Assembly: GCA_035549955.1 (NCBI GenBank)
Contig: DASZPS010000071.1
Coordinates: forward strand, 2,840-66,839
Length of the DNA stretch: 64,000 nt
Source: Lacunisphaera sp.
GTDB taxonomy: Bacteria; Verrucomicrobiota; Verrucomicrobiia; Opitutales; Opitutaceae
Direction of reading: 5' to 3'
In this document: positions 1 to 64,000 of the stretch, piece after piece
How positions within the stretch are numbered: position 1 is the first letter of the stretch
Layout: the number at the start of each line of letters is the position of its first letter
Position numbers and translations under genes: made by a program
The notes under the pieces: model-generated
Seen by the model: the letters and a program-made list of their open reading frames with translations, nothing else
The model's database searches: none
Told to the model about the DNA's origin: nothing

Positions 1-1
1 G

Positions 2-460
2 TTTGGCGGGATTTTCCTGTACTGCGAAGCCCAGGGTGAGTCACGTGCCGCGGGCGCGGAGGTCGCGGGCAGCGCGGCCTGCGGCTGCATGCCTGCGGTC
101 TTGGCCACGCTCGCCGGCTGGACGGCTCCCGCCGCACTGGCCCTCGCCAGTCTGGCGCTGGCCCGCAGCGTGCCCGCCGTGCTCACAGTGCGCAGCTTCT
201 TGCGCCTCCGTAAGGGCGGGGCGCCGCGCCGCGGGTGGGCGCTGTTCGCCGCCGGCCTGGCCGCCCTCGCGCTGGGCGCGCTCGCCCTCGCGGGCCGCGT
301 TCCCTGGCTGGCCGCGGGTTTAGGCGGCATGCTGCTGCTCCGTTCGCTCTGGCTCCTTGGCGCGCGGTGCCCGGCCTGGCCGGCCCGCGTCGTGGGGATG
401 TTCGAAGCCGCCGCAGGCCTGCTCTACGTCGGCGCCCTCGTCGCCGCTTATCATGCCTGA
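2..460 (+). CDS. Integral membrane protein, 3' part (gene begins upstream of the window)
   Basis: This frame is open from the window edge to TGA at 458-460. It shows strong G/C third-position bias. It contains Leu/Ala/Gly-rich hydrophobic segments (WALFAAGLAALALGALALAG, AAAGLLYVGALVAAY). No family can be assigned by eye. Confidence 0.5.
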   Translation, partial: FGGIFLYCEAQGESRAAGAEVAGSAACGCMPAVLATLAGWTAPAALALASLALARSVPAVLTVRSFLRLRKGGAPRRGWALFAAGLAALALGALALAGRVPWLAAGLGGMLLLRSLWLLGARCPAWPARVVGMFEAAAGLLYVGALVAAYHA

Positions 461-476
461 CCCATTCCATGTCCTA

Positions 477-501
477 ATGGCGCTTCGCAAGAAATGCGCA
501 G
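477..501. promoter_or_regulatory. 25-nt motif ATGGC-N6-CAAGAAATGCGCAG shared with the ccoS/cbb3 upstream region
   Basis: It matches 18734-18758 at 18 of 25 positions with no gap. It lies 65 nt upstream of the nirK ATG. Confidence 0.35.
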
Positions 502-565
502 CCTCCGCCAACCCCGGCGAGGTCTGCCCGCCCCCTTTTCCGATAACCTTTAACCAGAATCCTAC

Positions 566-2092
566 ATGAATATTCCACGCATTCTCACTGCTTTCGCGGT
601 GGCCGGACTCGCCTTGGCTGCCGCTTTGTTCACCGCCGTCGTCGCGAACGCTTCCGAGGGCCCGACCGATGCCAAGGGCCCGGTCATCCTCCCGGCCGAG
701 GTCCTGGCGCTGCCGGTTGAGCAGGCCATCCTCACCTCGCCGCCGAACGTTCCGCCGCCCATCGCCCGCAAGCACAGCGCGCGGGTCGTCGTGAACGTCG
801 AGGTGCGCGAGGTCGTCAAGAAGATCGCCGACGGCGCCGAGTACACCTTCTGGACGTACGGCGGCAGCGTCCCCGGCACGTTCATCCGCATCCGCGAGGG
901 CGACGTGGTGGAGTTCCACCTGAACAACCACCCCTCGTCCAAGCTTCCGCACAACATCGACCTGCACGCCGTCACCGGTCCCGGCGGTGGGGCGGCCAGC
1001 ACGTTCACCGCGCCCGGGCACAGCTCGCAGTTCACCTTCAAGGCGCTGAATCCCGGCCTGTTCGTCTATCACTGCGCCACCGCGCCCGTGCCCATGCACA
1101 TCGGCAACGGCATGTACGGCCTGATCCTGGTCGAGCCGAAGGACGGCCTGCCGCCGGTCGACAAGGAATTCTATGTCATGCAGGGCGAGTTCTACACGCA
1201 GGGCGGCTACGGGGCTCCCGGTTTGCAGTCCTTCGACATGGCGAAAAACATCGATGAGCGACCGACCTATGTGCTCTTCAACGGCGCGGTCGGGGCGCTG
1301 GTCGGCGATCGGGCGCTCCCCGTCAACGTGGGCGACCGCGTGCGCCTCTACTTCGGTGTCGGCGGGCCCAATCTCACGTCGTCCTTTCACGTCATCGGCG
1401 AGATCTTCGACAAGGTCTGGCCCGAGGGCGGCATGAAATTCGTGCAGGAAAACGTGCAGACCACCATGGTCCCGTCCGGGGGCTCGGCCATCGTCGAGTT
1501 CAAGATGGACGTGCCCGGCACCTACGTGCTGGTCGACCACTCGCTCAGCCGGGCGTTCAACAAGGGCGCGCTGGCCATGCTCAAGGCCACCGGTCCCGAG
1601 GACCGCGTGATCTATTCGGGCAAGGAAATCGACGCCGTGTATTTCGGCGCCGCGGCCGACGAGGGTTCCGCCTCGGCCAAGCGCGAGGCCGAGCTGAAGG
1701 CCAGGATCGAAGCCGAGATCAAGTCCAACCCCGCCATCGCCGGCCTCACCAAGGAGGTCCAGATGGAGCGCGGCAAGCAGGTCTTCATGGGCCTCTGCTT
1801 TGCCTGCCACCTGCCGGACGGCAAGGGCATGCCCAATGTTTTCCCGCCGCTCGCGGGTTCTGACTTCCTCATGGCCGACCGCGACCGCGCGATCCGCATC
1901 GTGCTCAAGGGTCTCATCGGGCCGGTCACCGTCAACGGCGCCACCTTCAACAGCGCCATGCCGCCGCAGGAGGCCGCCCTCTCCGAACAGCAGGTCGCCG
2001 ACGTGCTCACTTTCGTCACCAACAGCTGGGGCAACTCCGGCCCGGCCACCACGGTGGATGACGTCCGCCGCGTGAAGAACGAGACCCACTGA
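566..2092 (+). CDS. nirK: Copper-containing nitrite reductase NirK with fused C-terminal mono-haem cytochrome c domain
   Basis: 508 aa with an N-terminal signal peptide. Cupredoxin Cu-ligand regions are present ([14 protein letters not shown]; [20 protein letters not shown]). The C-terminal ~110 aa carry one CxxCH (CFACH) in a cytochrome c-like context (PPLAGSDFL...VTVNG). Confidence 0.93.
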
Positions 2093-2124
2093 GCGAATTC
2101 GATCTCCTCTGGAACCACGCCTTC

Positions 2125-3048
2125 ATGGCCGCCTCGATGAAATCCTCCGCCTTCCGCCCCTCGCGCGGGAAAGCCATTTGTAACCTATTAAGTTACAAAT
2201 TGGCCTGGGTCGCCGCGGGCTTGTGGGTGGGGATGGCGCTGGGCGCCGCCGAACGCGTTGATCGCACGGCGGGCGGGACCCCGGCGGTGGCGGAGGGAAC
2301 GCGCGCCGCGGCAGGGATGGCCGTGATTCCGGCGGGGATCTATGTGCCGCTGCAGCGCTCCCCACGGGATGCCGACCAGGTGCCCGTGGCGGCGTTCCGC
2401 CTCGACGAGGCGCCCGTCACCAACGCGGCCTACCTCGCCTTCGTGACGGCCAATCCGCAATGGCGACGCTCGGCCGTGAGCCGGCTGTTCGCCGACGCCT
2501 CCTACCTCGAGCATTGGCAGGGCGACCTGGAGCCGGGCCCGCGCGCCCCGGCCGATGCGCCCGTTGTGCGCGTGTCGTGGTTTGCCGCCCGTGCCTACGC
2601 GCGCTGGGTCGGCAAGCGCCTGCCGTCCACTGCCGAATGGGAACTCGCGGCCACCGCGGGCTACACCACGCCGCTCGGCAAGGACGAGCCCGAGTTCAAC
2701 CGCGACCTCTACGCATGGCTCGCCCGGCCTGTCCCCGAAGTGCTGCCCGCGGTCGCGTCCGCCAGGACGAACTTGCACGGGGTGCGCGGCCTGCACGGCC
2801 TGGTGTGGGAATGGGTCGACGATTTCAACACGGCCATGGTCACCGGCGAATCGCGCGCCGACAGCGGCCTCGAACGCGACCTCTTCTGCGGCGCGGGCGC
2901 GGCCGGCGCGAAGGAGACCACCGACTACGCCGCCTTCATGCGCTTTGCCCTGCGTTCGTCCCTCGCCGCCCGCAACACGACCACGTCCCTCGGGTTCCGG
3001 TGCGCCGCCGATCTTCCCGCCACCGTCATCTCTTCCTCACTGCCATGA
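2125..3048 (+). CDS. nirV: NirV-like formylglycine-generating-enzyme (SUMF1/FGE) family protein
   Basis: FGE-sulfatase-type motifs are present (VSWFAARAYARWVGKRLPSTAEWELAA; GLHGLVWEWVDD; LGFRCA). It lies directly downstream of nirK, as nirV does in denitrifiers. The start is uncertain (ATG at 2125 or 2137); the hydrophobic N-terminus KLAWVAAGLWVGMALGAA follows the palindrome at 2176-2200. Confidence 0.8.
   Translation: MAASMKSSAFRPSRGKAICNLLSYKLAWVAAGLWVGMALGAAERVDRTAGGTPAVAEGTRAAAGMAVIPAGIYVPLQRSPRDADQVPVAAFRLDEAPVTNAAYLAFVTANPQWRRSAVSRLFADASYLEHWQGDLEPGPRAPADAPVVRVSWFAARAYARWVGKRLPSTAEWELAATAGYTTPLGKDEPEFNRDLYAWLARPVPEVLPAVASARTNLHGVRGLHGLVWEWVDDFNTAMVTGESRADSGLERDLFCGAGAAGAKETTDYAAFMRFALRSSLAARNTTTSLGFRCAADLPATVISSSLP
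2176..2200. promoter_or_regulatory. AT-rich palindrome ATTTGTAAC-N7-GTTACAAAT (site 1 of 3)
   Basis: It has perfect 9-bp arms and sits in the N-terminal coding region (or 5' region) of nirV. The TGT of the left arm is a codon in the annotated frame. Confidence 0.45.
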
Positions 3049-3767
3049 AAACCACGCTTGTCCCCCCTCCGTCCTCCCAAATCGTCCCGCCCGCCCGATT
3101 CCTTTGTCATATATTATGTGACAAGAGTCGCGGCGGATTGCTGGCGCTGGCGCTGCTCGGGGCCGGCGCGGTGCGCGCCGGCGAGGCCCCCGCCTCCTGC
3201 TGCGCGTCCGAGCCCGTGAAAAAGGCCTCCTGCTGCGCGCCCGTCGAGGGCGAAAACCAAAAAACAGCAGCCGAAGCGTTCTCCAACCGCTCGCTCTACC
3301 AGGCTGACGCCGTGTTCACGACCGACGCCGGGGAGGAATTCCACCTGGGCCAGCTGCGCGGTCGGCCGGTCGTGCTGACAATGTTCTTCGCGTCCTGCGG
3401 CTATGCGTGCCCCTTGCTCGCGGCCGACATGGCCGCCATCCGCGCGCAGCTGCCGGCCGAGGTCCGCGCCCGCGCCGCGTTCGTCCTCGTGAGTTTCGAC
3501 TCGGTGCGCGACACGCCGGCCGCCCTGAAGAAGTACCGCGACGAGCGCGGCCTCGATGCCCAATGGACCCTGCTGCATGGTTCCGACGACGCGGTGCGCG
3601 AATTGGCGGCGTTGCTGGGGGTCAAGTTCCGGCGCGAGGCCGACGGCAATTTCGCCCATTCCAACCTCATCACGCTGCTTAACACCGAAGGTGAGATCAT
3701 CCACCAGCGCACCGGGCTCAAGGGCGGCCTCGCGGAGGCGGCGCAGGCGCTCGCGGCCCTGCCCTGA
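3045..3767 (+). CDS. SCO1/SenC family copper chaperone (thioredoxin fold)
   Basis: It has the CxxxC motif in a SCO context (VLTMFFASCGYACP), and a downstream His (NFAHSN) may correspond to the conserved SCO1 His. The ATG overlaps the nirV stop (ATGA at 3045-3048). The N-terminal region has two extra SCCA motifs (APASCCASEPVKKASCCAP). Confidence 0.85.
   Translation: MKTTLVPPPSSQIVPPARFLCHILCDKSRGGLLALALLGAGAVRAGEAPASCCASEPVKKASCCAPVEGENQKTAAEAFSNRSLYQADAVFTTDAGEEFHLGQLRGRPVVLTMFFASCGYACPLLAADMAAIRAQLPAEVRARAAFVLVSFDSVRDTPAALKKYRDERGLDAQWTLLHGSDDAVRELAALLGVKFRREADGNFAHSNLITLLNTEGEIIHQRTGLKGGLAEAAQALAALP
3104..3124. promoter_or_regulatory. AT-rich palindrome TTGTCAT-N7-GTGACAA (site 2 of 3)
   Basis: It lies inside the SCO1 N-terminal coding region (FLCHILCDKS) and uses the rare codons ATA and TTA. 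Its codon phase is the same as at sites 1 and 3. Confidence 0.45.
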
Positions 3768-3780
3768 GGAAAATCCAGCC

Positions 3781-4227
3781 ATGCGTGGATCCTTTCTGGC
3801 GGTCCTGAATCAACAACGTCCGGGGATCCGCGTCCGCTGGGAAGCGTTGCTGCGCCTCGAGAAACCGCCGTCGGCCTTGGCTGCTCCCGATATCCTTGTC
3901 CATCTGTTCGACAAGACGCTCGATGAGGTGCTCGCCGACGAACGCCCGTTCCGCAAACCGGCGGAGCCGACCGAAGCGCGGCCGGGCGGGTGCGAATGCA
4001 ATCCGCTGCGACCCTATTTCGCCACGCTCGAGCAGGCCCTGCTGGAGGCGCTGATTTGGGCGCAGGCCGCCGATCCGGCGCTGAAGCCGGACGAGCGCGT
4101 CGCGCAGGTCGGTGAACTTTGCGGACGGATGCGGCATGTCGCGCACCGCGAGGTGATGCTGCTGGAGGGATTATGCCAGTGCGTTGGCGCCCCAGCCGGC
4201 CGGCCCGTCCGCGCCGGCGGCCGATAG
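3781..4227 (+). CDS. Small Cys-pair protein, paralog 1 of a three-member family in this window (uncharacterised)
   Basis: 148 aa. It aligns by eye with 16477-16944(-) and 18083-18535(-). Shared blocks are W..LLR.E...L..PD.LV.L.D.TL, CxC..(N/D)P(L/M)..Y....E.AL, and E...LCx(1-2)C. It starts 14 nt after SCO1 on the same strand. Confidence 0.6.
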   Translation: MRGSFLAVLNQQRPGIRVRWEALLRLEKPPSALAAPDILVHLFDKTLDEVLADERPFRKPAEPTEARPGGCECNPLRPYFATLEQALLEALIWAQAADPALKPDERVAQVGELCGRMRHVAHREVMLLEGLCQCVGAPAGRPVRAGGR

Positions 4228-4399
4228 CAAGGTGCGGGAATTCCCCTCATCATGCGTGGCGCCCCGTGCCGGGGTTCGTGCGAGTCGGAAGCCCGTTGGT
4301 TATGGCCGTGCTTCGCGCAGGCAGGCACGCCGGTCCGGGGCCGGCTGCTACTCGGTCCCGCCCGGCCATGGGGCCATGGCACCCCTGTCCGGCGCGCGC

Positions 4400-4413
4400 T
4401 TGACCTGGGTCAA
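4400..4413. promoter_or_regulatory. FNR/Dnr-type box TTGAC-CTGG-GTCAA
   Basis: Perfect 5-4-5 palindrome matching the TTGAT-N4-ATCAA class. It lies 47 nt upstream of the DUF2249 ATG (4460). A TAAGCT -10-like hexamer at 4435-4440 puts the box centre near -41.5. Confidence 0.6.
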
Positions 4414-4459
4414 GGCGCGGGTGTCCCTCCCGGGGTAAGCTGATCACGCTCCTTCATCC

Positions 4460-4693
4460 ATGAAACCCACGAATTTCAAGACCTACGACGTCCGGCCCAT
4501 GCTTGCACGCGGAGAGGAGCCGTTCGCGGCCATTCGCGCGCGGGTGGATGCGCTGGCGCCCGGGCAGGGCGTGACCATCCTGGCGCCGTTCATGCCCGCG
4601 CCCCTGATCGAGTTGCTCAAGAGCGAGGGCTTCGCCTCGTCGATGGAACGGCGGGGCGACGGCGCCTGGGCGGTCAGTTTCTGGCGCGATTGA
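4460..4693 (+). CDS. DUF2249 domain protein
   Basis: 77 aa. The pattern D.R....EP...I......L..G....L..PF.P.PL...L...G is typical of DUF2249. It sits in an NO/hemerythrin-type gene context. Confidence 0.7.
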   Translation: MKPTNFKTYDVRPMLARGEEPFAAIRARVDALAPGQGVTILAPFMPAPLIELLKSEGFASSMERRGDGAWAVSFWRD

Positions 4694-4769
4694 CCGGTTT
4701 GTCCGCCCAACGTCGGACAACCCATGCGGAGAACTACCGGCACCTTGTTGTTACTCTTTTCCAAACTCC

Positions 4770-5132
4770 ATGCCCGCCGCCCTCCTTTCAGCCGACCAGG
4801 CTGGCGTCTGCTCCCTGCAGATGCCGACCTCGCCCGTCGCCCATGGCATCATCAGCCAGGCGGTGGTCACCGCGCCCGGCTTGCGCGTAACCCTGTTTCG
4901 CTTTGCCGCGGGCCAGGAACTTTCCGAACACACCACGCCCGCGCGCGCCCTCGTGCAGGTCCTGGCCGGGACATGTGAATTCACCCTGCCTGGCCGTGGC
5001 CAGCGCCTGGTCGCCGGTGACCTCCTGCACCTGCCGCCGGGCCTGCCGCACGCCGTGCGGGCGCTCGAAGACTTGACCCTTCTCATTACCCAAGCCACGC
5101 CGCCGCCCGCGGCCGACTCGACCCGCCCATGA
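4770..5132 (+). CDS. Cupin domain protein
   Basis: 120 aa with cupin-type motifs (GQELSEHTTPARALVQVLAGTCEF...GDLLHLPPGLPHAVRA). Its stop overlaps the next gene start (ATGA at 5129-5132). Confidence 0.7.
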   Translation: MPAALLSADQAGVCSLQMPTSPVAHGIISQAVVTAPGLRVTLFRFAAGQELSEHTTPARALVQVLAGTCEFTLPGRGQRLVAGDLLHLPPGLPHAVRALEDLTLLITQATPPPAADSTRP

Positions 5133-6565
5133 GTGCCCCGCATCCGACTCCCGCCTGGCCGCGCATCATCCAAGGGGGCATGGGCGTCGCCGTCTCGCAC
5201 TGGCGCCTGGCCCGGGCCGTGGCCCTTCGCGGCCAGCTCGGCGTGGTTTCCGGCACCGCCCTTAACCTGGTGCTGGCGCGCCGGCTGCAGGACGGTGATC
5301 CCGATGGCAGTGTTCGGCGGGCGCTGGAGCATTGTCCGCTGCAGGCCGCCGCCACGCGGGTCCGCGAACGCTACTTTCAACCCCTCGGGCGCGCGCCGGG
5401 GCAGCCCTACCGGTTGTCGCCGATGTTCACGCTGCCGCTGACGGCGGAGCTGTGCGAGCTGACCGCCGTGGCGGCGTTCGTCGAAGTTTTCCTCGCCAAG
5501 GAGGGGCACGAGGGGCCGGTCGGCATCAACTTGCTCGAGAAGATCCAGCTGCCGACGCTGCCCACGTTGTTCGGGGCGATGCTGGCGAGAGTGGACTATG
5601 TGCTGATGGGCGCGGGCATCCCGCGCGCCATCCCCGGTGTGCTGGACCGGTTCGCGGCCTGGCAGCCGGCCTCGCTCCCGATCGAAGTGGCGGGCAAATC
5701 CGCAGGCAGCGATCCGCAGGCGACCCTCGACCCGGCGGCTTTCCTGGCCGCCCCGCCCGCGACGCTCAAGCGGCCGTGGTTCCTGGCCATCATTTCCTCC
5801 TCCGTGCTCGCGTTGACCCTCGCGCGCAAGGCCAGTGGCCGCGTCGATGGCTTCGTCGTCGAGGACCCGTCCGCCGGCGGCCACAACGCGCCGCCGCGCG
5901 GCGAGCCGCAGCTCAACGCCCGCGGCGAACCGGTCTACGGTCCGCGGGACCAGGTCGACCTCGCCGTCATCCGGTCGCTGGGCCGGCCGTTCTGGCTGGC
6001 GGGCACGCGGGCCCACCCGTCGGCCTTGCGCGAGGCGGTCGCCGCGGGTGCGGCCGGAGTCCAGATCGGCACGGCATTCGCGTTTTGCGAGGAATCGGGA
6101 TTCGCCGCGACGGTGCGCGAGGCGGTGCTGCGCGAGAGCCTCAGCGGCCGCGGCGACGTGCGGACCGATCCGCGTGCGTCGCCGACCGGAATGCCCTTCA
6201 AGGTGGTCAGCGTGGCGCGCTCGCTTTCCGATCACGCGGTTCATGCGGGGCGCGTCCGCGTGTGCGACCTGGGATACCTGCGGCAGCCTTACCAAAGACC
6301 GGACGGGACAATTGGCTACCGCTGCCCGGCTGAGCCGGTGGAGGATTACGTGCGAAAAGGCGGCCAGGCGGAGGACGCCGTGGGGCGCCGCTGCCTGTGC
6401 AACGGGTTGATGGCCGCCGCCGGCCTGGGCCAGGTGCTGGCAGATGGCCGGGGGGAGCCGCCGCTCGTGACCGCCGGCGACTCGGTGCGGGATTTGCGCG
6501 GCCTTTGTCCACCGGGGTGCACGAGTTACACCGTGGACGACGTGCTGGCGTTCATGGGTACCTGA
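5129..6565 (+). CDS. Nitronate monooxygenase / 2-nitropropane dioxygenase-like FMN oxidoreductase
   Basis: 478 aa. The N-terminal IIQGGMGVAVSHWRLARAVALRGQLGVVSGTA matches the NMO family signature. The remainder looks like a TIM barrel (GAAGVQIGTAF). Confidence 0.75.
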   Translation: MSAPHPTPAWPRIIQGGMGVAVSHWRLARAVALRGQLGVVSGTALNLVLARRLQDGDPDGSVRRALEHCPLQAAATRVRERYFQPLGRAPGQPYRLSPMFTLPLTAELCELTAVAAFVEVFLAKEGHEGPVGINLLEKIQLPTLPTLFGAMLARVDYVLMGAGIPRAIPGVLDRFAAWQPASLPIEVAGKSAGSDPQATLDPAAFLAAPPATLKRPWFLAIISSSVLALTLARKASGRVDGFVVEDPSAGGHNAPPRGEPQLNARGEPVYGPRDQVDLAVIRSLGRPFWLAGTRAHPSALREAVAAGAAGVQIGTAFAFCEESGFAATVREAVLRESLSGRGDVRTDPRASPTGMPFKVVSVARSLSDHAVHAGRVRVCDLGYLRQPYQRPDGTIGYRCPAEPVEDYVRKGGQAEDAVGRRCLCNGLMAAAGLGQVLADGRGEPPLVTAGDSVRDLRGLCPPGCTSYTVDDVLAFMGT

Positions 6566-6620
6566 GGCCGGCGATTTTTGGCGCGACAACGCCCGCGGGG
6601 TCGCGCTTCATTTTCCCGTC

Positions 6621-7340
6621 ATGCCGACCTCCCCGCGGCCCGCCGAACTCAAGCTCACCGGACTCGCCAGCTCGCTGCGCTGCTGCCAGTTGTTCACCGG
6701 CCTGTCGACCGAGGACCTGGCGGCCATTGCCGGATTCACGCAGGTGGCGCGGCTGGCGAAGGGCGATTATCTTTTCCACGAAGGTGCGCCCTCGCTCGGC
6801 TTCTACGTCGTCCAGACGGGGGCGGTTAACGTCCACCGGGTGAGCGCCGCGGGCAAGGAGCAGGTGATCCATGTGTTCCGGGCGGGTGAGTCATTCGCCG
6901 AGGCCGCGCTGGCCTCGCCGACGGGCTATCCGGCCAACGCCCGGGCGGTGGAACCGTCCACGATCCTGCTCATCCCGAAGGCGCCGGTGCTGGAACTCAT
7001 TGGCCGGCGGCCGGACCTCGCGCTGCGCATGCTCGGTTCCATGAGCGCGCATCTCCGGGTGCTCGTCGGGGCGCTCGATGACCTCACCCTCAAGGACGTG
7101 GAGACCCGGCTGCTCAACTGGCTGGTGAAGCACGGGCGCCATGCCCGCGGCGGGGACATCCAGTTGCCGGGCACGAAGCGGGTCCTGGCGGCGGAACTCG
7201 GCACGAGCAGCGAGACGCTGTCGCGCACGCTCGCGCGCCTGCGCGATGCGCGGCTCATCACCGTGGCGGCGCGGAGCATCAAGGTCCATGACCAGCCGGC
7301 GATCGAAGGGATGTTGCGCCGGAACCTGGGCGAGGCGTGA
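6621..7340 (+). CDS. Crp/Fnr family transcriptional regulator, Dnr/NnrR-like (no FNR Cys cluster)
   Basis: 239 aa. It has a cNMP-binding-like beta-roll (GDYLFHEGAPSLGFYVVQTGAVNV) and a C-terminal HTH with the FNR-type recognition helix ETLSRTLARL. The FNR N-terminal Cx2Cx5C cluster is absent. Confidence 0.85.
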   Translation: MPTSPRPAELKLTGLASSLRCCQLFTGLSTEDLAAIAGFTQVARLAKGDYLFHEGAPSLGFYVVQTGAVNVHRVSAAGKEQVIHVFRAGESFAEAALASPTGYPANARAVEPSTILLIPKAPVLELIGRRPDLALRMLGSMSAHLRVLVGALDDLTLKDVETRLLNWLVKHGRHARGGDIQLPGTKRVLAAELGTSSETLSRTLARLRDARLITVAARSIKVHDQPAIEGMLRRNLGEA

Positions 7341-7414
7341 GGGGGCAGACCTAATTCGGGCGCTTGGCCCGACCGGCCTCAAATCGGACCACGTTTTTCC
7401 GTTTTTCGCCGGAC

Positions 7415-7428
7415 TTGATCCAGCTCAA
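7415..7428. promoter_or_regulatory. FNR/Dnr-type box TTGAT-CCAG-CTCAA
   Basis: 9 of 10 half-site positions match TTGAT-N4-ATCAA. The box centre is ~40 nt upstream of the RIC ATG (7462). TAGAGT at 7451-7456 is a possible -10, which would imply a very short or absent leader. Confidence 0.55.
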
Positions 7429-7461
7429 GGCGGCGGGACGCCGAAGCGGGTAGAGTGGGGC

Positions 7462-8190
7462 ATGGACACCTTGATCCCGCTTGAAATCACGCCAGAAACC
7501 CGCGTGGGCGACATTGTTGCCGCCTGTCCCGGACTGGCGCGCCTGTTTGAAGAACTGCGCATCGACTATTGTTGTGGCGGCAAGCAGACCTTGGCCGCGG
7601 CATGCGCCAGCCGCGGGCTCGCCCCGGCCACTGTCGTGGCCCAGCTGGAGGCGACGGCCGCCGCGCTGCAGGCCGGCCCGGCGGAGGTGGACCCGGCGCG
7701 GATGTCGCTCACCGAACTCGCCGACCACATCGAAAGCACGCACCACGCGTATTTGAAGGATGAGCTTCCGCGCCTGGTGGAAATGGCCGGGCGCGTCGCC
7801 GCCAAGCACGGGCATCGCGACGGCCGCCTGCTCGAAGTGGATGTCACGGTACGCGCGCTCGCCGAGGAGATGCTCTGCCACATGAACAAGGAGGAACTCA
7901 TACTCTTTCCGTTGGTGCGACAGATCGATGCCGGCCACCTCGGCGGACTGGCGGGCTCCATTGCCGATCCGATCCACCAAATGGAGGCCGAGCACGACGA
8001 CGCCGGGCGCGCCATCGAGCGGTTGCGGCAGCTGACGGGCGGATTCGTCCCGGCGTCGGACGACTGCAACACGCACCGCGCGCTGCTTGACGGCCTGGCC
8101 CGGTTCGAGGCGGACCTCCACCGCCACGTGCACAAGGAAAACAACGTCCTGTTTCCCCGCGCGCTGACGCTGGTGCTGGACGGGCGTTGA
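7462..8190 (+). CDS. ytfE: Iron-sulfur cluster repair di-iron protein (RIC; YtfE/ScdA/DnrN family)
   Basis: It has the N-terminal ScdA_N motif (FEELRIDYCCGG). Hemerythrin-like His/Glu motifs are present (HHAYLKDELP, EELILFP, HQMEAEHDD, HVHKENNVLFP). Confidence 0.9.
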   Translation: MDTLIPLEITPETRVGDIVAACPGLARLFEELRIDYCCGGKQTLAAACASRGLAPATVVAQLEATAAALQAGPAEVDPARMSLTELADHIESTHHAYLKDELPRLVEMAGRVAAKHGHRDGRLLEVDVTVRALAEEMLCHMNKEELILFPLVRQIDAGHLGGLAGSIADPIHQMEAEHDDAGRAIERLRQLTGGFVPASDDCNTHRALLDGLARFEADLHRHVHKENNVLFPRALTLVLDGR

Positions 8191-8206
8191 GAGGGGAAAA
8201 TGCCGG

Positions 8207-8251
8207 TAGGGGCGCAGTCTTGCTGCGCCCATTCCGCGCGCAGCGCGGAAT
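8207..8251. repeat. REP-like hairpin (family R half-element) plus a second GC hairpin just after the ytfE stop; possible terminator
   Basis: GTAGGGGCGCAG-tcttg-CTGCGCCC (8207-8230) is identical to the reverse complement of 23256-23280. It is followed by ATTCCGCGC-gca-GCGCGGAAT (8231-8251). Confidence 0.6.
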
Positions 8252-8340
8252 CCCCTGGTTCGCACCCGGTACAAATTTCGCCCGGGAACCGCCAATTCCC
8301 GCGCGACCGGCGGGCTCGAAGTGGCTATAATGGAGGCGTC

Positions 8341-8793
8341 ATGAAAACGATCCTCGTACCCCTCGACCTGTCCGCGGCCGCGGTGCAGGTTTGCGACGCG
8401 GCCTGCGACCTGGCGAAACTCATCGGCGCGCGCCCGATCCTGATCCATATCGTCACGACGCCACCGGTCATCCTGAGCGACGTGTATGCGTTCGATTCGC
8501 GGCAGTTGATGGAGCTGGGAGCCGCGGCGGAAAAGAACGCGACGCGCAAGCTCCGGGCGTTGGCGCGGCGTTGCGCCAAGCGCGGCGCGCGGGTCACCAC
8601 GGTGCAACGCGCCGGGGTGCCGGCGACCGCGATCCTCGCCAAGGCCCGGTCCACGCGAGCCCGGTACATCGTCATGGGCTCCCATGGCCACGGCGCGATG
8701 TACGACCTGCTTGTCGGCAGCACCACCCATGGCGTCTTGAAACAGGCACCCTGCCCGGTGGTCATCGTGCCACCGCTGCGTCGTTCGCGCTGA
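8341..8793 (+). CDS. Universal stress protein (UspA family)
   Basis: It has MKTILVPLDLS at the N-terminus and the Usp signature GSHGHGAMYDLLVGSTTHGVLKQAPCPVVIV at the C-terminus. GGAGG lies 5 nt upstream of the ATG. Confidence 0.9.
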   Translation: MKTILVPLDLSAAAVQVCDAACDLAKLIGARPILIHIVTTPPVILSDVYAFDSRQLMELGAAAEKNATRKLRALARRCAKRGARVTTVQRAGVPATAILAKARSTRARYIVMGSHGHGAMYDLLVGSTTHGVLKQAPCPVVIVPPLRRSR

Positions 8794-8834
8794 AGCCGCC
8801 GGCGAGGGCCGGCGGAGGGAAGACGCAGCCGGGA

Positions 8835-9267
8835 TCAGCCAGCGGAGGTGGAGCGACCTGCTCCCCAGGGCGCTTCTTTCGCAGCGGACGTCATCAGCGC
8901 GTTGGGGAGCCGCTTCCGCCGGCTCAAGGCCCTGAGCTCGTCGAACGGGCAACGCGCTCCACCATTTGGTGCGACCGGTCCCAGTCTGAAAATGGACGTC
9001 AACTCCTGGGAAACAGCGGCGCTGTAGCCCGCATATTTCACACCCAGAGGTGTGAAATATGCGCCCTGTCGGGCCGACCTTGTCGGGGCGCGCCGCGACA
9101 AAGTCGCTCCGCCCGAAGGGCGGACGGACATTTTGCTGATTGGATCGCCCAAGACTGTGAAATGTCCGGGGTAGCCGGCCTCGTTGAGGCCGGTCCGGGG
9201 TCACCGACCCCGGCTACAACCACACCGTTTCTTCCTGACCGCAGCAAAACGTGTTTTGCGGCTTGGG
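8835..9267. repeat. Modular intergenic repeat, family M (modules C-a-b-c)
   Basis: Module a is the hairpin CATATTTCACACC-N5-GGTGTGAAATATG (9030-9062). Modules a+b recur at 49814-49964 and, inverted, at 51377-51527. Module c (9177-9267) recurs inverted at 14642-14732. Module C (8835-9020) recurs at 60860-60932 plus 61111-61165. Confidence 0.8.
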
Positions 9268-9283
9268 ACCGCATGATTCCGGC

Positions 9284-10249
9284 TCAGGCCGCCGCCAGGC
9301 GCGCGCGCGTGGGCGCGCGATCCAGCGAGCTGTGGACCCGGTCGCGGTAGGCCGAGGGGGACTCGCCCGTGATGCGGTGGAACATGCGGTTGAACTGCGA
9401 CAGGGACTGGAAGCCGGCCTCGTAGGCGGCTTCGCTGACCCGCTTGTACGGATCGAGGAGGAGCTGCTTCACCGCTTCGACGCGCATGCGGGAGAGGTAG
9501 TTGGTGAAGGTGAGGCCGGTGCCCTTCTTGAAGTTCTTGCAGAAGTAGAAGGAACTCATCCCGACCGCGCGCGATACCTGATGCAGCGTGAGGTCCTCGC
9601 CGAGGTGCTCGGCGATGAAGGCGCGGGCGCGGCTGATCGCCGGCGCTTCGGTCTGGGCCTGGCGGACCATCAGCTGGTTGCTGAGGGAGGAGAGCTGCTG
9701 GGCGAAGATCTGGAGAAGCTGGAGGATGGAATCGTACTGGTGGCGGCGGATCACGCGGGATTCGCGATAGGCGGCCTCGAGCTGGGCCTGGTCGGCGCCG
9801 GCGTCGATCTCGGCGGCCTGGCGGGCAGCCTTGCGGGCCTCGGCGGTCGTGGCCGGGTTGAAGAGTACCTGGCCGGTTTGGAGATAGGCCACGACCTGGT
9901 CGCCGAGGCGCACCGGCACGGCGGACTCGTGGAGCCCGGCGAAGCAGGCCGACGTGCCGGCGCCGGCGCAGGAGCTGGACTCGAGGCGCTGCTGCATGTT
10001 GAGGCAGGCGGCGCAGGTCTTGTTGCGGGCGGCGATCAGGGCACAGAAGGCGTTGCCGCCCTTGACCCCGGAGAGGCCGCTTTGGAAGGCCCCCGCGGCG
10101 CGGAGGACGAGGGGAAGACCGGTCAGGGCTTGGAAGGCGCGCTGATAGTCGCGGAAGATCTCGGAAGACTGGATGTGGGCGACGAGTTCGTTGCGCTCAC
10201 GCAGCGAGGTCTCGTTGGCTTCTGGAGTTGGGGTGGTCGTGGTTTCCAT
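9284..10249 (-). CDS. AraC-family transcriptional regulator with N-terminal PocR-like sensory domain (paralog 1)
   Basis: The N-terminal half carries a Cys-rich PocR-type pattern (FCALIAARNKTCAACL...CFAGLHESAVPVRLG). The C-terminal half is an AraC HTH (FYFCKNFKKGTGLTFTNYL...ISEAAYEAGFQSLSQFNRMF). It is clearly paralogous to 17180-18097. The start was chosen at the second ATG (10249) by alignment with that paralog. Confidence 0.85.
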   Translation of the reverse strand: METTTTPTPEANETSLRERNELVAHIQSSEIFRDYQRAFQALTGLPLVLRAAGAFQSGLSGVKGGNAFCALIAARNKTCAACLNMQQRLESSSCAGAGTSACFAGLHESAVPVRLGDQVVAYLQTGQVLFNPATTAEARKAARQAAEIDAGADQAQLEAAYRESRVIRRHQYDSILQLLQIFAQQLSSLSNQLMVRQAQTEAPAISRARAFIAEHLGEDLTLHQVSRAVGMSSFYFCKNFKKGTGLTFTNYLSRMRVEAVKQLLLDPYKRVSEAAYEAGFQSLSQFNRMFHRITGESPSAYRDRVHSSLDRAPTRARLAAA

Positions 10250-10482
10250 GGCGCCAGAGTAGCAGGACGCGGGTGTTCGCGTAATTGGCAGGACAGCCAT
10301 ATCCGCCTAGGGAATTCCTTTAGCTGGGTCCGTGGATAGCTGGCAGCGCCGGGTAGGGCAGCGGCGTGGCTTGACCCCACCCGGGCGCGGCCAAGACGCG
10401 CGCCGGCGTTCGACCGAACTTCCCCTCACCCAGCTGCACCCGGGCTTGCCCCGTCCACACCATCTGTTACCAGTGCAAGCCC

Positions 10483-11721
10483 ATGACTGTGCCCAGTTAC
10501 GACAATCTGTCCCGGGAGGAGCTGGTGGAGCGATTGCGTGCCTTGGAACGACCGGATTCCCACGAAACGGAACAGCGCCTGAGCGACACGCTGGACGAGC
10601 TCCGGAACGTCAAGGCCGCGCTGGACGAACACTCCATTGTGGCGATCACGGACGCCTCCGGTCGCATCACCTCGGTTAATGACAAATTTTGCGCGATCTC
10701 GCAGTATGCCCGCGAGGAATTGATCGGGCAGGACCACCGCATCATCAACTCGGGGCACCATTCGAAGGAGTTTTTCCGCACCCTCTGGGGCACGATCGCG
10801 CGGGGGCGCGTCTGGCAGGGAGAAATCCGCAATCGGGCCAAGGACGGAAGCTTCTACTGGGTCGACACCACGATCTTTCCCTTCGTCAACGCCGCCGGCA
10901 AGCCGACCCAGTACGTCGCGATCCGCACCGACATCACGCAGCGCAAGGCCGACGAGCTCCAGCTGCAGCAGTTCGCGTCCGACCTGGCGGAGAAGAACAA
11001 GGAGCTGGAGACGATCGTATACACGGTGTCGCACGATTTGCGCTCGCCCCTGGTCAACGTGCAGGGCTTCAGCCGGCAGTTGAGCCGGGCCTGCGACCGG
11101 CTGCGCCAGGAGGCGGGCGCTGACGGGCAGATCCCGGCCCTCACGGCCAAGCCGGTGCTCGAGCAGGCCATCCCGCAGGCGCTGCGCTTCATCAACGCCG
11201 GTGTCGCCAAGATGGAAATGTTGCTGAACGGCCTGCTCCGGTATTCGCGCCTGGGCCGCGTCGAGCTGAACATCGCGCGCATCGACATGAACGCGCTGCT
11301 CGGCGGGGTCCTCGCCGCCGCCAAATTCCAGCTCGACGAATCCGGCGCGGAGGTCGAACTGGGCCCGCTCCCGCCGGCTCGCGGCGACGCCGCCCAGACG
11401 AGCCAGGTTTTCGCGAACCTGGTCGACAACGCGCTCAAGTACCGCGATCGCGAACGGCCGCTGCGGCTGTCGATCTCCGGCACCGTCGAGGACGGCAAGG
11501 CCGTTTACCGCGTCGCCGACAACGGCATCGGCATCCCGGCGGAACACCAGCCGAAGATCTTCGAAATCTTCCACCGGCTCGACCCCGACACGACCCCGGG
11601 CGAGGGGCTTGGCCTCACCATCGCCCAGCGCGTGCTCGAGCGGCAGAAGGGCCGCTTGTGGGTCGAGAGCAAGGCGGGCGAGGGCTCGACATTTTTCGTC
11701 GCCCTGCCGTATGCTGGCTGA
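10483..11721 (+). CDS. PAS-domain sensor histidine kinase (cytoplasmic)
   Basis: It has a PAS/PAC region ([21 protein letters not shown]...[14 protein letters not shown]), an H-box (VSHDLRSPL), and N/G boxes ([21 protein letters not shown]). No TM segment is visible. Confidence 0.9.
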
Positions 11722-11734
11722 ATCCCACGCACCC

Positions 11735-12175
11735 ATGACTGCAGCACCCAAGATCGTAATCATCGAGGATGACGAAGGCCACGCCATCCTCGTCCGGCAG
11801 AACCTGGAGGCGGCCGGCCTCGACAATGAATTCCTGCATTTCCGCGACGGGCAGGCGGCCCTGGATTTCTTCTTCAAGGGCGGGAAGGCCGCCCCGGCGC
11901 TCGGGCAGCACTCCTACCTGATCCTCCTCGACATCCGCATGCCCAAGGTCGACGGGATCGAAGTCCTCCGCCGCCTGAAATCGGATTCCGAGCTGCACAA
12001 ACTTCCGGTCATCATGCTGACCACCACGGACGACGCCCGCGAAGTGGAGCGCTGCCACCAGCTCGGCTGCAACGTGTACATCCAGAAGCCCGTGGATTAC
12101 GACAAGTTCACGGAAGCGATCCGGCGGCTGGGTCTGTTTGTGACGCTGCTGCTGCTGCCTTCCGTCAAGTCCTGA
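11735..12175 (+). CDS. Single-domain response regulator (CheY-like receiver)
   Basis: Receiver motifs are present (IVIIEDDEGH, LILLDIRMPKVDG, VIMLTT, YIQKP). There is no output domain. An alternative start at 11711 overlaps the kinase stop. Confidence 0.85.
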   Translation: MTAAPKIVIIEDDEGHAILVRQNLEAAGLDNEFLHFRDGQAALDFFFKGGKAAPALGQHSYLILLDIRMPKVDGIEVLRRLKSDSELHKLPVIMLTTTDDAREVERCHQLGCNVYIQKPVDYDKFTEAIRRLGLFVTLLLLPSVKS

Positions 12176-12181
12176 CCGGCT

Positions 12182-13240
12182 GTGGGCGCCCGTAACACCA
12201 AGCCCAAGGCCTCGCTGCTGGTGGTCGACGACGATGAGGGCCTGCTTGCGCTGATGTCGGGCACGCTCGAGGAGGCAGGCTACGCCGTGCGGGGGGCGGG
12301 CGGCGGCGCCGCCACGTTGAAGGCGATGGACGCGTCCCTGCCGGACCTGCTGCTGCTCGACCTGAAATTAAAGGACATGGGCGGCCGGGAGTTGCTCCGA
12401 CGCCTGCGGGAGGCCGGGCGGAACGTCCCGTTCATCGTCATCACGGGCCAGGGCGACGAAAAGGTCGCGGTCGAGCTGATGCGCGAGGGCGCGCTCGATT
12501 ATGTGAGCAAGGACACCGGTTTGCTGGACCTGCTGCCCAACATCGTCGAGCGCGCGTTTCGCACGATCCAGGCGTCCGCGGCCCTGCAGGCGGAGATTCG
12601 CGAGCGCCGCCGGCTGGAGAAGGAGATCCTCGAGGTCAGCGAGAACGAGCAGCGCCGGATCGGCCAGGACCTGCATGACGGCCTGGGCCAGCAGCTCACG
12701 GCGATTGAATTCATGTGCCAGTCGCTGGTGGGCGACCTGGAAAAATCCAACCCGCAGATTGCCCCGCGCCTCGCGCGGATCGCGGCGTTCCTGCGCGAGG
12801 CCATTTCCCAGACGCGGGCGCTGGCGCACAGCATGGCCAAGTTCCAGCTGGATGCCAACGGGCTGCGCGCCGCACTCGAGGAATTGGTGGAGCAGGCGGG
12901 GCATACCGGTTCGCTCCGCGCCCATTTCGCCTGTCCCGAGGCCATCGTTCTCCCCGACGGCGACGTGGCCCTGCAGCTCTACCGGATCACCCAGGAGGCG
13001 CTGCAGAATGTCATCCGCCACAGCAAGGCGCGGGAGGTAACGGTCTCGGTGCGGCGCGACGCGGCGGGCTTGGAGTTGTTGATCTCGGACAATGGGATCG
13101 GCTATGCCGCCCGGGACTCGGCCGGCATGGGGCTGCGCGTCATGCGGCACCGGGCCAGCGTGGCCGGGGGCAAGCTGGAGGTGGGTCCGGGTCCGAAAGG
13201 CGGCACCGTGGTGCGTTGCCTGCTGCTTCCTGCGCCATGA
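12182..13240 (+). CDS. Receiver-fused histidine kinase (REC + HisKA_3 + HATPase_c; NarX/DegS-type core, no TM)
   Basis: It has an N-terminal receiver (LLVVDDDEG, LLLLDLKLKDMGG), a HisKA_3 H-box (RIGQDLHDGLGQQL), and an ATPase domain (QEALQNVIRHSKA, DNGIGY, GMGLRVMRHRA). A GTG start is inferred. Confidence 0.85.
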   Translation: MGARNTKPKASLLVVDDDEGLLALMSGTLEEAGYAVRGAGGGAATLKAMDASLPDLLLLDLKLKDMGGRELLRRLREAGRNVPFIVITGQGDEKVAVELMREGALDYVSKDTGLLDLLPNIVERAFRTIQASAALQAEIRERRRLEKEILEVSENEQRRIGQDLHDGLGQQLTAIEFMCQSLVGDLEKSNPQIAPRLARIAAFLREAISQTRALAHSMAKFQLDANGLRAALEELVEQAGHTGSLRAHFACPEAIVLPDGDVALQLYRITQEALQNVIRHSKAREVTVSVRRDAAGLELLISDNGIGYAARDSAGMGLRVMRHRASVAGGKLEVGPGPKGGTVVRCLLLPAP

Positions 13241-13929
13241 AACGGTCCCGCCCCGAGCCTCCGGCGCCGCCGCCCCGCAAACGGATCCTGATTGTGGACG
13301 ATCATCCGTTTATGCGGGCCGGCATAGCCCAGCTCATCGACCGCCAGGCCGAACTGTGCGCCGCGGGCGAGGCCGGCAATCCGGCCGAGGCCCTGCAGCG
13401 GCTCGCGGCGGGGAACATCGATCTGTTGCTGACGGACATGACGATGCCCGGCCGCAGCGGGTTCGAGTTCATGAAGGACGTGCACGCCCTGTACCCGACG
13501 CTGCCGGTCCTGGTGGTTTCGATGCATGACGAGACGGTTTACGCCGAGCGGGCCCTGCGCGCGGGCGCACGTGGATATATCATGAAGGAGGCCGGGGGCG
13601 AGGCCTTGCTCGCGGCCATCCGCCAGATTCTCGCCGGCTACGTTTACGTGAGTCCCAAGATGTCCGCGTTGCTGCTCGACAGTTTTTCCGGACGCAAGGC
13701 GCGCGACTCGAAGTCGCCGTTCGGCCTGTTGACGGACCGGGAATTTGAAATCTACCAGTTGATCGGGAAGGGCAGGAACACGCGTGAAATCGCCGCCCAG
13801 CTCGGGCTCAGCACGAAGACCGTCGACGTCCATCGGAGCAACCTGAAGTCCAAGCTCGGCGTCAAGGACATGACCGCGCTGGTCCGTCACGCCGTGCACT
13901 GGCTGGAGACGCAGGGCGGACCGGGCTAG
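13237..13929 (+). CDS. NarL/FixJ-family response regulator (REC + LuxR HTH)
   Basis: It has a receiver (ILIVDDHPFMR, LLLTDMTMPG, VVSMH) and a LuxR/GerE HTH (LTDREFEIYQLIGKGRNTREIAAQLGLSTKTVDVHRSNLKSKLG). Its ATG overlaps the upstream kinase stop (ATGA). Confidence 0.9.
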   Translation: MKRSRPEPPAPPPRKRILIVDDHPFMRAGIAQLIDRQAELCAAGEAGNPAEALQRLAAGNIDLLLTDMTMPGRSGFEFMKDVHALYPTLPVLVVSMHDETVYAERALRAGARGYIMKEAGGEALLAAIRQILAGYVYVSPKMSALLLDSFSGRKARDSKSPFGLLTDREFEIYQLIGKGRNTREIAAQLGLSTKTVDVHRSNLKSKLGVKDMTALVRHAVHWLETQGGPG

Positions 13930-14146
13930 GCGTGAGGTTGAGAGCTCCAAAATAGGAGTGGCGTTGGGCAGGGCCCGACCACCGGGCGGGCCGGAGATCA
14001 TGCCGCCAACCGGGCCGCGCGGAGATCGGCTCCCGCCGCCTCGGCGGGCAAGGCGCGGGTTTGCTCCATCCCGTTTCGCCAAGAAAGGAGCAGTTTCTGG
14101 CAAGGTCAGGGCGGCGCGAAGAGGGGAATTGGGCGACCATTTCAGG

Positions 14147-14518
14147 GTGAGAGGATCCTTTTTTGTCACCGCGAACCGCCGGACCTGGCAGCGCCAGCGA
14201 CGGACGCTGCTCGCGCTGCGCCGCCATTTGCTCCAGGAGCACCTGGCGCGGATGCGCGCGTATTTTGCCGGGGCGGAGGCGCAGGCCGAAGGGCGACGTG
14301 CGCCAGAGGAGATCACTTTTGTCGCAACCCTGCTGGCGGACGAACCGGACGCCTTGCGGGAGATCCTGGATGCGCTGGATCGTATTGACCGCGGCACGTA
14401 CGGGCGCTGTGAAGCGACCGGGGAAACCATCCCGGCGGTGCGCCTGCGCGCCGTGCCTTGGACGCGTTTCGCCCGGGAAACGCCGGCGGCGGCCGGTTGG
14501 GCACCGGCGGCGCACTAG
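14147..14518 (+). CDS. DksA/TraR-like protein with degenerate zinc finger
   Basis: The C-terminus ILDALDRIDRGTYGRCEATGETIPAVRLRAVPWTRF matches the DksA/TraR finger region, but only one of the four canonical Cys is retained. The start is uncertain: GTG at 14147 was chosen, and the ORF is open from 13958. Confidence 0.5.
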   Translation: MRGSFFVTANRRTWQRQRRTLLALRRHLLQEHLARMRAYFAGAEAQAEGRRAPEEITFVATLLADEPDALREILDALDRIDRGTYGRCEATGETIPAVRLRAVPWTRFARETPAAAGWAPAAH

Positions 14519-14760
14519 CCCGGACATTTCACAGTCCTCCATGCGCGACCGACACGCCCCGGCGCTGCGCGCCACCCCTCTCCTAGAGGGGAATCCAAGC
14601 CTGCGCAGCCGAAGTCCCCTCTTCATCCGGAACGATTCAGCCCCAAGCCGCAAAACACGTTTTGCTCCGGTCAGGAAGAAACGGTGTGGTTGTAGCCGGG
14701 GTCGGTGACCCCGGACCGGCCTCAGCGAGGCCGGCTACAGCGCCGCTGTTTCCTGGGAGC
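14516..14760. repeat. Modular intergenic repeat, family M (inverted relative to 8835-9267; modules b-end, d, c, C-start)
   Basis: 14642-14732 is the reverse complement of 9177-9267, with about 2 mismatches in 91 nt by manual alignment. 14538-14638 carries the CCCCTC..GAGGGG hairpin module, which is also seen at 29660-29790 and 60960-61090. Confidence 0.8.
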
Positions 14761-15007
14761 AGAAGGTGGAGCGACTTAACCCCAAGGCGCTGGCTCGGAG
14801 CGGCTTCGCTGCTAGGCGCTGAGGTCAGCGCGTTCCATCTTTTGGTGGTCGGTGATTTCCATATCGCCGACAAGGACTCACGCGGCGTGCGAACCGGGCG
14901 TCGGGGTGGAAACCGACGCCCACCTACTGAATGGATCCGGATGAAGTGGGTCGTGCGCAGCGCCGGGGTGGGTCGGTTGCGCATGGACGACGGTGGGAAA
15001 GTGCGGC

Positions 15008-15700
15008 TTAGGCGGGCGGGCTGGTTCCGGCCCCGGATTCCCGGATCAGCTGGGCGCAATGCGTGACGGCGATATCGGTCGCCAGGTGCAGCTTGTCGCG
15101 GAGGGCGGCAGTGATTTCCGCCACGCGAGCGGCGGTGAGCCCGAGCGTATCGGCAATGATGGCCGGCGCAACCCCGCGGCCCGTCAGGGTGAAGACCAGC
15201 CGTTCCTCCTCGTTGAGCGGGACGGACGGCGCACCGCCCGACACGGCGAATTGGCGCAGGAGGGTTGGCCGGACGCGGTCCGCATACGCCAGCCCGCCCG
15301 CGAGTACGCGGCACACCGCCGCCATCAGGCAGGTGTAGCCTTCGCCCTTCATCACATAGCCGGCGGCGCCGCACCGAAAAACCCGCGGGGCATGGATGGC
15401 TTCGCTGTGCATGGAAAACACGAGCAGCGGAATCGCGGGATGGCGGCTGCAAGCCATCTCGATGAAGGCAAAGCCCTGGTCGTTGCCCAGCGACAGGTCC
15501 GTGATGATGATGTGGGGGGCGGCCTTCTCGAGCTGGCGCAGGGCGCCCGCCATCGTCGAACAGGCGGCGCAGACGCACAGGTGCTTCGTGCGGTTGATGC
15601 TTTCCACGAGGCTTTCCCTCATCACGGGATGGTCCTCCACGACGAGGACTCGCTGGCGCACGCGCGCGGCGGACGCGGCGGGGGGAGGGGCTTTGCGCAT
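15008..15700 (-). CDS. NarL/FixJ-family response regulator (REC + LuxR HTH), orphan
   Basis: It has a receiver (VLVVEDHPVMRE, IIITDLSLGND, LVFSMH) and a LuxR-type HTH (LNEEERLVFTLTGRGVAPAIIADTLGLTAARVAEITAALRDKL). The start was set at the internal ATG (15700). Confidence 0.8.
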   Translation of the reverse strand: MRKAPPPAASAARVRQRVLVVEDHPVMRESLVESINRTKHLCVCAACSTMAGALRQLEKAAPHIIITDLSLGNDQGFAFIEMACSRHPAIPLLVFSMHSEAIHAPRVFRCGAAGYVMKGEGYTCLMAAVCRVLAGGLAYADRVRPTLLRQFAVSGGAPSVPLNEEERLVFTLTGRGVAPAIIADTLGLTAARVAEITAALRDKLHLATDIAVTHCAQLIRESGAGTSPPA

Positions 15701-15926
15701 GACGGAAACCGGTGGGCCTGGGGGTTGGTTCACCCTAGCAGGCAGCCCGGGCCCCGCCGTGCGTCCCTTGGCGAAGGTCGGGCGTAATTTGTTACCCATG
15801 AGTCACACCGCCCGGCGTCATCCCCGGGGCGCCGGAGCCGGCCTTTCCGCGACAAGAAGCGAGCCAGATTGGTCAAGTGACGCGCAGAACCGGGCGGAAG
15901 CATGCGCTAGGATTGCGGCCATCTTC

Positions 15927-16358
15927 ATGACACCCACGATCGAGATCCAATACCAGGATTTGCCGTCCTCGCCGGCGCTGACCCTGCTGATTCAGACGGA
16001 GATCGAGCGGCTGGCCCGGCATCATGCCGGACTGCGGCATTGTCGGGTGATGATTGAACGGGCCCACCACCAACCGCGGCCGGACCATCGCATTCACGTG
16101 GCCCTCGCGCTGGTGACGGACGACGGCGAGTTGATCGTCAACCACGAGCCCTCCTCGCGGGCGCCCTTGGTTGACTCCGACCTGCTCCATCCCGGCAAGG
16201 CGGAGGAGTCCCACGGTTCGCCGGGCAATGCTTACAGCACCGTCCGCGACGCCTTTGAGGCGGCGCGCCGCCAGCTGACCGAGCAGCGCCGCCGCCAGCG
16301 CGCGCACCGGCATCGCGACGACGCCGGGGACTTGCCGGCCGCCATCGCGGGAGCCTGA
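15927..16358 (+). CDS. Ribosome hibernation/HPF-YfiA (S30AE) family protein
   Basis: The pattern IEIQYQDLPSSPALTLLIQTEIERLARHH...HVALALVTDDGELIVNHE...AYSTVRDAFEAARRQL follows the short HPF/RaiA layout. Confidence 0.65.
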   Translation: MTPTIEIQYQDLPSSPALTLLIQTEIERLARHHAGLRHCRVMIERAHHQPRPDHRIHVALALVTDDGELIVNHEPSSRAPLVDSDLLHPGKAEESHGSPGNAYSTVRDAFEAARRQLTEQRRRQRAHRHRDDAGDLPAAIAGA

Positions 16359-16476
16359 AACCCGCGCCCGGCGCGATCGGAATTTCCCCCGGGCCGGCGC
16401 ACGCATTCGCGTCGAAACCGCCGGCGTCGATCCGCTGCGGCGACCTCGCCGTGACCCCACGCGGCGCCGAATCGCT

Positions 16477-16944
16477 TCAGGCCCCGGCTGGGGAGTCAAC
16501 CGCGGGCGAGGATGGGCCGGATGGCGGGGGGCAGCGATCGGAAGTCCCGCGATACACGCAGGTCGAGCAGAACATTTCGCATTCATGCCGGGCCAGCGCG
16601 TGGAAGCGACGCAGCATTTCCTCGTGGTCGACCTCGGGCTTTTCCCCGAGGGCGTGGCGCAACGCCTGTTCGCCGGCGGCAAAATACCGCTGCATCGGGT
16701 CCAGCCCGCAGGCACAATGGCTGTGCACGGGACCGACCAGTGGCCGGCAGCCTTCCGGCCAATCCGCGGTCGCGTGGCCGGAAAGGCCCCGCAGCAACTG
16801 CATGAGCGTGCCTTCGACCAGAAACCCGACCGTGTCCTGGCGGCCGAGGGCGGAGAGCGGGGGTTCGTCCGCCAGTCGCCGCACCCATTCGAGTTTGATC
16901 GGGGCAAAATGATCGACCAGCGTTCGGCCCAACGCGGAATTCAT
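16477..16944 (-). CDS. Small Cys-pair protein, paralog 2 (uncharacterised family)
   Basis: 155 aa. Conserved blocks are shared with 3781-4227 and 18083-18535 (KLEWVRRL..EPPLSALGRQDTVGFL..TL.QL; HCACGLDPMQRYF..GEQAL; ECEMFCSTCVY). It is divergent from the PocR-AraC gene at 17180. Confidence 0.65.
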   Translation of the reverse strand: MNSALGRTLVDHFAPIKLEWVRRLADEPPLSALGRQDTVGFLVEGTLMQLLRGLSGHATADWPEGCRPLVGPVHSHCACGLDPMQRYFAAGEQALRHALGEKPEVDHEEMLRRFHALARHECEMFCSTCVYRGTSDRCPPPSGPSSPAVDSPAGA

Positions 16945-17179
16945 GCTGCTAATCTTTCATTAATTTGCGCCCGCCGCAGTGCATGAATTGCCATAGGCCG
17001 GTCATTTGTTGCGATGTGGCACGGCGGCGCATTCCGGGGCGTCGGGGGCCGGCCGGTTCCCTGCCGGTGCGATGCACCGCTAGAACTTTTACTGCTGAGG
17101 TGCTGCAGTCCGGCTGGATAACGTCGCGCGGGGCCCGAACGGATTTGCGCTCCCGGTGGGCGGCCGCTTGACTGGCCGC

Positions 17180-18097
17180 ATGGTAAGCCCTGCGGACGAT
17201 GCCAAACGAAGCCGGGAGCTGGTTCACCAACTGCGGGAATCGGAAATCTTTCGCGATTATGAAAAGGCATTCCGCGACACCACGGGCCTGCCGCTGAACC
17301 TCCGGCCGATCGAGGCTTTCGACCTGCCGCATCACGGTGATCCGAACGAGAGTCCCTTTTGCGCGCTCATGGCGAAGACCAACCAGAGCTGCGCCGCCTG
17401 CCTGCAGTTGCAGCGCCGGGTCGAGGAGGAGGCCCGGCTGGAGCCGAAGACGCTGAAATGCTTCGCGGGTCTCTGCGACTCGGCCGTGCCGGTGCGGGTG
17501 GGGGAGAACCTGGTGGCGTTCCTGCAAACCGGCCAGATCCTGTTGCATGAGCCCAGCCGGCAGGAATTCAGGAAGGTCACGCGCGAGCTGATCAACTGGG
17601 GCGTCGATACCGACCTGAAGGGCATGGAAGAGGCGTATTTCCAGACCCGCGTGCTCGACCGGAAGCAGTACGAGGCCGTGCTGCGGCTGCTGATGATTTT
17701 TGCCCGGCACCTGTCCGCGCTCAGCAACGAGCTGATGGTGACGGCGCAGCAGTCCGAGTCCCCGATGATCAGCCGGGCCAAGATCTACATCATGGAGCAC
17801 CAGCACGAGGAGATGTCGCTCCGCCAGGTGGCGGGCTCGGTCAACACCAGCGCCTTTTATTTCTGCAAGATGTTCAAGAAGGCGACGGGCCTGACCTTCA
17901 CCGACTACCTGGCCCGCGTGCGCGTGGAGAAGGTGAAGAACCTGCTGCTCAACCCGCACAAGCGCATCAGCGAGGCCGCCTACGAGGCCGGCTTCCAGTC
18001 CCTTTCCCAATTCAACCGCGTGTTCCGCAAGGTCGCGGGCGAGGCACCCACGGTGTGGCGCGACAAGCTGCCCGGGCGGTCGTCAGCTGCGGTTTGA
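17180..18097 (+). CDS. AraC-family transcriptional regulator with N-terminal PocR-like sensory domain (paralog 2)
   Basis: It carries SEIFRDYEKAFRDTTGLPLNLRP...FCALMAKTNQSCAACLQL...CFAGLCDSAVPVRVG and an AraC HTH (FYFCKMFKKATGLTFTDYL...ISEAAYEAGFQSLSQFNRVF). ATG at 17180 is preferred over GTG at 17156. Confidence 0.85.
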   Translation: MVSPADDAKRSRELVHQLRESEIFRDYEKAFRDTTGLPLNLRPIEAFDLPHHGDPNESPFCALMAKTNQSCAACLQLQRRVEEEARLEPKTLKCFAGLCDSAVPVRVGENLVAFLQTGQILLHEPSRQEFRKVTRELINWGVDTDLKGMEEAYFQTRVLDRKQYEAVLRLLMIFARHLSALSNELMVTAQQSESPMISRAKIYIMEHQHEEMSLRQVAGSVNTSAFYFCKMFKKATGLTFTDYLARVRVEKVKNLLLNPHKRISEAAYEAGFQSLSQFNRVFRKVAGEAPTVWRDKLPGRSSAAV

Positions 18098-18535
18098 CGG
18101 ACCGGGTTTCGGGGCCAGGTCGCAGCAGCCGGGCACGCCCTTGTACTGGCAGACCGAGCACAGGGTCTCGATTTCCTGCTGGGCCAGGGACCGGAACAGC
18201 AGCAGGACGTCCTCGATTTCCTCCCCCACGATCGAGGCCGCCGTGGCGCGCACGGCCAGTTCGCCGGTGGTGTAGTACTTCAGCAACGGATTGAGACCAC
18301 AGGCGCAGTAGGCATGGATCGGGGCGGCCACCGGGGTGCAGCCATGGAGCCAGTTCTGCGCCGACCGGGCGGTGAGCCCGTTGAAAAGCTGGGTCAGCGT
18401 GGCATCCATCAGGAAGACCAGGGTGTCCGGGCGGCCGAGCGGCGTCAGGGCGGGTTCGCCACGCAGCAGCACCGACCACTCCGCCTTGATGGCAGGGCCG
18501 AGCGCCACTAGCTGCTGAAGGGTGGCGGGGGTCAC
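18083..18535 (-). CDS. Small Cys-pair protein, paralog 3 (uncharacterised family)
   Basis: Conserved blocks are IKAEWSVLLRGEPALTPLGRPDTLVFL..TLTQL, YCACGLNPLLKYY..GELAV and EIETLCSVCQY. The GTG start at 18535 was chosen by alignment to paralog 2; the ORF is open up to 18802. The 3' end overlaps the convergent AraC gene by 15 nt. Confidence 0.6.
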   Translation of the reverse strand: MTPATLQQLVALGPAIKAEWSVLLRGEPALTPLGRPDTLVFLMDATLTQLFNGLTARSAQNWLHGCTPVAAPIHAYCACGLNPLLKYYTTGELAVRATAASIVGEEIEDVLLLFRSLAQQEIETLCSVCQYKGVPGCCDLAPKPGPSNRS

Positions 18536-18733
18536 GCGCCCATAATGCCACAGGTGCTCCGCCGCCGCGCCGCAGGTGTTGCTGGGCCGTGCGCATATCT
18601 TGGGCAGGCCCGCCGCGGCGAAGACCGGGGGCGCCGGGGGTGAAGCCCGCGCTCCGCGCGGGCTGAACCTGCGCGGAGCGCAGGTTCCACCCGTCGTGCG
18701 CCCCGGCGCTACGCGGCATTGGACAACGCTCGC

Positions 18734-18758
18734 ATGGCTTGCGCCAAGGAATGCGCAG
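18734..18758. promoter_or_regulatory. 25-nt motif ATGGC-N6-CAAGGAATGCGCAG shared with the nirK upstream region
   Basis: 18 of 25 positions are identical to 477-501, including the contiguous AATGCGCAG. It lies 48 nt upstream of the ccoS ATG. A GATAAT hexamer sits at 18778-18783. Confidence 0.35.
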
Positions 18759-18805
18759 AGCCGCATTCGAAAATCCCGATAATCAGCGCGGACATTCTCC
18801 ACGCC

Positions 18806-19087
18806 ATGTCTGCGATACCACTAACGCTATTCTGCAGCCTGCTGCTAGCCGGCACATTTGTATTTCTCTTCGCGCGCGAACAGCGCCGCCGCTTTGGCAG
18901 CCCCGAGCGCGATTCGCTCCTGCCCCTGGCGGATGAGGTTCCGGTCGAAGGCGGCGGGCGCGTCCCGCAGGTACCACCCGGCCGCGACGAAACCGGCCCC
19001 GACGGTTGCGGCTGCCGCGACGGCGCGCGTCCGCCCTGCGCGGGCTGCCGGAAGCACCTCGGCGCCGCCACCCCTGGCCTGACCTGA
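18806..19087 (+). CDS. ccoS: cbb3 oxidase maturation protein CcoS/FixS-like
   Basis: The N-terminus MSAIPLTLFCSLLLAGTFVFLFAREQRRRFGSPERDSLLPLADE matches the CcoS layout (one TM helix, then F(D/G)..E....L.D). The ORF continues ~45 codons beyond the usual length, so the true stop or extent is uncertain. Confidence 0.6.
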   Translation: MSAIPLTLFCSLLLAGTFVFLFAREQRRRFGSPERDSLLPLADEVPVEGGGRVPQVPPGRDETGPDGCGCRDGARPPCAGCRKHLGAATPGLT

Positions 19088-19111
19088 CCCTATCCATATC
19101 CACGCCTTCCC

Positions 19112-21418
19112 ATGACGAACGGATCCAAGACCACCATCGAATTCAATGACGGCATCGTGCGGCAGTTCCTGCTCGCCGCCGTCCTCTGGGGCATCGTCGG
19201 CATGCTTGTCGGCGTGCTCATCGCCACCCAGCTCAACTTCTGGCAGGCCAACTTCGGCCAGTCCTGGCTGAGCTTCGGGCGCCTCCGTCCGCTCCACACC
19301 AACGCCGTCATCTTTGCCTTTGTCGGCAACATGATGTTCGCCGGCATCTATTACTCGACGCAGCGCCTGGTGAAAGCGCGTCTGGCGAGCGACTTTCTGT
19401 CGAACCTCCACTTCTGGGGCTGGCAGCTCATCATCGTGTCCGCGGCCATCACCCTCCCGCTGGGCCTCACCCGCGGCAAGGAATACGCGGAGCTCATCTG
19501 GCCCATCAACATCGCCGTCGCCTTCATCTGGGTGGTGTTCGCGGTGAACTTCTTCTGGACGCTCGCCCGCCGCAACGAGAAGTCCCTCTACGTCGCCGTC
19601 TGGTTCTACATCGCGACGATCATCACGGTCGCGATGCTCTACATCGTCAACCACCTGTCCATTCCGACTTCGCTGACGCACAGCTACCCGGTGTTCGGTG
19701 GCGTGCAGGATGGCCTGGTCCAGTGGTGGTACGGGCACAACGCCGTGGCGTTTTTCCTGACCACGCCGATTTTGGGCATCATGTACTACTTCCTGCCGAA
19801 GGCGGCGGAGCGGCCGGTCTACTCGTACCGGCTGTCGGTGGTCCACTTCTGGTCGCTGGTGTTCCTCTACATCTGGGCCGGCCCGCACCACCTGCTCAAC
19901 ACCGCGCTGCCCGCCTGGCTGCAACTCCTCGGCATGACCTTCTCGCTCATGCTGTGGGCACCGTCGTGGGGCGGCATGCTCAACGGCCTGCTCACGCTCC
20001 GCGGCGCCTGGGGCAAACTCCGGACCGACCCGGTCATCAAGTTCTTCGCCGCCGGCGTCACGTACTACGGCATGGCGACGTTTGAGGGCCCCCTGCTCTC
20101 GATCCGCTCCGTCAACGCGCTCGCGCACTACACCGACTGGATCATCGGGCACGTCCACGCCGGCGCGCTGGGGTGGAACGGCTTCATGGCGGCCGGCATG
20201 TTCTATTGGCTGGTCCCGCGCCTGTGGAACAAGCCCCTTTACTCCCAGTCGCTCGCCAACCTGCACTTCTGGATCGGGATGTTCGGCATCCTGCTTTACG
20301 TCGCGGCCATGTGGGCCTCGGGCATCGGCCAGGGCCTGATGCTCAACGCCACCGCCGAAAGCGGCACCATCCTGAAGTACCCGAACTTCCTGGAGACGGT
20401 GAATTCGATCCGGCCGCTCATGCTTCTCCGCGTGGTCGGGGGCGCGCTCTACCTGACCGGCTTCGTGCTCATGGCTTACAACATCCTCCGCAGCATCCGC
20501 GGCGCCAAGACCGTGAATGGCACGATCGAGGTCCATGTCGAGGCGCCCGCTGCGGACGAGCAGCTCGGGGCCGGGGCCACGATCTTCAACGCCCCGGTCG
20601 TGTTCTGCACGCTGGGCTTCATCGCCGCCTGCGTGTGGATGTTCGCGGATGGCTGGCTGAACCTATTCGGCCTGGTCGCGACGATCTTCTGCGTGCTGCT
20701 GGCCATCGGCCACTTCCAGTCGCGCGGCAAGGCCTGGGGCGACTGGTACGACAAGCTCCTCCTGAACGCCCTGCCGTTCACGGTCCTCACCTTCCTGTCC
20801 GTGGCCGTCGGCGGGCTCATCCAGATCATCCCGATGCTGACGATCGAGCGCCGGCTGCAGACCGAGGACCGCGTGGCGAAGGTCTACACGCCGCTCGAAC
20901 TGGCCGGCCGCGACCTCTATGTCCGCGAAGGTTGCTACACCTGCCACTCGCAGATGATCCGCACGCTGGTGCCGGACGTCATGCGCTACGGCGACTACTC
21001 GCGCCTCGGCGAATCCATCTGGGACCATCCCTACCAGTGGGGTTCGAAGCGCAACGGGCCCGACCTTGCCCGCGTCGGGGGCAAATATAACGACGCCTGG
21101 CATTTCGACCATATGCGCGACCCGCGGGCCATTTCGACGGGTTCCAACATGCCGGCCTACTACTGGCTGCACGAAAACAACACCGATTACGCGGCCCTCC
21201 CGGCGAAGATCCGCGTGCAGCGCACGCTCGGCGTCCCGTTTCCCAACTGGTCGCCGGCCGAAATCGATGCGCTCGCGAAAGTCCAGGCGAAACAAATCGC
21301 CCGGGACCTGCGCGACCAGGGCCGCTACACCGACGCCGACAAGGAGATCGTGGCCCTCACCGCTTACCTGCAGTCGCTGGGCAAGAAGTGGGAGGCGACG
21401 GGCACCGCTGCGCGGTGA
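19112..21418 (+). CDS. ccoNO: cbb3-type cytochrome c oxidase, fused subunits I and II (CcoN-CcoO)
   Basis: 768 aa. The N-terminal ~470 aa are haem-copper oxidase subunit I (HTNAVIFAFVGN, WYGHNAVAFFLT, HFWSLVFLYIWAGPHH, GHVHAGALGWNG). The C-terminal part is CcoO (CYTCHSQMIR, WGSKRNGPDLARVGGKY, HFDHMRDPR). Confidence 0.93.
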   Translation: MTNGSKTTIEFNDGIVRQFLLAAVLWGIVGMLVGVLIATQLNFWQANFGQSWLSFGRLRPLHTNAVIFAFVGNMMFAGIYYSTQRLVKARLASDFLSNLHFWGWQLIIVSAAITLPLGLTRGKEYAELIWPINIAVAFIWVVFAVNFFWTLARRNEKSLYVAVWFYIATIITVAMLYIVNHLSIPTSLTHSYPVFGGVQDGLVQWWYGHNAVAFFLTTPILGIMYYFLPKAAERPVYSYRLSVVHFWSLVFLYIWAGPHHLLNTALPAWLQLLGMTFSLMLWAPSWGGMLNGLLTLRGAWGKLRTDPVIKFFAAGVTYYGMATFEGPLLSIRSVNALAHYTDWIIGHVHAGALGWNGFMAAGMFYWLVPRLWNKPLYSQSLANLHFWIGMFGILLYVAAMWASGIGQGLMLNATAESGTILKYPNFLETVNSIRPLMLLRVVGGALYLTGFVLMAYNILRSIRGAKTVNGTIEVHVEAPAADEQLGAGATIFNAPVVFCTLGFIAACVWMFADGWLNLFGLVATIFCVLLAIGHFQSRGKAWGDWYDKLLLNALPFTVLTFLSVAVGGLIQIIPMLTIERRLQTEDRVAKVYTPLELAGRDLYVREGCYTCHSQMIRTLVPDVMRYGDYSRLGESIWDHPYQWGSKRNGPDLARVGGKYNDAWHFDHMRDPRAISTGSNMPAYYWLHENNTDYAALPAKIRVQRTLGVPFPNWSPAEIDALAKVQAKQIARDLRDQGRYTDADKEIVALTAYLQSLGKKWEATGTAAR

Positions 21419-21422
21419 AATC

Positions 21423-21452
21423 CCAAACGCCAAACGTCCAAACGCCAAACAA
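21423..21452. repeat. Short tandem CCAAACG-type heptamer repeats (about 4 units) in the ccoNO/ccoQ-like spacer
   Basis: The sequence is CCAAACG CCAAACGT CCAAACG CCAAACA. It is followed by AACCCAGAACCCAGACCC. Confidence 0.7.
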
Positions 21453-21496
21453 TCCCCTACCCGGATCCTAAAACCCAGAACCCAGACCCTAATCCC

Positions 21497-21655
21497 ATGT
21501 TTCGCCGCATCATCTACGAAGACTGGCAGTTGATTTTTCCCGTCGTGGCGCTGGCCGTGGCGTCGCTCGTTTACCTCGCCGCCGCGTGGCGCGCGGCGCG
21601 CATGAAACCCGCCCAGGCCGATCGGCTCTCCCGCCTGCCCTTGGAACACGACTGA
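21497..21655 (+). CDS. Small single-TM protein in the CcoQ position (CcoQ/FixQ-like)
   Basis: 52 codons (MFRRIIYEDWQLIFPVVALAVASLVYLAAAWRAARMKPAQADRLSRLPLEHD). It is absent from the ORF track because of its size. It has one hydrophobic helix and lies between ccoNO and ccoP. Confidence 0.5.
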   Translation: MFRRIIYEDWQLIFPVVALAVASLVYLAAAWRAARMKPAQADRLSRLPLEHD

Positions 21656-21731
21656 ACCGGGTGGGCGTCGGTTTCCACCGCGACGCCTGTCGCCGCCGTG
21701 GCAAGCGGCGCCCCCATTTACCTTCCGCCGC

Positions 21732-22322
21732 ATGAATTCCACTCCCACCCAACCGCCGACCAGCGATCCAGATATTCCGGTCCGTCCGCACACTTACGAC
21801 GGCATCCAGGAATACGACCAGCGCCTGCCGAACTGGTGGCTCTACACGCTCTACGGGACCATCGCCTTCTGGGCCGTATTCTGGTTCGCCTACATGATCG
21901 CCCGGGTGCCGGCCACCAACGAGGCGCTCGTGGAGTCCCGCATGGCCGAGATCGCCGCCGTCAAGCTCGCGACCTCGCTCGACGTGACCAACGACGCGCT
22001 CTTCTGGGAAATGAGCCGCAACCCGGTGTTCGTCGACGCAGGCAAGCAGACTTTCAACTCCCTTTGCGTCGCCTGTCACCTGCCGACGCTTCGGGGCAAG
22101 AGCGAGAATCCCGCGGCCGTCGGGCCGGACCTGACGGACCAGTCCTGGATTCACGGGGGCACCCCGAAGGAGGTTTACGCCACGGTTTCAAAGGGCGTGC
22201 TCGCCAAGGGCATGCCGACCTGGGAACCGGTGCTTGGCCAGAAGAAGACCGCCGAGGTCGTCGCCTACGTCCTGTCCCATCACCAAAAGGGTGAGCCGGT
22301 GACGGTGGAGGTCCCCAAGTGA
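21732..22322 (+). CDS. ccoP: cbb3 oxidase subunit III (CcoP/FixP), apparently mono-haem
   Basis: It has the FixP N-terminal motif (HTYDGIQEYDQRLPNWW) plus a TM helix. Only one CxxCH is visible (CVACH). Confidence 0.85.
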   Translation: MNSTPTQPPTSDPDIPVRPHTYDGIQEYDQRLPNWWLYTLYGTIAFWAVFWFAYMIARVPATNEALVESRMAEIAAVKLATSLDVTNDALFWEMSRNPVFVDAGKQTFNSLCVACHLPTLRGKSENPAAVGPDLTDQSWIHGGTPKEVYATVSKGVLAKGMPTWEPVLGQKKTAEVVAYVLSHHQKGEPVTVEVPK

Positions 22323-23947
22323 AATCAACCGGGGTCCTTGACCCCGGGCCGGACCCAGCGACGCCGGCTGCCACCCGCCCGCTCGAACCACGCATGGGCA
22401 ACGAACTGACAGTCCCACCCAAGGCCGAAAATCCCAAGGCGAAAGCGGCGAAGGCCCGGCGGCCCTCGCTTGAGTCCGTCACGACCATCGCGGCCGACGG
22501 ATCGCGGCGCGATTTGCATCCTTCGGACGTGCGCGGGCCGTTCATGTCGGCCCGGCGCTGGAGCGGGTGGGGCCTCATTGCCTTCTACCTGGTGCTCCCG
22601 TGGATCCCCGTGAACGGCTATCCCGCGGTGTTTCTGGACATCGCCGAGGGACGGTTCCACTTCTTCGGCTACACGCTGGCGCCCCAGGACACCTGGCTGC
22701 TGTTCTTCGCGGTCTCCGGGCTCGGCTTCACGCTGTTCTTTGTCACGGCGCTCATTGGCCGCGTGTGGTGCGGCTGGGCCTGCCCCCAGACCGTGTACCT
22801 CGAGCACGTTTACCGCGTGATCGAGCGCTGGGTCGACGGCGACGGGCCGGCGCGGCGGGCGCTGGCGGCCGCACCCCTCACGGCCGCCAAGGCGGCCCGG
22901 CGCGTGGCCAAGCACAGCCTCTACGTCGTGGCCTCGTTGCTGATAACGCACCTTTTCCTGAGCTATTTCGTGAGCCTGCCGGAGGTTTGGCACATGATGC
23001 GCTCGGCGCCGCGGGAACATTGGGCGCCCTTTGTCTTCGTCTTCGCCAGTGCCGGTCTGCTCTACTTCAACTTCGCCTGGTTCCGCGAGCAGCTGTGCAT
23101 CATGATTTGTCCCTACGGCCGGCTGCAGTCGGCGCTGACGGACGATCATTCCGTGGTGATCGGCTACGACGCGAAGCGGGGCGAGCCGCGGGGCAGGATT
23201 CATCGCGAGGTAGGGGCGCAGTTTCGCTGCGCCCAAGGAGCAACGAAGTCCGAAAGGGCGCAGCAAGACTGCGCCCCTACCACCGAGGCGCTTGGCGCTT
23301 GCATCGATTGCAGCCGTTGCGTGCAAGTCTGCCCCACGGGCATCGACATCCGCCAGGGCCTGCAACTCGAATGCATCGGTTGCGCCGCCTGCATCGATGC
23401 GTGCGACGAGGTCATGACGCGCGTCGGGCGGCCGAAGGGTCTGATCCGCTACGATTCGCTGGCGCGTTTCGCCGGCGGGCGCACGCGGTGGATCCGGCCG
23501 CGCACGATCGTCTATTTTGTCCTGCTGCTGGTGGGCGTGGCGGTCGCAACCTTCGCCTTTTCGCGGGTCAAGCCGGCCAGCTTCCTCGTCTACCGCATGA
23601 CCGGCGCCGCCTATTTCGTGGACCGGAACGACGTGCGCAACCAGTTCATGGTTCGCCTCGTGAACAAGCTTTCCCGTCCGGCCGAGCTCGCGGTCGCTAC
23701 CACCGGCGTGCCGGCGGGCGTGAAGCTGACGGGATTCGACGCGCCGGTGATCATCCCGGCGCTGGGCGAGCAGGTCAGCCCGCTGGTGCTGACCGTCGAC
23801 CGCAAGACTTACGCCGGGCCGTTCCACTTCACCGTCGTGGTGCGGGATACCGCCGGCACGTACCAACTGTCCCGGGCCGTCGAGTTCATGGGCCCGGAAC
23901 CGAAGCTGCTCGAGGAGGAGGATCGTGAAAACGGCATCAAGCGTTGA
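22319..23947 (+). CDS. ccoG: cbb3 oxidase accessory protein CcoG (membrane 4Fe-4S ferredoxin)
   Basis: It carries WCGWACPQT and two ferredoxin Cys motifs (CIDCSRCVQVCPTGIDIRQG, CIGCAACIDACDEVM), followed by a C-terminal beta domain. GTG at 22319 overlaps the ccoP stop; ATG at 22394 is an alternative start. A REP-like insert lies at 23210-23280. Confidence 0.9.
   Translation: MKSTGVLDPGPDPATPAATRPLEPRMGNELTVPPKAENPKAKAAKARRPSLESVTTIAADGSRRDLHPSDVRGPFMSARRWSGWGLIAFYLVLPWIPVNGYPAVFLDIAEGRFHFFGYTLAPQDTWLLFFAVSGLGFTLFFVTALIGRVWCGWACPQTVYLEHVYRVIERWVDGDGPARRALAAAPLTAAKAARRVAKHSLYVVASLLITHLFLSYFVSLPEVWHMMRSAPREHWAPFVFVFASAGLLYFNFAWFREQLCIMICPYGRLQSALTDDHSVVIGYDAKRGEPRGRIHREVGAQFRCAQGATKSERAQQDCAPTTEALGACIDCSRCVQVCPTGIDIRQGLQLECIGCAACIDACDEVMTRVGRPKGLIRYDSLARFAGGRTRWIRPRTIVYFVLLLVGVAVATFAFSRVKPASFLVYRMTGAAYFVDRNDVRNQFMVRLVNKLSRPAELAVATTGVPAGVKLTGFDAPVIIPALGEQVSPLVLTVDRKTYAGPFHFTVVVRDTAGTYQLSRAVEFMGPEPKLLEEEDRENGIKR
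23210..23280. repeat. REP-like hairpin-pair element (family R) inside the ccoG reading frame
   Basis: The element reads GTAGGGGCGCAG-tttcg-CTGCGCCC ... GGGCGCAG-caaga-CTGCGCCCCTAC. It is translated in frame as ~EVGAQFRCAQGATKSERAQQDCAPTT, in the linker between the RGEPRG and CIDC motifs. Confidence 0.8.
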
Positions 23948-24182
23948 GGGGATGCCCGCCGATCCATGTAGGGTTGCCGCTTGCGGCGACCTGGGGGAAT
24001 CGCATGCGAGGTCGGCGCAAGCGCCGACCCTACAAAAGGCGACTGGCGCGACGTGGTCCCTCTGGGTTTGGGTCCTCGCCGGCTTCCTGTTGTTGGTCGC
24101 GGCTTGGGGCGCGATGTTCACCGCGGCCCATGCCGCGAAAGTCGAATCGGTGCCGCTGGCAACCAAGGGGGCCCAGCCATGA
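23925..24182 (+). CDS. Small single-TM protein downstream of ccoG (FixH-position; start uncertain)
   Basis: It has a TM helix (WSLWVWVLAGFLLLVAAWGAMF). Its stop overlaps the next ATG (ATGA at 24179-24182). The only in-frame ATG (23925) places a REP element (23967-24034) inside the N-terminus. Confidence 0.4.
   Translation: MKTASSVEGMPADPCRVAACGDLGESHARSAQAPTLQKATGATWSLWVWVLAGFLLLVAAWGAMFTAAHAAKVESVPLATKGAQP
23967..24034. repeat. REP-like hairpin-pair element (family R)
   Basis: TGTAGGGTTGCCGC-ttgc-GGCGACC ... GGTCGGCGC-aa-GCGCCGACCCTACA. The terminal arms TGTAGGGT/ACCCTACA are inverted. Confidence 0.8.
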
Positions 24183-24880
24183 CGGCCGAACTTTCCGCCA
24201 TCACCGGGCCCGGCACGGCCCTCCTTGCGGGGCTCGTGACCAGCCTGCATTGCGTCGGCATGTGCGGCCCGCTGGCCTGTGCACTGATGCCGGCGCGGGC
24301 GGGTGATGCCGATTCCCACACGGTGAGCACGGTCTATCACCTGTGCCGGCTCGGCGGCTACAGCCTGCTCGGGGCGCTGGCGGGCGGGATTGGCCGCCTG
24401 CCGCTCACGCTGCTCGGCTCGGATGCGCTGCGCTACCTGCCCTGGTTGCTCGTGCTGTTTTTCGTGGCGGTCGCGGTGCGTTTCGACCAGCGCCTGCCCC
24501 GCCTCCCGCTGCTCGGGCGCGCCTATGGTGCGGTGGCGGCGCGGCTCCGCGGCGGTTCTAGGGTGCGGGCGGCCGCGCTGCTCGGCGTGGCCACGCCGCT
24601 GCTGCCCTGCGGCCCACTCTATTTTCTCGTGTCGCTGGCGATGCTATCCGGCTCGGCCCAACGTGGGGCGGAGACCTTGTTCGCGTTCGGCCTCGGGACG
24701 GTGCCGCTGCTCTGGCTCGCCCAGGTGAATTTCCATTTCATCCGCGTACGGCTCGGCCCGGTCTGGCTGGCGCGCACGCAGACCATCCTGGCGCTGGTCG
24801 TGGCGGCGGTCCTCGTGTGGCGGCTGCGCGGGACGCTCGGCTGGGGCGGGCCGGGGGCGGGGGACTTTGTGTGCTTCTGA
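24179..24880 (+). CDS. TauE/SafE-like (COG2836-type) membrane protein with HCxxMCGP motif
   Basis: 233 aa and polytopic. The SLHCVGMCGPLA motif and a second PLLPCGPLY motif are typical of the family found in cbb3/Cu-ATPase clusters. Confidence 0.6.
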   Translation: MTAELSAITGPGTALLAGLVTSLHCVGMCGPLACALMPARAGDADSHTVSTVYHLCRLGGYSLLGALAGGIGRLPLTLLGSDALRYLPWLLVLFFVAVAVRFDQRLPRLPLLGRAYGAVAARLRGGSRVRAAALLGVATPLLPCGPLYFLVSLAMLSGSAQRGAETLFAFGLGTVPLLWLAQVNFHFIRVRLGPVWLARTQTILALVVAAVLVWRLRGTLGWGGPGAGDFVCF

Positions 24881-24881
24881 C

Positions 24882-25245
24882 ATGAATACCGATTTCCAGG
24901 CGAATTGGGTGGACAGGATGTGTGAGCCCGATGGTGCGAGTGCGTGGACTGCGCACCCCGCAAGCCGCTCCTGTCCACCTTTGCCTGCACGCCACGGCGT
25001 GCTTCCCGGATGAAAACCGACCTTCAGGCCAATTGGGTGGACGTGGGGCGTGAGCCCGATGGTGCGAGTGCGTGGACTGCGCACCCCGCAAGCCGCTCCC
25101 GTCCACCTTTGCCTGCACGCCCTGGCGCGGCGCCGGGATGAAAACCGACTTTCAGGCCAATTGGGTGGACGGGGGCGCGAGCCCGATGGTGCGAGTGCGT
25201 GGACTGCGCACCCCGCAAGCCGCTCCCGTCCACCTTTGCCTGCAC
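24882..25245 (+). repeat. Tandem triplication (period 128 bp) of the 5' end of the Cu-ATPase gene
   Basis: ATG-initiated units begin at 24882, 25010 and 25138. A 67-nt core (GAGCCCGATGGTGCGAGTGCGTGGACTGCGCACCCCGCAAGCCGCTCCyGTCCACCTTTGCCTGCAC) is identical apart from one substitution. Units 1 and 2 each encode a 43-codon ORF ending in an ATGA overlap with the next unit. Confidence 0.9.
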
Positions 25246-27612
25246 TGCGGCACGCCGCTGGCGACGGAGGCCGCGCGGGCGGAAGGATTTTGCTGCGCGG
25301 GCTGCAGCTACGTGCACCGGCTGGTCCACGAGCACGGGCTGGAGGGCTACTACAGGATTCGCGATGCCGTCGTCGCGCCGGTGGACCCGGCGGTGCTCCA
25401 GCCGCGAGACTATGCGTGGCTGGCGGAACTCCAGGCGGAGGCCGAGCGCCTGGCGACCGGCACGCCGGAGATGGTGCTGGAGGTGCAGGGCATTTCCTGC
25501 GCCGGTTGCGTCTGGCTGATCGAGAAGGTGTTTCACCAGCAGCCGGGAGCCCTGGTGATTGAAACCGATGCCCCGTTGGGCCGCATGCGCCTGCGCTGGC
25601 AGCGCGGGCGGTTCGACGCGCCGGCCTTCGCCCGCACGCTGCAATCCTTCAACTACCTTGCCGGGCCCCCGGGCGCGGAGCCGCCGGTGCCGGAGAGCCG
25701 GGCGCTGGTGCGGCGCATCGGGCTGTGCGCCGCGTTCGCCATGAACATCATGCTGTTCGCGTTGCCGCACTATTTCGGGATGGAGGCTACATTCTCGTAT
25801 GCATCGTTGTTCGGCACGTTGGCCATGGGGTTCGCGACCCTGAGCCTGCTGACGGGCGGCAGCTACTTCTTCGGGCGGGCGATCGCCGCGTTGCGCAGCG
25901 GGGTGTTGCATATCGACCTGCCGATCGCACTCGGCATTGCCGGCGCTTATGCGGGTTCATTCTACGGCTGGGCCACCGGGCGGGAGTTGTTTGTCTATTT
26001 CGATTTTGTCGGGGCCTTCATCCTCCTGATGCTGGTGGGCCGCTGGGCGCAGGTCGCGGCGGTGGAACGCAACCAGCGGCGCCTGCTGCGCGCACAGGCC
26101 CGGCCGCAGCGGGTCGCCGTGGCGGGGCCGGCCGGCGAATGGCGCGATGTGCCGGTCGAGAACCTGCAGCCGGGGGACGTTTTCCGGGTGAAGCCGGGCG
26201 AAGCGGTGCCCGTCGAGGCCCGGTTGGAGTCGGCGGCGGCGACCTTTGGCACGGCTTGGATCACCGGCGAGGCGGACCCGCGGGACCAGCGCGCGGGCGC
26301 GCGGGTGCCGGCCGGTTCGGTGGTGTTGTCGCGGGGCGCGGTGCAATTGCGCGCCGCGCAGGCGTGGGGGGAATCGCTCCTGGCCCGGTTGCTGCGGCCG
26401 GTGACGCGGGACGCCTACCGCCACCGGACATTGGAAAGAATCGTGGCCGGATATCTCATCGCCATCCTTGGCGTGGCGGTCGCCGCGGGCGTAGGCTGGT
26501 GGCTGCTTTCCCACGACGCGGAACGCACCTGGGCGGTGGTGACCGCGGTGCTCGTGGTTTCGTGCCCCTGCGCCGTGGGGCTCGCCTTTCCCCTGGCGGA
26601 AGAGATGGCGACCGTCGCGCTGCGCCGGCACGGCGTGTTCGTGCGCGAAGCCGACCTCTGGCCGCGCTTGGGACGAATCCGGAAACTGATCTTCGACAAG
26701 ACGGGAACGCTGACCCTCGAGACCCCCGCGCTGGCCAACCCCGGGGTGCTGGACCAACTCACCCCCCCGGCCCGCGCCGCGTTGCTGGCGTTGGTGCGGG
26801 AAAGCCCGCATCCGGTGAGCCAGAGCCTGCTGGAAAACCTGCTGACGCGGGCTGATTTCGTGAAGGAAACGGCGCCGGCAGGCCGCATCACCGAGGAGGC
26901 GGGCGGCGGCGTGCGGCTGGAGTCGGCGTCCGGTACCTGGACCCTCGGGCGGCCGGGGTGGGCCGGCGCCTCCGCGGAAACTTGTCATACATTAGGTGAC
27001 AAGTTTCCAGAGGCCGCCCACGACACCGAGTTCGCCTGCGATGGCGTGTTGCTGACGCGATTCCGCTTTGTCGATGCCGTCCGCACCGGCGCGGCGGCCG
27101 AAATTGCGCACCTGCGGGCCCGCGGTCTCGAAGTCTTTATTTTGAGCGGCGATCGTCGGGAAAAAGTGGCCGCGATGGCCCAGGCCCTGGGCCTGGCCCC
27201 CGGGCAGGCCGTGGCGGAGGCCACGCCCGCCGGGAAGGCGGCGTGGGTGCGGCGAATTGACCGGGGCGACACGTTGATGCTGGGCGACGGTGCCAATGAC
27301 AGCCTGGCGTTCGACGCCGCGCTGGCGCGAGGCACGCCCGTCATCCACCGCGGCGTGCTGGCGGGCAAGGCGGACTTCTACTATCTCGGTCGCGGCCTCG
27401 ATGGCTTGCGCCGCTTGTTTGAGGTCAACCACGCGCGCCGCCGGACCCAGCAGGCTTTGCTGGCGTTTTCGGTCGCCTACAACGCGCTGGCCGTGGGGCT
27501 GGCCGTGACCGGGCAGATGAATCCGCTGGTGGCGGCGATCCTGATGCCCGTCAGCTCCTTGTTGTCGCTGGCCATCGTGGGCGCCGGCATGCGCCGCTGG
27601 CTCGGCCGCTGA
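25138..27612 (+). CDS. ccoI: Heavy-metal (copper) translocating P1B-type ATPase, CcoI/FixI-like
   Basis: It has an N-terminal Cys-rich metal-binding domain (CLHCGTPL...FCCAGCSYVH), a CPC motif (VVSCPCAVG), the phosphorylation site DKTGTLT, and the hinge GDGANDS. The start is set at the third repeat unit (25138). Confidence 0.9.
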   Translation: MKTDFQANWVDGGASPMVRVRGLRTPQAAPVHLCLHCGTPLATEAARAEGFCCAGCSYVHRLVHEHGLEGYYRIRDAVVAPVDPAVLQPRDYAWLAELQAEAERLATGTPEMVLEVQGISCAGCVWLIEKVFHQQPGALVIETDAPLGRMRLRWQRGRFDAPAFARTLQSFNYLAGPPGAEPPVPESRALVRRIGLCAAFAMNIMLFALPHYFGMEATFSYASLFGTLAMGFATLSLLTGGSYFFGRAIAALRSGVLHIDLPIALGIAGAYAGSFYGWATGRELFVYFDFVGAFILLMLVGRWAQVAAVERNQRRLLRAQARPQRVAVAGPAGEWRDVPVENLQPGDVFRVKPGEAVPVEARLESAAATFGTAWITGEADPRDQRAGARVPAGSVVLSRGAVQLRAAQAWGESLLARLLRPVTRDAYRHRTLERIVAGYLIAILGVAVAAGVGWWLLSHDAERTWAVVTAVLVVSCPCAVGLAFPLAEEMATVALRRHGVFVREADLWPRLGRIRKLIFDKTGTLTLETPALANPGVLDQLTPPARAALLALVRESPHPVSQSLLENLLTRADFVKETAPAGRITEEAGGGVRLESASGTWTLGRPGWAGASAETCHTLGDKFPEAAHDTEFACDGVLLTRFRFVDAVRTGAAAEIAHLRARGLEVFILSGDRREKVAAMAQALGLAPGQAVAEATPAGKAAWVRRIDRGDTLMLGDGANDSLAFDAALARGTPVIHRGVLAGKADFYYLGRGLDGLRRLFEVNHARRRTQQALLAFSVAYNALAVGLAVTGQMNPLVAAILMPVSSLLSLAIVGAGMRRWLGR
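26976..27008. promoter_or_regulatory. AT-rich palindrome GGAAACTTGTCA-N9-TGACAAGTTTCC (site 3 of 3; core TTGTCAT-N7-GTGACAA)
   Basis: It has perfect 12-bp arms and lies inside the Cu-ATPase ORF (ETCHTLGDKF). It shares the core and codon phase of the nirV and SCO1 sites. Confidence 0.45.
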
Positions 27613-27717
27613 GGGCCGCCCTGCGACCGGAAAAGGGGGAATTTGTTCCGCGGAGAATTATTCACGGCTGGACCGGTGGCATGAAACCGGATTTCCCGAC
27701 CCGCCGTCAAAGCGGGC

Positions 27718-28368
27718 ATGAACGCCATCACCATGAAGAGAGCTTCTTGTCTTTCCCTGACGGCGCTCCTCGGAGCGCTGTCTCTTGCCGCCGCCCTGCC
27801 GGCCCGGGCTGACTCCCGGGTCGACGTTGGCGTGTCGGTCGGTTTCCGCCTGCCCCATGGCGCGGTGGAAGTGCGGGTCGGCCGTGACCACTATTATGTG
27901 CACCGGGGCGTCTATTATCGCCAGGGCCCGCACGGGTACTACGTGGTCCGGGCGCCGCGCGGGCTTGTCGTGCGGGAATTGCCGCCGCGCTACGTGCGGA
28001 TCCACGTGGGCAGCCGCGATTATTACCGTTACGGCGACGTGTACTACGAGCGCGCCCCGGGTGGTTATGTCGTCGTGGATGCGCCGGTCGTGGCCCCGCG
28101 CGCGCTGCCGCCACCGTCGGCCGATGACGGGTACCAATCGGTCTGGGTGGGCGACATGGAATACAAGTTCCACGACGGGCAATTCTTCAAGTCGACGCCC
28201 GACGGCATGGTCTGGGTCCCGGCGCCCATCGGCGCGATGACCCGGACGCTGCCCGCGGACGCACGCAGTGTCTGGCACGAGGACATCGAGTACTTCGAGT
28301 GCGATGACGTTTATTTCCGCAAGACGCCGGAGGGCTACCGCGTGGTGGAGGCGCCCTGGAAGAAGTAA
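27718..28368 (+). CDS. Secreted repeat protein (four Tyr/Phe-rich ~45-aa repeats)
   Basis: It has a signal peptide (LTALLGALSLAAALPARA). Four repeats of the form (Y/F)(Y/F)...G..(Y/F)(Y/F)...P.GY.VV.AP follow, for example YYVHRGVYYRQGPHGYYVVRAP and YYRYGDVYYERAPGGYVVVDAP. Confidence 0.6.
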   Translation: MNAITMKRASCLSLTALLGALSLAAALPARADSRVDVGVSVGFRLPHGAVEVRVGRDHYYVHRGVYYRQGPHGYYVVRAPRGLVVRELPPRYVRIHVGSRDYYRYGDVYYERAPGGYVVVDAPVVAPRALPPPSADDGYQSVWVGDMEYKFHDGQFFKSTPDGMVWVPAPIGAMTRTLPADARSVWHEDIEYFECDDVYFRKTPEGYRVVEAPWKK

Positions 28369-28492
28369 CGCCCGCCCGGACTGTCCGCGCAAGCGGCCGG
28401 CGCATCCCGCGGGGGATCTCGCCGGCCCCAGCCGGGGCGATGACTGAGTATTAACGTGCATTAACCCGGGCGCTGGCTTTTGCTGGCCGCGC

Positions 28493-29197
28493 ATGGATGA
28501 ACGTCGCCGCTTTAGCATCTGGCTGGTGATCTGCCTGCTCGTCTCGAACCTCGCCGTCGGCACGCTCAGCCTGTTTTTTCTCAAGAAGGTGAACGAGCGT
28601 TACGGGGTGCTTTTCACCGATAGCATCCCGGCGCTGAACGGCCTGCGCACGCTGACGCGGGAAATGAGTTTCGTGCAACGGCTGGCGCGGCGCATCGTGG
28701 ATCCCGCCAACGAGCCTACGTGGAAGGACCTTTTGCCCCAAATGGCCCAGGCCAGCGTGAAAGTCCGGGAATTGGCCCGGGAAATAAGCCTGACGCCGCC
28801 GTTCAAAGACAGCAACCAGGCCATGCAAATCATGGACGGAGGGCAAAAGTACGAGGCGAGGGTGAAGGAGTTCATCGCGCTCGCCGAGGCGGGCAAACTG
28901 GCGGAGGCAAACCGTTTCAACGTCGAGATCCTGCGCCCCACCTATGATGACTACCAGGCGACGGTGGAGGGTGCCGCCGAATATGTGGAACGGCACGTCA
29001 GCGAGCTGCGCGACCAGTATACCCAGGATTCGCAGTTCTTCGGCGGATTGCTGCTGGTGCTGGGCGGCTGGCCGCTGCTGGCGGGCGGCCTGTTTGTGAT
29101 CGTGCTCGCGCTGATCGTGACGAGCCTCCTGATCACGGTCTTCCTGCCGAAGTTTGACCTCACACGGCGGCTGCTCGGCAAGGGAATGGACCGGTGA
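28493..29197 (+). CDS. Membrane protein with a periplasmic four-helix-bundle (4HB_MCP-like) sensor domain and no output domain
   Basis: TM1 is IWLVICLLVSNLAVGTLSLFF. It is followed by ~150 aa of helical MCP-ligand-domain-like sequence (YGVLFTDSIPALNGLRTL...), then TM2. The ORF ends ~20 aa later with no HAMP or signalling domain. Confidence 0.55.
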   Translation: MDERRRFSIWLVICLLVSNLAVGTLSLFFLKKVNERYGVLFTDSIPALNGLRTLTREMSFVQRLARRIVDPANEPTWKDLLPQMAQASVKVRELAREISLTPPFKDSNQAMQIMDGGQKYEARVKEFIALAEAGKLAEANRFNVEILRPTYDDYQATVEGAAEYVERHVSELRDQYTQDSQFFGGLLLVLGGWPLLAGGLFVIVLALIVTSLLITVFLPKFDLTRRLLGKGMDR

Positions 29198-29367
29198 CCA
29201 GGCTGGTATTCCGGTCATCATCCTGAGCGCGGCGAAGGATGACGGCGGTGGTCCTGCATGGCAGTTGGCCGGACGATGCAGCTGCCACGGGAGTGGCGAT
29301 AGAGCGGTTTCAAAAACGTCGTAGCCGCAATGCCTAGACAAAACCAAATCCCCCGCCTCCGTCATCC

Positions 29368-29489
29368 GGTAGTGGGTCCACTTGGTTCCTTCGCAGTGAT
29401 TTGAATGTAGGGTCGGCGCTTGCGCCGACCTCATGCGCGAGGTCGGACCAAGGTCCGACCCTACATCGGACTGCAATGGACCCACTACC
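29368..29489. repeat. Composite palindromic element: a family R REP (29406-29465) nested within an outer inverted repeat GGTAGTGGGTCCA / TGGACCCACTACC
   Basis: The inner element is TGTAGGGTCGGCGC-tt-GCGCCGACC tcatgcgcga GGTCGGACC-aa-GGTCCGACCCTACA. The outer 13-bp arms are perfectly inverted. Confidence 0.8.
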
Positions 29490-29647
29490 CGTCATCCTGA
29501 GCAACGCGAAGGATCCAAGCTGGGGATGCAATCAGCGCCTGCTCCTTTGATCCTTCTCTCGCGGCCGCGGGATCAGGATGACGGTGGAGAGAATGGGGTG
29601 TGGGCACTTAGAACGGCTATCGTTCATTTTGAACCGCTTTAGCCTGA

Positions 29648-29814
29648 ATATTTCACGCTCTTCGATGACCGACCCACACACCCCGTCGCTGCGCGCCACC
29701 CCTCTCATAGAGGGGAATCCAATCCTGCGCGACCGAAGTCCCCTCTAGGAAGAGGGGTGCCCGACAGGGCGAGGTGTGTTGGTTCGTTTCCAAGTGTGAA
29801 ATATTGCGGCTAGC
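29648..29814. repeat. Family M module-a hairpin split by a CCCCTC..GAGGGG (module d) insert
   Basis: ATATTTCAC (29648-29656) and GTGTGAAATAT (29794-29804) are the two arms seen contiguously at 9030-9062. They are separated here by ~135 bp similar to 14538-14638. Confidence 0.65.
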
Positions 29815-29840
29815 GGCCTGGTCGGAGACCGGCCCTGCAG

Positions 29841-31121
29841 TCAACCCAGCGTCTTCGGGATTGCAGCCGTGAGGTTCACCGGTACCGCGGCGGTGACGAG
29901 AATGTTGTCTTCGATGCGCACGCCGCCGATCTGCTTGTGCTGGTCGACGAGGTCCCAGTTGATTACCGCGCGATATTTTTCGCGCCGGGGCCGGTCATCG
30001 AGGATGGCCGGGATGAAATACAGGCCGGGCTCCACGGTCGCGACGTAACCGGGGCGAAGGACGAGGTCCATGCGCAGGCTGCGGAGGCTGGGCCGGTCGT
30101 CCTGCCGGCGGCCGGGCTCGAGTCCGCTGGCATCCCGCACGCCGAGGCCGACCAGATGACCGAGGCCGTGGGGATAGAACAAGGTGTGGACGTCCTGTTC
30201 GACGAGGGACTGGGGGTCGCCGTGGAGCACGCCCATTGCCACGAGGCCGCCGAGCATATCCACCGCCGCGGCGAAATGCAGGGCCTTCCACTCTGCGCCC
30301 GCGCGGCACCGCCCGATGGCACGGACTTGGGCGTCAAGCACCGCCTGGTAAAGGTCGCGCTGGAAGGGCGTGGCCTGGCCGGCGACGTAGGTGCGCGTGA
30401 CGTCGGTCACGTAGCGGTCCATCTGCGCGCCGGAATCGATGAGGATGTAGTCGCCATCACGCGCGACGCGAGCGGGCGAAGGCGAACCATGGAATACCGC
30501 GCTGCGCGCGCCGATGCCGACGATGGTGTCATAGCCGGTGGCCTGCGCGCCGTGCCGGAAATATTCGGCCTCCAACTCGATCTGGAGCTGCCGTTCGCTC
30601 ACGCCGGGCTTGAGCAGGGGCTGGATGGCGGCGTAGCCCGCGGCGGTTGCCGCGGCACCGCGCTGCATGATCTCAATCTCGGCTGGTTCCTTGGCCCGGC
30701 GGGCATGCTTGTACTTCTCGCGCACTTCGGCGGAGCGATCCTCGTCGGCCAGGCCGTTGATGGCGGCGCCCAGCATCACCACCGGCCGGCCGCGGCGGGC
30801 GGCGAGCCAGGCCGGGAATTTCCCGAGCAGTTCGCCGGGCAACTGTTCCCGGCCTTCCCACACGCGATCCAGCTCGCTGACCTCGGGCACGAACGAGGTC
30901 CAGCCGTGGTCGCCGCCCTTGGGGTCGTAGGCGAGAATGCCACCGATGGCCTCGGCGTGGCCGGTCAGGTAGTAATATTCCTGGTGCGCAATGAACGGGA
31001 GGTGCGCATCGCTGATCTCGGGCTTGGGCACCGGCTGGCCCGCGCCGATGAGCAGGATTTCGTTGGTGAGACCAAGGGCTTTGGCGATGCGCGCCCGGCG
31101 GGCGGGGTAGTCGAAATTCAT
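29841..31121 (-). CDS. Xaa-Pro aminopeptidase / M24B metallopeptidase
   Basis: Pita-bread metal-ligand motifs are present (ILIDSGAQMDRYVTDVTRT, HGLGHLVGLGVRD, VEPGLYF, GGVRIEDNILVT). The start is set at the second ATG (31121). Confidence 0.85.
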   Translation of the reverse strand: MNFDYPARRARIAKALGLTNEILLIGAGQPVPKPEISDAHLPFIAHQEYYYLTGHAEAIGGILAYDPKGGDHGWTSFVPEVSELDRVWEGREQLPGELLGKFPAWLAARRGRPVVMLGAAINGLADEDRSAEVREKYKHARRAKEPAEIEIMQRGAAATAAGYAAIQPLLKPGVSERQLQIELEAEYFRHGAQATGYDTIVGIGARSAVFHGSPSPARVARDGDYILIDSGAQMDRYVTDVTRTYVAGQATPFQRDLYQAVLDAQVRAIGRCRAGAEWKALHFAAAVDMLGGLVAMGVLHGDPQSLVEQDVHTLFYPHGLGHLVGLGVRDASGLEPGRRQDDRPSLRSLRMDLVLRPGYVATVEPGLYFIPAILDDRPRREKYRAVINWDLVDQHKQIGGVRIEDNILVTAAVPVNLTAAIPKTLG

Positions 31122-31525
31122 CCGGATCCCAGAAAGCACAAAACGTCGCCGAATGAAAGCCGGCGCTTGGGTGATGGGTGGGGACGGGACTGCAGCCCCG
31201 CCGCCATGTCGCCGGCCGGGAAACCGGCGGCCACCGGCCCGAGTTCACTCGAACTGCGGGAGGAGCTGCATGCCCGGCACGGTCACCAGGCCCTGGTCCG
31301 TGATGCGGAGCTCGGGAATGACGGACAGCGGGATGAGGTTGAAACCCATGTAGGGCAGGGTGCAGCCGGCGCGGTCCAGGCAGCCTTGAGGGCGGGCATG
31401 GCGACGGCGGCTAGCGAAGGGGTGACGGTATGCAGCGGCGGAACGGAGAAGCGGGTCAGGGCCATGGGGCCTTTCCAGCAGTGGGAGTGCCAGATGGGAG
31501 GGGAATCTTGCCAGCGTCCGGCAAT

Positions 31526-31600
31526 CGTTCTCTTTCTCTCAATCTTTCTCTTCCTCCCTCCGAGCCCGAGAGAAAGAGAAAGATTAAGAGATAGAGAACG
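31526..31600. terminator. Long polypyrimidine/polypurine stem-loop 12 nt downstream of the ydiJ-like stop
   Basis: CGTTCTCTTTCTCTCAATCTTTCTCTTCCTCC ... loop ... AGAGAAAGAGAAAGATTAAGAGATAGAGAACG. The arms are ~32 nt with a few mismatches. One arm is almost pure C/T and the other G/A. There is no U-tract. Confidence 0.45.
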
Positions 31601-31611
31601 AGGGACGTGGT

Positions 31612-34600
31612 CTACACCAACGCATCGAACAGGATTTCCACCGGATGCAGCGCCATGCGCCCCGTGCCGTCCTTGATTTGGTGGCGGCAGCTGGTGCCCG
31701 GGGCGGCGACGAGCACGCCGGGCGGCGCCGACCGGACGGCGGGAAAGAGGACGAGCTCGCCGATTTGCTGCGAGACGTCGAAATGCTCGGCTTCGTAGCC
31801 GAAGGAACCCGCCATGCCGCAGCAGCCGCTGGGGATGATCGATACCTTGTAGCCGGCGGGCAATTCGAGCATGCGCACGGTGGGGGCGAGGGAGGCCAGC
31901 GCCTTCTGGTGACAGTGGCCGTGGAGGCGGATCGGCTGGTCGCCGGCGCGAAACGAGGCGGACGTTATCCGCCCGGTCTCGGCCTCGCGGGCGATGAACT
32001 CGTCGATCAACAGCGCATTTTTCGCGAGCGCGCGGGCGGCGGACTTGAGTTCCGCCGGCACCAGGTCGGGGTATTCGTCGCGGAAACCCAGGATGGCCGA
32101 CGGCTCGAGCCCGATGAGCGGGGCCTCGGCCGTGATGACATCTTTGAGCAGCTCGACGTTACGAATGGCCAGCGCCCGCGCCTCGCGCACGAGCCCCTTG
32201 GAAAGGTGCGCGCGGCCGCTTTCGACGTGATCCGGGATGACCACCTCGTACCCGAGCCGGCGGAGGAGTTGCACAGCCTTGATGCCAATCGCGGCATCGG
32301 TGGTGTCGGTGAATTCGTCGCAGAAGAGATGGACGCGGCGGGGGAAGGGGGTGCGGCCTTTCAATGCAAGGTCGTCGCTTGAGACGACCTTGTTCGCGAC
32401 CGCTTTGCCGTTCGAGCGTGAGGTCGTCGCAAGCGACGACCCTACATGGGCATGTTCGGCGTACCAGGCACGCAGGGTGGTCGCCGGCAGCGCCGGCAGG
32501 CTGCGGCGGCGGTCGAAGCCGGCGAAATCCTTGATCCAGCGCGAGACGTCGGGCGCGGCGACAATCCAGTTGTAGATCGCCGGGGCCAGGGTCGCCAGGC
32601 GCATCGACCGGCTGTAGCCGGCGACAATCCGCGAGCGGAGCGGCACGCCGTGGGCGTCGTGGTAGTGCTGTTGCCATTCCGCCTTGAGCCGGGCGACGTC
32701 GACGTTCGCGGGGCACTCGGATTTGCAGCCTTTGCACGAGAGGCAGAGGTCCATGACCTCGGCGATTTCGGCACTGTCCCAGGGATTGGTGACATCACGC
32801 GGGTGGGTCAGCACCTGGCGCAGCAGGTTGGCCCGGCCGCGGGTCGAGTCCGCCTCGTTGCGGGTGGCCATGTAACTTGGGCACATGGTGCCGCCCATGA
32901 GGTGGGACTTGCGGCAATCGCCGCTGCCCACGCATTTTTCCGCCGCCCGCAACACGCCCTGGTTGGCGCTGAAGTCGAAAAAGGTGGCGTAGTCGGGCGT
33001 CGGTTTGTCCGGGCCGTGGCGCAACGAGGTGTCCATCGGCGGGGTGTCCATGATCTTGCCCGGATTCAACACGCCCTGCGGATCGAACGTTTCCTTGATC
33101 CGCCGCATCAGCGCGTAGCATTCGTCGCCGACCATGAAGCGGATGAACTCGCCGCGCAGCCGGCCGTCGCCGTGCTCGCCGGAGAGCGAGCCGCGGTATT
33201 TCTTCACCAGCGCGGCGACGTCGGTGGCGATGGCCCGGAACATCCGCAGGCCGTCCGGCGACTTCAGGTTGAAGAAGGGCCGGGTGTGCAGTTCCCCGGC
33301 GCCCGCGTGGGCGTAGTAGGTGCACTCGACCCCGTACTTGCCGCGCATCAGCGCGTCGAACTCCGCGATATAGGCCGGCAGGTCCTCGACGGCCACGGCG
33401 GTGTCCTCGACGATTTCGCGCGGCTTGGCGTCACCCTCGACATTGCTGAGCACGCCCTGGCCGGTGCGGCGCAGGTCCCACACCCGGTTGCAGTCGTCGC
33501 CCCACACCACGGGAAAGGCGTAGCCCGGCTTCACCGCGTCTCGTCCCGGGCCAATGTTCGTGGTACGAACATTGCGCAGGTCTGCTTCCAGGTGGCGCAT
33601 GACGGTCTCGATCCCGGCGCGAGTGTCGCGGCGGATTTCGATCACGAGGACGGCGCCGGGGTCGCCCTGGACGAAGAAGCGGTTTTTCGCCTGCTCGAGG
33701 TTGGCCTTGGTGCATTCGAGCAGCACGCGGTCGATCAGTTCGCAGCCGTGCGGCCGGTGGCGCAGGGCAACCAGCGTGGCGTGGAGCGCGTCATTGACGC
33801 TGGCGAAATGAGCGCACATCAGCGCCCCGGGCGGGGGCAGGGGCTCGACGTTGAGCTCGAACTCGACCCCGACGAACAGCGTGCCCTCCGAACCGGCGAT
33901 GAGCCGGCAGAGGTTGAAGGGCTGCGCGGACGCCGGGTCGAAAACGCTGCATTCCATCAGTTGGTCGAGGGCGTAGCCGGTGTTGCGCCGGGTGACGGTG
34001 GGCTTGGGGTAGTGCGTGCGGATGAGCTCGCGATTGCCGGCGTCGCCGAGCAGGTCGCGGACGGTGCGGTAGATCCGGGTTTCCAGCGTGTCCGGCCCGG
34101 CGCACTTGGCCGCAAACTCCGCCGGGGTGAGGGGGCCAAAGGTCGCGGTGGAGCCGTCGCTCAGGAACCCCCGGGCCGACACCAGGTGTTCGCGGGTGGT
34201 GCCATACACGATCGAATTGGCGCCGCAGGAGTTGTTGCCAACCATGCCGCCGATCATCGCCCGCGTGGCGGTGGCGGTCTCGGGGGGAAAAAAGACGCCA
34301 TGGGGCCGGAGATGGAGGTTAAGCTCATTCCGGACAATCCCCGGTTGGACGAACACGCGTCGGGCGACCGCATCGTACCGGAGGACGCGATTCAGGTGCC
34401 GGCCGAGGTCCACGACCATCCCGGAGCCGACAACCTGGCCGGCGAGCGAGGTGCCCGCGGCGCGCGGGATGAACCCGATGCGGTGCCGGTGGGCGAAGGC
34501 GACGAGCTCGCGCACATCGGCGTCGGAGCGAGGCAGGGCCACGGCCAGCGGCATTTCCTGGTACTCGGACGCGTCGGTGGCGTAGAGCGCGCGCATAGTC

Positions 34601-34668
34601 CGCCCGGTGTGCAGCTCGCCCTGCAACCTAGCAGCGAGGGCGGGGAAGTCGGGGGAAGCGGCGCTCAT
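31612..34668 (-). CDS. ydiJ: FAD-linked oxidase fused to 4Fe-4S and CCG (GlcD+GlcF-like) domains; YdiJ-like 2-hydroxyacid dehydrogenase
   Basis: 1018 aa. It has an N-terminal FAD_binding_4 domain (IPRAAGTSLAGQ), an FAD-oxidase C domain (GEHGDGRLR), ferredoxin-type Cys motifs (CVGSGDCRKS..., CLSCKGCKSECP) and a C-terminal CCG domain (PSGCCGMAG). The size and order match E. coli YdiJ as I recall it. A REP-like insert lies at 32365-32446. Confidence 0.75.
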   Translation of the reverse strand: MSAASPDFPALAARLQGELHTGRTMRALYATDASEYQEMPLAVALPRSDADVRELVAFAHRHRIGFIPRAAGTSLAGQVVGSGMVVDLGRHLNRVLRYDAVARRVFVQPGIVRNELNLHLRPHGVFFPPETATATRAMIGGMVGNNSCGANSIVYGTTREHLVSARGFLSDGSTATFGPLTPAEFAAKCAGPDTLETRIYRTVRDLLGDAGNRELIRTHYPKPTVTRRNTGYALDQLMECSVFDPASAQPFNLCRLIAGSEGTLFVGVEFELNVEPLPPPGALMCAHFASVNDALHATLVALRHRPHGCELIDRVLLECTKANLEQAKNRFFVQGDPGAVLVIEIRRDTRAGIETVMRHLEADLRNVRTTNIGPGRDAVKPGYAFPVVWGDDCNRVWDLRRTGQGVLSNVEGDAKPREIVEDTAVAVEDLPAYIAEFDALMRGKYGVECTYYAHAGAGELHTRPFFNLKSPDGLRMFRAIATDVAALVKKYRGSLSGEHGDGRLRGEFIRFMVGDECYALMRRIKETFDPQGVLNPGKIMDTPPMDTSLRHGPDKPTPDYATFFDFSANQGVLRAAEKCVGSGDCRKSHLMGGTMCPSYMATRNEADSTRGRANLLRQVLTHPRDVTNPWDSAEIAEVMDLCLSCKGCKSECPANVDVARLKAEWQQHYHDAHGVPLRSRIVAGYSRSMRLATLAPAIYNWIVAAPDVSRWIKDFAGFDRRRSLPALPATTLRAWYAEHAHVGSSLATTSRSNGKAVANKVVSSDDLALKGRTPFPRRVHLFCDEFTDTTDAAIGIKAVQLLRRLGYEVVIPDHVESGRAHLSKGLVREARALAIRNVELLKDVITAEAPLIGLEPSAILGFRDEYPDLVPAELKSAARALAKNALLIDEFIAREAETGRITSASFRAGDQPIRLHGHCHQKALASLAPTVRMLELPAGYKVSIIPSGCCGMAGSFGYEAEHFDVSQQIGELVLFPAVRSAPPGVLVAAPGTSCRHQIKDGTGRMALHPVEILFDALV
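32365..32446. repeat. REP-like hairpin-pair element (family R variant) inside the ydiJ-like reading frame
   Basis: AAGGTCGTCGC-ttga-GACGACCTT ... GAGGTCGTCGC-aa-GCGACGACCCTACA. It is translated on the minus strand as ~VGSSLATTSRSNGKAVANKVVSSDDLALKG, in the linker before the CCG domain. Confidence 0.75.
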
Positions 34669-34974
34669 GGCGGGCAGAATGGTGGATCGATGGCGGCTTT
34701 GGCGAGTCAGTGGTATCCAAAACTGCAGAGGCCGAGCTTGCTCGGTCCAGGGGCCTTACCAAAGCCATCCGCAGCGACGTCCGGTCACATTCAAGGCATG
34801 GGAAACGGCCTGGCCCGCTGGCAGAGCCCGCACACATCTACGCCTCGGGCTTCCATGGAAAATCAGGCAGGGTCGAATATGGTCAATGGCGGTCATCATT
34901 ATCGGCTGGCCGAGCGGGTGGGCTGGGGCGGAAGATAACGACGGCCGATCCTTCAACCCCGGCCCCTTACCCCG

Positions 34975-36936
34975 ATGAAGATCATATCCTCGTTCCTGGC
35001 TCTGATGGTTATTTCCGTTTCTGCCGCGGCGCAGCTGGCCGCGGTCGGGAGCGAACTGCGCCTGGCCTCGCCCAACGGCGTCGTCGTGGTCGACGTCCAC
35101 CTGGGCGACCGGCTCCGCTATGACCTCACCGTGGACGGCACCCCGGTCCTCAAGGACTCGACCCTGGCGCTGACGATCGACGGCACCGTCCTGGGCCGGG
35201 CCCCGCGTCTGAAAGCGGCGACGCCTTCGATGCATGACGGGCTGCTCAAGCCGGTGGTGCGACAGAAAGCGGCCGAGCTCCGCGACCACTACCAAGAACT
35301 GCGGCTCGACTTCGAGGGGGGCTATGCGGTGGTTTTCCGCGCTTACAACGAGGGCGCGGCCTACCGTTGGGAGACGTCGCTGGCGGCCGCCAAGGTGAAG
35401 GTGAACAGCGAGGAGGTGGGGCTGAAGTTTGCCGACAATTTCACCACCTACTTTGCCGAGGAGAAGGGATTCTATTCGCACAATGAGGAGCATTTCCTGC
35501 CCCGGGCGCTCGGCGACCTGGCGCCGAAGCAGCTGGCGAGCACCCCGGTGATCATCGACACGCGGCCCGTGAAGCTGGCCCTCGCCGACTCCGACGTCGT
35601 CGACTACCCGGGGTTGTGGTGGCAGGGCACTTCCGGCTCCGGACTGACCGGGACCTTTCCGCCGTACCCGCTGGCGGAGGAGCTCACCGGCGACCGCGAC
35701 TTCCGCGTGACCAAGGCCGCCGATTACATCGCGGTCACCCAAGGTACCCGCACCTACCCGTGGCGGTTGTTTGGCGTCGCCGCCAAGGATGGGGACCTCG
35801 TCACCAACCCGCTGGTCTACCTGCTGGCCCGCCCTACGACCCTCGCGGACACAGCCTGGATCAAACCAGGCAAGGTGGCGTGGGACTGGTGGAACGCGAA
35901 CAACCTGGGCGGCGTGGACTTCAAGGCCGGGGTCAACACGGAGACGTACAAATACTTCATCGATTTCGCCGCCCAGCACGGGATCGAGTATGTCGTGCTC
36001 GACGAGGGTTGGTATGTGCTCGGCGACCTGCTGAAGCAGGCGTCCGGCATGGACGTGCCCGCGATCATCGAACATGGTAAGAAAAAGAACGTCGGCGTGA
36101 TCCTCTGGGTGGTGTGGAAGACGCTCGACGACCAGCTGCAGCCGGCGCTTGACCTGTTCGCGCGCTGGGGCGTGAAGGGCATCAAGGTGGATTTCATGCA
36201 GCGCGACGACCAGAAGGTGATGGATTTCTACCACCGCATCTCGGCCGAGGCCGCGCAACGGCACATGCTGGTGGATTTCCACGGCTCGAGCCGGCCGGCG
36301 ATCCTCACCCGCACCTGGCCCAACCTGATCTCGACCGAGGGTGTGCGCGGCAACGAGTGGAACAAGTGGAGCGCAGCCATCACGCCCGGACACACGCTGA
36401 TGCTGCCGTTCACCCGGCAGTTCCTTGGGCCGATGGATTTCACGCCCGGGGCGATGTTGAACGCGACGCGGAGCGGCTTTGCCAGGAATTTCGACAATCC
36501 CATGAGCCAGGGCACGCGTTGCCACCAGCTCGCCATGTATGTCGTTTACGAGAGCCCGCTGCAGATGCTCTGTGATTCGCCGACCAACTACCTGCGCGAA
36601 CCGGAATGCCTGGCGTTTCTCTCCCCGGTCCCGACGGTGTGGGACGAGACCCGGGCGCTGGACTCGCGCATCGGGGAATATGTCGCCGTGGCCCGCCGCA
36701 GCGGGGTGGAGTGGTATGTCGGGGCGATGACCGACTGGACGCCCCGCGAGCTGACGATCGATTTTTCCTTCCTGCCGGTGGGTGAATTCCAACTGGAGGA
36801 ATACCGCGATGGCGTGAATGCCGACCGCCGGGCCGGCGACTACAAGCGCTCGGTCCAGACCGTCACCCGGGCCACCAAGCTGAAGGTCCGCCTGGCCGAA
36901 GGTGGCGGCTGGGCCGGCCGCCTGCGGCGGCACTGA
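34975..36936 (+). CDS. Glycoside hydrolase family 97 (alpha-glucosidase/alpha-galactosidase, SusB-like)
   Basis: It has a signal peptide. GH97 blocks are present (WIKPGKVAWDWWN, GIEYVVLDEGWY, GIKVDFMQRDDQ, LVDFHGSSRP, TEGVRGNEW). Confidence 0.88.
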   Translation: MKIISSFLALMVISVSAAAQLAAVGSELRLASPNGVVVVDVHLGDRLRYDLTVDGTPVLKDSTLALTIDGTVLGRAPRLKAATPSMHDGLLKPVVRQKAAELRDHYQELRLDFEGGYAVVFRAYNEGAAYRWETSLAAAKVKVNSEEVGLKFADNFTTYFAEEKGFYSHNEEHFLPRALGDLAPKQLASTPVIIDTRPVKLALADSDVVDYPGLWWQGTSGSGLTGTFPPYPLAEELTGDRDFRVTKAADYIAVTQGTRTYPWRLFGVAAKDGDLVTNPLVYLLARPTTLADTAWIKPGKVAWDWWNANNLGGVDFKAGVNTETYKYFIDFAAQHGIEYVVLDEGWYVLGDLLKQASGMDVPAIIEHGKKKNVGVILWVVWKTLDDQLQPALDLFARWGVKGIKVDFMQRDDQKVMDFYHRISAEAAQRHMLVDFHGSSRPAILTRTWPNLISTEGVRGNEWNKWSAAITPGHTLMLPFTRQFLGPMDFTPGAMLNATRSGFARNFDNPMSQGTRCHQLAMYVVYESPLQMLCDSPTNYLREPECLAFLSPVPTVWDETRALDSRIGEYVAVARRSGVEWYVGAMTDWTPRELTIDFSFLPVGEFQLEEYRDGVNADRRAGDYKRSVQTVTRATKLKVRLAEGGGWAGRLRRH

Positions 36937-36965
36937 GTCCGTTTGACCGTTCGCAATGGTTTGAA

Positions 36966-37025
36966 GGTAGGGTCGGCCCAAGGGCCGACCTCGCGTGTCA
37001 GGTCAGCGCAGGCGCCGGTCCTGTA
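36966..37025. repeat. REP-like hairpin-pair element (family R, degenerate right half)
   Basis: GGTAGGGTCGGCCC-aa-GGGCCGACC tcgcgtgtca GGTCAGCGC-a-GGCGCCGGTCCTGTA. Confidence 0.6.
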
Positions 37026-37086
37026 TGGGAGGCAAATGGACCCACAACCAACCGGCCAGAACAGGCTTGGTAATTGAAAGGCGGCA

Positions 37087-37099
37087 TTTATGACATAAA
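37087..37099. promoter_or_regulatory. Perfect palindrome TTTATG-A-CATAAA immediately upstream of the 37109 ATG
   Basis: This AT-rich 13-mer ends 9 nt before the start codon and lies next to AAGGAAA. Confidence 0.3.
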
Positions 37100-37108
37100 G
37101 GAAATCCC

Positions 37109-38500
37109 ATGGCTTCCCTGCAATCACCGGACAATTTCAACTGGCCGCTCGCCTACGAGGCCGAGGCGCTGCTCTCGAAGCACATCAACGCGTTCCTGCA
37201 GAGGAATCCCCTCGCCGCGAAGCTGGCGCAGCGGATGCACGACGAGACCGGCACGGAGTTCTTCGAGTGGGTGGACCACTTTGTCGTTTCCACCGGCCAC
37301 GAGGTGGCGTTGCGGGCGGCGGGGTTCGTCCTGCAGGCGGCCGACGCCCCGGCGGGCCAGGCGGTTTTCGCGCACCCGCACGCGATGCTGCCGCGCGTAA
37401 TCGTGGACAAGAAGGCGGATCCGTCGAAGGCACCGCGGTCGCTGGCAATCCGACCGGAATTCCTGGCCGATTTCATGGCCCGGCACGGCCTCACGGGCGA
37501 ACCGGCCGGCGCCCCCTGCGCCCGGTACCGGGTCCTCCGCATCAATGAGGTGAACGACACCGTGTTCGAGGCCGTCGAGCGGCTCGGTTATCGCGGGTTT
37601 GTGGTCCGGGAGCCGACGCCCGGCTTTGCCGCGGCGGTGCTGAAAGTGCGCGAGCTGTGGCGGGCGCGGAAACGCAATTTCCTGAATGACGACGAGGGCG
37701 TGAAGCAGGCGTTTGAAGTCCTGCGGAAATGCGTCGACCTCGTCGGCCGGGACGTGGCCTGCGAGTTGTTCTTTGCCGAGGAGCGTGAGTTCTGGATGTT
37801 CCGCAACCGCGCCGGCCGCGTGCAGAAGCGCCGCCAGGACCAGCTTGGTCTTGGCTGGGCAAACCACGATCACCATACCTACCGCTGCTCGCGGCGGTAT
37901 TTCCCCGACCTGGTGCGGTTCATGGAGATATTGGGATTGGAGAAGCGCGAGCGATTCTACGCCGGCGCCGAGGCGGGCTGGGGCGCGCAGGTGATGGAGA
38001 CCGCGGACGTGGGCATCGTGGTCTTTGCCGACGTGGACCTGCTGCCGGACGAGGTGGACGGCGATTATGCCGCCCAGCGCCTGCCCGAAATCCCGGCGGC
38101 CCGCACGGTCGGGCTGTGGTGCGGGTTGCACGGCGACAGCTTCCTGCAGGCGGGCATGCACCACCTCGAAGCGCGATTCAACCATCCGCTGCTCAAGGAA
38201 CAGCTCGCCGCCGAGGGCATCACGACGATGAAGCCGTTCTCGGATTTTCCCTTCCTGAAGCAGGCCTTCACCGAGGGCGAGCGCTGGGCGGTGGATCCGC
38301 ACCGCGCGGCGGCGCTGCAGGCGAAGGGCATCATCACTGCGGTGCAGGCCGCGAGCTTCGTCAAGGACGGCGCCATCGGCAGCCACTTGGAGAACCTCGA
38401 GCGCAAGGGTGGTTTCAAGGGTTTCAACCAGAAGGCCGTCAGCGTCATCATCGCCGCGACCGACCCGCGCAAAATGCAGGAAGCAGCGCACGCGCAATAA
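37109..38500 (+). CDS. Conserved hypothetical protein (possible VOC/DUF1338-like metalloenzyme; assignment tentative)
   Basis: 463 aa with no motif I can assign securely. His/Glu-containing blocks (WANHDHHTYR, AGMHHLEARF, GSHLENLERKGGFKGFN) are compatible with a 2-His-1-Glu fold. It is co-directional with the saccharopine-DH-like and ALDH7 genes. Confidence 0.35.
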   Translation: MASLQSPDNFNWPLAYEAEALLSKHINAFLQRNPLAAKLAQRMHDETGTEFFEWVDHFVVSTGHEVALRAAGFVLQAADAPAGQAVFAHPHAMLPRVIVDKKADPSKAPRSLAIRPEFLADFMARHGLTGEPAGAPCARYRVLRINEVNDTVFEAVERLGYRGFVVREPTPGFAAAVLKVRELWRARKRNFLNDDEGVKQAFEVLRKCVDLVGRDVACELFFAEEREFWMFRNRAGRVQKRRQDQLGLGWANHDHHTYRCSRRYFPDLVRFMEILGLEKRERFYAGAEAGWGAQVMETADVGIVVFADVDLLPDEVDGDYAAQRLPEIPAARTVGLWCGLHGDSFLQAGMHHLEARFNHPLLKEQLAAEGITTMKPFSDFPFLKQAFTEGERWAVDPHRAAALQAKGIITAVQAASFVKDGAIGSHLENLERKGGFKGFNQKAVSVIIAATDPRKMQEAAHAQ

Positions 38501-38540
38501 CCCCAATCGATCCAATCCTTTTACAGCAGGTAACGGAGAT

Positions 38541-38569
38541 AACGAAGAAGGGATCCAGTTCCCTTCGTT
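38541..38569. terminator. Stem-loop AACGAAG(aa)GGGA-tccagt-TCCCTTCGTT in the 37109/38594 spacer
   Basis: The stem is 11 bp with a 2-nt bulge and lies 41 nt after the stop at 38500. Confidence 0.35.
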
Positions 38570-38593
38570 CCCTTCTGTTGAATCCGAGTTAGC

Positions 38594-39670
38594 ATGAAAA
38601 TCGGCATCATCGGCGCCGGCAAGGTCGGCGGCACCATCGCCACTCTCCTCGAGTCCTGCAAATTCTGCCGGAGCGTCGCGCTGGCGGACGCACGCCCGGC
38701 CGTGGACCTCAAGGGCCTGCGCAAAGCCCGCTTCACCCAGGTCGACGTGAAGCAGCCCGCGCAACTGGCCGCGTTCATCAAGGGGCGGGATGCGATCGTG
38801 AGCGCCGCGCCATTTTTCCTCAACCGGGCCATTGCCACGGCGTGCGCCCAGGCCGGCGTCAGCTATTTCGACCTGACGGAGGACGTGGCAACGACGGCGT
38901 TTATCCAGCAGCTCGCGGCGAAGGCGCCGCGGGCCACCTTCATGCCGCAGTGCGGGCTGGCGCCCGGTGCGATCAACATCGTGGGCGGCTCGCTGGCCTC
39001 CTCCCTGCAGCAGGTGCGCAACTGCGAGATGCGCGTGGGTGCGCTGCCGCTCAACGCGAGCAACCAGATGAAGTACTACCTCAGCTGGAGCACCGCCGGG
39101 TTGATCAACGAGTATTGCCAGGTCGGGGAGGCACTCCACGGCGGCAAGTTGGTGACCACCATGCCGCTCGACGGCGTGGAGCGCATCACGATCGATGGCA
39201 CGGAGTACGAAGCCTTCAACACGTCGGGGGGCGTCGCAACGATGTGCCAGACCTTCGCCGGGAAGGTGGGCGACCTGAACTACAAGACGATGCGCTATCC
39301 CGGCCACCGGGACCTGATGAAGTTTCTCCTGCAGGACCTCAACCTGGCGCCGCGGCAGGAACTCGTGACGCAAATCTTCGACCAGGAGGTGCCGCTGACC
39401 GAGTCGGACGTCGTGGTGTTTTATGTCAGTGTCGTCGGCACCGACAACGGCGGCGGCCTCCGGCAGCGCAGCTTCATCAAGAAGATGCACGGCGACACGA
39501 TCCAGGGGCGGAAACTCAACGCCATCCAGCTGACCACGGCCGCCGGGATCACCGGGGTGTTGGAGCTGTTCGCCAAGGGAAAACTCGGCCCGGGCTTTGT
39601 GCGCCAGGAGTCGGTGGCATTGGAGGACTTCCTCGGCACAAAGTGGGGCCGCGCCGTGTACGGTGGATGA
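38594..39670 (+). CDS. Saccharopine dehydrogenase-like NAD(P)-binding oxidoreductase
   Basis: It has a Rossmann N-terminus (MKIGIIGAGKVGG). The Sacchrp_dh layout is present (YFDLTEDV..., CGLAPGAINI, YYLSWSTAGLINEY). Confidence 0.75.
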   Translation: MKIGIIGAGKVGGTIATLLESCKFCRSVALADARPAVDLKGLRKARFTQVDVKQPAQLAAFIKGRDAIVSAAPFFLNRAIATACAQAGVSYFDLTEDVATTAFIQQLAAKAPRATFMPQCGLAPGAINIVGGSLASSLQQVRNCEMRVGALPLNASNQMKYYLSWSTAGLINEYCQVGEALHGGKLVTTMPLDGVERITIDGTEYEAFNTSGGVATMCQTFAGKVGDLNYKTMRYPGHRDLMKFLLQDLNLAPRQELVTQIFDQEVPLTESDVVVFYVSVVGTDNGGGLRQRSFIKKMHGDTIQGRKLNAIQLTTAAGITGVLELFAKGKLGPGFVRQESVALEDFLGTKWGRAVYGG

Positions 39671-39681
39671 AGTTCTTGTTT

Positions 39682-39772
39682 CCGCGCGCAAAGGACGCAA
39701 ATCACGCGAAGGCCGCGAAGGACGCACTCTCAGATCAAACACCTCCGCGACCTTTGCGTCCTTGGCGCGCGG
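39682..39772. other. Long intergenic stem-loop (19-bp stem, 1 mismatch, ~49-nt loop) between the saccharopine-DH-like and ALDH7 genes
   Basis: CCGCGCGCAAAGGACGCAAA (39682-39701) pairs with TTTGCGTCCTTGGCGCGCGG (39753-39772). The loop contains GCGAAGG repeats. Confidence 0.6.
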
Positions 39773-39783
39773 CTCTTTAGCCC

Positions 39784-41322
39784 ATGAAAACACCATTACC
39801 CAGTGCGGTTGCCAAAGCCATCTTCCCCAAGCTCGGCCTTTCGCTGCAGGGGCCAAACCCCGGTGTTTTCGCCGGCACCTGGCGAGGTTCGGGCCCGATG
39901 CTGGAAAAACATTCCCCGATCGACGGCTCGCTCATCGGTCGGGTGCGGCAAGCGTCGCCGGCGGACTACGAGCAGGCGGTCACCGCGGCGCACGCCGCCT
40001 TCCTGGAGTGGCGCGACCTGCCGGCGCCGAAACGTGGCGAAGTGGTTCGCCGCTACGGCGAAGCCTTGCGCGGGTTGAAAAAGGAACTGGGCCGGCTCGT
40101 GACGCTGGAGGCAGGCAAGATTCTCGCGGAGGGCGAGGGCGAAGTGCAGGAGATGATCGACATCTGCGATTTCGCCACCGGGCTCTCCCGCCAGCTGCAC
40201 GGCCTGACCATCGCCTCCGAGCGACCGGGCCATCGCATGATGGAGCAGTGGCACCCGCTGGGCGTCGTGGGCATCATTTCGGCTTTCAACTTCCCCGTGG
40301 CCGTCTGGGCCTGGAACAGCGCACTCGCGGCCGTCTGCGGCGACAGCACGCTCTGGAAGCCGTCCGAGAAAACCCCGCTGACCGCCATCGCCTGCATCAA
40401 ACTGGCGGAGAAAGTCTGCCGCGAATGTGGCGTGAATCCCGCGATCTTCTCGCTGGTCATCGGCGACGGGCCGGCAATTGGCGAATTGCTTTCCCACGAT
40501 GTGCGCGTCCCGCTGGTGTCGGCGACGGGTTCAACGCGCATGGGCCGGCGGGTGGGGGAGGTCGTGGCCCGGCGATTCGGCCGGTCGCTCCTCGAACTCG
40601 GCGGCAACAACGCGATCATCGTGACGCCTTCCGCCGACCTGAAGCTGGCGCTCCGGGCCGTCCTCTTTGGCGCGGTCGGCACGGCGGGCCAGCGCTGCAC
40701 GAGCACGCGGCGCCTTTTCGTCCATGAATCGATCCGAAAGAAGTTCACGGCCTCGCTTGTCGCGGCCTACAAGTCGCTGCCCATCGGCTCGCCGCTGGAT
40801 CCGGGCACGCTGGTCGGACCGCTGATCGACGAGGAGGCGGTGCAGCTGATGCATGATGCGCTGGCCCACCTGGAAATGCATGGGGGAAAGGTCCTTTGCG
40901 GCGGCGACCGGCTCACGGGCACCTACGTCAGGCCCTGCCTCGCTGCGGCGCAGAACCGCTGGCCGGTCGTGCAACACGAGACCTTCGCGCCGATCCTCTA
41001 CGTGATGGGTTACCGGAAACTGGCCGACGCCATCGCGTTGCAGAACGCCGTGCCGCAGGGCCTCAGCTCCGCCATTTTCACGACGGATCTGCGGGAGGCG
41101 GAGCAGTTCCTCTCCGCGCGCGGCAGCGACTGCGGCATCGCCAACGTCAACATCGGGACGAGCGGCGCGGAGATCGGCGGCGCGTTCGGCGGCGAGAAGG
41201 AGACCGGTGGTGGCCGCGAGAGCGGCAGCGACGCCTGGAAGGCTTACATGCGGCGGCAGACGGTGACCATCAACTACTCCAACGCCCTGCCGCTGGCCCA
41301 GGGAATCAAATTTGGGGAGTGA
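39784..41322 (+). CDS. Aldehyde dehydrogenase family 7 (alpha-aminoadipic semialdehyde / piperideine-6-carboxylate dehydrogenase-like)
   Basis: It has the ALDH7-type block GEGEVQEMIDICDFATGLSRQL. The catalytic region is ELGGNNAIIV...GTAGQRCTSTRR, with a C-terminal EKETGGGRESGSDAWK. Confidence 0.88.
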   Translation: MKTPLPSAVAKAIFPKLGLSLQGPNPGVFAGTWRGSGPMLEKHSPIDGSLIGRVRQASPADYEQAVTAAHAAFLEWRDLPAPKRGEVVRRYGEALRGLKKELGRLVTLEAGKILAEGEGEVQEMIDICDFATGLSRQLHGLTIASERPGHRMMEQWHPLGVVGIISAFNFPVAVWAWNSALAAVCGDSTLWKPSEKTPLTAIACIKLAEKVCRECGVNPAIFSLVIGDGPAIGELLSHDVRVPLVSATGSTRMGRRVGEVVARRFGRSLLELGGNNAIIVTPSADLKLALRAVLFGAVGTAGQRCTSTRRLFVHESIRKKFTASLVAAYKSLPIGSPLDPGTLVGPLIDEEAVQLMHDALAHLEMHGGKVLCGGDRLTGTYVRPCLAAAQNRWPVVQHETFAPILYVMGYRKLADAIALQNAVPQGLSSAIFTTDLREAEQFLSARGSDCGIANVNIGTSGAEIGGAFGGEKETGGGRESGSDAWKAYMRRQTVTINYSNALPLAQGIKFGE

Positions 41323-41335
41323 GGCGGCGTTTTTT

Positions 41336-41385
41336 GGAGGGTCCAGCTCCCGCTGGACCGCCGCCCAGCGGGAGCTGGGCCCTCC
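41336..41385. terminator. GC-rich stem-loop between convergent genes
   Basis: GGAGGGTCCAGCTCCCGCTGG-N8-CCAGCGGGAGCTGGGCCCTCC has 21-nt arms with 1 mismatch. It is preceded by T6 and starts 14 nt after the ALDH7 stop. Confidence 0.5.
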
Positions 41386-41581
41386 AATCTACTGCGGACG
41401 GGGGACATTGAGCAGCAGTCCCGGAATGCCGTTCTGGTCATCCTCAAGGATGTGATTGTTCCCGACTTTGTCAGCGCCATCGGCCGCAGCCCGCCAGCAG
41501 GACGAGCGCGGCAAAGGCAAAAAGGAGCCGGAGTGACATGGAACCGCGGCGTGCAGGACACACGCCTTCCAGCAAACCGGT

Positions 41582-43090
41582 TCAGCCGCCGCCCTCGGGC
41601 ACGCCGCGACGGATCTTGGCGCGCTCGGGCATCGGCAGCGGGCCGGTGCGCGAGGGCATCGGGGCGTATTTCGGCGACTCGAGGTCTTTGACGAGACTGG
41701 CGATCTTCACTGGCTGTCCGGTCTTGAAACATTCATTTGCGGCGACGCCGATGAGGATCGAGGCGGCGCCGGCATACTGGTTCGAGGCGCGCAGGTATTT
41801 GTCCGGCGGCGCATCGGGCAGGAAGATTTCATCCAGCATCACCTTGTCGCCGCCGCCGTGGCTGCCGGTGCCGGTCCAGGCCTCGAGCTTCCGCGGCGAG
41901 CCGCGCAGCGGGATGACGCGGGTGGTGACGCCACCGTCGGCGATGGCGCCCTGCGAGTCGTCCGAGCTGCCGCCATTGACGTAGATTTGCTCGACTACGG
42001 TATGCTCGAGCCGGCCCTTGGTGCCGTTGAACATCACATGGTAGCCCTCCCAGGCGTTGAAGGCGTTGAGCGAATAGGACATCGTCACGCCATTGTCGTA
42101 GCGAACCATCACGTTCATGGTGTCCTCAATGTCGATCTCCGGCCGCCAGACGCATTGGTCGCGGACATAGCCGTCGTATTTCTCCTGGTCGAGGTACATC
42201 TCCTTCAGGTCGGGATTCCCGGCGAGGTCGAAAAACAGGCCGCAGGCGTCCTTCTCGGGACAGGTGTGGCAGCGGTCGTGGTGCGACTTGAGCCCAAAGC
42301 GTTTCGCCATGGTGGGCGTGTAGAATTCCTTCTTGCCCACGGCCCACACGGTTTCGGGGAACGCGCCGAGCCACCAGTTGGCCAGGTCAAAGTGGTGCGA
42401 GGCCTTGTGCAACATGAGGCCCTGCGAAAATTCCTTGTGGCTGTGCCAGCGGCGGAAGTAGTCGGCGCCGTGCGTCGTATTGAGCATCCAATGGAAATCC
42501 ATCGACAGCACATCGCCGATCTCGCCGCTCATCAGGATGTCCTTCACCTGGGTGCGGGGCGGGGAATACCGGTAGTTGAACGTGACGCGCAGGTGGCGGC
42601 CGGTGCGCTTGACCGCGTCGAGGATGCGCTGGCATTTCGGCGCGGTATTGGTGAGCGGCTTCTCGGTGATCGCGTCGCAGCCGAGCTCCATCGCGCGGAC
42701 AATGTAGTCGTCGTGGGTCGAATCGACGGTGGTGACGATGACGAAGTCCGGCTTCGTCTCCCTGACCATCTTGTCAAAGTCGGTGTGGGCGTAGCCCGGG
42801 GGCGGCGGCGCGCCGTTTTTGGCCGACAGCTTGCGCGCGACCTCGATGCGGCCGGCGTTCAGGTCGCACAGCCCCACGAGCTGGGCGTGCTCCTTGTACG
42901 TCGTCTCGATGGCGTTCTGGTACATCTTATGGCGCGAACCGCAGCCGACGATGGCGAAGCGGCGCCGCGGGGCGACGGCCTGCGCGAAGCCGGCGGGGGC
43001 GGCACCGAGCGCGAGGCCCGCGGCCGAGAGGGTTTTCACGAAGTCACGCCGGTCGAAGCCGGCCTCGGGTTTGCCGTGGGGGGGTAACAT
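41582..43090 (-). CDS. Gfo/Idh/MocA family oxidoreductase with Tat signal
   Basis: It has a twin-arginine motif (FDRRDFVKTLSAAGLALGAA). The Rossmann region is FAIVGCGSRHKMY, and a C-terminal alpha/beta domain follows. Confidence 0.85.
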   Translation of the reverse strand: MLPPHGKPEAGFDRRDFVKTLSAAGLALGAAPAGFAQAVAPRRRFAIVGCGSRHKMYQNAIETTYKEHAQLVGLCDLNAGRIEVARKLSAKNGAPPPPGYAHTDFDKMVRETKPDFVIVTTVDSTHDDYIVRAMELGCDAITEKPLTNTAPKCQRILDAVKRTGRHLRVTFNYRYSPPRTQVKDILMSGEIGDVLSMDFHWMLNTTHGADYFRRWHSHKEFSQGLMLHKASHHFDLANWWLGAFPETVWAVGKKEFYTPTMAKRFGLKSHHDRCHTCPEKDACGLFFDLAGNPDLKEMYLDQEKYDGYVRDQCVWRPEIDIEDTMNVMVRYDNGVTMSYSLNAFNAWEGYHVMFNGTKGRLEHTVVEQIYVNGGSSDDSQGAIADGGVTTRVIPLRGSPRKLEAWTGTGSHGGGDKVMLDEIFLPDAPPDKYLRASNQYAGAASILIGVAANECFKTGQPVKIASLVKDLESPKYAPMPSRTGPLPMPERAKIRRGVPEGGG

Positions 43091-43187
43091 GGTGCAAAAG
43101 CAGTAGCCAGCCGGCCGGCCGGTGCAAGTTCTGGCCGGCGGCTGGCGACCGGACCGTCCGAGTGCGTTGCAGACGTCCGGTGCAGGC

Positions 43188-43631
43188 TTATTTGTCGGCC
43201 GGCGGGACGATCAGCACGGCGCACTTGGTGTGCTTGATGACGCCGCTGGCCGTGCTGCCGACGAGGAAGTCGTAGAGCTTGCCGTGGCCGTGCGAGCCCA
43301 TGATGACGCAATCGGCGTCGGTCTTGGCGATGTGCTCGAGGATCGCGCGCTCGGGCGAACCGATGGCGTCAGCGACCGCGAATTCGATCCCGGCCTGCTG
43401 GAAGACGTCGCCCAGGGCATTCAGCTTTCGCTGGGTGTCCAGCCGGGTGGTTTTCATGGCCTGTTCCACGACGTCGGAGGGCAGGGCATAGTCGCCGGTG
43501 CCGACGACGGGAGGTTGGATGACGTGCAGCAGAGTCACGCGACTCTGGAAAGCCCGGGCGAGGGCGAGCGCGGTTTCGATCACCTTGCCGGAGACCGCGG
43601 AGAAGTCGACGGGGACAAGGAGGGTTTTCAT
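43188..43631 (-). CDS. Universal stress protein (UspA family)
   Basis: It has MKTLLVPVDFS at the N-terminus and GSHGHGKLYDFLVGSTASGVIKHTKCAVLIV at the C-terminus. Confidence 0.9.
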   Translation of the reverse strand: MKTLLVPVDFSAVSGKVIETALALARAFQSRVTLLHVIQPPVVGTGDYALPSDVVEQAMKTTRLDTQRKLNALGDVFQQAGIEFAVADAIGSPERAILEHIAKTDADCVIMGSHGHGKLYDFLVGSTASGVIKHTKCAVLIVPPADK

Positions 43632-43682
43632 GGCGGCAGGATACCACTCCGCGGCGACGCCCGTGCAGCGGAGGTTGCCGGG

Positions 43683-43702
43683 TCTTGCTCATATCTTGCT
43701 CA
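43683..43702. promoter_or_regulatory. Direct repeat TCTTGCTCA-TA-TCTTGCTCA (11-bp register) in the divergent USP/large-protein promoter region
   Basis: Two perfect 9-mers start 11 bp apart. They lie 52 nt from the USP start and 74 nt from the 43776 ATG. Confidence 0.4.
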
Positions 43703-43775
43703 CCGCCGCCAATTCGCGTTTGCGTCACTGCTCAGCGACAGCCGAGAATGGGCCGTTCTTCCTCCTCCCACCCCC

Positions 43776-46541
43776 ATGCACACTTGGAAATTCTTTCGGA
43801 CCGGCGGCCTGGATCAGGTGACCCTCGCGAGCGGCGCCGACCTGCTCGCCCTCGAGCAACTGGATCAGAAACTTTGGGTGGCCCTGAGCTGCCCGGTCAA
43901 GGGCCTGGAGCTGGATGAAGCCACGCTCCGCCTGATTGATGGCGACGGGGACGGGCGCATCCGCGTGCCGGAGCTCCTGGCTGCCATCAAGTGGGCCGCG
44001 CCCCGATTGAAGGACGTCGGTGTCCTGCTCGCCGGCACCGATGGCCTGCCGCTCAGCGCCATCAATGAGGCGACGCCCGAGGGCAAGATCGCCCTCGCCT
44101 CGGCCCGGCAGATCCTGGCGAACCTCGGCAAGAAGAACGCCACCGCCATCATGGTGGCTGACACCAGCAACACCGCGGCGATTTTTTCGGCCAGCGCGCT
44201 GAACGGCGACGGCGTGATCCCGCCCGAAGCCACCGACGATCCCGCCGTGCAGGCGCTGATCAAGGACATCGTGGCGTGCCTCGGGGGCACGGCGGACCGG
44301 ACCGGCTCGACCGGCGTGACGGCGGCGCAGGTCGACACGTTTTTTGCCGAACTCACGGCCTACGCGGCGTGGGTCGGCAGCAGCTCGATCAAGGAAATCG
44401 CCGTGCTCGGCGAGGCGACGGAAGCAGCGGTCGCGGCGATCAAGGCCGTTCGCGCGAAGGTCGACGACTACTTCGGCCGGTGCCGGCTCGCCGCCTTCGA
44501 CACCCGGGCTGCCGCCGCGCTCAACCGCGCCGAGGACGAGTATCTGGCCATCGCGGCCAAGGACTTGAAGATCACGGCGGACGAGGTCGCGGGCTTCCCG
44601 CTCGCGAGCATCGAGGGAGGGCGCCCCTTGCCCCTGTTCGAGGGCGTCAATCCCGCCTGGGTCACGGCCCTGGCCACCCTGCAAAAGGCGGTCGTCACCC
44701 CGGTCTTCGGTCCCGGCCGCGTTGCCCTCGCCGAGGCCGACTGGATCGCGCTCAACACCCGCTTCGCCCCGTATGAAACCTGGCTTGGCAGCAAGGCCGG
44801 CAGCGCGGTTGAAAAGCTCGGCCTGGCCCGCATCAAGGAAATCCTCGCCGGCCCGGGCCGCGAGGCGCTCGCGGAGCTGGTGGCCAAGGACAAGGCCCTC
44901 GAGCCGGAATTCAACGCCATCAGCGACGTCAATCGCCTGACACACTATCACCGCGACCTGCGCACGCTGCTCCACAATTTCGTCAATTTCGCCGATTTCT
45001 ATTCGCCGGACCGACTCGCCGTGTTCCAGGCCGGTACGCTCTATTTCGACAGCCGGAGCACCGAGCTCTGCATCCGGGTCGACGGCCCCAACCCGCTCGC
45101 CGCGATGAGCAAGATGTACATCGCCTACTGCGCCTGCAGCCGCGCCGGGGGCAAGGCCATGAACATCGCCGCCTGCGTCACGCAGGGCGACAGCGATTAC
45201 CTGTTCGTCGGCCGCCACGGTGTTTTCTACGATCGCGCCGGCAACGACTGGGACGCCGCCATCACCGGCATCGTGGACAACCCGATCAGCATCCGGCAGG
45301 CGTTCTGGTCGCCGTACAAGAAATTCATCCGCATGATCGAGGAACAGGTGGCGAAGCGCGCCGCCGCGGCCGAGGCGGCATCCACCGGCAAACTTGCGGC
45401 CGCCGCCGAAACGGCCGCCAACGCCGACAAGGCGAAGCTCGAGCCGCCCAAGAAGATCGACGTCGGCACCGTGGCCGCCTTGGGCGTGGCCGTCGGCGCC
45501 ATCGGCGGCGCGCTCGGCGCGATCGCCACGGGCCTGGCCCGGCTCGCCCTTTGGCAGCTGCCGCTCGTCGTCCTCGGCCTCGTGCTGGTGATTTCGCTGC
45601 CGTCGATGGCCATCGCCTGGCTCAAGCTGCGCCAGCGCACGCTCGGCCCGATCCTGGAGGGCAACGGCTGGGCGGTGAATGGCCGCGTGGCCATCAACAT
45701 TCCCTTTGGCTCCAAGCTCACCGACCTGGCCAGGCTGCCCGCGAACGCGCAGCGTTCGCTCGAGGATCCCTACGAGGACAAGGCCGCCGCCACCCGGCGC
45801 CGGCTGGTCGTTGCGCTGGTGTTGGTGCTCATCGGCGCCGCGGTCTGGGTTCGCTGGGATGCGACGCAACACCGCGATGCGGCCGGCCACCCCCGCTATT
45901 TCTGGCAGGAACGTCCGGCGGTGGAGACGCCGGCGGCCGCGCCGACCCCGGCCGACGCGCCAGCCGCGCCGAAACCGACGACCTCCCGCGATTCCGTCCG
46001 GGAAGATCCGGCGACTGAAGCCGCGCGCGTGGAAGCCCTGCGCGCCCGGCAAAACTCATTGAGGGAGCAGATGACCCGCGTTGAGGCGCAGCTCGACAAT
46101 CCGGACCGGGTTGACCTCCGGCTGCGCAAGGAACGGGAGGCCGCCCGGGTGGCCGGCCTGGAGGCGCAAAAGCAGGAGCTCTGGCGGCAGTACGAGCGGA
46201 TTCGCGAGGAAGACAGGTTGGTGCAATTGCAGCTAAAAGCGGGCATCCCGGCTGATCTCGCGATGGTTAAGGATACGACCGACGGCGGGTCGTTCGCGGC
46301 TCTCCGGGAAAGGGAGAAAGCGCTCTCGCTGCGGATGCAACAGATTGTCTCGCAGGTAACCAGCCTCGACCAAATGGATGCCGAGCTTCGCGAATTGCGG
46401 CAGATCCGGGATCTGGAGGAGCGAAACCGGCACCTGTACTCCATTGCCTTCGAACTTTCCCAGATACACGAGGCATTGAGCGAAGGCCGGGTTTACAGCA
46501 GCAACCTGGGACGGACCCCGGCTGACGCGGAATCGAGGTAG
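43776..46541 (+). CDS. Large uncharacterised membrane protein: EF-hand-like loop + ~640-aa soluble region + 3 TM helices + C-terminal coiled coil
   Basis: 921 aa from ATG 43776. The upstream part of the 43122 ORF is antisense to the USP gene and composition-driven. Features are DGDGDGRIRVPELLAAIKW, hydrophobic helices (VAALGVAVGAIGGALGAIATGL, LPLVVLGLVLVISLPSMAIAWL, LVVALVLVLIGAAVWV), and a heptad-rich Arg/Glu/Leu/Gln C-terminus. Confidence 0.7.
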   Translation: MHTWKFFRTGGLDQVTLASGADLLALEQLDQKLWVALSCPVKGLELDEATLRLIDGDGDGRIRVPELLAAIKWAAPRLKDVGVLLAGTDGLPLSAINEATPEGKIALASARQILANLGKKNATAIMVADTSNTAAIFSASALNGDGVIPPEATDDPAVQALIKDIVACLGGTADRTGSTGVTAAQVDTFFAELTAYAAWVGSSSIKEIAVLGEATEAAVAAIKAVRAKVDDYFGRCRLAAFDTRAAAALNRAEDEYLAIAAKDLKITADEVAGFPLASIEGGRPLPLFEGVNPAWVTALATLQKAVVTPVFGPGRVALAEADWIALNTRFAPYETWLGSKAGSAVEKLGLARIKEILAGPGREALAELVAKDKALEPEFNAISDVNRLTHYHRDLRTLLHNFVNFADFYSPDRLAVFQAGTLYFDSRSTELCIRVDGPNPLAAMSKMYIAYCACSRAGGKAMNIAACVTQGDSDYLFVGRHGVFYDRAGNDWDAAITGIVDNPISIRQAFWSPYKKFIRMIEEQVAKRAAAAEAASTGKLAAAAETAANADKAKLEPPKKIDVGTVAALGVAVGAIGGALGAIATGLARLALWQLPLVVLGLVLVISLPSMAIAWLKLRQRTLGPILEGNGWAVNGRVAINIPFGSKLTDLARLPANAQRSLEDPYEDKAAATRRRLVVALVLVLIGAAVWVRWDATQHRDAAGHPRYFWQERPAVETPAAAPTPADAPAAPKPTTSRDSVREDPATEAARVEALRARQNSLREQMTRVEAQLDNPDRVDLRLRKEREAARVAGLEAQKQELWRQYERIREEDRLVQLQLKAGIPADLAMVKDTTDGGSFAALREREKALSLRMQQIVSQVTSLDQMDAELRELRQIRDLEERNRHLYSIAFELSQIHEALSEGRVYSSNLGRTPADAESR

Positions 46542-46561
46542 CGGGTTCCGGCGGTCCGCCG

Positions 46562-47479
46562 CTACTTCGTCGCTCCCGCCGCGGGAGAGGCGGTTGCGAG
46601 TTGGGTGAACCAAGCCAGCGCCGCCGTGATGTGGTCGGCATGGACTTCATGGCGGCCGGGGAATGATTTCAGTTCCACGTGCACGAAGCCGGTCTTGTGC
46701 AGGCTGTGCAGGACTTGGCCGTGCTGGTTCGGGGTGGCGATCGGGTCATCCAAGCCGCTGCTGAGGAAGACGGGAATTCCCGTCATGGCCTTGGGCGGGA
46801 GTGACAACGACTTCATTGCCCGGGTGAGCGTGTCCTCGTTGCAGCCGGCGAGATAGACGCCGCACGGCGTTTGGCCGGCGTCGGTGGAGACCGCGGCGAG
46901 ATATCCGGAAATTTTGGCGCCGCCGGAGAAGCCGGCGTAGGCCCGGGGCCAGCGCGTCATCCCGGGCCAGTCGTGGCGCAGGTGGTCGAGGGCCGCCAGC
47001 AAGAGGGCGTGGCGCAGGCCAATGCGGTCCTGGGCCGGCTCGACGTCATCCGCAGGGTCCGCCGCCAGGACGACCCAACCGGCGGCAAGCGCCGGGCCGG
47101 CAAATTTGAGCAGGAGCCGGTTGCTCGAGTTGTAACCCCGGTCGGTCGTGGCACTGACAAAAAGAACGGGCCATGGTCGCGCCGGGTTGAACCCCGGGGG
47201 AGTTCCCACGAGACAGCGCGCCTCCCGGATGGGCGAGACACGGCCGTCGCCCGCCAGTTTCCGCATTTCCTCCGTCAAGGGCGCGCGGAATTCGGCCAAC
47301 GGCAGCCTGCTCTCCTGCACGGCCTTGGTCAGGTCGACGGGTTCCCGCGCCGGCCGGTCACGGGCGGTCATCGGCGCCGCGAGCAAGAGCAGCAGAAAAG
47401 GTTTGGCGGGCCCCAAGTGGCGGCAAATTCGCGGCAGGAGAATCGGGTGGGCGGACATGGGAAAGGTTGGGTCACGCAC
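46562..47479 (-). CDS. Secreted alpha/beta hydrolase (esterase/dienelactone-hydrolase-like)
   Basis: It has a signal-like N-terminus, a GxSxG-type elbow (YAGFSGGAKISG), and a conserved Asp/His-containing C-terminus (SSGLDDPIATP, HEVHADH). Confidence 0.6.
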   Translation of the reverse strand: MRDPTFPMSAHPILLPRICRHLGPAKPFLLLLLAAPMTARDRPAREPVDLTKAVQESRLPLAEFRAPLTEEMRKLAGDGRVSPIREARCLVGTPPGFNPARPWPVLFVSATTDRGYNSSNRLLLKFAGPALAAGWVVLAADPADDVEPAQDRIGLRHALLLAALDHLRHDWPGMTRWPRAYAGFSGGAKISGYLAAVSTDAGQTPCGVYLAGCNEDTLTRAMKSLSLPPKAMTGIPVFLSSGLDDPIATPNQHGQVLHSLHKTGFVHVELKSFPGRHEVHADHITAALAWFTQLATASPAAGATK

Positions 47480-47494
47480 GCTGAAGGTGGCGGG

Positions 47495-49798
47495 CTACTT
47501 CAATACGCTGAACATGCTCGCATGGTCGTCGGTCCAATCGACGTTGCGGAGCGTCTTGTCTTCGGGATCCAGCGCCTGGGTTTTGAGGCGGGCGGGTTCC
47601 AAGCGGGAGGCGTCTGCGGTGACCAGGATCCAGCGCGAGTGGCAGAGCCACCAGTCCTGCTCAGACACCCGGTCGTCGATGCTGGCGAAAAATAATCCGT
47701 TGTGCCGGGCGAGCGCGGCCACGACGGGCCGCAGGTCAAGGTGGCGATTGGAGACATGTACGGCGAGGATGCCCCCGGGACGCAGGTGCTGCAGATAAAC
47801 CGTCATGGCTTCCCGGGTAAGCAGGTGGACCGGGATGGCGTCGCCGCTGAAGGCATCCAGCGCGAGGACATCGAACTGCTGGCGCTCGCCCCGGCGCAGT
47901 TCGGCCTCCAGCGACAGGCGGGCGTCGCCGGGCACAATCTGGACCTGGCCCGGCGCGTCGTGGAGATAGGTGAAATAGGTGTGCGCCACGCGGACGATGG
48001 CCGGGTCAATTTCGTAGAAGCGCATCCGGTCGCCGGGACGGCAATAGACGGCCAGCGAACCCGCCCCGAGGCCGACCACCCCGATGTGGCGCGGCGGCCC
48101 GGACGTCTCATCCAGGATCCGGCCGATGCCGCTGGTCGGCGCATAGTAGCTGGTGGGCCAGGCGTTCATCGGCGGGTTGCTGAACTGCAACCCATGGGTG
48201 GTTCCGCCATGCGAGAGCAGCACGAACTTGCTGGCCGGGGTGTCGTCATTGTAGACGCGCAGCTTGTAGGCGCCGTAGAAATTGCGCGCCGCGGCGAACA
48301 CGGTTCCGCCCGTGAGCCGGAGTTGCACCAGGAAGAGTTGTCCCACGACGAGCGAGAGCAGGAGCGGCACGATGGCCATGCGCTGGCGCCACTCGCGGCC
48401 GTCGATGCGCCCGCCGTGCCGCAGGGTGATGATGAGAATCGTCACCACGGCGGCCAGGGCCGGCGCCTGGTCGAGGAAGAAACCGCAGATCACGCCCGCC
48501 CAGGAGCCAAACCAGCCACCCACGCTGAGGTTGGTCTGGGCCTGCAGGGCCGGCACCAACACGGTCGCGGCGAGGAGACCAGTTGCCGCTCCCATGGCGA
48601 GGGCAGCGCTGCGCTGCAGCAGGCAGAGTCCCGCCACGAGATTGAGCAGCAAGGCGAGGCCAATTGGCAGTTCGTAGAAGTCGGAAAACAACCAGGGAGC
48701 GAGAACGGCAACGGCCGTGCTGCCCAGCGCGCCGCCCGCCGCGATGGCCAGGTAGTAGGCGGTCAGGCGCTCCGGGGCGGGGCGCAGCCGATGCAGTTCG
48801 CCGTGTGCCACCATGCAGCCACCGAACAAAGTCGCGACATACACGCCGACCTGCACCGCCAGGTTTAATTGCGGGTGGCCCAGGCAATAGATGGTGGCGA
48901 GGCTGCCGGTTGCCAGCAGCGCGGTGTGCCAGCGGGGCGAATACCAGCGCGGGTGATCGAAGCAGAGGATGAAAGTCAGGAGGTAGACGGCCAGCGGCAA
49001 CACCCAGAGGAAAGGAACCGCGGCAATGTCCTGCCCGACCTTGTTCGTCACTGCGGCGAGCAGGAGGGAGGCCATGGCTGGCAACAAAACCCAAAGGGCG
49101 CGACTGGAGCCAGGAACCGGGACCAGGCTCCCGGATTCGGTGTCTTGGGTTGCAGCCGGCGTCGAAGGCCCCGGATGTTTCCCCTCGGGGGCGGCGATCC
49201 CGGCCAAGGGCGCCGGCTCGAACTTCCGCAACTGCCAGGCACAGGCCGCGCCCAGCCCCGCAAAAACCACCAGTCCGGCTGACCATGCGACACTGAGCGT
49301 GGACCGCGAAGCCAGCGGCTCGAACCCGAAGGGGAAGCTCAGCAAGGCCAGGAGCGAACCGGCATTGGACAAGGCATAGAGCCGGTAAGGCGACGCGGGG
49401 CCCCGGCCGAGGCTCGCCCACCGTTGGAGCAGCGGGCCGGTCGCCGACAGCACGAAATACGGCAGCCCGACCGTCGCGGTGAGGACCAGCAGGATGCGGG
49501 CAAGCGGATCGCCGGTGCCAACCGGTTTCCAGCTGTCCCCTGGCTGGACCGGCAGGAAAGCGAGCGAGGCGAGCAACAGCCCAACGTGCACGAGAGCCTG
49601 GCGGCGAAGGGTCAGCCGGGTCGTGAGCCAATGGGCGTACGCGTAGCCGGCGAGCAGGAGGCCCTGGAAAAACAGCAGGCAGGTCGTCCAGACTCCGGGC
49701 CCGCCACCGAACCACGGCAGCAGGAACTTGCCCATCAGCGGCTGGAGTTGAAACAGCAGGAATGCCCCGAGAAATATGGTGGCCGCATGGAGCGCCAT
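47495..49798 (-). CDS. Fused polytopic membrane domain / spermidine synthase-like methyltransferase-fold protein
   Basis: The N-terminal ~480 aa have many TM helices. The C-terminal domain is SpeE-like (GVVGLGAGSLAVY, FYEIDPAIV, DVLALDAFSGDAIPVHLLT, GGILAVHVSN). The start is set at ATG 49798 to avoid the family M repeat. Confidence 0.8.
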   Translation of the reverse strand: MALHAATIFLGAFLLFQLQPLMGKFLLPWFGGGPGVWTTCLLFFQGLLLAGYAYAHWLTTRLTLRRQALVHVGLLLASLAFLPVQPGDSWKPVGTGDPLARILLVLTATVGLPYFVLSATGPLLQRWASLGRGPASPYRLYALSNAGSLLALLSFPFGFEPLASRSTLSVAWSAGLVVFAGLGAACAWQLRKFEPAPLAGIAAPEGKHPGPSTPAATQDTESGSLVPVPGSSRALWVLLPAMASLLLAAVTNKVGQDIAAVPFLWVLPLAVYLLTFILCFDHPRWYSPRWHTALLATGSLATIYCLGHPQLNLAVQVGVYVATLFGGCMVAHGELHRLRPAPERLTAYYLAIAAGGALGSTAVAVLAPWLFSDFYELPIGLALLLNLVAGLCLLQRSAALAMGAATGLLAATVLVPALQAQTNLSVGGWFGSWAGVICGFFLDQAPALAAVVTILIITLRHGGRIDGREWRQRMAIVPLLLSLVVGQLFLVQLRLTGGTVFAAARNFYGAYKLRVYNDDTPASKFVLLSHGGTTHGLQFSNPPMNAWPTSYYAPTSGIGRILDETSGPPRHIGVVGLGAGSLAVYCRPGDRMRFYEIDPAIVRVAHTYFTYLHDAPGQVQIVPGDARLSLEAELRRGERQQFDVLALDAFSGDAIPVHLLTREAMTVYLQHLRPGGILAVHVSNRHLDLRPVVAALARHNGLFFASIDDRVSEQDWWLCHSRWILVTADASRLEPARLKTQALDPEDKTLRNVDWTDDHASMFSVLK

Positions 49799-49813
49799 GG
49801 CACGGGGCGCGCG

Positions 49814-49964
49814 GCTAGCCCGCATATTTCACACTCATTGGTGTGAAACATGCGCCCGGTCGGGCCGACCTTGTCGGGGCCAGCCGCGACAAAGTCGCTC
49901 TGCCCGCAGGGCAGACGGATATTTGCCTAAGAAACATATCCATCGGTGCGAAATACCCGGCCTA
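49814..49964. repeat. Modular intergenic repeat, family M (modules a+b, same orientation as 9024-9177)
   Basis: GCTAGCCCGCATATTTCACAC-tcatt-GGTGTGAAACATGCG... The first ~105 nt are roughly 85-90% identical to the 9.0-kb and 51.4-kb copies by eye; the distal part has diverged. Confidence 0.75.
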
Positions 49965-50684
49965 GTTCACCTTGTAGATCGGGTTGGGCAGCTTGAAGGT
50001 CTTCTTGGCAAAACCGCCCGCGAGGTCGCTGTTCTGGTCGCCGATGTTGAGGATGATGGTGTAGCCTTCGTTGACCAGTTGCTTGCGGATGCGGGTCTTG
50101 AACAGGCGGACCGGTTCTGAGGCCTTGGCCACCGGGCTGGCATCGGGGTCTTCATCCGCCATGAAATAAATGCCGTTCCACGTCTCGTAGCCCACGTCGC
50201 GCAGGTTGCGTTCGGTCGCGGCCCGTTCGCTTTCCTTGCGCGCCGTGATGAAGAAAACGGCGATGCCGCCGCGAATGGCCATGTCGTACACCACCTGCAC
50301 CGGGACAATGGCCTTGGCCTGTGCCGAGCCGATGTAGCGGTGCCACACGGGCGCCACGTAGCCGAAATCATTGGCCATCATGTGCGGGATGTTACTCAGC
50401 GTCGTTTCATCGATGTCGAAGACGACGGCCAGTTTTTCGCCGGGCTTGGCCGGCTTGTTGAGGCGCTTGGCGAGGTATTTGGTGGCCTTCAGGGCGACGG
50501 CGCCGAGGTCCTTGTGGTATTCGCCGCTGTTGATGTAGCGGTAGACTTCCCGCTTGGCGCCGTCGAGGTTCGGAGGCTCAACGGCGTAGTGGCTGGCGGG
50601 CAGGGCCAGGACGGCGGCGAGGGCACCCGCCAGGCGCCAGCGGCGCAGGACAAGCAGGACGACGGCGAGGCGCGGGAGTTTCAT
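49962..50684 (-). CDS. HAD-superfamily class B acid phosphatase (e(P4)/plant acid phosphatase-like), secreted
   Basis: It has a signal peptide. The DDDD motifs are present (VVFDIDETTLSN, FFITARKE, NIGDQNSDLAGG). Confidence 0.8.
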   Translation of the reverse strand: MKLPRLAVVLLVLRRWRLAGALAAVLALPASHYAVEPPNLDGAKREVYRYINSGEYHKDLGAVALKATKYLAKRLNKPAKPGEKLAVVFDIDETTLSNIPHMMANDFGYVAPVWHRYIGSAQAKAIVPVQVVYDMAIRGGIAVFFITARKESERAATERNLRDVGYETWNGIYFMADEDPDASPVAKASEPVRLFKTRIRKQLVNEGYTIILNIGDQNSDLAGGFAKKTFKLPNPIYKVN

Positions 50685-50866
50685 GCGTGCGAGCAAAGCG
50701 AACAGAAAGTGGAAACTCAACCGTGGTTTGTCGGGTGGTGGGATGATCGCGGCGAACCTGGGAAATGGTCCCTGCCGCTGCGGTTCACATCGATCCTGGC
50801 CTGCAGCCTGCCGGTGCGCCACGCGACGAAGGTGGACTTCATGAAATCACTCCGCCCCGAGCAGGC

Positions 50867-51274
50867 CTAGCTGAATTTCTCCTCGATCTCCCGGAAGAAG
50901 GCGCGGGACAGGACGACGAAGGAAGCCTCATCCAGCTCGATCTTGTCGCCGATTCGCAGTTTCAGGATGGAATCGTCCTGCTCGTACTTGATGGTCCGGT
51001 CGGCGGTCAGGATGCCCTCGTGCTGCTGCAGCGAGGTGGCGAGCATGCGCACTTCGTTGAGCGGATTGCCGTCCTTGCCCTCCAGCGCGCGGGCGCGATG
51101 GACGAAGTTGGTTTCAAGGACAAGCACGAGGTGATTGAAGAAATGCGGGGCGAAAGCGGCCGCGGATTTCGCGTCGGCGGTCTTGATCAGTTTTCGGTAG
51201 GAGGCGAGCTGCGCCTCCATTTTTTCGCGGCAGGCGGCGATGTAGTCCTTGGGATATTGCTTGATGCTGAGCAT
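50867..51274 (-). CDS. Hypothetical protein
   Basis: 135 aa from the internal ATG. Codon bias is good, but no motif is recognisable. Confidence 0.45.
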   Translation of the reverse strand: MLSIKQYPKDYIAACREKMEAQLASYRKLIKTADAKSAAAFAPHFFNHLVLVLETNFVHRARALEGKDGNPLNEVRMLATSLQQHEGILTADRTIKYEQDDSILKLRIGDKIELDEASFVVLSRAFFREIEEKFS

Positions 51275-51376
51275 GGCAGGGTGGCTCACTGATAGGCGCG
51301 GCGCGTTCACTGGCAAGCCACCTGTCGGTGGAGATTCCCGTCCGATGCTTTTGACGAGCTTTTTCAAGCCAGTGCC

Positions 51377-51527
51377 GCTAGCCCGGACATTTCACAGTCT
51401 TGGGCGATCCAATCAGCAAAATGTCCGTCCGCCCTCCGGGCGGAGCGACTTTGTCGCGGCGCGCCCCGACAAGGTCGGCCCGACAGGGCGCATATTTCAC
51501 ACCTCTAGGTGTGAAATATGCGGGCTA
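51377..51527. repeat. Modular intergenic repeat, family M (modules b+a, inverted relative to 9024-9177)
   Basis: It is the reverse complement of 9024-9177 with only a few mismatches by eye, including the CATATTTCACACC/GGTGTGAAATATG hairpin. Confidence 0.85.
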
Positions 51528-51538
51528 GAAGAAGGACC

Positions 51539-51928
51539 ATGAAACCCGGTCCCGGTACGGTCGTCCTGCTGCTGGGTGTCACCTTGTGGTCGGCGACCCT
51601 TGCCGCGGAGGAAGCCGGCGCGGGGGCGAAACCACCCCGTACGCGGGTGCAGAATCAGCTGCAGCTATTGCTCCGGGCGGACGCCGGGCGGGACAATCCG
51701 CTGGCGACGAAAACCGCTGGCGTATCCGAATCGATTGTCCTGGCGGAGGAATCCTTGCAGCTCGAGCCGATGGTCATTCGGGAAAAGCCGATCGAGATCC
51801 CTCCGCCCGAGACCAAGGCGGCGTATTTTCTGCGCACGGGAACGGTGTGGGAGAAGGTGGGGCGGACGTTCACCCGGCGATTCTGGGTCGATGGCGGCCG
51901 GGGCGTCGGGTTTACCCTGTCATGGTGA
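51539..51928 (+). CDS. Hypothetical secreted protein
   Basis: It has a signal peptide (VVLLLGVTLWSATLAA) and no recognisable domain. ATG 51539 was chosen because 51518 lies inside the repeat. Confidence 0.45.
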   Translation: MKPGPGTVVLLLGVTLWSATLAAEEAGAGAKPPRTRVQNQLQLLLRADAGRDNPLATKTAGVSESIVLAEESLQLEPMVIREKPIEIPPPETKAAYFLRTGTVWEKVGRTFTRRFWVDGGRGVGFTLSW

Positions 51929-51983
51929 CATGATCTGACACCGGCCCATTACCCGGCCGGTTGCGGCGAGCGCCGCCTGCAAA

Positions 51984-52649
51984 TCAGCGGGCAACCCGGC
52001 GGCGGAAGGCGACGACCCCGAAGAGGGAAATTCCCATCAGGGCCAGCGTCCCGGTCGTGTCGGGCACGGTGTCGACCGAGGTCAGCTGCAAGTCATCGAT
52101 CATGACCGACGAGATGCCTGCCACGCTGAAGCCGTTGCCGGAGAAACTCAGTGACGTAATATTGGCACTCGAGAAACTATAGGTGGCCGGGCTGAACGGC
52201 CCGAGCCCGAAGGGCTCCGAGACCGTGCCGACGACCGACGCACCATCGTAGGCCGTCGCGGACCAGGTGCCCACGAGGTTGTAAGCGATGTTGGCGATGC
52301 GCGTGAACTGGACGCTGGTCAGCGCCGTGGCGAAGTTGAGGGTGAAAGTCCCCCCGTTGGTGGCGGATTGCTGCAACAGAAAATTGTGTCCTGAGGAGGC
52401 ATCGACAACCCCGCTGCCGTAAAAATCCTGGTCGGTGTAGATCATTGGGTTGGACGGCCCCACGCCAGATAGTGAGATACCATAGGATGCCAGGTAGGCG
52501 GTAGGGTCCACGCCCGCGGTACCGGGGCTGACGCTATCAAAATCCTAGGTGACGGTCGAAGCGATCGCTCGGTTCGAGGCGCCGAATGCGAACAAACAAG
52601 CGAGCGCGACGCTGCGCCGGCGGTTGGAAGGGAAGAAGAGTCTATTCAT
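51984..52649 (-). pseudogene. PEP-CTERM sorting-domain protein interrupted by an in-frame TAG four codons after the predicted signal-peptide cleavage site
   Basis: The signal peptide is MNRLFFPSNRRRSVALACLFAFGASNRAIA (from 52649). TAG lies at 52545-52547 in the same frame as the downstream ORF. The C-terminal PEP-CTERM anchor is VPDTTGTLALMGISLFGVVAFRRRVAR. Confidence 0.7.
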
Positions 52650-52986
52650 TGGATGGGGGAGAAACGATGGGTAGATGGGTTTATAGCCAAAATTATGCAT
52701 TAGATATGCCCAAACACCGATACTGCTGGGTAACCTCCTTTGATATGATAGTTTATGATTGTACTTTACTAGCTTACATCCTGCGGCCGGCGGGGTAAAA
52801 CGTAATGAATTCAGACGCTCGCACGTAAAAGCGTACATCGAGCCCAAGTCGCGCCCGCGCCAAAAATTCGGACGAACCCGTATGGGGAAGTGGGTATCAA
52901 CCCCACGCAAGATTCCTTGCCGGCGTGCGTTTCGGCAGTCCGTATTAGACGATGGTGTGCATGCCTGCACGCCCCGTTTTGTACGC

Positions 52987-54960
52987 ATGAGTTCCCAAGA
53001 TTCCCGCAGAGCCCGGCATCCAGCTGCCGAGGCGCTTCCCACGGAGGCGCTTCTGACCGCCGTGATCAATTCCTCCGACGATGCCATTGTCACGAGCGAC
53101 TTGTCGGGCATGATCACGAGCTGGAATCCGGCGGCCGAGCGGATCTTTGGCTACCCGGCCGACGAGGCCATCGGTCAGTCCGCCACGATGTTGTTGCCCC
53201 CCGATCGCGCGGATGAGGAAACGACGATCATGGGCCGGGTCAAAAACGGGGAGCGGGTGGAGCATTTCGATACGGTCCGGCGCCGCAAGGATAGCGCCTT
53301 GATCGATGTCTCCGTTACGGTCTTCCCCATTCGTGAGGCGGACGGGCGGATCATCGGCGCCTCCAAGATCGTCCGCGACATCACTGAACGCCGCCATGGC
53401 AGCCGGTCGGAGCTCTTGCTGGCCGCGATTGTCAGTTCCTCGGACGACGCGATCGCCAGCAAGAACCTGGACGGCATTATCACCAGCTGGAATGCCGGCG
53501 CGCAGCGGATTTTTGGCTACGCGGCGGAGGAGATCGTCGGGCAATCGGTATTGAAACTGATTCCGACGGAACGGCACCACGAGGAAGAGGAAATCCTGGC
53601 GCGGCTGCGGCGGGGGGAGCGGGTGCAATTGTTTGAAACCGTGCGCGTCCGGAAGAACGGCGAGCATTTTCCGGTCTCGTTGACAATTTCCCCGATGAAG
53701 GACCTGCAGGGCCGGATCATCGGGGCATCCAAGATCGCCCGCGACATCACCGAGGCAAAGCGCATCACGGCCGAGCGCGAGCAGTTGCTGGAGAGCGAGC
53801 GGATCGCCCGCGCGCAGGCGGAGCACGCGAACCGGATGAAGGATGACTTTCTCGCCACCATATCCCACGAGCTGCGCACGCCGCTGAATGCCATCGTCGG
53901 CTGGGCGGAGGTCCTGAAGGCCGCCAGCGATCCCGCCGAGGTTGCGCACGGCGTTGAGGTCATCGAGCGCAACGCGCACATCCAGGCCCAGTTGATCGAC
54001 GACCTCCTCGACCTCGGCCGGATCGCCTCCGGCAAGATGACCCTCAACGTCGAGCCGGTGGACCTGCCGGCCATTGTGCGGCAGGCGGTGGCGTCGGTGC
54101 AGCACGCCGCCAACGTCAAGGATATCCAGGTGAAGACAATCCTGCACGATGCGCGCAGCACGATCAATGGCGATGCGAAACGCCTCCAGCAGATCGTCTG
54201 GAACCTCCTGGCCAACGCGGTCAAGTTCACGCCGCGGGGCGGCCGGGTGATCGTCACGGTGGCGCGGACCAACTCGCACCTCGACATCGTCGTTGCGGAC
54301 ACCGGCCAGGGGATCGATCCCAAGTTCATGCCGCACCTGTTCGAGCGCTTCCGGCAGGCTGACGCGTCCACCACGCGCCAGCAGGGGGGCCTCGGCATCG
54401 GGCTCGCGCTGGTGAAGCAGCTGGTTGAAATGCACGCGGGCATCGTGCGGGCGGAAAGTCCCGGCGTCGGGAGCGGCGCGACGTTCACCGTCACGCTGCC
54501 AGTGGCCGCGAGCCACGCGGGCGCTTCCCGCGGTCGTCCGCCACCGGAGCTGACTGAGCCACCGGTGATGGTCGACTTGGCTGGGATCAAGGTCCTCGCC
54601 GTCGACGACGACCGTGACTCGCTCGACGTTATCTGTCGCATCCTCACGGGCCGGAACGCCGAAGTGAAGACGGCGGCATCGGCGGAAGCCGCACTCAAGC
54701 TGTTCCAGGATTTCTCGCCCGACGTCGTGCTGAGTGACATCGGCATGCCCCATCAGGACGGCTACGAACTCATTCGCCGCATGCGGAGGATTCCCAAGGG
54801 CGAAACCGTGCCCGCCGCGGCCCTCACGGCGTTGGCGCGGCCGGACGATCGCATGCGGGCCCTGCAGGCGGGCTTTCAAACCCATGTGGCCAAGCCCGTG
54901 TCGGCGGCCGAGGTCGTGGCCGTCGTCCACAGCCTGGCCAGCGTCCACCGGCCTTTGTAA
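52987..54960 (+). CDS. Hybrid sensor histidine kinase (2x PAS + HisKA + HATPase_c + C-terminal receiver)
   Basis: It has two PAS repeats (SSDDAIVTSDLSGMITSWNPAAERIFGY and SSDDAIASKNLDGIITSWNAGAQRIFGY), an H-box (ISHELRTPLN), an ATPase domain (DTGQGI, GGLGIGL) and a receiver (VLAVDDD, VVLSDIGMPHQDG, HVAKP). Confidence 0.92.
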   Translation: MSSQDSRRARHPAAEALPTEALLTAVINSSDDAIVTSDLSGMITSWNPAAERIFGYPADEAIGQSATMLLPPDRADEETTIMGRVKNGERVEHFDTVRRRKDSALIDVSVTVFPIREADGRIIGASKIVRDITERRHGSRSELLLAAIVSSSDDAIASKNLDGIITSWNAGAQRIFGYAAEEIVGQSVLKLIPTERHHEEEEILARLRRGERVQLFETVRVRKNGEHFPVSLTISPMKDLQGRIIGASKIARDITEAKRITAEREQLLESERIARAQAEHANRMKDDFLATISHELRTPLNAIVGWAEVLKAASDPAEVAHGVEVIERNAHIQAQLIDDLLDLGRIASGKMTLNVEPVDLPAIVRQAVASVQHAANVKDIQVKTILHDARSTINGDAKRLQQIVWNLLANAVKFTPRGGRVIVTVARTNSHLDIVVADTGQGIDPKFMPHLFERFRQADASTTRQQGGLGIGLALVKQLVEMHAGIVRAESPGVGSGATFTVTLPVAASHAGASRGRPPPELTEPPVMVDLAGIKVLAVDDDRDSLDVICRILTGRNAEVKTAASAEAALKLFQDFSPDVVLSDIGMPHQDGYELIRRMRRIPKGETVPAAALTALARPDDRMRALQAGFQTHVAKPVSAAEVVAVVHSLASVHRPL

Positions 54961-55092
54961 CAAACTTACCCGGCAAGGTCAGGTCATCGCGAAAACCGGC
55001 AGGGTGGGGCCCGGCCCCGGGGCAGGCCGGAAGGATTGCATCCATGGCCGGGCCGCCCGGAATCGGCCCTGCCTCGGGCCGTTCGCTGGCTT

Positions 55093-56260
55093 TCAGGTTC
55101 GCGTCAGCCGCACGGTGAGCTGCTCGTAACCGATGGCTCGCTCATAGCGGGGCGTCTTTTCCACCTGCGGGCGGGCCTCGATCACCGTGATCGCGCCAAC
55201 CCGGCGAACCAGGGCATGAAGCAAAGTGCGGAGCAGGAGCCGCGCGTGGGCCGCGCCGAGACATAGATGAGCGCCAAAACCGAACGCGACATGAGGGTTC
55301 GGTTTGCGGTCGAGGCGCACCTCCTGCGGCGACTCGAACACCGTTTCATCCTGGTTGGCGGACGCCCAGCAGAGCGAAACCCGGTCGCCGGCCTTGACCG
55401 TTGCCCCGTGGACATCGGTGTCCACCGGACACACCCGCCCGATGTGTGTGAGCGGGGTGCCGACGCGGAAAAATTCCTCGACGGCCAGGACAATCCGCGC
55501 CGGTTCCGCCCGCAGAAACGCCAAGCTATCGGGCTGCCGTGCGAGGTGCGCGAACACGGACGACACGGTGTGGATGATGGTGTCGCGACCGCCGGCAAAG
55601 GTCAGGTTGGCGAAGCCCATCATTTCCGGGCGTGAGAGCGGCCAGCCGCGAAAGGTGGCCCGGCTGAGTGCGCTGAAAAAATCGGCGCCGTCCCCGCCCG
55701 CGGCCTCGTCGAACTCCCGCTGCAGGTAGGCCTCGAGGGCCGCCCCTTTCTGGCGGCCGTCGCCCTCATGAAACACATGGGTGCCCCAGCTGATCCAGGT
55801 TTCCGCCTTCGCCTCGGGAACGTTGAGGAGATAGGTGAGGGCGCGACTGGAGCGGCAGCGCGAATTCCCGGACGATCTCCACCGCTTCGCGGGCCAATGC
55901 GGCGCGGAGCAACTCGTCAACCAGGGCTTCGACGCGGGCGATCATCGCGGGCTCCCGGGCGCGCTGGAAAAAGGGTTCGACGATCGCCCGGTATTCGGTG
56001 TGGTCCGGCGGGTCGGTTTCGATCGGCAGCTGCCGCATGGAGCGGACGTCCTCCTCGGAGGGAATCGGCACGCGGCAGGGGGCGTCGGAGCTGAATTTCC
56101 GCCAATCCTTCGCCGCCTCGCGCACGTCGCGGTGGCGCAGGATCATCGGGATGGTGTCGCCTTGGAACGGGCAGTCGAGCCGGCCGGCTTCCTGCCGGGC
56201 CTGCCGGAACGGATCGGCCGGATCAGCCGCGCAACGATCCGCTTGGTCGGGGATTTCCAT
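55093..56260 (-). pseudogene. Cytochrome P450 with an apparent 1-nt frameshift near 55838-55850
   Basis: The N-terminal part is in the 55766-56557 frame, up to EFALPLQSR. The C-terminal part is in the 55093-55920 frame, from RALTYLLNVPEAK. Conserved motifs are the I-helix AGGRDTI, ExxR (EEFFR) and the haem loop FGFGAHLCLG. Confidence 0.75.
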
Positions 56261-56351
56261 CTCGGGCGGGATTGGGGGAAAGCATGCACCTCGGCTGGCA
56301 GGATGCAACGCCGCAGGCCGGGGCCGCGCCGGACGCCAGGCAGGCGGCCGG

Positions 56352-58622
56352 TCACCGCGCGCCACCCGGCGTTTTACCGGACTGCTCGAAATGCCGGCGG
56401 ATCGCGACGTTGTGGGGCGCCAGCGAATGCGCCCGGGCGAAGGACTTGCGGGCGGCTTCCAGCTGGCCCGCGGTGGTGAGTCCGACTCCCAGGAGATCGT
56501 GGGCCGTCGCGCTTTCCGGACGAAGACGAATCCATTCCCGCGCGGCGGCAATCCCATCCGCGGTCCGGTTCTGCCAGAAGAGTTCGCCGATCAGGGAGGT
56601 GCGGCTCTCGTCATTCTGCGGGTCAAGTTCGACCGCCCGCCGGAACGCGCGCAGGGCCTCATCCTTGCGATTCAACTGGAGCAGCGCCCAGCCCAGCTCC
56701 AGATGCGCCCGGCCATCGTCCGGCCGTTGGGCCAGGTAGTGCTTGAAGTAGCGAACGGCAAGGTCCGGCCAGTTGAGCTTGCGCACATACGACGCGAGCT
56801 TGCGGTGCGCATCGAGGGGAACGAGATCCGCATCCACGGCCTCCGGCCATTGGTCGATCCGATAAACATTGATGGTGTTGCCGACCACCGCCACGGGCTT
56901 GAGGGCCTTGAACCCACTGTAGAACAGCCGCAAGGAGGGCTCCAGGTACACTCCGCTCAGGGTCGTGGAACTGACCGCCACCACGCCGGGGAGTTCGGCC
57001 CGGGCGTGCCCTTGGTTGAAAAGCAACATGCCGGGCAGCGGGATGCTATCGATGTCATAGTAATCCGGATCGGCGGAGCCGAAATAGGCCAGGTTGATCC
57101 GGCTGACGCCATTTTCATCCATCCATTGCTTCAACATTTTCAGGCTCTGGCCCCAGTCGAGGTTGGAATCGGTCAGGAACCGCGCTGCCCGCTGGGGGCT
57201 GCCAGCGAGCTCATTGAAAAAGGTCAGCCCATAGGGATAGACGCGGCTGTAGCTGACCAGCCAGACGCCGAGCAGCAGCGCCAGCGCCGCGAGTTGCATC
57301 CGCCAGCCGGGGCGGCGCCTCGCGATGCCCCACCCGCTGATGCCCGCGATCAGGATGACAAAGGGATAAATGGGCAGGAGGTGGCGCACCCCCAGCTGGA
57401 TGTCGCTGGCCATCGCGCCGGCCACGTAGACCGCGACCGGCAGGAGCAGCACGAGCGCGTTGAGCGGACCAAGCACGCGGCGTCGTGCGGCGAGCACCGC
57501 CAGGCCCGCGATCAGCAGGACAATGAGCGAAACCGGGGTTTTGAGCAGGAAAGCGGCGGGATAAAAATACCACCAGCCGGTGGTGCTGATGGCGCCGTCC
57601 AGATAGGCGGGCATCGGCTGGGCTTGGGAGACACTCAGGAGGAAACCTTGCGTATACGCGTTGGGCAGCAACTGGTGGCGGTCGATCCAGGCCAGCGGGG
57701 CCGACCCCCAGGTCAGCAGGGGTTCCGCGCCGGCGCGCGAATCCTTGAAGGCGAACAGCCAGCCGGGCGTCGCGCTCGGGGCGTAGCGGAAGCCATAAAC
57801 CGTCCAAATCGCGATGACGGCCGATCCTGCCAGCAGGGCGGTGATGCCGGCCGCCCGCCAAGGGGTGATGTTGCCGCCGCGGCGCGTGGTTGCCGCGAGA
57901 AGCAGGCCGCCGACCGGCACCAACAGCACGGCGTTGTACTTGCTCACGCAGGCGAGGGAGAAAAAGAGCGCAAGCCCGGCAAGGTTCCATCCGGAGTAGT
58001 TGCGCCAGGTTCGCCAGAAGAAATAGATCGTCCCGAAAAAAAAGCAGGTGATCCCGCAGTCGGTCGTCACCAGCGTGGCATGGGCACCGAGGTTCGGCTC
58101 GATGAGGTAGAACACCAGGGCCAGCACGGCGGGCAGAAATCCCAGCCACTCGAGCGCCCAGCAATAAAGCAGCACCCCGGTCAGCGCGCCCAGGAAAATG
58201 ATCATGCCGCGCGCCACGTTGAGGTTGCGGTCGGCATGCGGCCCCGCGTAAAGGAAATCATGGGCATAGCGGTAGGCTTCCGGAATCCAGGCAGGCTGGG
58301 GCAGCATGTCGATGCGCCCGCTGTCGAGACGGGTGGTTTCGAACGCCAGCAGGGGAAGCGCCGCCCACATGCGCAGCAGGGGCGGGTGTGTCGGATCCAC
58401 GCGGTAATCGCGCTGGGTCAGCGCGGCATAGCCAGCAGTCAGGTGGATGGGCTCGTCGAACGTCGCCGACCGGTGGAAACAGGCCCCGAACCGCAGGGCA
58501 AAATAAATCAACAGGAACACTACCAGCACCGCCGTCCTCGCCGCAGGGCTGCCGGTCGCACGCCCCTCCAGTCCGGCCGGTGGCGGCAGGGGAGTGTCGG
58601 GGGGCACGGCCGGGTCGGACAT
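56352..58622 (-). CDS. Glycosyltransferase family 39 (ArnT/PMT-like) with C-terminal TPR repeats
   Basis: The N-terminus is polytopic, with FDEPIHLTAGYAAL...DPTHPPLLRMW. The C-terminal ~190 aa are TPR-like (YFKHYLAQRPDDGRAHLELGWALLQLNRKDEALRAFRRAVELDP...). Confidence 0.85.
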   Translation of the reverse strand: MSDPAVPPDTPLPPPAGLEGRATGSPAARTAVLVVFLLIYFALRFGACFHRSATFDEPIHLTAGYAALTQRDYRVDPTHPPLLRMWAALPLLAFETTRLDSGRIDMLPQPAWIPEAYRYAHDFLYAGPHADRNLNVARGMIIFLGALTGVLLYCWALEWLGFLPAVLALVFYLIEPNLGAHATLVTTDCGITCFFFGTIYFFWRTWRNYSGWNLAGLALFFSLACVSKYNAVLLVPVGGLLLAATTRRGGNITPWRAAGITALLAGSAVIAIWTVYGFRYAPSATPGWLFAFKDSRAGAEPLLTWGSAPLAWIDRHQLLPNAYTQGFLLSVSQAQPMPAYLDGAISTTGWWYFYPAAFLLKTPVSLIVLLIAGLAVLAARRRVLGPLNALVLLLPVAVYVAGAMASDIQLGVRHLLPIYPFVILIAGISGWGIARRRPGWRMQLAALALLLGVWLVSYSRVYPYGLTFFNELAGSPQRAARFLTDSNLDWGQSLKMLKQWMDENGVSRINLAYFGSADPDYYDIDSIPLPGMLLFNQGHARAELPGVVAVSSTTLSGVYLEPSLRLFYSGFKALKPVAVVGNTINVYRIDQWPEAVDADLVPLDAHRKLASYVRKLNWPDLAVRYFKHYLAQRPDDGRAHLELGWALLQLNRKDEALRAFRRAVELDPQNDESRTSLIGELFWQNRTADGIAAAREWIRLRPESATAHDLLGVGLTTAGQLEAARKSFARAHSLAPHNVAIRRHFEQSGKTPGGAR

Positions 58623-58913
58623 GGATTGAGGATGGCGAATGGTCGTTTACGGAGCGTGGATTTTGGCCGCCCAATGCTGCCGGCCGTTCCCGGTCCGCCC
58701 GAGACCAGCTGAATTTACACCTTGGCTGTCAGGAAACCCGTGAGTCAAGCCCGGGCGTCCGATACCGTTCACGCGCTGCGCCCACCGCACCGGCGCATTG
58801 AGCGGGACAGCTTCCGCGCGGGCGAGTCAGGCATGACCCGCAGCGCTCGGGCGTTGGGGTCGCACGTCCTCAACTCCTCGCAGCCGCGAGTCGGACCCAA
58901 GGGAATCGCCGCG

Positions 58914-59531
58914 TCACTTAGCCCCGGCACCCAGCTCTTCCAGCAATCGTTTCCGGCGGGCGTATTCGGGGCGGAGATTGACCGCGTAGTGTCGCCAGAA
59001 GATCGCCCCGAGGGCCGCGATCAGCCCCAGGAATACGGCCACGGGCCGGAGAAAGCGCTCCCAGCCGTACACGCTGACGGGGTTGTTGACGTAGATCGAG
59101 AGCAGCGTGACGCCGCACCAGAGCACGGCGACCCGCCCGACGAGGCGATAGTCCCCCATTTCGGTTTCGACGGAGGCGAACGCCTTGGCGGCGGCGGCGG
59201 CGAGGGTGTCGGTGCGGCCCAGCGCGAGCGCGCGATGACGGCGCAGGCGGCGGATGGCGGAAGCGAGCAGGCCGGATGCGACGACAAAAAACAGGGTGAG
59301 ATGGAGCCAGTACAGGAGGGGAACGAGCGGCGGCTGGTAACGGTAGTTCACCAGCGCGAGGAGCGGCGTGACCACCAGGCCGAGCCCGAGGCAGAAGAAC
59401 TCATACACGAAGAAGCGGCCGCGCCGGCGGAATTCCGGTTCGAGGCGGCGGGACAGTTCGGCGGGGTCGGGCCGAAAGGCGCCGGCCGGATGCTGCTCGT
59501 GCCACAGGGTTTCAAGAGCTTCAATTTTCAT
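58914..59531 (-). CDS. Membrane protein downstream of the ECF sigma factor (candidate anti-sigma / partner)
   Basis: 205 aa with four predicted TM helices and no zinc-finger anti-sigma motif. Its start overlaps the sigma-factor stop by 11 nt. Confidence 0.5.
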   Translation of the reverse strand: MKIEALETLWHEQHPAGAFRPDPAELSRRLEPEFRRRGRFFVYEFFCLGLGLVVTPLLALVNYRYQPPLVPLLYWLHLTLFFVVASGLLASAIRRLRRHRALALGRTDTLAAAAAKAFASVETEMGDYRLVGRVAVLWCGVTLLSIYVNNPVSVYGWERFLRPVAVFLGLIAALGAIFWRHYAVNLRPEYARRKRLLEELGAGAK

Positions 59532-60051
59532 GACGATATTTTTCCGAGGCGTTGGTGAGATGTTGTTTGATGCGGTGGAGGCGGACGCCGACGTTGGATT
59601 CGGAGAGACCGGTAATCTCGGCGATCTCGGCATAGCCCACCCGGTCGAGTGAGAGCAGGATCAGCGAGCGATCGACCGGCGGCAGCGCGTGAATCTCGGC
59701 GTAGAGCCAGCGCAGACGGTCCTGGTCGGCCGCGGAGCCGGCCTCGAGCTCGGGCACGAAATCGTGGTAGTGATCGAGCCGAAGCCGGTACCGGCGCTGG
59801 GAGCGCCGCCAGTTGAGGGCGCAGTTCAAGGACACGCGGTAGATATAGGTGGTCAGCCGGGCGCGGGCGTCGAACTGGGGCAGGGCGTGCCAGATCGCCA
59901 GGAGGATTTCCTGGCCGAGGTCGGCACGGTCCGCGCGGTCCGGCGCGAAGGCATAGGTGGTCCGCGCAATGAGGCCGCCGTGGTCCCGGCAAATTTCGGC
60001 GAAGCGTTCATGCCGGCGCGCGTCCGCGGGGCTGGTCTCGGGATCGCTCAT
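59521..60051 (-). CDS. ECF-type RNA polymerase sigma-70 family factor
   Basis: Region 2 is GQEILLAIWHALPQFDARARLTTYIYRVSLNCALNWRR. Region 4 is LILLSLDRVGYAEIAEITGLSESNVGVRLHRIKQHL. Confidence 0.88.
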   Translation of the reverse strand: MSDPETSPADARRHERFAEICRDHGGLIARTTYAFAPDRADRADLGQEILLAIWHALPQFDARARLTTYIYRVSLNCALNWRRSQRRYRLRLDHYHDFVPELEAGSAADQDRLRWLYAEIHALPPVDRSLILLSLDRVGYAEIAEITGLSESNVGVRLHRIKQHLTNASEKYRHEN

Positions 60052-60058
60052 TGCGGGT

Positions 60059-60718
60059 TCAAGCGGCGGCCGGAGTCGCGACGCCGAGGGGCGGCGCGGC
60101 GCGGACAAACGCGCCGCGCAGCTCCCGCATGCCCGCGGCGAGCACGGCCAGGGAAGCCGCCAGCAGGACCAGGGCGGGCGGATGGAAGAGAAAGCGGGGG
60201 TCGGCCGCGGCGGCGGATCGCCCCAAGGCCAGGGGCAGCAGGAACACGGCGAAGAGGTTGACCGCGGAATGGCAGAGGATGGAGGTCAGCAGCGAACCGC
60301 TGCGGATCGACAGCCACGCGAAATGGAGGCCGCACAAACCCGCGAAGACGGCATTTTGCGGGCTGTAGCCGAGGTGCGTGACGCCGAAGAGCAGGGTCGG
60401 TGGCAGCAGCGCGGCCCAGAGCGGCAGGTAGCGTCGCAACATCTGGAGCATGATACCGCGATAGACGCATTCCTCGATCACGGGATAGATGAGCAGGGAC
60501 TTCAAGGCGATCAATCCGAGGGAAGAGCTGAGCATCAGGTGCCGCGTGGTTTCAACCTGCAAGGCGGACGCCTTGGGCAGCGGCAGGAAGTGGATCAGGT
60601 AGTTGAACGGCAGGACGAGGGCCATGCCGGTCGCAGCCGCCCAGGCGGCGGTGCGAAGGGAGATTCGCCCAAACGGAAGGTACGGATGGGCGGGACGGGA
60701 AGAGTTGATGGCATTCAC
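60059..60718 (-). CDS. CPBP family intramembrane glutamic endopeptidase (CAAX protease/Abi fold)
   Basis: The three family motifs are present: VIEECVYRG (EExxxR), FGVTHL (FxxxH) and CHSAVNLF (HxxxN). Its stop lies 8 nt upstream of the ECF sigma start. Confidence 0.85.
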   Translation of the reverse strand: MNAINSSRPAHPYLPFGRISLRTAAWAAATGMALVLPFNYLIHFLPLPKASALQVETTRHLMLSSSLGLIALKSLLIYPVIEECVYRGIMLQMLRRYLPLWAALLPPTLLFGVTHLGYSPQNAVFAGLCGLHFAWLSIRSGSLLTSILCHSAVNLFAVFLLPLALGRSAAAADPRFLFHPPALVLLAASLAVLAAGMRELRGAFVRAAPPLGVATPAAA

Positions 60719-60932
60719 AACCCATTAGAACCCGCCCGGGCCGCAAACTTACAGCCTTCGGGGGCCTTCCCAAGGTCGTGCGCCGGGCGTCGGCCTGGGA
60801 TGAGCCGGCTTGGCCAACAATTCAGCGGTGGCCGCCTTTCAGAGGGACGTCGCCGGCACAAAAGCGTGGAGCGCGTGCCCGTTCGACGAGCTCAGGTTCT
60901 TGAGCCTGCCGAAACGGCTCCTCAACGCGCTG

Positions 60933-61110
60933 ATTGAGTTTCGCCGATTGGGCTGACGGCGAAATCTTCGCCGCCTCTTCAGGCCCTATACACACCCCGC
61001 CCTCCGGGCACCCCTCTCAAGAGGGGACCATCGTTTCCGGAGGTTTGGCTCCCTTCTCGAGGGGTGGCGCGAAGCGACCGGGTGTGTAAGGCTATTGCGC
61101 GAAACTCAAT
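60933..61110. mobile_element. MITE-like 178-bp element with perfect 12-bp terminal inverted repeats, inserted into a family M module-C copy
   Basis: The TIRs are ATTGAGTTTCGC (60933-60944) and GCGAAACTCAAT (61099-61110). The flanks (60860-60932 and 61111-61165) are contiguous in the uninterrupted copy at 8835-8950 (reverse strand). The interior carries CCCCTC..GAGGGG hairpins. Confidence 0.65.
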
Positions 61111-61204
61111 AGGACGTCCGTCGCGAAAGAAGCGCCCTGGGTAGCAGATCGCTCCACCTCCGATTGCATGGTTCCATCTTGGGCTGCCGCTGCCCGCCGG
61201 GCGA

Positions 61205-62182
61205 TCACTCGTCGTCCCCGGCGCCGCTGCCGCCCGAGGCGGTGATGTCCTCCGGCTTGATCCGGTCGACGTTCATGCGCTCAACCCGGCCGCGGATCGT
61301 CCGGATGAGTTCGTCCAGTTCCGGCGGCTCCTTCATGAAGCGCAGCGGGTTGGACCGCGCGACGACGAAGGTCTTGAGGTAGGGGCTCACGAAGCCCTTC
61401 GCCTTCAGCTTGGCCACTGCCTCGGCGACCTTCGTGTCGAGCTCCAGCAGCATCGTGGCAATGCGCTCGTGTTCCGTCAGTGAATTGGTGAGGGAGTCCG
61501 TGCTGAAGGCAGTCAGGCGCCGGACGAAGGAATTGTAGATGCCGCCGCTGAACCGGGCGTTCTGCTCGTAGCACAGCCCCATGGTGATAAGCGCGGCTTC
61601 CTCGAAATAGTACGCGAACTCCTGCTCGGCCTTCGCGGCAGAATCCTCGAGCAGGTTGCGGAAGATGCGGATGACCTCGAGGGACTTGTCCTTCAGGTTG
61701 TGCGCTTTCTCGGTGTTCAGCGCGAGGATCTGCCACGCCACCTCGCGTTTCGGCACGACGAGGGCGGTGATGGATTTTGCGCCGAGGCGCTTCATCGCCG
61801 CGAGGCGGTGGCCGCCGTTGGGCGTCCAGAAACCGCCGTTCGGCGCGGTGATGGCGACGATGGGATCGAGGAACATCCCGGTGCGGTCAATCACGTCCGC
61901 CAGCTTTTTGTGGTGCATGTCGGAGACGTCGCGCTGGAAGGGCGTCGGCTCGATCGCGGCGACCGGCAATACCGCCAGCAGGAGCGGGTGCTTGCCGATG
62001 GGCTCGGCGTACTGGCCGACGACCACGCCGCCGGCCTTTTCAATGGCGGCCATGGTTTCGGTCGCGATGCCCGTCAACTCCGGCAGGAGAGCTTCGGCGG
62101 CCTCGGCGCCGCGACTGCCGGCCTTGGCTTTGCGGGGACGTTTCTTGGCGGGGAGACGCTTGAGGGCGGGCTTGGCAGGCAT
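61205..62182 (-). CDS. ParB/sulfiredoxin-like N-terminal domain protein (orphan; no ParA partner in the window)
   Basis: 325 aa. The ParB-like nuclease-domain pattern is IEPTPFQRDVSDMHHKKLADVI...DPIVA...NGGHRLAAMKRLG. It has a Lys/Arg-rich N-terminal tail and an uncharacterised helical C-terminal half. Confidence 0.65.
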   Translation of the reverse strand: MPAKPALKRLPAKKRPRKAKAGSRGAEAAEALLPELTGIATETMAAIEKAGGVVVGQYAEPIGKHPLLLAVLPVAAIEPTPFQRDVSDMHHKKLADVIDRTGMFLDPIVAITAPNGGFWTPNGGHRLAAMKRLGAKSITALVVPKREVAWQILALNTEKAHNLKDKSLEVIRIFRNLLEDSAAKAEQEFAYYFEEAALITMGLCYEQNARFSGGIYNSFVRRLTAFSTDSLTNSLTEHERIATMLLELDTKVAEAVAKLKAKGFVSPYLKTFVVARSNPLRFMKEPPELDELIRTIRGRVERMNVDRIKPEDITASGGSGAGDDE

Positions 62183-62341
62183 GGGCGGAGGAGAGCTGAA
62201 AGCTGAAAAGGGTGGGCGCAACCGGTACTCTGTCAGGTCTTGGGTTTCAAGTTTCGGGTTTCGGTGCGCGGACGGGCCCCCGGAATTTCTACTGGCGGCG
62301 GCGGGGATCGTGGTCATTGGTCTGACGCATCCCTTCGCCCC

Positions 62342-63487
62342 ATGTTGTCCCGCCTGCTTCCGGTCCTGGTTGCCTCGTTCACCCTGGCGCATTTCGCGAC
62401 CGCCCGCGAATTCACGGCGCTGCTTGGCACCTACACCGGCGATGGGCCCGCGGACAGCCATGGCATCTATGCCGTCCGGCTCGACGCCGAAGCCGGCACG
62501 CTGTCCGCGCCCGTGCTCGTGGCCGAGTTGTCGAATCCCGAGTTCCTCGCGTTGCACCCCGATGCCCGCAAGGTCTACGCGCTCACCCGGGTGGTGGGCG
62601 CCGACGGCAAGACCACCGGCGGGGTCGCGGGGTTCAGCCTCGATCCGGCCGGGCCGAAACTCACGCCGCTCAACACGGAGTCCACCGGTCGCGGACAGCT
62701 TTGCCACCTCGCGGTTGACGCGACGGGACGTGAGGTGATGGTGGCGGCGTATGGTGACCCTTATGTCGCGTCGTTTCCCCTGGCGGCCGACGGACACGTG
62801 GGGAAGGTCGCCAGCGTGATGAACCACACCGGTCCGCTCGGGCCGAAGACTGACCGCCAGAACACCCCGCACGCCCACTCGATCACCCTGTCGCCCGACA
62901 ACCGGTTCGCCTTCGCAGCTGATCTCGGCCTGGACCGCGTGCTGACCTATCGCCTGAACCAAGCGGAAGGCACGCTGTCGCCGCATGACCCGGCCTTCAC
63001 GACGCTGCCGCCCGGCTCCGGTCCGCGGCACACGAAGTTTTCGCCGGACGGAAAGCACTTCTACATTCTCAGCGAACTGGCCGGCACGGTGACCGCCTGC
63101 CGCTATGCCCCCGCCAGCGGCGCCTTGGTGCCATTCCAGACGATTTCAACGCTCCCCGAGGGTTACATCGGCGCGAGTTCGGCGTCCGAAATTCGCATCC
63201 ATCCCAGCGGCCGGTTCGTTTACGCGGGGAATCGCATGCACAACAGCATCGCGGTCTTCAGCCGCAATCCCGACACCGGTGCGCTTTCGCTGATCGAGAA
63301 CATGCCCACGGGTGGCGACCAGCCGCGCAATTTCAACCTGTCGCCCGACGGGGCGTGGCTCCTGTGCGCGCACCAGGCGACCGGCAACGTCGTCCTTTTC
63401 AAGGTGGACGCGCAGAGCGGGCGCCTGGCTCCCACGGGCCGGTCGGTCAACGTCCCGCGGGCGGTCTGCGTGTTGTTCCTGCCGTGA
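62342..63487 (+). CDS. Lactonase family 7-bladed beta-propeller protein (6-phosphogluconolactonase YbhE-like), secreted
   Basis: It has a signal peptide. Repeated propeller blocks are present (GIYAVRLDAEAGTL, LALHPDARKVYA, GRGQLCHLAVDATG, PHAHSITLSPDNRFAF, GSGPRHTKFSPDGKHFY, IRIHPSGRFVYAGNR, PRNFNLSPDGAWLL). Confidence 0.85.
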   Translation: MLSRLLPVLVASFTLAHFATAREFTALLGTYTGDGPADSHGIYAVRLDAEAGTLSAPVLVAELSNPEFLALHPDARKVYALTRVVGADGKTTGGVAGFSLDPAGPKLTPLNTESTGRGQLCHLAVDATGREVMVAAYGDPYVASFPLAADGHVGKVASVMNHTGPLGPKTDRQNTPHAHSITLSPDNRFAFAADLGLDRVLTYRLNQAEGTLSPHDPAFTTLPPGSGPRHTKFSPDGKHFYILSELAGTVTACRYAPASGALVPFQTISTLPEGYIGASSASEIRIHPSGRFVYAGNRMHNSIAVFSRNPDTGALSLIENMPTGGDQPRNFNLSPDGAWLLCAHQATGNVVLFKVDAQSGRLAPTGRSVNVPRAVCVLFLP

Positions 63488-63510
63488 AAGAAGGATCGAC
63501 GCCGGTTCGA

Positions 63511-64000
63511 GTGGAGGGCCCGCGTCCCCGCGGGCCGGCATCGAAATCATCGTTCCAAATCAAGCGGCTCGCAGGGACGCGAGCCCTCCAGCTGGGATTG
63601 GCCGTCGCGGCTGCCTCCCCTGTTTTCGCGGCCGAGCTGCCCAAGGTGGCCTCGGCGTTGGAAGTGGTCGCCATCGCCACGGGCGCGCGCACCGTGATTC
63701 ATCGGGGCGAGGGTGCGTTGGAGGCGCCGCATTTCTCGCCCGACGGCACGGCAATCTATTTCAATGCGGGCGGGCACATCTGGCGACGTCGCGTCGACGG
63801 CGCGTTGCCAGCCGAAGTCGTCGACACCGGACCGGCCACCCGCTGCATCAATGACCACGGGATTTCGCCGGAGGGCACCCAGTTGGTCATCAGCGACCTC
63901 AGCGAAACGGGCAAGTCGCTCATGTACCTCCTGCCGCTCGCCGGAGGCACGCCGCGACGGGTGGACGCCCCGGCGCCGGCGCTCTGGCATGGCTGGTCAC
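63511..64000 (+). CDS. TolB-like/PD40 beta-propeller protein, 5' part (continues past the window end)
   Basis: This open frame is absent from the ORF track because it has no stop in the window. It has a signal-like segment (LQLGLAVAAASPVFAAE), then HFSPDGTAIYFNAGGHIWRRRVDG...NDHGISPEGTQLVISD. The GTG start at 63511 is tentative. Confidence 0.55.
   Translation, partial: MEGPRPRGPASKSSFQIKRLAGTRALQLGLAVAAASPVFAAELPKVASALEVVAIATGARTVIHRGEGALEAPHFSPDGTAIYFNAGGHIWRRRVDGALPAEVVDTGPATRCINDHGISPEGTQLVISDLSETGKSLMYLLPLAGGTPRRVDAPAPALWHGWS

Follow-up and report, generated by a model that had tools for sequence, protein, structure and literature searches.

Among the described systems that come closest to the one examined here are the REP/REPIN sequences and associated RAYT gene of Pseudomonas and enterobacteria (PMC3116915, PMC3337134, PMC5581495). 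The Opitutaceae palindrome that is the subject of this report resembles them in being short, dispersed and mainly extragenic, in forming fixed-spacing doublets and clusters, in having lineage variants and family-wide persistence, and in being accompanied by a single-copy cognate gene with repeats on both sides. It differs from them in that this gene encodes a ~120-aa Xre/Cro helix-turn-helix (HTH) protein with no HUH/Y1 transposase signature, in that the unit is an odd-centred, near-perfect palindrome of 19–25 bp, and in that copies and even arrays lie in frame within essential genes, at an estimated tens of copies, not hundreds.

A second precedent is the Rickettsia palindromic element (RPE), reportedly described by Ogata et al. 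in 2000. RPEs are ~100–150 bp long, belong to an obligate intracellular alphaproteobacterium with an AT-rich genome, and are not known to have a cognate protein. Passages of PMC1779305 and PMC10969869 mention these elements. The likeness lies in in-frame palindromic repeats within coding genes, translated as extra surface segments that leave the host protein intact, whereas the Opitutaceae unit of 19–25 bp belongs to a free-living verrucomicrobium of 66% GC, is mostly intergenic and is well short of the size of an RPE.

For the linked protein, the comparators are of Xre/Cro/cI type: the 434 and P22 repressors, SinR, the controller proteins of restriction-modification systems, DdrO (RDRM motif) and the Xre-type nucleoid protein EspR. 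The Opitutaceae protein shares with such repressors the predicted fold of its C-terminal domain, a palindrome upstream of its own start codon, and pairs of a strong and a weaker site at fixed phase. In contrast to their operators, the Opitutaceae sites also lie 3' of the gene and are scattered over the genome without a regulon theme; a third fall between convergent genes, some form in-frame arrays in open reading frames (ORFs), and their arms covary more than a dimer would need.

Three palindromes in copper-handling genes

The motif TTGTMAYN7RTKACAA has exactly three matches in the 64-kb stretch of DNA analysed here (the window), at 2178, 3104 and 26982, versus none in 100 of 100 dinucleotide-preserving shuffles, in agreement with the sequences and coordinates of the initial annotation; a tolerance of two mismatches yields no extra match within the window. 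Copy 1, ATTTGTAACCTATTAAGTTACAAAT (2176–2200; no strand is assigned to any of the palindromes), occupies the n-region of the signal peptide of a nirV-like gene of the FGE-sulfatase family (2125–3048, + strand; Pfam), where its codons read ICNLLSYKL. It lies 84 bp past the stop of the upstream gene nirK, which encodes a copper nitrite reductase with a fused C-terminal cytochrome c (566–2092, + strand; Pfam Cu-oxidase_2/3 and Cytochrom_C). Copy 2, TTGTCATATATTATGTGACAA (3104–3124), is read as LCHILCDKS within the signal peptide of a SCO1/SenC gene (3045–3767, + strand; Pfam), whose ATG overlaps the nirV TGA, and lies 56 bp past the nirV stop. Copy 3, GGAAACTTGTCATACATTAGGTGACAAGTTTCC (26976–27008, with its core TTGTCATACATTAGGTGACAA at 26982–27002), is read as TCHTLGDKF in the nucleotide-binding-domain loop of a CcoI/FixI-type P1B ATPase (25072–27612, + strand). 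This ATPase has CPC, DKTGT, HP and GDGAND motifs and a Pfam cation-ATPase metal-binding domain, and its gene lies downstream of ccoNO, ccoP, ccoG and a DsbD_2 gene (Pfam). The earlier reading of these sites is upheld in several respects: the three peptides are correct in the frames of their ORFs, the TGT is a cysteine codon at each copy, all three hosts are tied by their Pfam assignments to copper maturation, and the nirV and SCO1 copies are directly N-terminal to the hydrophobic signal segment. The start codons of these two genes are the same in an independent gene caller of a public assembly.

All three copies can fold. Copy 1 has 12-bp arms about a 1-nt centre and paired flanks that reach ~2173–2206; the paired flanks of copy 2 reach ~3089–3135; and the arms of copy 3 pair over 13 bp, with 12 Watson–Crick pairs and one T–G pair on the + strand. 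The corresponding RNA hairpins, at −22.6, −28.2 and −32.8 kcal/mol (z = −2.0, −4.4 and −7.1, respectively), are strong enough to sustain the proposed capacity for RNA hairpin formation.

What, then, of the common codon phase, which had been put forward as a sign of function? In the phase TGT-MAY-NTA-WTA-NRT-KAC a stop codon is impossible in either orientation, and this is the sole phase that is always stop-free; the phase xTG-TMA-...-TKA always contains TAA or TGA once the arms are complementary, and the third is closed by TAA and TAG in sites 1 and 3. The three copies share the TGT phase because stop codons force them into it, and the phase loses its value as evidence. Related in-ORF copies use the other open (second) phase, as in VTYYAT (L020) and HVTYYVTN (L211).

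A palindrome dispersed through the Opitutaceae

The three palindromes are members of a family that is dispersed genome-wide. Its 19-bp core, TGTMAYNTAWTANRTKACA, occurs, in its stricter 19-mer form, on more than 120 metagenome contigs (a lower bound), with 174 sites among the matches listed; these contigs have 53–70% GC among the matches listed, with the single exception of L120 (21% GC). The core is usually palindromic across at least 25 bp; of 80 nirV loci fetched from Opitutaceae, 8 contain it. Among the matches listed, 163 of 173 sites are intergenic according to our own ORF-based gene caller, on which the strand classes also rest and whose choice of start codons is crude. Two attempts to sort the flanks into coding and non-coding by GC3 in fixed 150–180-bp stretches gave no information, as the signal is hidden wherever such a stretch includes a stop codon or non-coding gap. 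Since the same 19–25-bp palindrome is conserved in the non-coding DNA of well over 100 contigs, the target of selection or maintenance is the nucleic acid and not the peptide, as the initial annotation had argued from codon usage.

Site quality is all-or-none: a position-weight-matrix scan of 1.26 Mb gave 14 sites at or above 28 bits, with the next best at 18 bits. Background density is about one cluster per 75–100 kb, and copy number per genome is estimated at tens. The 113 genes adjacent to sites fall into ~150 unrelated Pfam families and include Dus, Obg, FtsJ, SDRs, LptFG and FliP. Of the intergenic clusters, about 32% are flanked by convergent genes (28 convergent vs 11 divergent), and 44 of 60 co-directional sites are nearer the upstream stop. 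Viral contigs gave no match to the palindrome, and a literature search on the core sequence and on Opitutaceae palindromic repeats found nothing relevant. The window also holds a second palindrome family (9030 and 51489), of which the fetched loci contain no copy.

Copies within genes as insertions

Alignment with orthologues reveals the copies as inserted segments; those of the window look like in-frame insertions of roughly 36–80 bp. Copy 3 coincides with a 12-residue insertion (SAETCHTLGDKF, 26971–27006) relative to the ATPase orthologue of L125. Some 45 SCO1 orthologues pass from MKT(T/K) directly to the hydrophobic segment, and the window protein is ~27 residues longer at this point (3057–3137). 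A near-identical match to copy 2, in L035, is a 57-bp insertion relative to L031, at which no convincing target-site duplication was found. Copy 1 has orthologous counterparts in L006 and L021, and nirV orthologues without it start ~10 aa before the membrane segment.

The same positions carry copies in many other Opitutaceae lineages. Copies at the 5' ends of nirV and SCO1 recur in L006, L009, L021, L028, L035 and L090, and motif-encoded peptides occupy the CcoI loop in ~20 of 120 orthologues (~17%), with up to three repeats; the underlying DNA is palindromic in L211, L212 and L213. The closest nirV relatives, L001–L004 (79–82% identity), lack the sites. Recurrence at the same CcoI loop and the same 5' ends across lineages could reflect a local function, spots tolerant of insertion or plain inheritance. 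Additionally, RlmN carries an in-frame double copy, an FAD oxidase gene carries an internal copy, and a DnaQ-like exonuclease ORF (L086) carries an in-frame array of eight copies with periods of 57, 57, 54, 54, 69, 57 and 57, every one a multiple of 3.

A small HTH protein linked to the palindrome

In an uncharacterised, Opitutaceae-only protein of ~120 aa, a long N-terminal helix is followed by a basic arm and an Xre/Cro HTH. Its gene lies within ~100 bp of palindromes at 14 of 14 loci, mostly with sites on both sides and one to three copies each. Eight of these loci were found through the motif and six were fetched by protein homology alone; in all six of the latter, the gene is bracketed by sites. 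A site precedes the start codon in L083, L107, L164, L170, L201, L203, L205, L208, L209 and L210, at 15–50 bp in most loci and at ~100 bp in L210. Moreover, the site variant follows the protein lineage, being ATGTCAC in L141 and L165, TTAGTCATCTAATAAATGACAA in L208 and TTGTCATCTATTAGATGACAA in L209. The HTH gene was not found within the 64-kb window, and many of the contigs that carry it are shorter than 2 kb.

In the structure model (pLDDT 81.5), a basic linker joins a long helix to a four-helix HTH, whose fold is matched best by P22 c2, 434 Cro, SinR, C-proteins and HigA. By sequence, the protein shows weak YdaS/Cro similarity: a Pfam scan (E ≤ 1) returned only weak YdaS, HTH_3 and Sigma70_r4 matches and no HUH/Y1 transposase signature (PF01797), and an NCBIfam scan returned no match. 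Other candidate partners were considered and rejected. No transposase linked to the palindrome was found, and a RAYT-like gene in L208 is not flanked by it. The Crp/Fnr box consists of two 5-bp half-sites, TGA-N6-TCA, in a 14–16-bp core; the palindrome, with the geometry T(C/A)A-N9-T(G/T)A, is 3 bp too wide for it and is dispersed far from nir clusters, which speaks against the Crp/Fnr regulator of the window (6621–7340) as the binder.

The arrangement of sites is also informative. Neighbouring sites are 43–47 bp apart in 13 cases, 54–57 bp apart in 16 cases and never 48–53 bp apart; the spacers of paired sites are mutually unrelated, and pairs of a strong and a weaker member occur at fixed phase. 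Arrays of 5–8 sites exist, those of L086 and L138 having periods of 54–69 or 46–47 bp; a CRISPR array was rejected for both since the repeats vary, the periods are inconstant, some spacers are related and the L086 array lies inside an ORF. The two spacing modes, one helical turn (~10 bp) apart, together with the unrelated spacers, fit a protein on duplex DNA, although fixed spacing is also a feature of REPIN doublets (PMC3116915) and the argument is therefore not unique to protein binding.

Preferred reading

On this genomic association, the small HTH protein most likely uses the palindrome as its binding site on double-stranded DNA. We consider somewhat probable the overall reading in which this protein is the predicted binder of an Opitutaceae-wide, dispersed REP/REPIN-like palindrome, of which the three sites of the window are copies. 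The protein would bind as a dimer, cooperatively where sites are paired at ~45 or 55 bp; copies would be gained as short insertions, chiefly between genes, and those within genes would persist only where stop-free in-frame reading is tolerated, as in signal-peptide regions and surface loops. In the window, the nirV, SCO1 and CcoI ATPase copies would then be tolerated in-frame insertions. At 56–84 bp past the nirK and nirV stops, a bound protein or an mRNA hairpin might damp read-through into the accessory genes.

More tentatively, and with rather less conviction, we suggest that this is a new repeat-protein system, in which persistent intragenomic palindromes of 19–25 bp are paired with a single-copy Xre/Cro gene and no transposase. 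Such a system might have a REPIN-RAYT-like organisation with different biochemistry, or might be a new architectural or insulator system, and it would include the copies conserved in frame within respiratory and housekeeping enzymes: in the CcoI loop, in RlmN, in the DnaQ-like exonuclease and in the signal peptides encoded by SCO1 and nirV. If the linkage holds, a dispersed-repeat system is kept with a plain DNA-binding protein instead of a transposase, raising the question of how palindromes are copied, homogenised and long retained in a genome of 66% GC. It would also be a second clear case, after the RPEs of Rickettsia, of palindromic repeats translated within essential proteins, here with arrays of up to eight copies.

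Alternative explanations

Could the palindromes instead act and spread as single-stranded DNA or RNA hairpins, as a selfish or domesticated element of REP/REPIN type? At the RNA level, the effect of such hairpins would be to make upstream mRNA more stable or to attenuate read-through between the cistrons nirK, nirV and SCO1, and the HTH protein would be only a co-evolved accessory. We regard this as unlikely, yet it deserves more weight than any of the explanations that follow. Each of the three window sites forms a strong, extended hairpin, and the two arms of a site covary, with hybrid TGTCAC...GTTACA sites making up 6% of those observed versus ~46% expected. Complementarity continues into the non-conserved flanks, falling from 88% at offset 10 to a background level of 27% by offset 21, and perfect palindromes reach 35 nt. 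Neither the covariation nor the flank complementarity would be expected of a plain dimer operator; both are signs of hairpin formation, template switching or copying by descent. The bias toward gene 3' ends described above is what this explanation would predict, and the doublets, arrays and repeat-flanked single-copy gene are as in REPIN-RAYT (PMC3116915, PMC3337134); furthermore, the close relatives L016 and L019 have different palindrome families in the same intergenic slot. However, symmetry passes through the centre and leaves a loop of just 1–3 nt, which an RNA loop does not need, and folding energy shows no consistent strand preference. In 1900–3400, no intrinsic terminator (GC-rich hairpin plus T-run) was found at either palindrome, the flanks being without a T-run, and Rfam gave no match in the whole window at gathering score, with only sub-threshold noise in 2100–3250. 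The flanked gene, with no HUH/Y1 features, supplies no candidate mobilising enzyme, and the two spacing modes with their unrelated spacers favour a duplex-bound protein. A variant in which the doublet forms one larger hairpin was rejected on the low self-complementarity of the spacer in most doublets (0.08–0.59).

An organising or marking role for the chromosome, in which tens of palindromes would serve as do matS for MatP, NBS for Noc, SBS for SlmA or EspR-type sites, is improbable. The all-or-none site quality, the density of about one cluster per 75–100 kb among neighbours with no functional theme, the spread of sites over all intergenic classes, with an occasional one inside a gene, and the existence of 5–8-site arrays are all compatible with it, and the long N-terminal helix, as modelled, might suit higher-order assembly. 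Nevertheless, the strong avoidance of coding sequence and the gain of copies by insertion are more like the dynamics of a repeat element, and the established systems of chromosome-level sites are not known to flank their own gene with them.

More improbable still is the explanation advanced in the initial annotation, in which an operator or internal promoter, here taken as responsive to copper (or to NO or oxygen), would coordinate nirV, SCO1 and the Cu-ATPase. It drew on the presence of all three window copies in copper-maturation genes, and the wider survey adds the recurrence at nirV and SCO1 5' ends and in the CcoI loop, a single copy that separates SCO1 from a cytochrome b gene, another upstream of the Crp/Fnr regulator of a nir cluster, and an HTH gene that adjoins DUF420 in two divergent genomes, L208 (in a cta/cox cluster) and L209 (where only DUF420 is identifiable). 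Against these observations, most copies adjoin unrelated housekeeping genes, with no copper or respiration theme among the 113 neighbours and thus no copper- or nir/cco-specific regulon; copies lie inside RlmN, the DnaQ-like exonuclease and the FAD oxidase gene; the closest nirV relatives lack the sites; and the sole sites of the L208 cox cluster are the four around the HTH gene. With about a third of intergenic clusters between convergent genes, most copies cannot be classical promoter operators, and no sigma-70-like match that would back an internal promoter at the nirV and SCO1 sites was found in 1900–3400. The proposed resemblance to the CusR/CopR copper box fares no better. We take a TTGTCAT-like half-site to be common to that box and the palindrome, but arrangement and spacing differ, the sites are coding or 3'-proximal and not at copper-gene promoters, and the linked protein is no OmpR-family response regulator. 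Of the shared operator there remains a plausible protein-binding palindrome, given an HTH gene bracketed at 14 of 14 loci, and the copper coordination is not supported. On present evidence, the copper theme of the three hosts is a coincidence of location and not a function of the element, which removes an attractive but unsupported regulatory hypothesis.

Finally, a peptide-level function, in which the C-H-x-L-x-D-K segment would bind metal or direct targeting in copper proteins, is scarcely credible: Cys-His peptides do occur in three copper-handling proteins, with up to three repeats in the CcoI loop, but over 90% of copies are non-coding among the matches listed, the same peptides appear in RlmN and the exonuclease, the other frame (VTYYVT) is used elsewhere, CcoI-loop peptides vary exactly as the degeneracy of the DNA predicts, and in-gene copies keep their AT-rich rare codons in place of synonymous GC-rich ones. 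For the annotation of Verrucomicrobiota, the practical warning is that an AT-rich 'rare-codon' island in a signal peptide or an enzyme loop may have arisen by insertion of a repeat, and that palindrome insertions shift apparent start codons and fragment assemblies.

Palindromic sites and their host genes

The initial annotation reported three AT-rich palindromes in the window, in nirV (2176-2200), SCO1 (3104-3124) and a copper ATPase gene (26982-27002), an observation that is confirmed and highly non-random; the pattern TTGTMAYN7RTKACAA has exactly three window matches at these positions and none in 100/100 shuffles, and allowing two mismatches adds no further match in the window. Each site is a 10-1-10 palindrome, for example TTGTCATATA-T-TATGTGACAA, whose arms agree at nine of ten positions, in a window of 66.6% GC that related loci assign to the Opitutaceae (Verrucomicrobiota). 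The first two sites belong to a group (566-3767) of nirK, fused to a C-terminal cytochrome c (566-2092), a nirV-like FGE-sulfatase gene and SCO1. A Crp/Fnr regulator lies at 6621-7340. The third site is in the last gene of a cbb3 oxidase cluster that comprises a ccoN-ccoO fusion (19112-21418; COX1 and FixO in a single 768-aa ORF), ccoP, ccoG, a DsbD_2 gene and the CcoI-type P1B ATPase (25072-27612; one 846-aa ORF). The reading frames first proposed at the sites are backed by GC3 on either side and by an independent public gene call.

A dispersed element with a probable cognate HTH protein

The palindrome is a copy-rich, lineage-specific element with its own helix-turn-helix (HTH) protein, a putative binder, and both are apparently undescribed so far; the core sequence was not found in the published literature, Rfam holds no family for it, and viral contigs gave no match. 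In the window and 80 nirV-centred loci (1.26 Mb in all), 14 sites score 28-39 bits and no other exceeds 18 bits. Copies lie at the nirK/nirV junction (the window and loci L006, L021 and L009), and at the nirV/SCO1 junction (the window, L035 and L028). Elsewhere, a copy separates SCO1 from a cytochrome b gene or a PAS kinase from an AraC/PocR gene, or precedes a Crp/Fnr gene; thymidine phosphorylase has two to three copies upstream, and an FAD-oxidase/Fe-S gene contains the motif with its length unchanged. The stricter 19-mer TGTMACGTAWTACGTKACA occurs on at least 120 contigs in one public metagenome scan; among the matches listed, these have 53-70% GC except L120 (21% GC). The relaxed pattern finds 174 sites in the 120 listed contigs, of which only L090 (nirK-nirV-SCO1) and L125 (the ccoI 3' end) have a window-like context.

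What might recognize such a site? A small gene lies between paired sites 400-560 bp from each other, and tblastn places this HTH gene between sites in eight motif-derived loci. Six homologues fetched by protein identity alone all carry the palindrome on both sides, 14-100 bp from the gene ends (the downstream copy in L205 is seen only with the relaxed pattern); against a background of about one site cluster per 75-100 kb, chance is excluded as the cause of this linkage. The palindrome variant also tracks the HTH protein lineage. The family has 337 matches, all "hypothetical" and, where an organism is named, all from Opitutaceae/Opitutales, and has no Pfam or NCBIfam assignment. In its AlphaFold model (pLDDT 81.5), an N-terminal helix of 32 residues is followed by a conserved basic arm (RRGATLRPGxxTPLWNEL) and an HTH of four helices; Foldseek places it near P22 c2, 434 Cro, SinR, restriction-modification controller proteins and HigA/HipB, none at E <= 0.001, and Cro proteins are weak profile matches. 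The HTH gene is absent from the 64-kb window.

Genomic placement and the copper hypothesis

Most copies are intergenic (163 of 173 sites in the listed metagenome contigs, by an ORF-based caller), though 72% of the sequence is coding. Site clusters fall in co-directional, convergent and divergent gaps 49, 28 and 11 times, against length-based expectations of 52, 19 and 16 (convergent versus divergent, p = 0.036). For 44 of 60 sites in co-directional gaps, the upstream stop codon is the closer gene end, with distances that are approximate because start-codon calls are crude.

The proposal that the palindrome coordinates copper-handling genes is unsupported. By Pfam, the 48 "site-upstream" genes (63 families) and 65 "site-downstream" genes (88 families) have no copper or respiration theme; site neighbours include Dus, Obg, FtsJ, SDRs, LptF/G, FliP, a tubulin/FtsZ-family protein, transporters and glycosidases. 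We retain a small probability for a respiratory connection, because copies in the CcoI loop and in nirV/SCO1 reappear in different lineages and because the HTH gene immediately follows a DUF420 gene in two divergent genomes (L208 9311-10360; L209 465-1425), in L208 inside an SCO1/CtaA/CtaB/cupredoxin/COX1-4 cluster. Elsewhere the HTH gene has other neighbours (dus, TonB, sigma-70, GT2).

Copies inside genes

The nirV, SCO1 and CcoI genes of the window happen to carry copies as tolerated in-frame insertions. The window ATPase has 12 residues (SAETCHTLGDKF) more than that of L125, and about 20 of 120 aligned orthologues have motif-encoded peptides (TCNLLGYK, VCHLLGDK, TCHIIDDK, VCNVIRYK) in the same nucleotide-binding-domain loop, two proteins with three copies each; in L211 (three copies), L212 and L213 the loop DNA is palindromic and AT-rich, with a core variant that differs by locus. 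About 45 SCO1 orthologues run from MKT(T/K) straight into the hydrophobic segment, where the window protein is ~27 residues longer; compared with L031, L035 SCO1 carries an insertion of 57 bp. Orthologues of nirV without the site start ~10 residues ahead of the membrane segment. RlmN carries two copies (...CHVLRDK...CHVIRDK...) between conserved motifs in three contigs. The ORF of a DnaQ-like exonuclease in L086 contains eight; their periods (57, 57, 54, 54, 69, 57 and 57) are each divisible by three, which keeps the frame open. The window sites are absent from the closest nirV relatives (L001-L004) and present in more distant ones; gain and loss are thus frequent.

The shared codon phase, initially taken as a signal, is an artefact of stop-codon avoidance. 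In the phase TGT|MAY|NTA|WTA|NRT|KAC a stop codon is impossible in both orientations; in xTG|TMA|...|TKA, TAA or TGA is unavoidable if the arms are complementary; and the third phase meets a TAA in site 1 and a TAG in site 3. For these two of the three sites a single frame is therefore possible, and the shared phase is uninformative. The second open phase is used elsewhere (LVTYYATN in L020, HVTYYVTN in L211).

Among the CcoI ATPase genes, that of L212 has a further copy, TTGTAACGTATTACGTTACAA (10255-10275), 133 bp upstream of its loop copy, and public gene calls split the gene into two ORFs at differing points in L211 (1969-4720), L212 (8572-11014) and L213 (4905-7385), which could reflect frameshifts, assembly errors near repeats or gene-caller behaviour.

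Duplex DNA site or hairpin

Is the palindrome a protein site on duplex DNA? Its symmetry passes through the centre, a consensus site is often paired with a weaker CACTTA...TAAGTG site, and neighbouring sites, with unrelated spacers, are 43-47 or 54-57 bp apart, never 48-53 bp, giving two modes one helical turn apart. This spacing is suggestive of a duplex site but not decisive, because a fixed spacing is also seen in REPIN doublets (PMC3116915). Alternatively, hairpins may account for the symmetry, or copying by descent may: sites with hybrid arms make up 6% against ~46% expected, flanks stay complementary beyond the conserved core (88%, 73%, 54% and 45% for offsets 10-13, with the 27% background reached at offset 21), perfect 33-35-nt palindromes are many, and the window sites have folding z-scores of -2.0, -4.4 and -7.1. 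Replication template-switch "correction" of quasi-palindromes, or spread by copying, could yield this extra symmetry without hairpin function.

Comparison with known systems

REP/REPIN-RAYT systems, in which the palindrome is likewise dispersed and forms doublets and repeats lie on both sides of a single-copy gene, are closest in organisation, but the HTH protein is not a Y1 transposase, their defining feature. An Xre/Cro autoregulatory pair resembles the HTH protein and its own-promoter site but not the genome-wide, largely promoter-independent dispersal. Rickettsia RPEs likewise insert in frame but differ in size, sequence and taxon. The palindrome lacks the geometry of Crp/Fnr boxes, terminators, CRISPR arrays and the CusR/CopR box, to which its half-site had been likened.

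In the L208 aa3 oxidase cluster, the gene between COX4 and CtaG (15755-16273; 172 aa) has a weak Pfam match to Y1_Tnp (RAYT-like) and is not flanked by the element described here.

Other repeats

At one intergenic position, three copies in L019 (4618-4746) have as their counterpart in its 95% identical relative L016 (~4700-4780) another repeat, one with many GGACCCATGGGTCC-type palindromes, which suggests that several families may compete for the same slots. In L138 (300-503), five copies with a 46-47-bp period form an array between two convergent genes, one for a small membrane protein and one SMC-like, the latter with its 3' end next to the array. A second window family, CGCATATTTCACACC-(2-4 nt)-GGTGTGAAATATGCG, with 15-16-bp arms, is intergenic at 9030-9063 and 51489-51522 and has 0 copies in the 213 fetched loci. 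The palindrome CAATGTTCGTGGTACGAACATTG (TGTTC...GAACA arms; 33552-33574) lies within an FAD-oxidase/Fe-S gene (31612-34626). The window's largest AT-rich island (52675-52816), with three stretches of <=30% GC in 140 bp, is unrelated to the motif.

Follow-up and report, generated by a model that had tools for sequence, protein, structure and literature searches.

Three small-protein genes at the nirK and cbb3 oxidase operons

The 64 kb window, by which we mean the whole stretch of DNA analysed, contains three genes for related small proteins, referred to here as par1, par2 and par3. par1 (3781..4227, + strand; 148 aa) is the last gene of an operon that begins with nirK (566-2092, +), which encodes a Cu nitrite reductase with a C-terminal cytochrome c domain, and continues with nirV (2125-3048, +; FGE-sulfatase fold) and SCO1/SenC (3045-3767, +); par1 starts 13 nt past the end of SCO1. 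par2 (16477..16944, -; 155 aa) is divergent from a gene for a PocR-AraC regulator (17156-18097, +). par3 (18083..18535, -; 150 aa, GTG start) is convergent with that same regulator gene, the two 3' ends overlapping by 15 nt. On its other side, par3 is divergent from the cbb3 oxidase operon, namely a ccoS-like ORF (18806-19087, +), a ccoNO fusion (19112-21418, +) and ccoP (21732-22322, +). The ccoS-like ORF encodes a small membrane protein with no Pfam match, for which 'ccoS' is a name taken from position and sequence style only; proteins of this type often have a His/Asp-rich tail bearing CxC-x8-CxxC. Thus, the three ORFs are all present, with the coordinates, strands and neighbours given in the sequence-only reading of this DNA.

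That the three proteins are related, as had been judged by eye, was borne out by BLASTP. par2 and par3 align with E=6e-39 and 40% identity, par1 and par3 with E=1e-9 and 29% identity, and par1 and par2 with E=4e-7. The three are true paralogs, and a six-frame HMM scan found exactly three family members in the window. par3 belongs to a conserved ortholog group linked to cco and PocR-AraC, with 104 close homologs. par2 is a lineage-specific paralog whose closest relative is 49% identical, no close ortholog having been found. The sequence blocks said to be common to the three proteins are real, and they coincide with the core positions conserved across the family, i.e., W20, L24, R25, P36, D44, T46, C77, C79, G80, N82, P83, Y87, F88, E121, C126 and C129 in par3 numbering. 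Each protein also has the two predicted cysteine pairs: CxC and CxxC in par2 and par3 (C77, C79, C126 and C129 in par3), and CxC and CxC in par1 (C71, C73, C132 and C134), which fits the proposed pattern Cx(1-2)C. The fifth cysteine, in GC.P, is indeed found in par2 and par3 (C66). It does not hold as a family feature, however; it is kept in 64/105 close relatives of par3 and is missing from the wider family.

A second, paralogous PocR-AraC gene had also been reported in the window, and it is found at 9284-10300 (-), divergent from a gene for a PAS histidine kinase. Both regulators consist of a PocR sensory domain and two AraC helix-turn-helix motifs (PocR E=5e-23 and HTH_18 E=3e-23 for the regulator at 9284-10300; PocR E=4e-25 and HTH_18 E=8e-22 for that at 17156-18097). 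The PocR domain of the latter has five conserved cysteines (C69, C79, C82, C102 and C107), and inspection by eye of the printed sequence indicates a similar cysteine pattern in the former. Given these five cysteines, the regulator may itself be the primary sensor; that is, the PocR domain alone may sense the signal. A literature search for cysteines or Fe-S clusters in PocR domains returned nothing.

Family extent, conserved linkage and predicted fold

An exhaustive profile search extended the family to 420 clusters at 50% identity. Its members are almost all single-domain proteins of 140-200 aa, and every member with a taxonomic label is from the Opitutales (Verrucomicrobiota). None of the three paralogs has a match at E<=1 in Pfam-A 2025, NCBIfam 20.0 or PADLOC. 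A Pfam scan of 117 family members gave scattered matches alone, all with E>=0.0037, and a profile search against PDB sequences gave no relative, the best E being 0.13. A literature search for the small proteins likewise found no paper. The sequence-only reading, which recognised no named family, was therefore correct in terms of Pfam, NCBIfam, PADLOC and the PDB; judged from these searches, this Opitutales family of about 150 residues is undescribed until now. Some longer homologs (P0106, P0198 and others) were considered as domain fusions and set aside. They look like products of over-called N-termini, and therefore provide no Rosetta-stone evidence.

Genome contigs were scanned with a closer alignment (A2), because the alignment of 117 sequences was too divergent. 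The choice of A2 biases the resulting 80 genome loci to the par3 clade, which a metagenome scan with a par1 alignment partly offsets. PocR-AraC is convergent with the family gene, and less than 400 nt away, in 61/69 genome loci, and ccoNO is divergent from it in 45/64; about 20 more metagenome loci have a matching arrangement. A second class of loci keeps the pair of family gene and PocR-AraC gene without cco. Overall, synteny is retained where the proteins are as little as 33-40% identical, and it is seen in at least two distinct locus classes. The linkage to PocR-AraC, cco and nirK that had been noted in the window is therefore reproducible, across about 160 independent loci, with the qualification that adjacency to PocR-AraC characterises the par3 clade and not the family as a whole. 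Orthologs of par1 come after SCO1, in the order nirK-nirV-SCO1, in loci L090, L091 and L095-L098. The par1 clade is not found beside PocR-AraC; it occurs in nirK/NOR/cupin/DUF2249 clusters, and part of the clade no longer has the cysteines. Given this separation and the partial loss of the cysteines, a Cys-dependent partnership with the regulator is not a function of the whole family. It should be added that convergent adjacency is not the same as co-transcription.

As the sequence-only reading had proposed, structures were predicted, for par3 and par1 singly, and both models are all-helical. The best Foldseek matches of the par3 AF2 model (pLDDT 85.9) are phycobiliproteins (allophycocyanin and phycocyanin) and globins, with TM scores of 0.52-0.58 and probabilities up to 1.0, but with E>=0.15; those of the par1 model are weak, with TM about 0.5 and probability <=0.3. 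The par3 model hints, weakly, at a globin-like topology of the sensor type. Two of the 117 members also match RsbRD_N (PF14361), the best at E 0.055, under the Pfam gathering threshold; we regard these matches as only a lead towards a possible remote homology. The family proteins are soluble, with no transmembrane segment, and by eye their N-termini do not look like signal peptides. They are therefore presumably cytoplasmic.

A tandem operator upstream of the family genes

Upstream of 93/153 family genes there is a tandem operator, CAAGnnnTGCGCA, whose motif pattern has an internal spacing of N3 and whose distance from the gene is quantised, at either 47-50 or 67-69 nt. In the window, exact sites number 3 against 0.23 expected, and all three are in promoters and in the correct orientation, namely those of nirK, par3 and ccoS-ccoNO. 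The par3 operator (18569..18602, -) consists of a distal site, CAAGATATGCGCA (18602..18590), and a proximal site, CAACACCTGCGGC (18581..18569), in a 21-nt register that is kept in 27 loci; a -10-like CATTAT (18547..18542, -) follows, 6 nt upstream of the GTG, and the par3 mRNA is predicted to be leaderless. The ccoS-ccoNO operator (18724..18757, +) combines a weak site, CAACGCTCGCATG (18724-18736), with an exact one, CAAGGAATGCGCA (18745-18757), ahead of a -10-like GATAAT (18778-18783, +). The exact motif is also found upstream of the cco operon in thirteen other loci. In the nirK promoter, the operator (488..521, +) has an exact site, CAAGAAATGCGCA (488-500), and a weaker one, CAACCCCGGCGAG (509-521); a -10-like GATAAC is at 542-547 (+) and the nirK ATG at 566. 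No operator site was found in the par2 promoter with up to 2 mismatches allowed.

The family gene belongs to the core of a predicted respiratory regulon, which comprises the cbb3 oxidase and, here, also nirK and is marked by tandem CAAGnnnTGCGCA sites near -67 and -46. One operator is predicted to drive, in this genome, both the ccoS-ccoNOP and the nirK-nirV-SCO1-par1 operons. We infer that the protein binding this operator is PocR-AraC. The arrangement resembles that of araI1/araI2, as known in general, in its tandem direct repeats, its 21-bp register and the placement of the proximal repeat over the -35 region. The sequence-only reading had put forward the small proteins as couplers of nirK and cco expression. 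Such coupling is better explained by the operator common to both promoters here, and hence probably by an AraC-type regulator, than by these proteins.

A general link between nirK and the operator was considered and rejected, since 6/7 other nirK promoters bear an FNR/Dnr box instead; for this reason we call the link genome-specific. FNR-box control of cco, par2 and par3 was also rejected, there being no site with up to 2 mismatches in those intergenic regions. The local Crp/Fnr protein is without the FNR cysteine cluster. Control of ccoNOQP by FNR, FixK or Anr, and of nirK by Dnr or NnrR, is well established elsewhere, and the outcome predicted here is the same, i.e., induction of the high-affinity oxidase and of nitrite reductase. 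Dnr-type boxes also precede nirK in other Opitutales. The cco operon and family genes here, by contrast, have tandem CAAGnnnTGCGCA sites in place of FNR boxes.

The four-cysteine site and its possible role

The four cysteines were found in 140-146 of 146 cluster representatives, and in the main clade CxC and CxxC (CxC in par1) are nearly invariant. The CxC...CxxC tetrad, with a spacing of CxC-x46+-CxxC, is present in par2, par3 and 320 of the 454 members collected; the par1 type is CxC...CxC. Conservation of the cysteines across orthologs, as asserted in the sequence-only reading, therefore holds for the main clade and fails in a sub-branch related to par1, in which they are degenerate (57/454 sequences). 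That reading stood to fall if the proteins belonged to a characterised family, if the linkage were lost in other genomes or if the cysteines were not conserved, and none of these was found outright. There is no conserved His across the family, H74 being limited to the par3 subgroup.

Mean-field DCA ranks C79-C129 second among all couplings and places C79-C126, C77-C129 and C77-C126 within the top 35. It also yields an antiparallel ladder of contacts (82-128, 90-125, 92-115 and 99-107), which implies a helix hairpin that brings CxC beside CxxC. The par1 model, with separate helices at 76-96 and 103-129, agrees with this hairpin, whereas the par3 AF2 model has one continuous helix, 83-127, at odds with both. 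Cysteine proximity was therefore judged from DCA and the par1 model, not from the par3 model. The covariation thus supports a single tetra-cysteine site, formed by the CxC before the penultimate helix and the CxxC at the end of the last helix. Retention of the site is associated with the regulator: all 85 classifiable PocR-adjacent copies have the four cysteines, compared with 0/13 cupin-adjacent copies, an association that may reflect a single clade split and not repeated co-variation.

The same order of ligands, a CxC and then a distant CxxC, is found in the C-terminal zinc redox switch of Hsp33, Cys-X-Cys...Cys-X-X-Cys (PMC3184428), and in the four cysteines of par2, par3 and most of the family. 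By analogy with Hsp33, RsrA and RslA, the family site is plausibly one metal-thiolate centre, which could release its metal or form disulfides upon oxidation. Nevertheless, there is no kinship to Hsp33 in sequence or fold: the HSP33 Pfam model gives no match, the cysteine pairs are at least 46 residues apart, and the family is all-helical and weakly globin-like, not like the Hsp33 zinc domain. The ZAS anti-sigma factors (RsrA/RslA) differ as well. There is no ZAS Pfam match, HxxxCxxC is missing, with Ile/Val four positions before C126, and no sigma factor gene is found beside the family genes, either in the window or at the other loci. The non-heme sensor globins (the RsbR N-terminal domain, pXO1-118) and the phycobiliproteins are likewise all-helical and of about 150 aa; the sensor globins, too, are without a conserved His for heme. 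This similarity is below significance, however (Foldseek E about 0.15, Pfam E 0.055), the family proteins stand alone instead of being fused to STAS or kinase domains, and the tetra-Cys site belongs to the family and not to those proteins.

We consider it probable that the family helps to sense or relay redox state. More specifically, we tentatively favor a model, at somewhat less than an even chance, in which the small protein carries a metal-thiolate centre, labile to redox change, O2 or NO, and modulates the PocR-AraC activator; the metal binding, the lability and the interaction with PocR-AraC are all features that we infer. In this model, the tetra-Cys site would hold the labile centre, which would be an Fe-S cluster or else a Zn-thiolate, and binding or modification of the adjoining Cys-rich activator by the small protein would depend on the state of that centre. 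The small protein would act as a co-sensor, an anti-activator or a co-activator, and the result would be feedback on the expression of the cbb3 oxidase and, here, of NirK too. par1, embedded in its operon, would report on the denitrification branch, and par2 would be a recent extra copy.

Precedents for parts of this model are known. WhiB-like (Wbl) proteins of actinobacteria are small, helical, four-Cys [4Fe-4S] proteins that serve as O2/NO-sensing transcription cofactors. The concept is shared, i.e., a small soluble four-Cys protein with no DNA-binding domain of its own, acting via a transcription factor partner (putative here). The details are not: there is no Whib Pfam match, the fold and cysteine spacing differ from C-x(n)-C-x2-C-x5-C, and the partner is sigma-A in actinobacteria versus, putatively, an AraC-type activator in Opitutales. 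AraC-family activators also work with small partner proteins, as in ExsA-ExsD, InvF-SicA and MxiE-IpgC, where, as here, a regulator gene is found beside a gene for a small helical protein; those partners, however, serve as chaperones or anti-activators in type III secretion and have no sequence relationship to the family.

A family gene that bears the operator could simply be a target of the regulator, that is, an effector. Such an effector might be a cytoplasmic metal-handling protein, namely a Cu(I) buffer or donor or a carrier of Fe-S clusters, made along with cbb3, NirK and NOR-type heme-copper oxidases to supply or protect their cofactors. Both CxC and CxxC are well known as ligand motifs for Cu(I) and other metals, Cu enzymes and Cu-handling proteins are frequent among the neighbours (NirK, SCO1, CcoG, a CcoI-type ATPase, cupredoxin), par1 shares its operon with the maturation-type genes nirV and SCO1, the ccoS-like protein often has its Cys-bearing tail, and the operator is what any target would carry. 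We nonetheless think this explanation unlikely. The family is presumably cytoplasmic, whereas NirK and SCO1 targets presumably receive their metal in the periplasm; the models are all-helical and match neither HMA nor any other Pfam family, in contrast to the ferredoxin-like beta-alpha fold and MxCxxC of the HMA/CopZ Cu chaperones. Furthermore, one class of loci has only PocR-AraC and Usp neighbours and no Cu enzyme, some members no longer have the cysteines and yet remain in the same clusters, and cbb3 and NirK assembly is widespread, while the family is known from Opitutales only.

Alternatively, the effector could be a thiol-rich or Fe-S protein that scavenges the NO or reactive oxygen of microaerobic denitrification, or repairs the damage they cause, alongside RIC/ScdA, DUF2249, cupin and Usp proteins. 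The family does recur beside genes for RIC (ScdA_N + hemerythrin), DUF2249, small cupins, Usp and Dnr-type Crp proteins, and co-induction with nirK is predicted here via the common operator. We judge this role to be distinctly improbable, because just 2/153 family promoters have an FNR/Dnr-type box, while in this window Dnr-type boxes precede both the RIC gene and a DUF2249-like ORF; the family is therefore wired to a regulator other than that of the NO-stress genes. The fold, too, gives no hint of catalysis. Least probable, in our view, is that the four cysteines bind Zn for structural reasons only, in a small adaptor protein with no part in redox or metal biology, and that the synteny is just gene order inherited within one order. 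The Cys-degenerate members show that the fold survives without the site, and, with the family found in a single order, phylogenetic inertia could account for part of the conserved gene order. It is difficult to reconcile this explanation, however, with synteny retained to 33-40% identity in two or more locus classes, with an operator conserved at fixed distances, or with retention of the cysteines in step with PocR adjacency.

If the metal-thiolate modulator that we favor is indeed a redox sensor together with PocR-AraC, the pair would provide a new input route for control of the high-affinity oxidase, and the PocR domain would gain a function beyond hydrocarbon sensing. A stronger version, which we regard as a decidedly long shot, is that O2/NO control of cbb3 in Opitutales relies on a two-protein sensor that replaces FNR/FixK, in which an Fe-S cluster would be shared by, or passed between, the stand-alone, globin-like tetra-Cys protein and the PocR domain with its five cysteines, or the two would form a thiol-disulfide relay, and the activator would thereby be switched at the tandem CAAGnnnTGCGCA sites. 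Sensor fold, use of PocR and regulatory logic for the high-affinity oxidase would then all be new. The regulation of microaerobic respiration and denitrification is known almost entirely from Proteobacteria (FNR, FixLJ-FixK, Dnr/NnrR, NsrR). Opitutales abound in soil, fresh water and sediment and take part in nitrogen turnover. In the window, the cbb3 operon carries a different operator, as does nirK in this genome, and the genes for a Cys-rich PocR-AraC and a conserved four-cysteine protein are close by. Even if the small protein is an effector, about 420 clusters of 'hypothetical proteins' gain a context, a candidate metal site and a predicted regulon. The locus is also present (NZ_CP180537.1) in the isolate Oleiharenicola sp. 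Vm1.

Three paralogs of an undescribed protein family

The three ORFs for small Cys-pair proteins described in the sequence-only reading were all found as described, namely par1 (3781-4227, +), par2 (16477-16944, -) and par3 (18083-18535, -). Their paralogy was borne out: par2 and par3 are 40% identical over their full length (E=6e-39), and par1 is related though more distant (E=1e-9 to par3, E=4e-7 to par2). When a family HMM was run on all six frames of the window, it identified these three members and no others. At 89 other loci the same HMM finds only one member per ±10 kb, so a trio within 15 kb is unusual.

That the proteins belong to no named family also held, as Pfam-A, NCBIfam and PADLOC give no match at E<=1 for any of the three paralogs; a profile of 55 members found nothing among PDB sequences (best E 0.13). 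A word-seeded search returned 104 homologs for par3, 85 for par1 and two only for par2 (distant, 49% identity), all annotated 'hypothetical' and without a precomputed Pfam domain. Exhaustive hmmsearch of 1.84 billion cluster representatives gave 420 clusters at E<=1e-3, of which 355 reach E<=1e-10; nearly all are 140-200 aa long, and longer sequences look like over-called N-termini. All members with a taxonomic label are Verrucomicrobiota/Opitutales. The best 80 loci among 185,579 species genomes are all Opitutaceae or Opitutales (genera Oleiharenicola, Lacunisphaera, Didemnitutus and Opitutus), a range that holds within a scan whose patterns are biased to close relatives; one of the 80 is from an isolate, Oleiharenicola sp. 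Vm1 (L030). We conclude that this is an undescribed protein family, so far of Opitutales only, and new as a family.

The proteins are soluble, with a maximum 19-residue Kyte-Doolittle value of 1.08 and no transmembrane segment by this measure. Cys77 and Cys79 (CxC) and Cys126 and Cys129 (CxxC; par3 numbering) are kept in 104-106 of 106 close homologs and in 140-146 of 146 cluster representatives. Trp20 and Leu24 are invariant or nearly so, and the conserved core further includes R25, P36, D44, T46, G80, N82, P83, Y87, F88 and E121. The two Cys pairs proposed earlier are therefore conserved in the main set, but the proposed fifth Cys, C66, is a subgroup feature only, as is C137. The par1 type is CxC...CxC(xC). 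Among 454 collected sequences, 320 have CxC+CxxC, 32 CxC+CxC and 28 CxC plus one Cys; about 57, a degenerate, par1-related sub-branch, have no more than one Cys at either position. In mean-field DCA (409 sequences, Meff 247), the C79-C129 coupling ranks second and C79-C126 ninth, with C77-C129 and C77-C126 within the top 35, and an antiparallel ladder is formed by 82-128, 90-125, 92-115, 91-114 and 99-107. Thus, the last two helices form a hairpin with the four Cys in one site; that is, the family carries one tetra-Cys site.

Confident (pLDDT 85.9, pTM 0.79) and all-helical, the AF2 model of par3 is matched best in Foldseek by allophycocyanin, phycocyanin and globins (E>=0.15, TM 0.52-0.58, probability up to 1.0). 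The par1 model (pLDDT 82.4), in which helices 76-96 and 103-129 are separate, gives only weak globin-like/phycocyanin matches. Pfam RsbRD_N matches 2 of 117 members weakly (best E 0.055). We tentatively assign a globin-like fold.

Genomic neighborhood

In the gene map of the window, drawn from Pfam, par1 is preceded on the + strand by nirK (566-2092), nirV (2125-3048) and SCO1 (3045-3767); the C-terminal cytochrome c domain of nirK recurs in related Opitutales loci. The + strand continues with a DUF2249-like ORF (4460-4693), an NMO-like gene (5129-6565), a Crp/Fnr family gene (6621-7340), RIC/ScdA (7462-8190) and Usp (8200-8793), followed by PocR-AraC 1 (9284-10300, -), a PAS histidine kinase (10483-11721, +), a response regulator-kinase hybrid (12182-13240, +) and the ribosome hibernation factor HPF (S30AE; 15927-16358, +). 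PocR-AraC 2 (17156-18097, +) lies between par2 and par3. Beyond par3, all on the + strand, are a ccoS-like ORF (18806-19087), a ccoNO fusion (19112-21418), ccoP (21732-22322), ccoG (22319-23947) and DsbD_2 (23981-24880). The fusion, in which CcoN and CcoO are one 768-aa protein, also recurs in related Opitutales loci.

The proposed associations with PocR-AraC and cco genes extend to other genomes. A convergent PocR-AraC gene lies just downstream in 5/5 independent contigs carrying par3 relatives (35-69% identity), and the cco operon is divergent upstream in 4/5. Among the 80 genome loci, 69 had enough downstream sequence, and 61 of these have a convergent PocR-AraC gene no more than 400 nt away (gap: median 74 nt, minimum -27); 64 had enough upstream sequence, and 45 of these have a divergent ccoNO, at a median distance of 535 nt, with the ccoS-like ORF between. 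In a second class of loci, the family gene is again convergent with PocR-AraC and Usp comes next, without a cco operon; several MAGs contain both classes on different contigs.

Orthologs of par1 (L090, L091, L095-L098) come after nirK-nirV-SCO1 and before genes for NOR-like heme-copper oxidases. More distant par1-clade members adjoin a small cupin gene together with DUF2249, and face either nirK-nirV-SCO1 or a cytochrome b/Fer4-SCO1-HCO cluster; some have a ribonucleotide reductase gene as neighbor and Crp close by, and a minority have no recognizable respiratory neighbor, e.g., P0310, a family sequence among URO-D and sugar genes. Cys status follows genomic context: members convergent with PocR-AraC comprise 85 with four Cys and none with three Cys or a degenerate site; the corresponding counts are 0, 8 and 5 beside a cupin (+DUF2249), and 9, 1 and 14 beside other neighbors. 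One split between clades, and not several separate events, may account for this match. The family is embedded in a cbb3/denitrification neighborhood, and for its main clade there is a firm link to a Cys-rich PocR-AraC gene.

Several further features of these loci were observed. In other genomes (L090 8754-12628, L091 9030-12905, L095-L098), the genes downstream of the par1 ortholog are two of the COX1 family (NOR-like heme-copper oxidases), SCO1 once more and a fusion of cytochrome b with 4Fe-4S; the window lacks this block 3' of par1 and has the DUF2249-like ORF and NMO-like gene there instead. The cupin beside Cys-poor or three-Cys members is about 115 aa, with a weak AraC_binding/Cupin_2 match and a DUF2249 gene alongside, an adjacency that is consistent (L092 6657-7004, L093 7462-7809, L099-L105, L116, L118, L138, L141); the two may be an alternative partner set for this clade. 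The ccoS-like product is a small membrane protein with no Pfam match, one N-terminal hydrophobic helix, an ERDSLLPLADE motif and the C-terminus CGC-x8-CAGC. Of 49 orthologs, 16 have a His/Asp-rich tail followed by CxC-x8-CxxC, which is suggestive of a cbb3 assembly factor with a metal-binding extension.

A tandem-repeat operator and its candidate regulator

Footprinting across 15 genomes revealed two conserved blocks in the par3-cco intergenic region, one ahead of each divergent gene. Exact occurrences of the core, CAAGnnnTGCGCA, number exactly three in the window, where 0.23 would be expected for 64 kb; three were reached in 0/100 shuffles. The sites lie upstream of nirK (488-521, core 488-500, +), par3 (18569-18602, core 18590-18602, -) and ccoS-ccoNO (18724-18757, core 18745-18757, +), with motif starts 78 nt from the nirK ATG, 67 nt from the par3 GTG and 61 nt from the ccoS-like ATG. 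Each is oriented with its own gene. A second, weaker repeat (CAAC/CAAG-n3-KGC) lies exactly 21 nt from each core, and a -10-like hexamer is present at matching distance (GATAAC, CATTAT and GATAAT, respectively). The repeats occupy roughly -67 to -55 and -46 to -34. AraC binds tandem half-sites overlapping the -35 element at araI, and the operator layout appears to resemble that arrangement. The par3 hexamer ends 6 nt 5' of the GTG, so the mRNA may be leaderless or nearly so. A perfect 10-bp inverted repeat, GAACCTGCGC-GGA-GCGCAGGTTC, lies at 18663-18690, with the par3 promoter on one side and the ccoS promoter on the other; this stretch is variable, with an insertion of about 250-300 nt in several related loci (L010, L013-L017, L020).

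Across about 160 loci, the motif (up to 1 mismatch) occurs within 170 nt upstream of 93 of 153 family genes, at quantized distances of 47-50 or 67-69 nt, and an FNR-type box in only two of the 153 promoters. The exact motif precedes the cco operon in thirteen loci. The family gene is a core carrier of an operator that the cco operon also has. The motif is also found 5' of family genes without an adjacent PocR-AraC gene (e.g., L118, L138, L141, L144, L155, L171, L172), and no good site was found at the par2 promoter. As for the earlier proposal that nirK and cco are coupled, the common operator is present at both here, but the nirK part is specific to this genome, since nirK promoters of other Opitutales have an FNR/Dnr box in 6 of 7 cases. 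A one-mismatch copy, CAAGTGACGCGCA (15874-15886, +), lies 53 nt 5' of the HPF ATG (15927), and HPF may also belong to the regulon.

Both PocR-AraC proteins, as proposed, give strong matches to the PocR and AraC HTH models. The conserved neighbor in the two locus classes is PocR-AraC; this, together with the geometry of the repeats, makes it the best candidate for the operator-binding protein. In the PocR domain of PocR-AraC 2, C69, C79, C82, C102 and C107 are conserved in 60-65 of the 71 sequences compared, orthologs and paralogs together, and because of these five residues the regulator could itself be a thiol- or metal-based sensor. The literature searched treats PocR only as a PAS-like domain, a predicted sensor of hydrocarbon derivatives, and contains no description of metal- or thiol-based sensing by it. 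PocR-AraC 1 has a similar Cys pattern by eye.

FNR/Dnr-type boxes occur upstream of the DUF2249-like ORF (TTGACCTGGGTCAA, 4400-4413, +) and of RIC/ScdA (TTGATCCAGCTCAA, 7415-7428, +), and none was found 5' of cco, par2 or par3. In the Crp/Fnr protein encoded nearby, the N-terminal Cys cluster of FNR is missing. The placement of the boxes points to a separate Dnr-type NO regulon.

Possible functions

The mechanism we favor, at somewhat less than an even chance, is that the tetra-Cys site would hold a redox-, O2- or NO-labile metal centre and that the family protein would modulate the PocR-AraC activator in a feedback loop. This partnership is weakened because an operator-carrying gene may simply be a target, and because the par1 clade is not PocR-linked and is partly without Cys. 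The protein could instead be an effector: a cytoplasmic Cu or Fe-S handling role for the co-regulated metalloenzymes seems unlikely, and protection from NO or oxidants somewhat more so. Least probable is a structural Zn adaptor of unrelated function.

Hsp33 is a Zn-thiolate switch with a CxC...CxxC ligand set (PMC3184428). The modulator mechanism would resemble such switches, WhiB-like Fe-S cofactors, and AraC activators under the control of small partner proteins, a likeness of mechanism and not of membership. A small Cys4 metalloprotein with a transcription factor in respiratory control is the likely kind, known in other forms. That there is a conserved, lineage-specific module at the cbb3 locus is strongly supported; its taxonomic range is apparently narrow. 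The isolate Oleiharenicola sp. Vm1 carries the locus, which makes it open to experiment.

Follow-up and report, generated by a model that had tools for sequence, protein, structure and literature searches.

The window, by which we mean the whole 64-kb stretch of DNA analyzed here, carries a gene for a DsbD_2-family membrane protein followed by a ccoI/fixI-type gene encoding a P1B (CopA2-type) ATPase, with a tandem repeat at the junction between the two (Table 1). The ATPase was identified as CcoI/FixI by its P-type ATPase core, the Cys-rich N-terminal domain PF12156, and its place in a cco/fix cluster, where its neighbors are ccoNO (COX1 and FixO), ccoP (FixP_N), and ccoG (FixG_C) of a cbb3 oxidase. 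Its metal specificity is read from this context, since the NCBIfam Cu-ATPase subfamily scores were below the cut-off. The CxHC of the N-terminal metal-binding domain lies at 25237-25248. Upstream, the ATG of the DsbD_2 gene overlaps the stop of a preceding 85-aa open reading frame (ORF) as ATGA, and its own TGA stop (24878-24880) lies 1 nt ahead of the ATG of the first repeat unit (TGAcATG, 24878-24884).

The ccoI start region is a young tandem triplication

Tandem Repeats Finder (TRF) reported a period of 128 for 24882-25245, with 2.9 copies, 91% matches, and a score of 591. An earlier note, made from the sequence alone, had described a 128-bp triplication with ATG codons at 24882, 25010, and 25138, a 67-nt core with one substitution, two upstream ORFs (uORFs) of 43 codons with ATGA joints, and a third unit that was 1 nt shorter and read in another frame, and all of these features were recovered. 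The cores start at 24924, 25052, and 25179 and differ only at offset 48, which is T in unit 1 (window 24972); the core 48-mer occurs exactly three times in the window, against 0 expected. The TGA codons of uORF1 and uORF2 each overlap the next ATG (ATGA at 25010 and 25138). By alignment, unit 3 has 1 nt fewer between the 5' arm and the core and is for this reason read in a different frame (...VRVRGLRTPQAAPVHLCLHCGTPL). Similarity between the repeats stops after the His codon of C-L-H-C, that is, inside the metal-binding motif, as had been stated.

Table 1. Coordinates of the genes, repeat units, uORFs, and hairpins at the junction
Feature	Position	Strand	Details
DsbD_2-family membrane protein gene	24179..24880	+	Pfam PF13386, E 3.8e-36; gene call in L125
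Unit 1	24882..25009	+	128 nt; ATG, hairpin, and linker; TRF, alignment, covariance-model match 85.6 bits
uORF1	24882..25013	+	43 codons; product MNTDFQANWVDRMCEPDGASAWTAHPASRSCPPLPARHGVLPG, then stop; TGA overlaps unit 2 ATG (ATGA); chain analysis
Hairpin 1	24908..24979	+	Outer arms GGTGGACAGGA / TCCTGTCCACC; apical AGTGCGTGGACT at 24939-24950
Unit 2	25010..25137	+	128 nt; TRF; covariance-model match 86.8 bits
uORF2	25010..25141	+	43 codons; product MKTDLQANWVDVGREPDGASAWTAHPASRSRPPLPARPGAAPG, then stop; TGA overlaps ccoI ATG (ATGA); chain analysis
Hairpin 2	25036..25107	+	Apical AGTGCGTGGACT at 25067-25078
Unit 3 (terminal)	25138..25245	+	ccoI 5' end, codons 1-36; TRF, alignment; covariance-model match 97.7 bits
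Hairpin 3	25164..25234	+	Within ccoI codons 9-33; apical AGTGCGTGGACT at 25194-25205, encodes part of VRVRGL
ccoI/fixI-type P1B (CopA2-type) ATPase gene	25138..27612	+	Pfam PF00122, PF00702, PF12156; NCBIfam heavy-metal P-type ATPase subfamilies

Repetitive sequence is notoriously prone to misassembly, and the exact copy count in the window (3 or more) is that of the present assembly. However, units 1 and 2 differ by 18 mismatches, there is a 1-nt indel besides, and arrays occur at the same place in dozens of unrelated assemblies. An independent short-read assembly (Logan SRR12170509, here L125), 100% identical to window 20938-24951, joins the unit-1 variant to the upstream gene and breaks off 28 nt into the repeated core. 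Since the units differ and L125 reproduces the unit-1 junction, collapse or duplication by the assembler is very unlikely, and the probability that the triplication is an artifact is practically negligible. Exact-protein look-ups of the window ATPase with three alternative starts found no other assembly on record; the same kind of look-up for ccoP did give a match. The three units are each other's nearest relatives (identity 0.91-0.97), in agreement with the recent tandem duplication suggested earlier. The triplication is a lineage-specific local expansion, and from the similarity of its units the duplication appears to be fairly young.

Each unit carries a conserved RNA hairpin

What the earlier note had missed is the composition of the unit: a start codon is followed by a conserved structured RNA, which is present in at least one copy at this junction throughout the clade. 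Its pointer to GGTGCG...CGCACC nevertheless proved a good lead. Each unit contains, on the sense strand and beginning 27 nt past the ATG, an imperfect hairpin of about 72 nt, whose approximately 30 bp are interrupted by internal loops. Its apical stem-loop, AGU-GCGUGG-ACU, hardly varies and has a bulged G 3' of it. The basal helix (UUGGYGRAC...GUYCRCC) is conserved, the internal loop is the most variable part, and AU-rich single-stranded flanks (CAAUUU / AUUAUCUU) are kept despite a genome of 65-70% GC. Folding, which had been proposed for the core, gave -60.5 kcal/mol for hairpin 1 (z = -4.1), which has an 11-bp perfect inverted repeat, and -64.1 kcal/mol for hairpin 3, whose 14-nt arms are 93% complementary. 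In hairpin 1, A24915 pairs with T24972, a compensated exchange when compared with units 2 and 3.

Covariation was analyzed in 80 genome units and again in 69 distinct metagenome units that lay outside the structure derivation. Compensatory changes were found at 14 of the 20 consensus pairs in the genome units, where 96.5% of cells were paired and 149 cells carried double changes, compared to 38 ± 7.6 in shuffled and 7-32 in slid controls. The metagenome replicate gave the same picture, with 97.8% of cells paired and 57 double-change cells versus 16 (shuffled) and 3-14 (slid). The secondary structure is, in other words, supported by covariation across homologues, with an independent replicate. 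G-U pairs were abundant on the + strand and the A-C equivalents rare, and covariance-model scores were 65-100 bits on the + strand versus 15-30 bits on the minus strand. The many G-U pairs in the covariation indicate pairing of the sense-strand RNA and not DNA half-sites. In a distant subclade, AGGU..ACCU replaces AGU..ACU, which is a compensatory insertion.

The loop was invariant across all units, regardless of the frame in which it is read. In 58 distinct terminal units, the codons GTG CGT GGA were invariant at all three positions, and third-position conservation was 0.80 in the hairpin part versus 0.67 downstream. At gathering thresholds, Rfam gave 0 matches in the whole window, and a permissive scan of 24000-26000 gave a best E of 0.34, well below the gathering score. 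A likeness to SECIS elements and CsrA sites was considered; there is no in-frame UGA upstream, and the loop is longer and different. The element is a conserved mRNA hairpin, with no earlier description, at the start of ccoI in one Opitutaceae clade.

The element is confined to one junction and varies in copy number

Comparison with relatives, which the earlier note had recommended, revealed the element in 88 related Opitutaceae loci in 1-7 tandem copies, always between a DsbD_2-family gene and a CcoI/FixI-type P1B ATPase gene; these counts overstate the number of independent observations, because the loci are phylogenetically related. The organisms are mostly MAGs; Oleiharenicola sp. Vm1 (L013), which is in culture, has a single unit. 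The DsbD_2 gene lay upstream of the element in every related locus with enough flank. Searches with nhmmer and the covariance model gave 83 genome and 105-109 metagenome matches, the metagenome search pattern being the hairpin bases only, and wherever flank was available they lay on the ccoI strand at the ccoI 5' end. The position and strand are thus consistent relative to one gene family.

The search for further copies covered the 64-kb window, 73 genome loci, and 51 metagenome loci. Only three copies were found in the window, where a weak match at 43188-43266 (E = 0.07) was taken as noise, and none away from the junction in the 724 kb of genome and 332 kb of metagenome loci (approximately 1 Mb). 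A REP/BIME or MITE-like dispersed repeat was rejected on these grounds. A CRISPR array was rejected as well, in line with the earlier note, the units being contiguous (122-128 nt) and without unique spacers.

Copy number varies among relatives, and expansions recur beside single-unit sister lineages. Young arrays (the window, L018, and L086) have near-identical units, whereas the old arrays L016, L022, and L026, orthologous across species, have 7 units each that are 65-92% alike and hold their pairing via compensatory changes with the loop unaltered. The hairpin middle and the linkers diverge freely, so the conservation is selective and recent copying alone is insufficient to account for it.

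Reading frames form a chain into ccoI

In single-unit loci, the ccoI start lies 1-2 nt past the upstream stop in 28 of 29 cases, and a Shine-Dalgarno core precedes the ccoI ATG in 0 of 25; the window has none either. A Shine-Dalgarno-like core was found ahead of the ccoI ATG in 17 of 27 multi-unit arrays, and because of this acquired core ccoI may there also initiate independently of the relay. In the 29 complete multi-unit arrays, ORFs tile from the upstream stop to the ccoI start and usually end in NTGA or TGATG, which are canonical coupling spacings (PMC12548453). The chain is unbroken in 27 of them, and the remaining 2 have overlaps of approximately 20 nt. In the window, the co-oriented ORFs are joined by a 1-nt gap and then two -4 overlaps, as in coupled ORFs. 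The termination-reinitiation cascade that had been raised as one possibility gains strong support from the comparison of arrays. For short arrays the ORF chain alone is weak evidence, because -4 overlaps evolve easily (PMC12548453) and GC-rich units frequently have two or even three open frames.

Long arrays hold one frame open. The three frames of L015 contain 1, 18, and 7 stops, the shuffle P for the open frame in long arrays ranges from <0.0005 to 0.008, and indels between orthologous arrays come in multiples of 3. Substitutions by codon position were 34/32/27 in the arrays versus 36/24/162 in the ATPase, and the loop is read in three frames across arrays and units (VRVRGL, SAWT, and CECVDC). 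The array frames stay open, but their peptides lack conservation. Leader-peptide attenuation and a regulatory uORF were also rejected, given the three frames, the flat codon substitutions, the lack of a terminator-like site in the array, and a U-rich flank that comes from ccoI codons.

Alternative explanations

Several other readings of the hairpins were weighed. They could serve in the processing or stabilization of mRNA, as cleavage sites for RNase III or RNase E or as barriers to 3' exonucleases, so that the upstream cco/DsbD_2 message and the ccoI message would differ in decay or abundance, with the ORF chain only keeping the region translated and free of Rho-dependent polarity. Long imperfect hairpins with AU-rich single-stranded flanks at a cistron junction of a polycistronic cluster would suit such a role, and multiple copies would be additive as barriers. 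However, general barriers and RNase III substrates need no invariant apical loop, the ancestral copy lies within the ccoI coding sequence, where cleavage would destroy the ccoI message, and no terminator-like signal was found, so that we consider this unlikely. We think it quite improbable that the internal units are functionless, with a stable hairpin promoting replication slippage or unequal recombination, arrays being tolerated if translatable, and only the terminal copy, or none, mattering. The variable copy number, the recurrent expansions beside single-unit sisters, the near-identity of units in young arrays, and the ease with which -4 overlaps evolve all agree with it, but the 7 diverged units of L016, L022, and L026 keep compensated pairing and the same loop, and the free divergence of hairpin middles and linkers shows that conservation is selective. 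The compensated pairing and unaltered loop of the diverged arrays likewise lend no support to a purely neutral VNTR, which the earlier note had allowed for.

Tandem small RNA paralogues and multi-hairpin protein sponges are known kinds of element, and the units or the whole array might yield small RNAs that display the loop as a seed or sponge and act in trans, a reading for which the tandem hairpins, the exposed invariant loop with its GGA, and the U-rich 3' flanks of internal units could be cited. A scan of the array for promoters and terminators found none, though, and the U-rich flank represents ancestral ccoI codons (CAT TGT CTT), not a new terminator. The arrays are kept as ORFs joined to ccoI, which small RNA genes would not need, no conserved complementary target was found nearby, and in its ancestral, single-copy form the element sits within coding sequence; the chance of such a role is slim. 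A coding role for the repeats, in functional peptides or in a repeat protein, under which nucleotide conservation would reflect protein constraint, is suggested by open frames of up to 280 codons through arrays, by periods of 123 and 126 nt (41 and 42 codons), by the Cys-rich frame C-E-C-V-D-C, and by L086, in which each unit has its own ATG (MNALPSLNLANGGVIPxWCECVDC...). Yet the flat codon-position pattern and the mixed frames led us to reject conserved uORF peptides, the window uORF products have no Pfam or NCBIfam match, and coding cannot explain the stem covariation, which makes protein constraint very improbable. A DNA-level element, such as a cruciform, a single-stranded DNA hairpin, or protein-binding half-sites of an operator or recombination site, would accord with the inverted repeat of the basal arms (TGGTGAAC ... 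GTTCACCA) and the occurrence of GTGGAC three times per unit. Units within one genome differ at compensated pairs, however, so a single DNA-binding specificity is no explanation; the bias for G-U over A-C also speaks against DNA, no recombinase or transposase gene is associated, and the element is confined to one locus. We regard this as extremely improbable, and the multiple promoter or operator copies proposed earlier find no support, given the same covariation and the lack of promoter-like sites.

Proposed mechanism

We put it at somewhat better than an even chance that the element is a cis-acting mRNA module, consisting of start codon and hairpin, that modulates a ribosome relay into ccoI, probably via a loop-binding factor. 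The structure, strand, conservation, and exclusive location of the element, and the maintained ORF chain, are direct observations. The effect on translation is one that we infer, as is the existence of the loop-binding factor. In the ancestral state, one hairpin copy would have lain within ccoI codons ~9-33, and ccoI would be translated by ribosomes handed over from the DsbD_2 gene, as suggested by the missing Shine-Dalgarno core and an ATG 1-2 nt past the stop. In several lineages, that of the window among them, tandem amplification would then have raised the module to 2-7 copies, with selection maintaining a continuous chain of frames through each array by NTGA/TGATG joints. In the window, this chain would run from DsbD_2 through uORF1 and uORF2 to ccoI. 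The hairpins would modulate the relay, most likely as a throttle or gate, and how strongly CcoI synthesis is affected would depend on copy number.

Hairpins past +13 alone scarcely alter initiation (PMC5435973), which is consistent with action on elongation or on the relay, or via a bound factor; only a small effect on initiation is expected from a passive hairpin at +27. Structure shortly 3' of an upstream stop has been found to reduce coupling (PMC12548453). Thermodynamic throttling alone would leave the constancy of the loop unexplained, and because of this constancy the hairpins probably work through a factor that binds them in trans. Neither a candidate protein for such binding nor a complementary RNA turned up in the vicinity: within ±10 kb, complementarity to the loop was limited to dispersed 8-mers attributable to chance and to one cluster, specific to a subclade, that lies downstream of ccoI. 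A neighboring gene was rejected as the source of the factor, since loci that lack the element have the same gene order as those that carry it.

A more specific version is possible, although we hold it to be doubtful: the hairpin could be the operator of a post-transcriptional control of copper supply to the cbb3 oxidase, in which a factor, either protein or RNA, that responds to copper, redox state, or oxygen binds the GCGUGG loop and blocks or releases relayed ribosomes, with each module a gate and their number (1-7) tuning the gain like single and tandem iron-responsive elements (IREs). If true, it would amount to a modular "ribosome relay" regulator in bacteria that works in frame.

CcoI (CopA2-type ATPase) is strictly required for metallation of cbb3 oxidase, and the control of its level and of the role of its N-terminal region is still open (PMC7558416). 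The element adds an RNA motif with strong covariation, strict gene association, and an unusual modular architecture from a poorly studied phylum, Verrucomicrobiota. With 1-7 copies occurring in nature, the dose dependence of coupling through structured RNA lends itself to a direct test. Frames that appear to be kept open only for ribosomes to cross an RNA array bear on uORF annotation and on models of coupling. Should there be a factor that binds the loop, copper or oxygen status would be linked to respiratory-chain assembly by a new post-transcriptional route.

Comparison with known systems

REP/BIME elements and the hairpins that stabilize messages between cistrons are GC-rich imperfect palindromes, sometimes tandem, that lie between operon cistrons; REPs are dispersed at many intergenic sites per genome. 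The units described here are likewise GC-rich imperfect palindromes, in tandem and between cistrons, but in the approximately 1 Mb covered they occur at one junction only, and they are translated and have an invariant loop. IREs, the binding sites in the IRE/IRP system, are hairpins with a conserved hexaloop and a bulge in metal-homeostasis mRNAs; the 5' UTR of ferritin has one, and the 3' UTR of TfR1 a tandem set of five. The resemblance lies in a simple hairpin with an invariant apical hexaloop and a bulged nucleotide, present in one or several tandem copies in a metal-handling mRNA, and read-out by a loop-binding protein would be plausible here too. In contrast to the IRE, the loop is GCGUGG and not CAGUGN, the bulge is 3', the host is bacterial, and the hairpin lies within translated frames, so the comparison would be an analogy of logic only.

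Tandem riboswitches, for example tandem glycine and triple c-di-GMP riboswitches, and other tandem cis-regulatory RNAs form a further group (see also PMC4759541 and PMC13018625). As in those cases, several copies of one structured RNA precede a single gene, an arrangement that could make a response steeper or adjust its size. A tandem riboswitch was nevertheless rejected: the element has no multi-helix junction, conserved internal pocket, expression platform, or terminator, its internal loop is the least conserved part, and it lies inside ORFs, with a start codon of its own in each copy.

In E. coli copA, programmed -1 ribosomal frameshifting yields the chaperone CopA(Z), according to Meydan et al. 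2017 as cited in PMC7558416. In copA, as described there, and possibly here too, what ribosomes make from a gene for a Cu(I) P1B-ATPase is affected by an mRNA structure that sits in its 5' portion, close to the N-terminal metal-binding domain; the copA structure follows the first metal-binding domain, whereas the hairpin here lies upstream of the first CxxC. A copA-type frameshift site was rejected, since no slippery heptamer stands at the working distance of 5-9 nt ahead of the structure (CAAUUUG alone was seen, 0 nt from the stem) and the frames are joined by stop/start overlaps, not slippage. The gene is also of the CopA2/CcoI type and not CopA1.

The arrangement also parallels translational coupling by termination-reinitiation (PMC12548453). 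Co-oriented ORFs follow one another with -4 (NTGA) or -1 (TGATG) overlaps or 1-2-nt gaps, beginning with the 85-aa ORF and continuing over DsbD_2 and the uORFs into ccoI. Neither the single-unit loci nor the window have a Shine-Dalgarno sequence at the downstream start, which 17 of 27 multi-unit arrays do have in Shine-Dalgarno-like form. A literature search found no description of a multi-step relay through repeated hairpins. Unlike the ORFs of coupled protein genes, those here would be non-conserved "bridge" frames that span tandem RNA modules.

Gene neighborhood and structure of the triplicated sequence

The repeat marks the 5' end of a P1B-type ATPase gene, and since the product carries a PF12156 domain and is encoded among ccoNO, ccoP and ccoG, we assigned it to the CcoI/FixI (CopA2-type) enzymes, which provide Cu(I) for assembly of the cbb3 oxidase (PMC7558416). 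The fused ccoN and ccoO form one 768-aa ORF (COX1, residues 15-445; FixO, 552-759). An 85-aa ORF located between ccoG and the gene for a DsbD_2-family membrane protein overlaps the end of ccoG, its stop and the DsbD_2 start overlap as ATGA (24179-24182), and the DsbD_2 stop lies 1 nt from the ATG of unit 1; the ORFs from ccoG through the 85-aa ORF and DsbD_2 to ccoI thus overlap or abut one another in a chain. Homologues of the 85-aa ORF were detected solely in loci carrying the element described below, possibly an effect of search sensitivity given how short the ORF is.

Features of the ccoI neighborhood in the window
Feature	Position (nt)	Strand	Domains
ccoNO, fused	19112-21418		COX1 + FixO
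ccoP	21732-22322
ccoG	about 22394-23947
85-aa ORF	23925-24182		no Pfam or NCBIfam match
DsbD_2-family membrane protein gene	24179-24880
P1B-type ATPase gene (ccoI)	25138-27612		PF12156 Cys-rich N-terminal domain
Unit ATGs	24882, 25010, 25138	+

Tandem Repeats Finder (TRF) reported a period-128 repeat at 24882-25245 (2.9 copies, 91% matches). A 67-nt block at 24924, 25052 and 25179 is the same in the three units save for a T at 24972 in unit 1, and a 48-mer taken from it has three copies in the 64-kb window, all in the array, against 0 expected. Units 1 and 2 are 43-codon ORFs, the TGA of each overlapping the following ATG, while the unit alignment showed that unit 3 has one base less between its 5' arm and the core, so that its reading frame enters ...VRVRGLRTPQAAPVHLCLHCGTPL. 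The extra base of units 1 and 2 gives the period of 128 (≡ 2 mod 3), and each window uORF therefore ends in ATGA. Repeat similarity stops past the His codon of C-L-H-C (25237-25248). TRF, the alignment and an ORF check thus bore out every detail of the earlier note's description, a three-unit 128-bp repeat with a 67-nt core and two ATGA-joined 43-codon uORFs. Its interpretation (a VNTR, a termination-reinitiation cascade or promoter/operator copies) was supported in part; the central feature, a conserved structured RNA, went unrecognized there. A second, weaker tandem repeat lies within the DsbD_2 coding sequence (24507-24587; period 33, 2.4 copies, 72% matches).

Each unit contains a covarying RNA hairpin

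Every unit folded into an imperfect hairpin of ~72 nt (-60 to -64 kcal/mol, z between -1.8 and -4.1). From an alignment of 80 units built without structural guidance, RNAalifold derived two helices with 20 pairs, 14 of which showed compensatory double changes, and standard pairs filled 96.5% of the cells. Both sides had changed in 149 cells, compared to 38 ± 7.6 in column shuffles (0 of 500 reached 149) and 7-32 when the 3' partners were slid by 1-3 columns as a control. The structure was re-tested on 69 distinct metagenome units, none used in deriving it; 97.8% of cells were paired and 57 held a double change, compared to 16 in shuffles (maximum 32) and 3-14 after sliding. The basal helix varied as, e.g., GGUGAAC/GUUCACC, GGCGAAC/GUUCGCC and GGUGGAC/GUCCACC, upper stems were entirely rewritten in seven-unit arrays, and a distant subclade had AGGU...ACCU in place of the AGU...ACU found elsewhere, a compensatory insertion. 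In the window there is one compensatory event: the C>T at 24972, the core's sole substitution, pairs with a G>A at 24915 in the supposedly variable part. On the + strand G-U pairs were frequent and the mirror-image A-C rare, and covariance-model scores were only 15-30 bits on the minus strand vs 65-100 on the plus strand, which identifies the structure as that of the sense transcript. The apical AGU-GCGUGG-ACU and a 3' bulged G were almost invariant across all units, and the internal loop at the middle of the hairpin was its most variable part.

An alternative register is offered by complementarity between the 3' arm of one unit and the 5' arm of the next (e.g., 25094-25107 with 25164-25177), and would place the ATGA restart site within a loop of 56 nt. 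Further inter-unit complementarity joins 24973-24979 and 25036-25042. The predicted minimum-energy fold of the whole array mixed both registers, with inter-unit pairing for units 2 and 3.

Two side observations concern single groups of loci. In the four-unit array of the related locus L101 (787-1004), internal units were at best ~64% identical to any unit elsewhere and were still found by the covariance model (47-52 bits); this array may be old or fast-evolving. A loop-complementary 8-mer (GTCCACGC) recurs shortly after the end of ccoI, ~2560-2770 nt past the last unit, but only within a single subclade (L006, L010, L083, L084, L104 and L123), probably reflecting shared ancestry and not a target site.

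The element is confined to the DsbD_2/ccoI junction

An ATPase search with one genome per species gave 73 loci, 72 of them from Opitutaceae and related Verrucomicrobiota (Oleiharenicola, Lacunisphaera, 'Opitutus', Didemnitutus), and TRF found same-position arrays of period 122 to 126 in several of these species. An iterated nucleotide profile and a covariance model located the unit in 37 of the 73, in every case at the 5' end of ccoI and on its strand. It was present once in 23 loci, twice in 6, four times in L012 (incomplete at the contig edge) and L049, five times in L003 and L018, six times in L015 and seven times in L016, L022 and L026. A metagenome scan with a pattern of hairpin bases only added 51 loci (105-109 units, depending on the method); wherever the contig sufficed, the 1-7 copies were flanked by the DsbD_2 gene on one side and the ATPase on the other, with unchanged orientation. 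No copy was found off this junction in ~1 Mb of loci searched; a weak covariance-model match in the window (43188-43266, + strand, 18.3 bits, E = 0.07) was taken as noise. No Rfam family matched the element and no account of it was found in the literature, and we regard it as a new RNA motif whose modular architecture is unusual.

Most loci have an in-frame ATG 32-34 codons ahead of the first Cys, which places the terminal hairpin at ccoI codons ~9-33, beginning 27 nt past the ATG. Across 58 distinct terminal units, no position of the loop codons GTG CGT GGA varied (100% invariance). Mean third-position conservation was 0.80 in the hairpin part vs 0.67 in the downstream metal-binding domain, where the third base varies even in codons for invariant Cys, His and Gly residues. 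Although coding, the last unit is constrained as RNA. More distant Opitutaceae lack the hairpin; they have a non-conserved linker of ~17-33 residues at this position and keep the tight DsbD_2 stop/start junction, making the hairpin an innovation of one clade within a tolerant N-terminal linker.

In the ATPase tree, one large clade carries an array in every member (2-7 units), and its units are orthologous across species, so this array is old. Other multi-unit lineages, i.e., the window (3 units), L002/L101/L052/L088, L074, L080 and L049, stand beside single-unit sisters, so amplification of the module has happened more than once. Each window unit has its nearest relatives in its own array (identity 0.91-0.97 vs ≤0.92 to any unit elsewhere); judged from the sequences, this array is a young, lineage-specific amplification.

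Arrays are threaded by a chain of probably coupled reading frames

In 28 of 29 single-unit loci with full flanks, ccoI starts 1-2 nt past the DsbD_2 stop, and none of 25 distinct single-unit sequences had a Shine-Dalgarno core before the ccoI start; the ancestral state therefore looks like obligatory translational coupling. Of 29 complete multi-unit arrays, 27 share one layout: the first ORF begins 1-2 nt after the DsbD_2 stop (11 nt in L002), the array is tiled from end to end by one to five ORFs, and the last of these ends as NTGA (-4) or TGATG (-1), the canonical coupling spacings (PMC12548453), at the ccoI start or, in L018 and L075, 16-17 nt before it. In the other two, the final uORF runs ~20 nt past the start of ccoI. 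The window has one uORF per unit, with no Shine-Dalgarno sequence at any junction, and L086 is similar, with five uORFs over seven units. The L086 array (1220-2062, minus strand of the locus) has roughly one ~42-codon uORF per unit, joined by TGATG or ATGA, which reads the loop in another frame to give Cys-rich peptides (MNALPSLNLANGGVIPxWCECVDCxLPHPLPF...).

In long arrays one frame stays open through 190-280 codons (stops per frame in L015: 1, 18 and 7), with P from <0.0005 to 0.008 in composition-preserving shuffles. The orthologous seven-unit arrays of L016, L022 and L026 differ by indels of 3 nt and 99 nt (91 + 8), and their substitutions show no preference for a codon position (34/32/27), in contrast to the adjacent ATPase (36/24/162). 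Different units cross the loop in three frames (VRVRGL, SAWT, CECVDC). The frames are evidently kept open, without conservation of the peptides. Insertions of non-repeat sequence in or ahead of arrays (~78 nt in L015/L120, L015 3508-3623; 99 nt in L022, ~3141-3260) are multiples of three, and the threading ORF stays open. Of 27 multi-unit arrays, 17 have a Shine-Dalgarno-like core (GGAG/GAGG; GGAGG in 8) within the 22 nt ahead of the ccoI start (e.g., L004 3979-4000 and L052 3961-3982). It seems that arrays gain a ribosome-binding site of their own, for which the ACG GAG G codons that follow CxHC are a possible source.

Possible function and alternative explanations

Comparative sequence evidence demonstrates purifying selection on a sense-strand RNA hairpin in every copy, sequence-specific constraint on the loop, and an exclusive position at the DsbD_2/ccoI junction together with a maintained chain of putatively coupled frames. 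The hairpins could modulate ribosome hand-over into ccoI, and we lean somewhat toward a gate or throttle that acts in cis on coupled translation and would grow stronger with module number. In Escherichia coli, a hairpin past +13 alone alters initiation less than 2-fold (PMC5435973), and poorer coupling correlates with structure just downstream of the upstream stop (PMC12548453). Invariance of the loop is better explained by a specific partner than by stability alone. Elements for mRNA processing or stability, which a long hairpin with AU-rich flanks would suit, are an unlikely alternative, as they leave the invariant loop and the position within ccoI unexplained.

A slippage hotspot with neutral internal copies is improbable, given that old, diverged arrays are still structurally intact. 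Specific tests contradicted the remaining explanations: we give a little less credence to an array of sRNAs, hold functional peptides to be very improbable and a DNA-level site slightly more so, and regard an assembly artefact as scarcely credible. A contig from a separate short-read assembly (Logan SRR12170509) matches window 20938-24951 without a difference and ends 28 nt inside the shared core, where k-mer assemblers break on real repeats; the triplication is very unlikely to be an artefact, and such arrays are not unique to the window genome.

Comparison with known systems

Riboswitches, attenuators, REP elements and CRISPR arrays were considered, and none fits the element. The copA frameshift site shares with it solely the presence of an mRNA structure early in a Cu-ATPase gene, and the defining features of that family are absent here. 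Single and tandem IREs would, by analogy, share its logic and not its sequence. The stop/start overlaps and short gaps typical of termination-reinitiation coupling are present here, and the system described would work alike.
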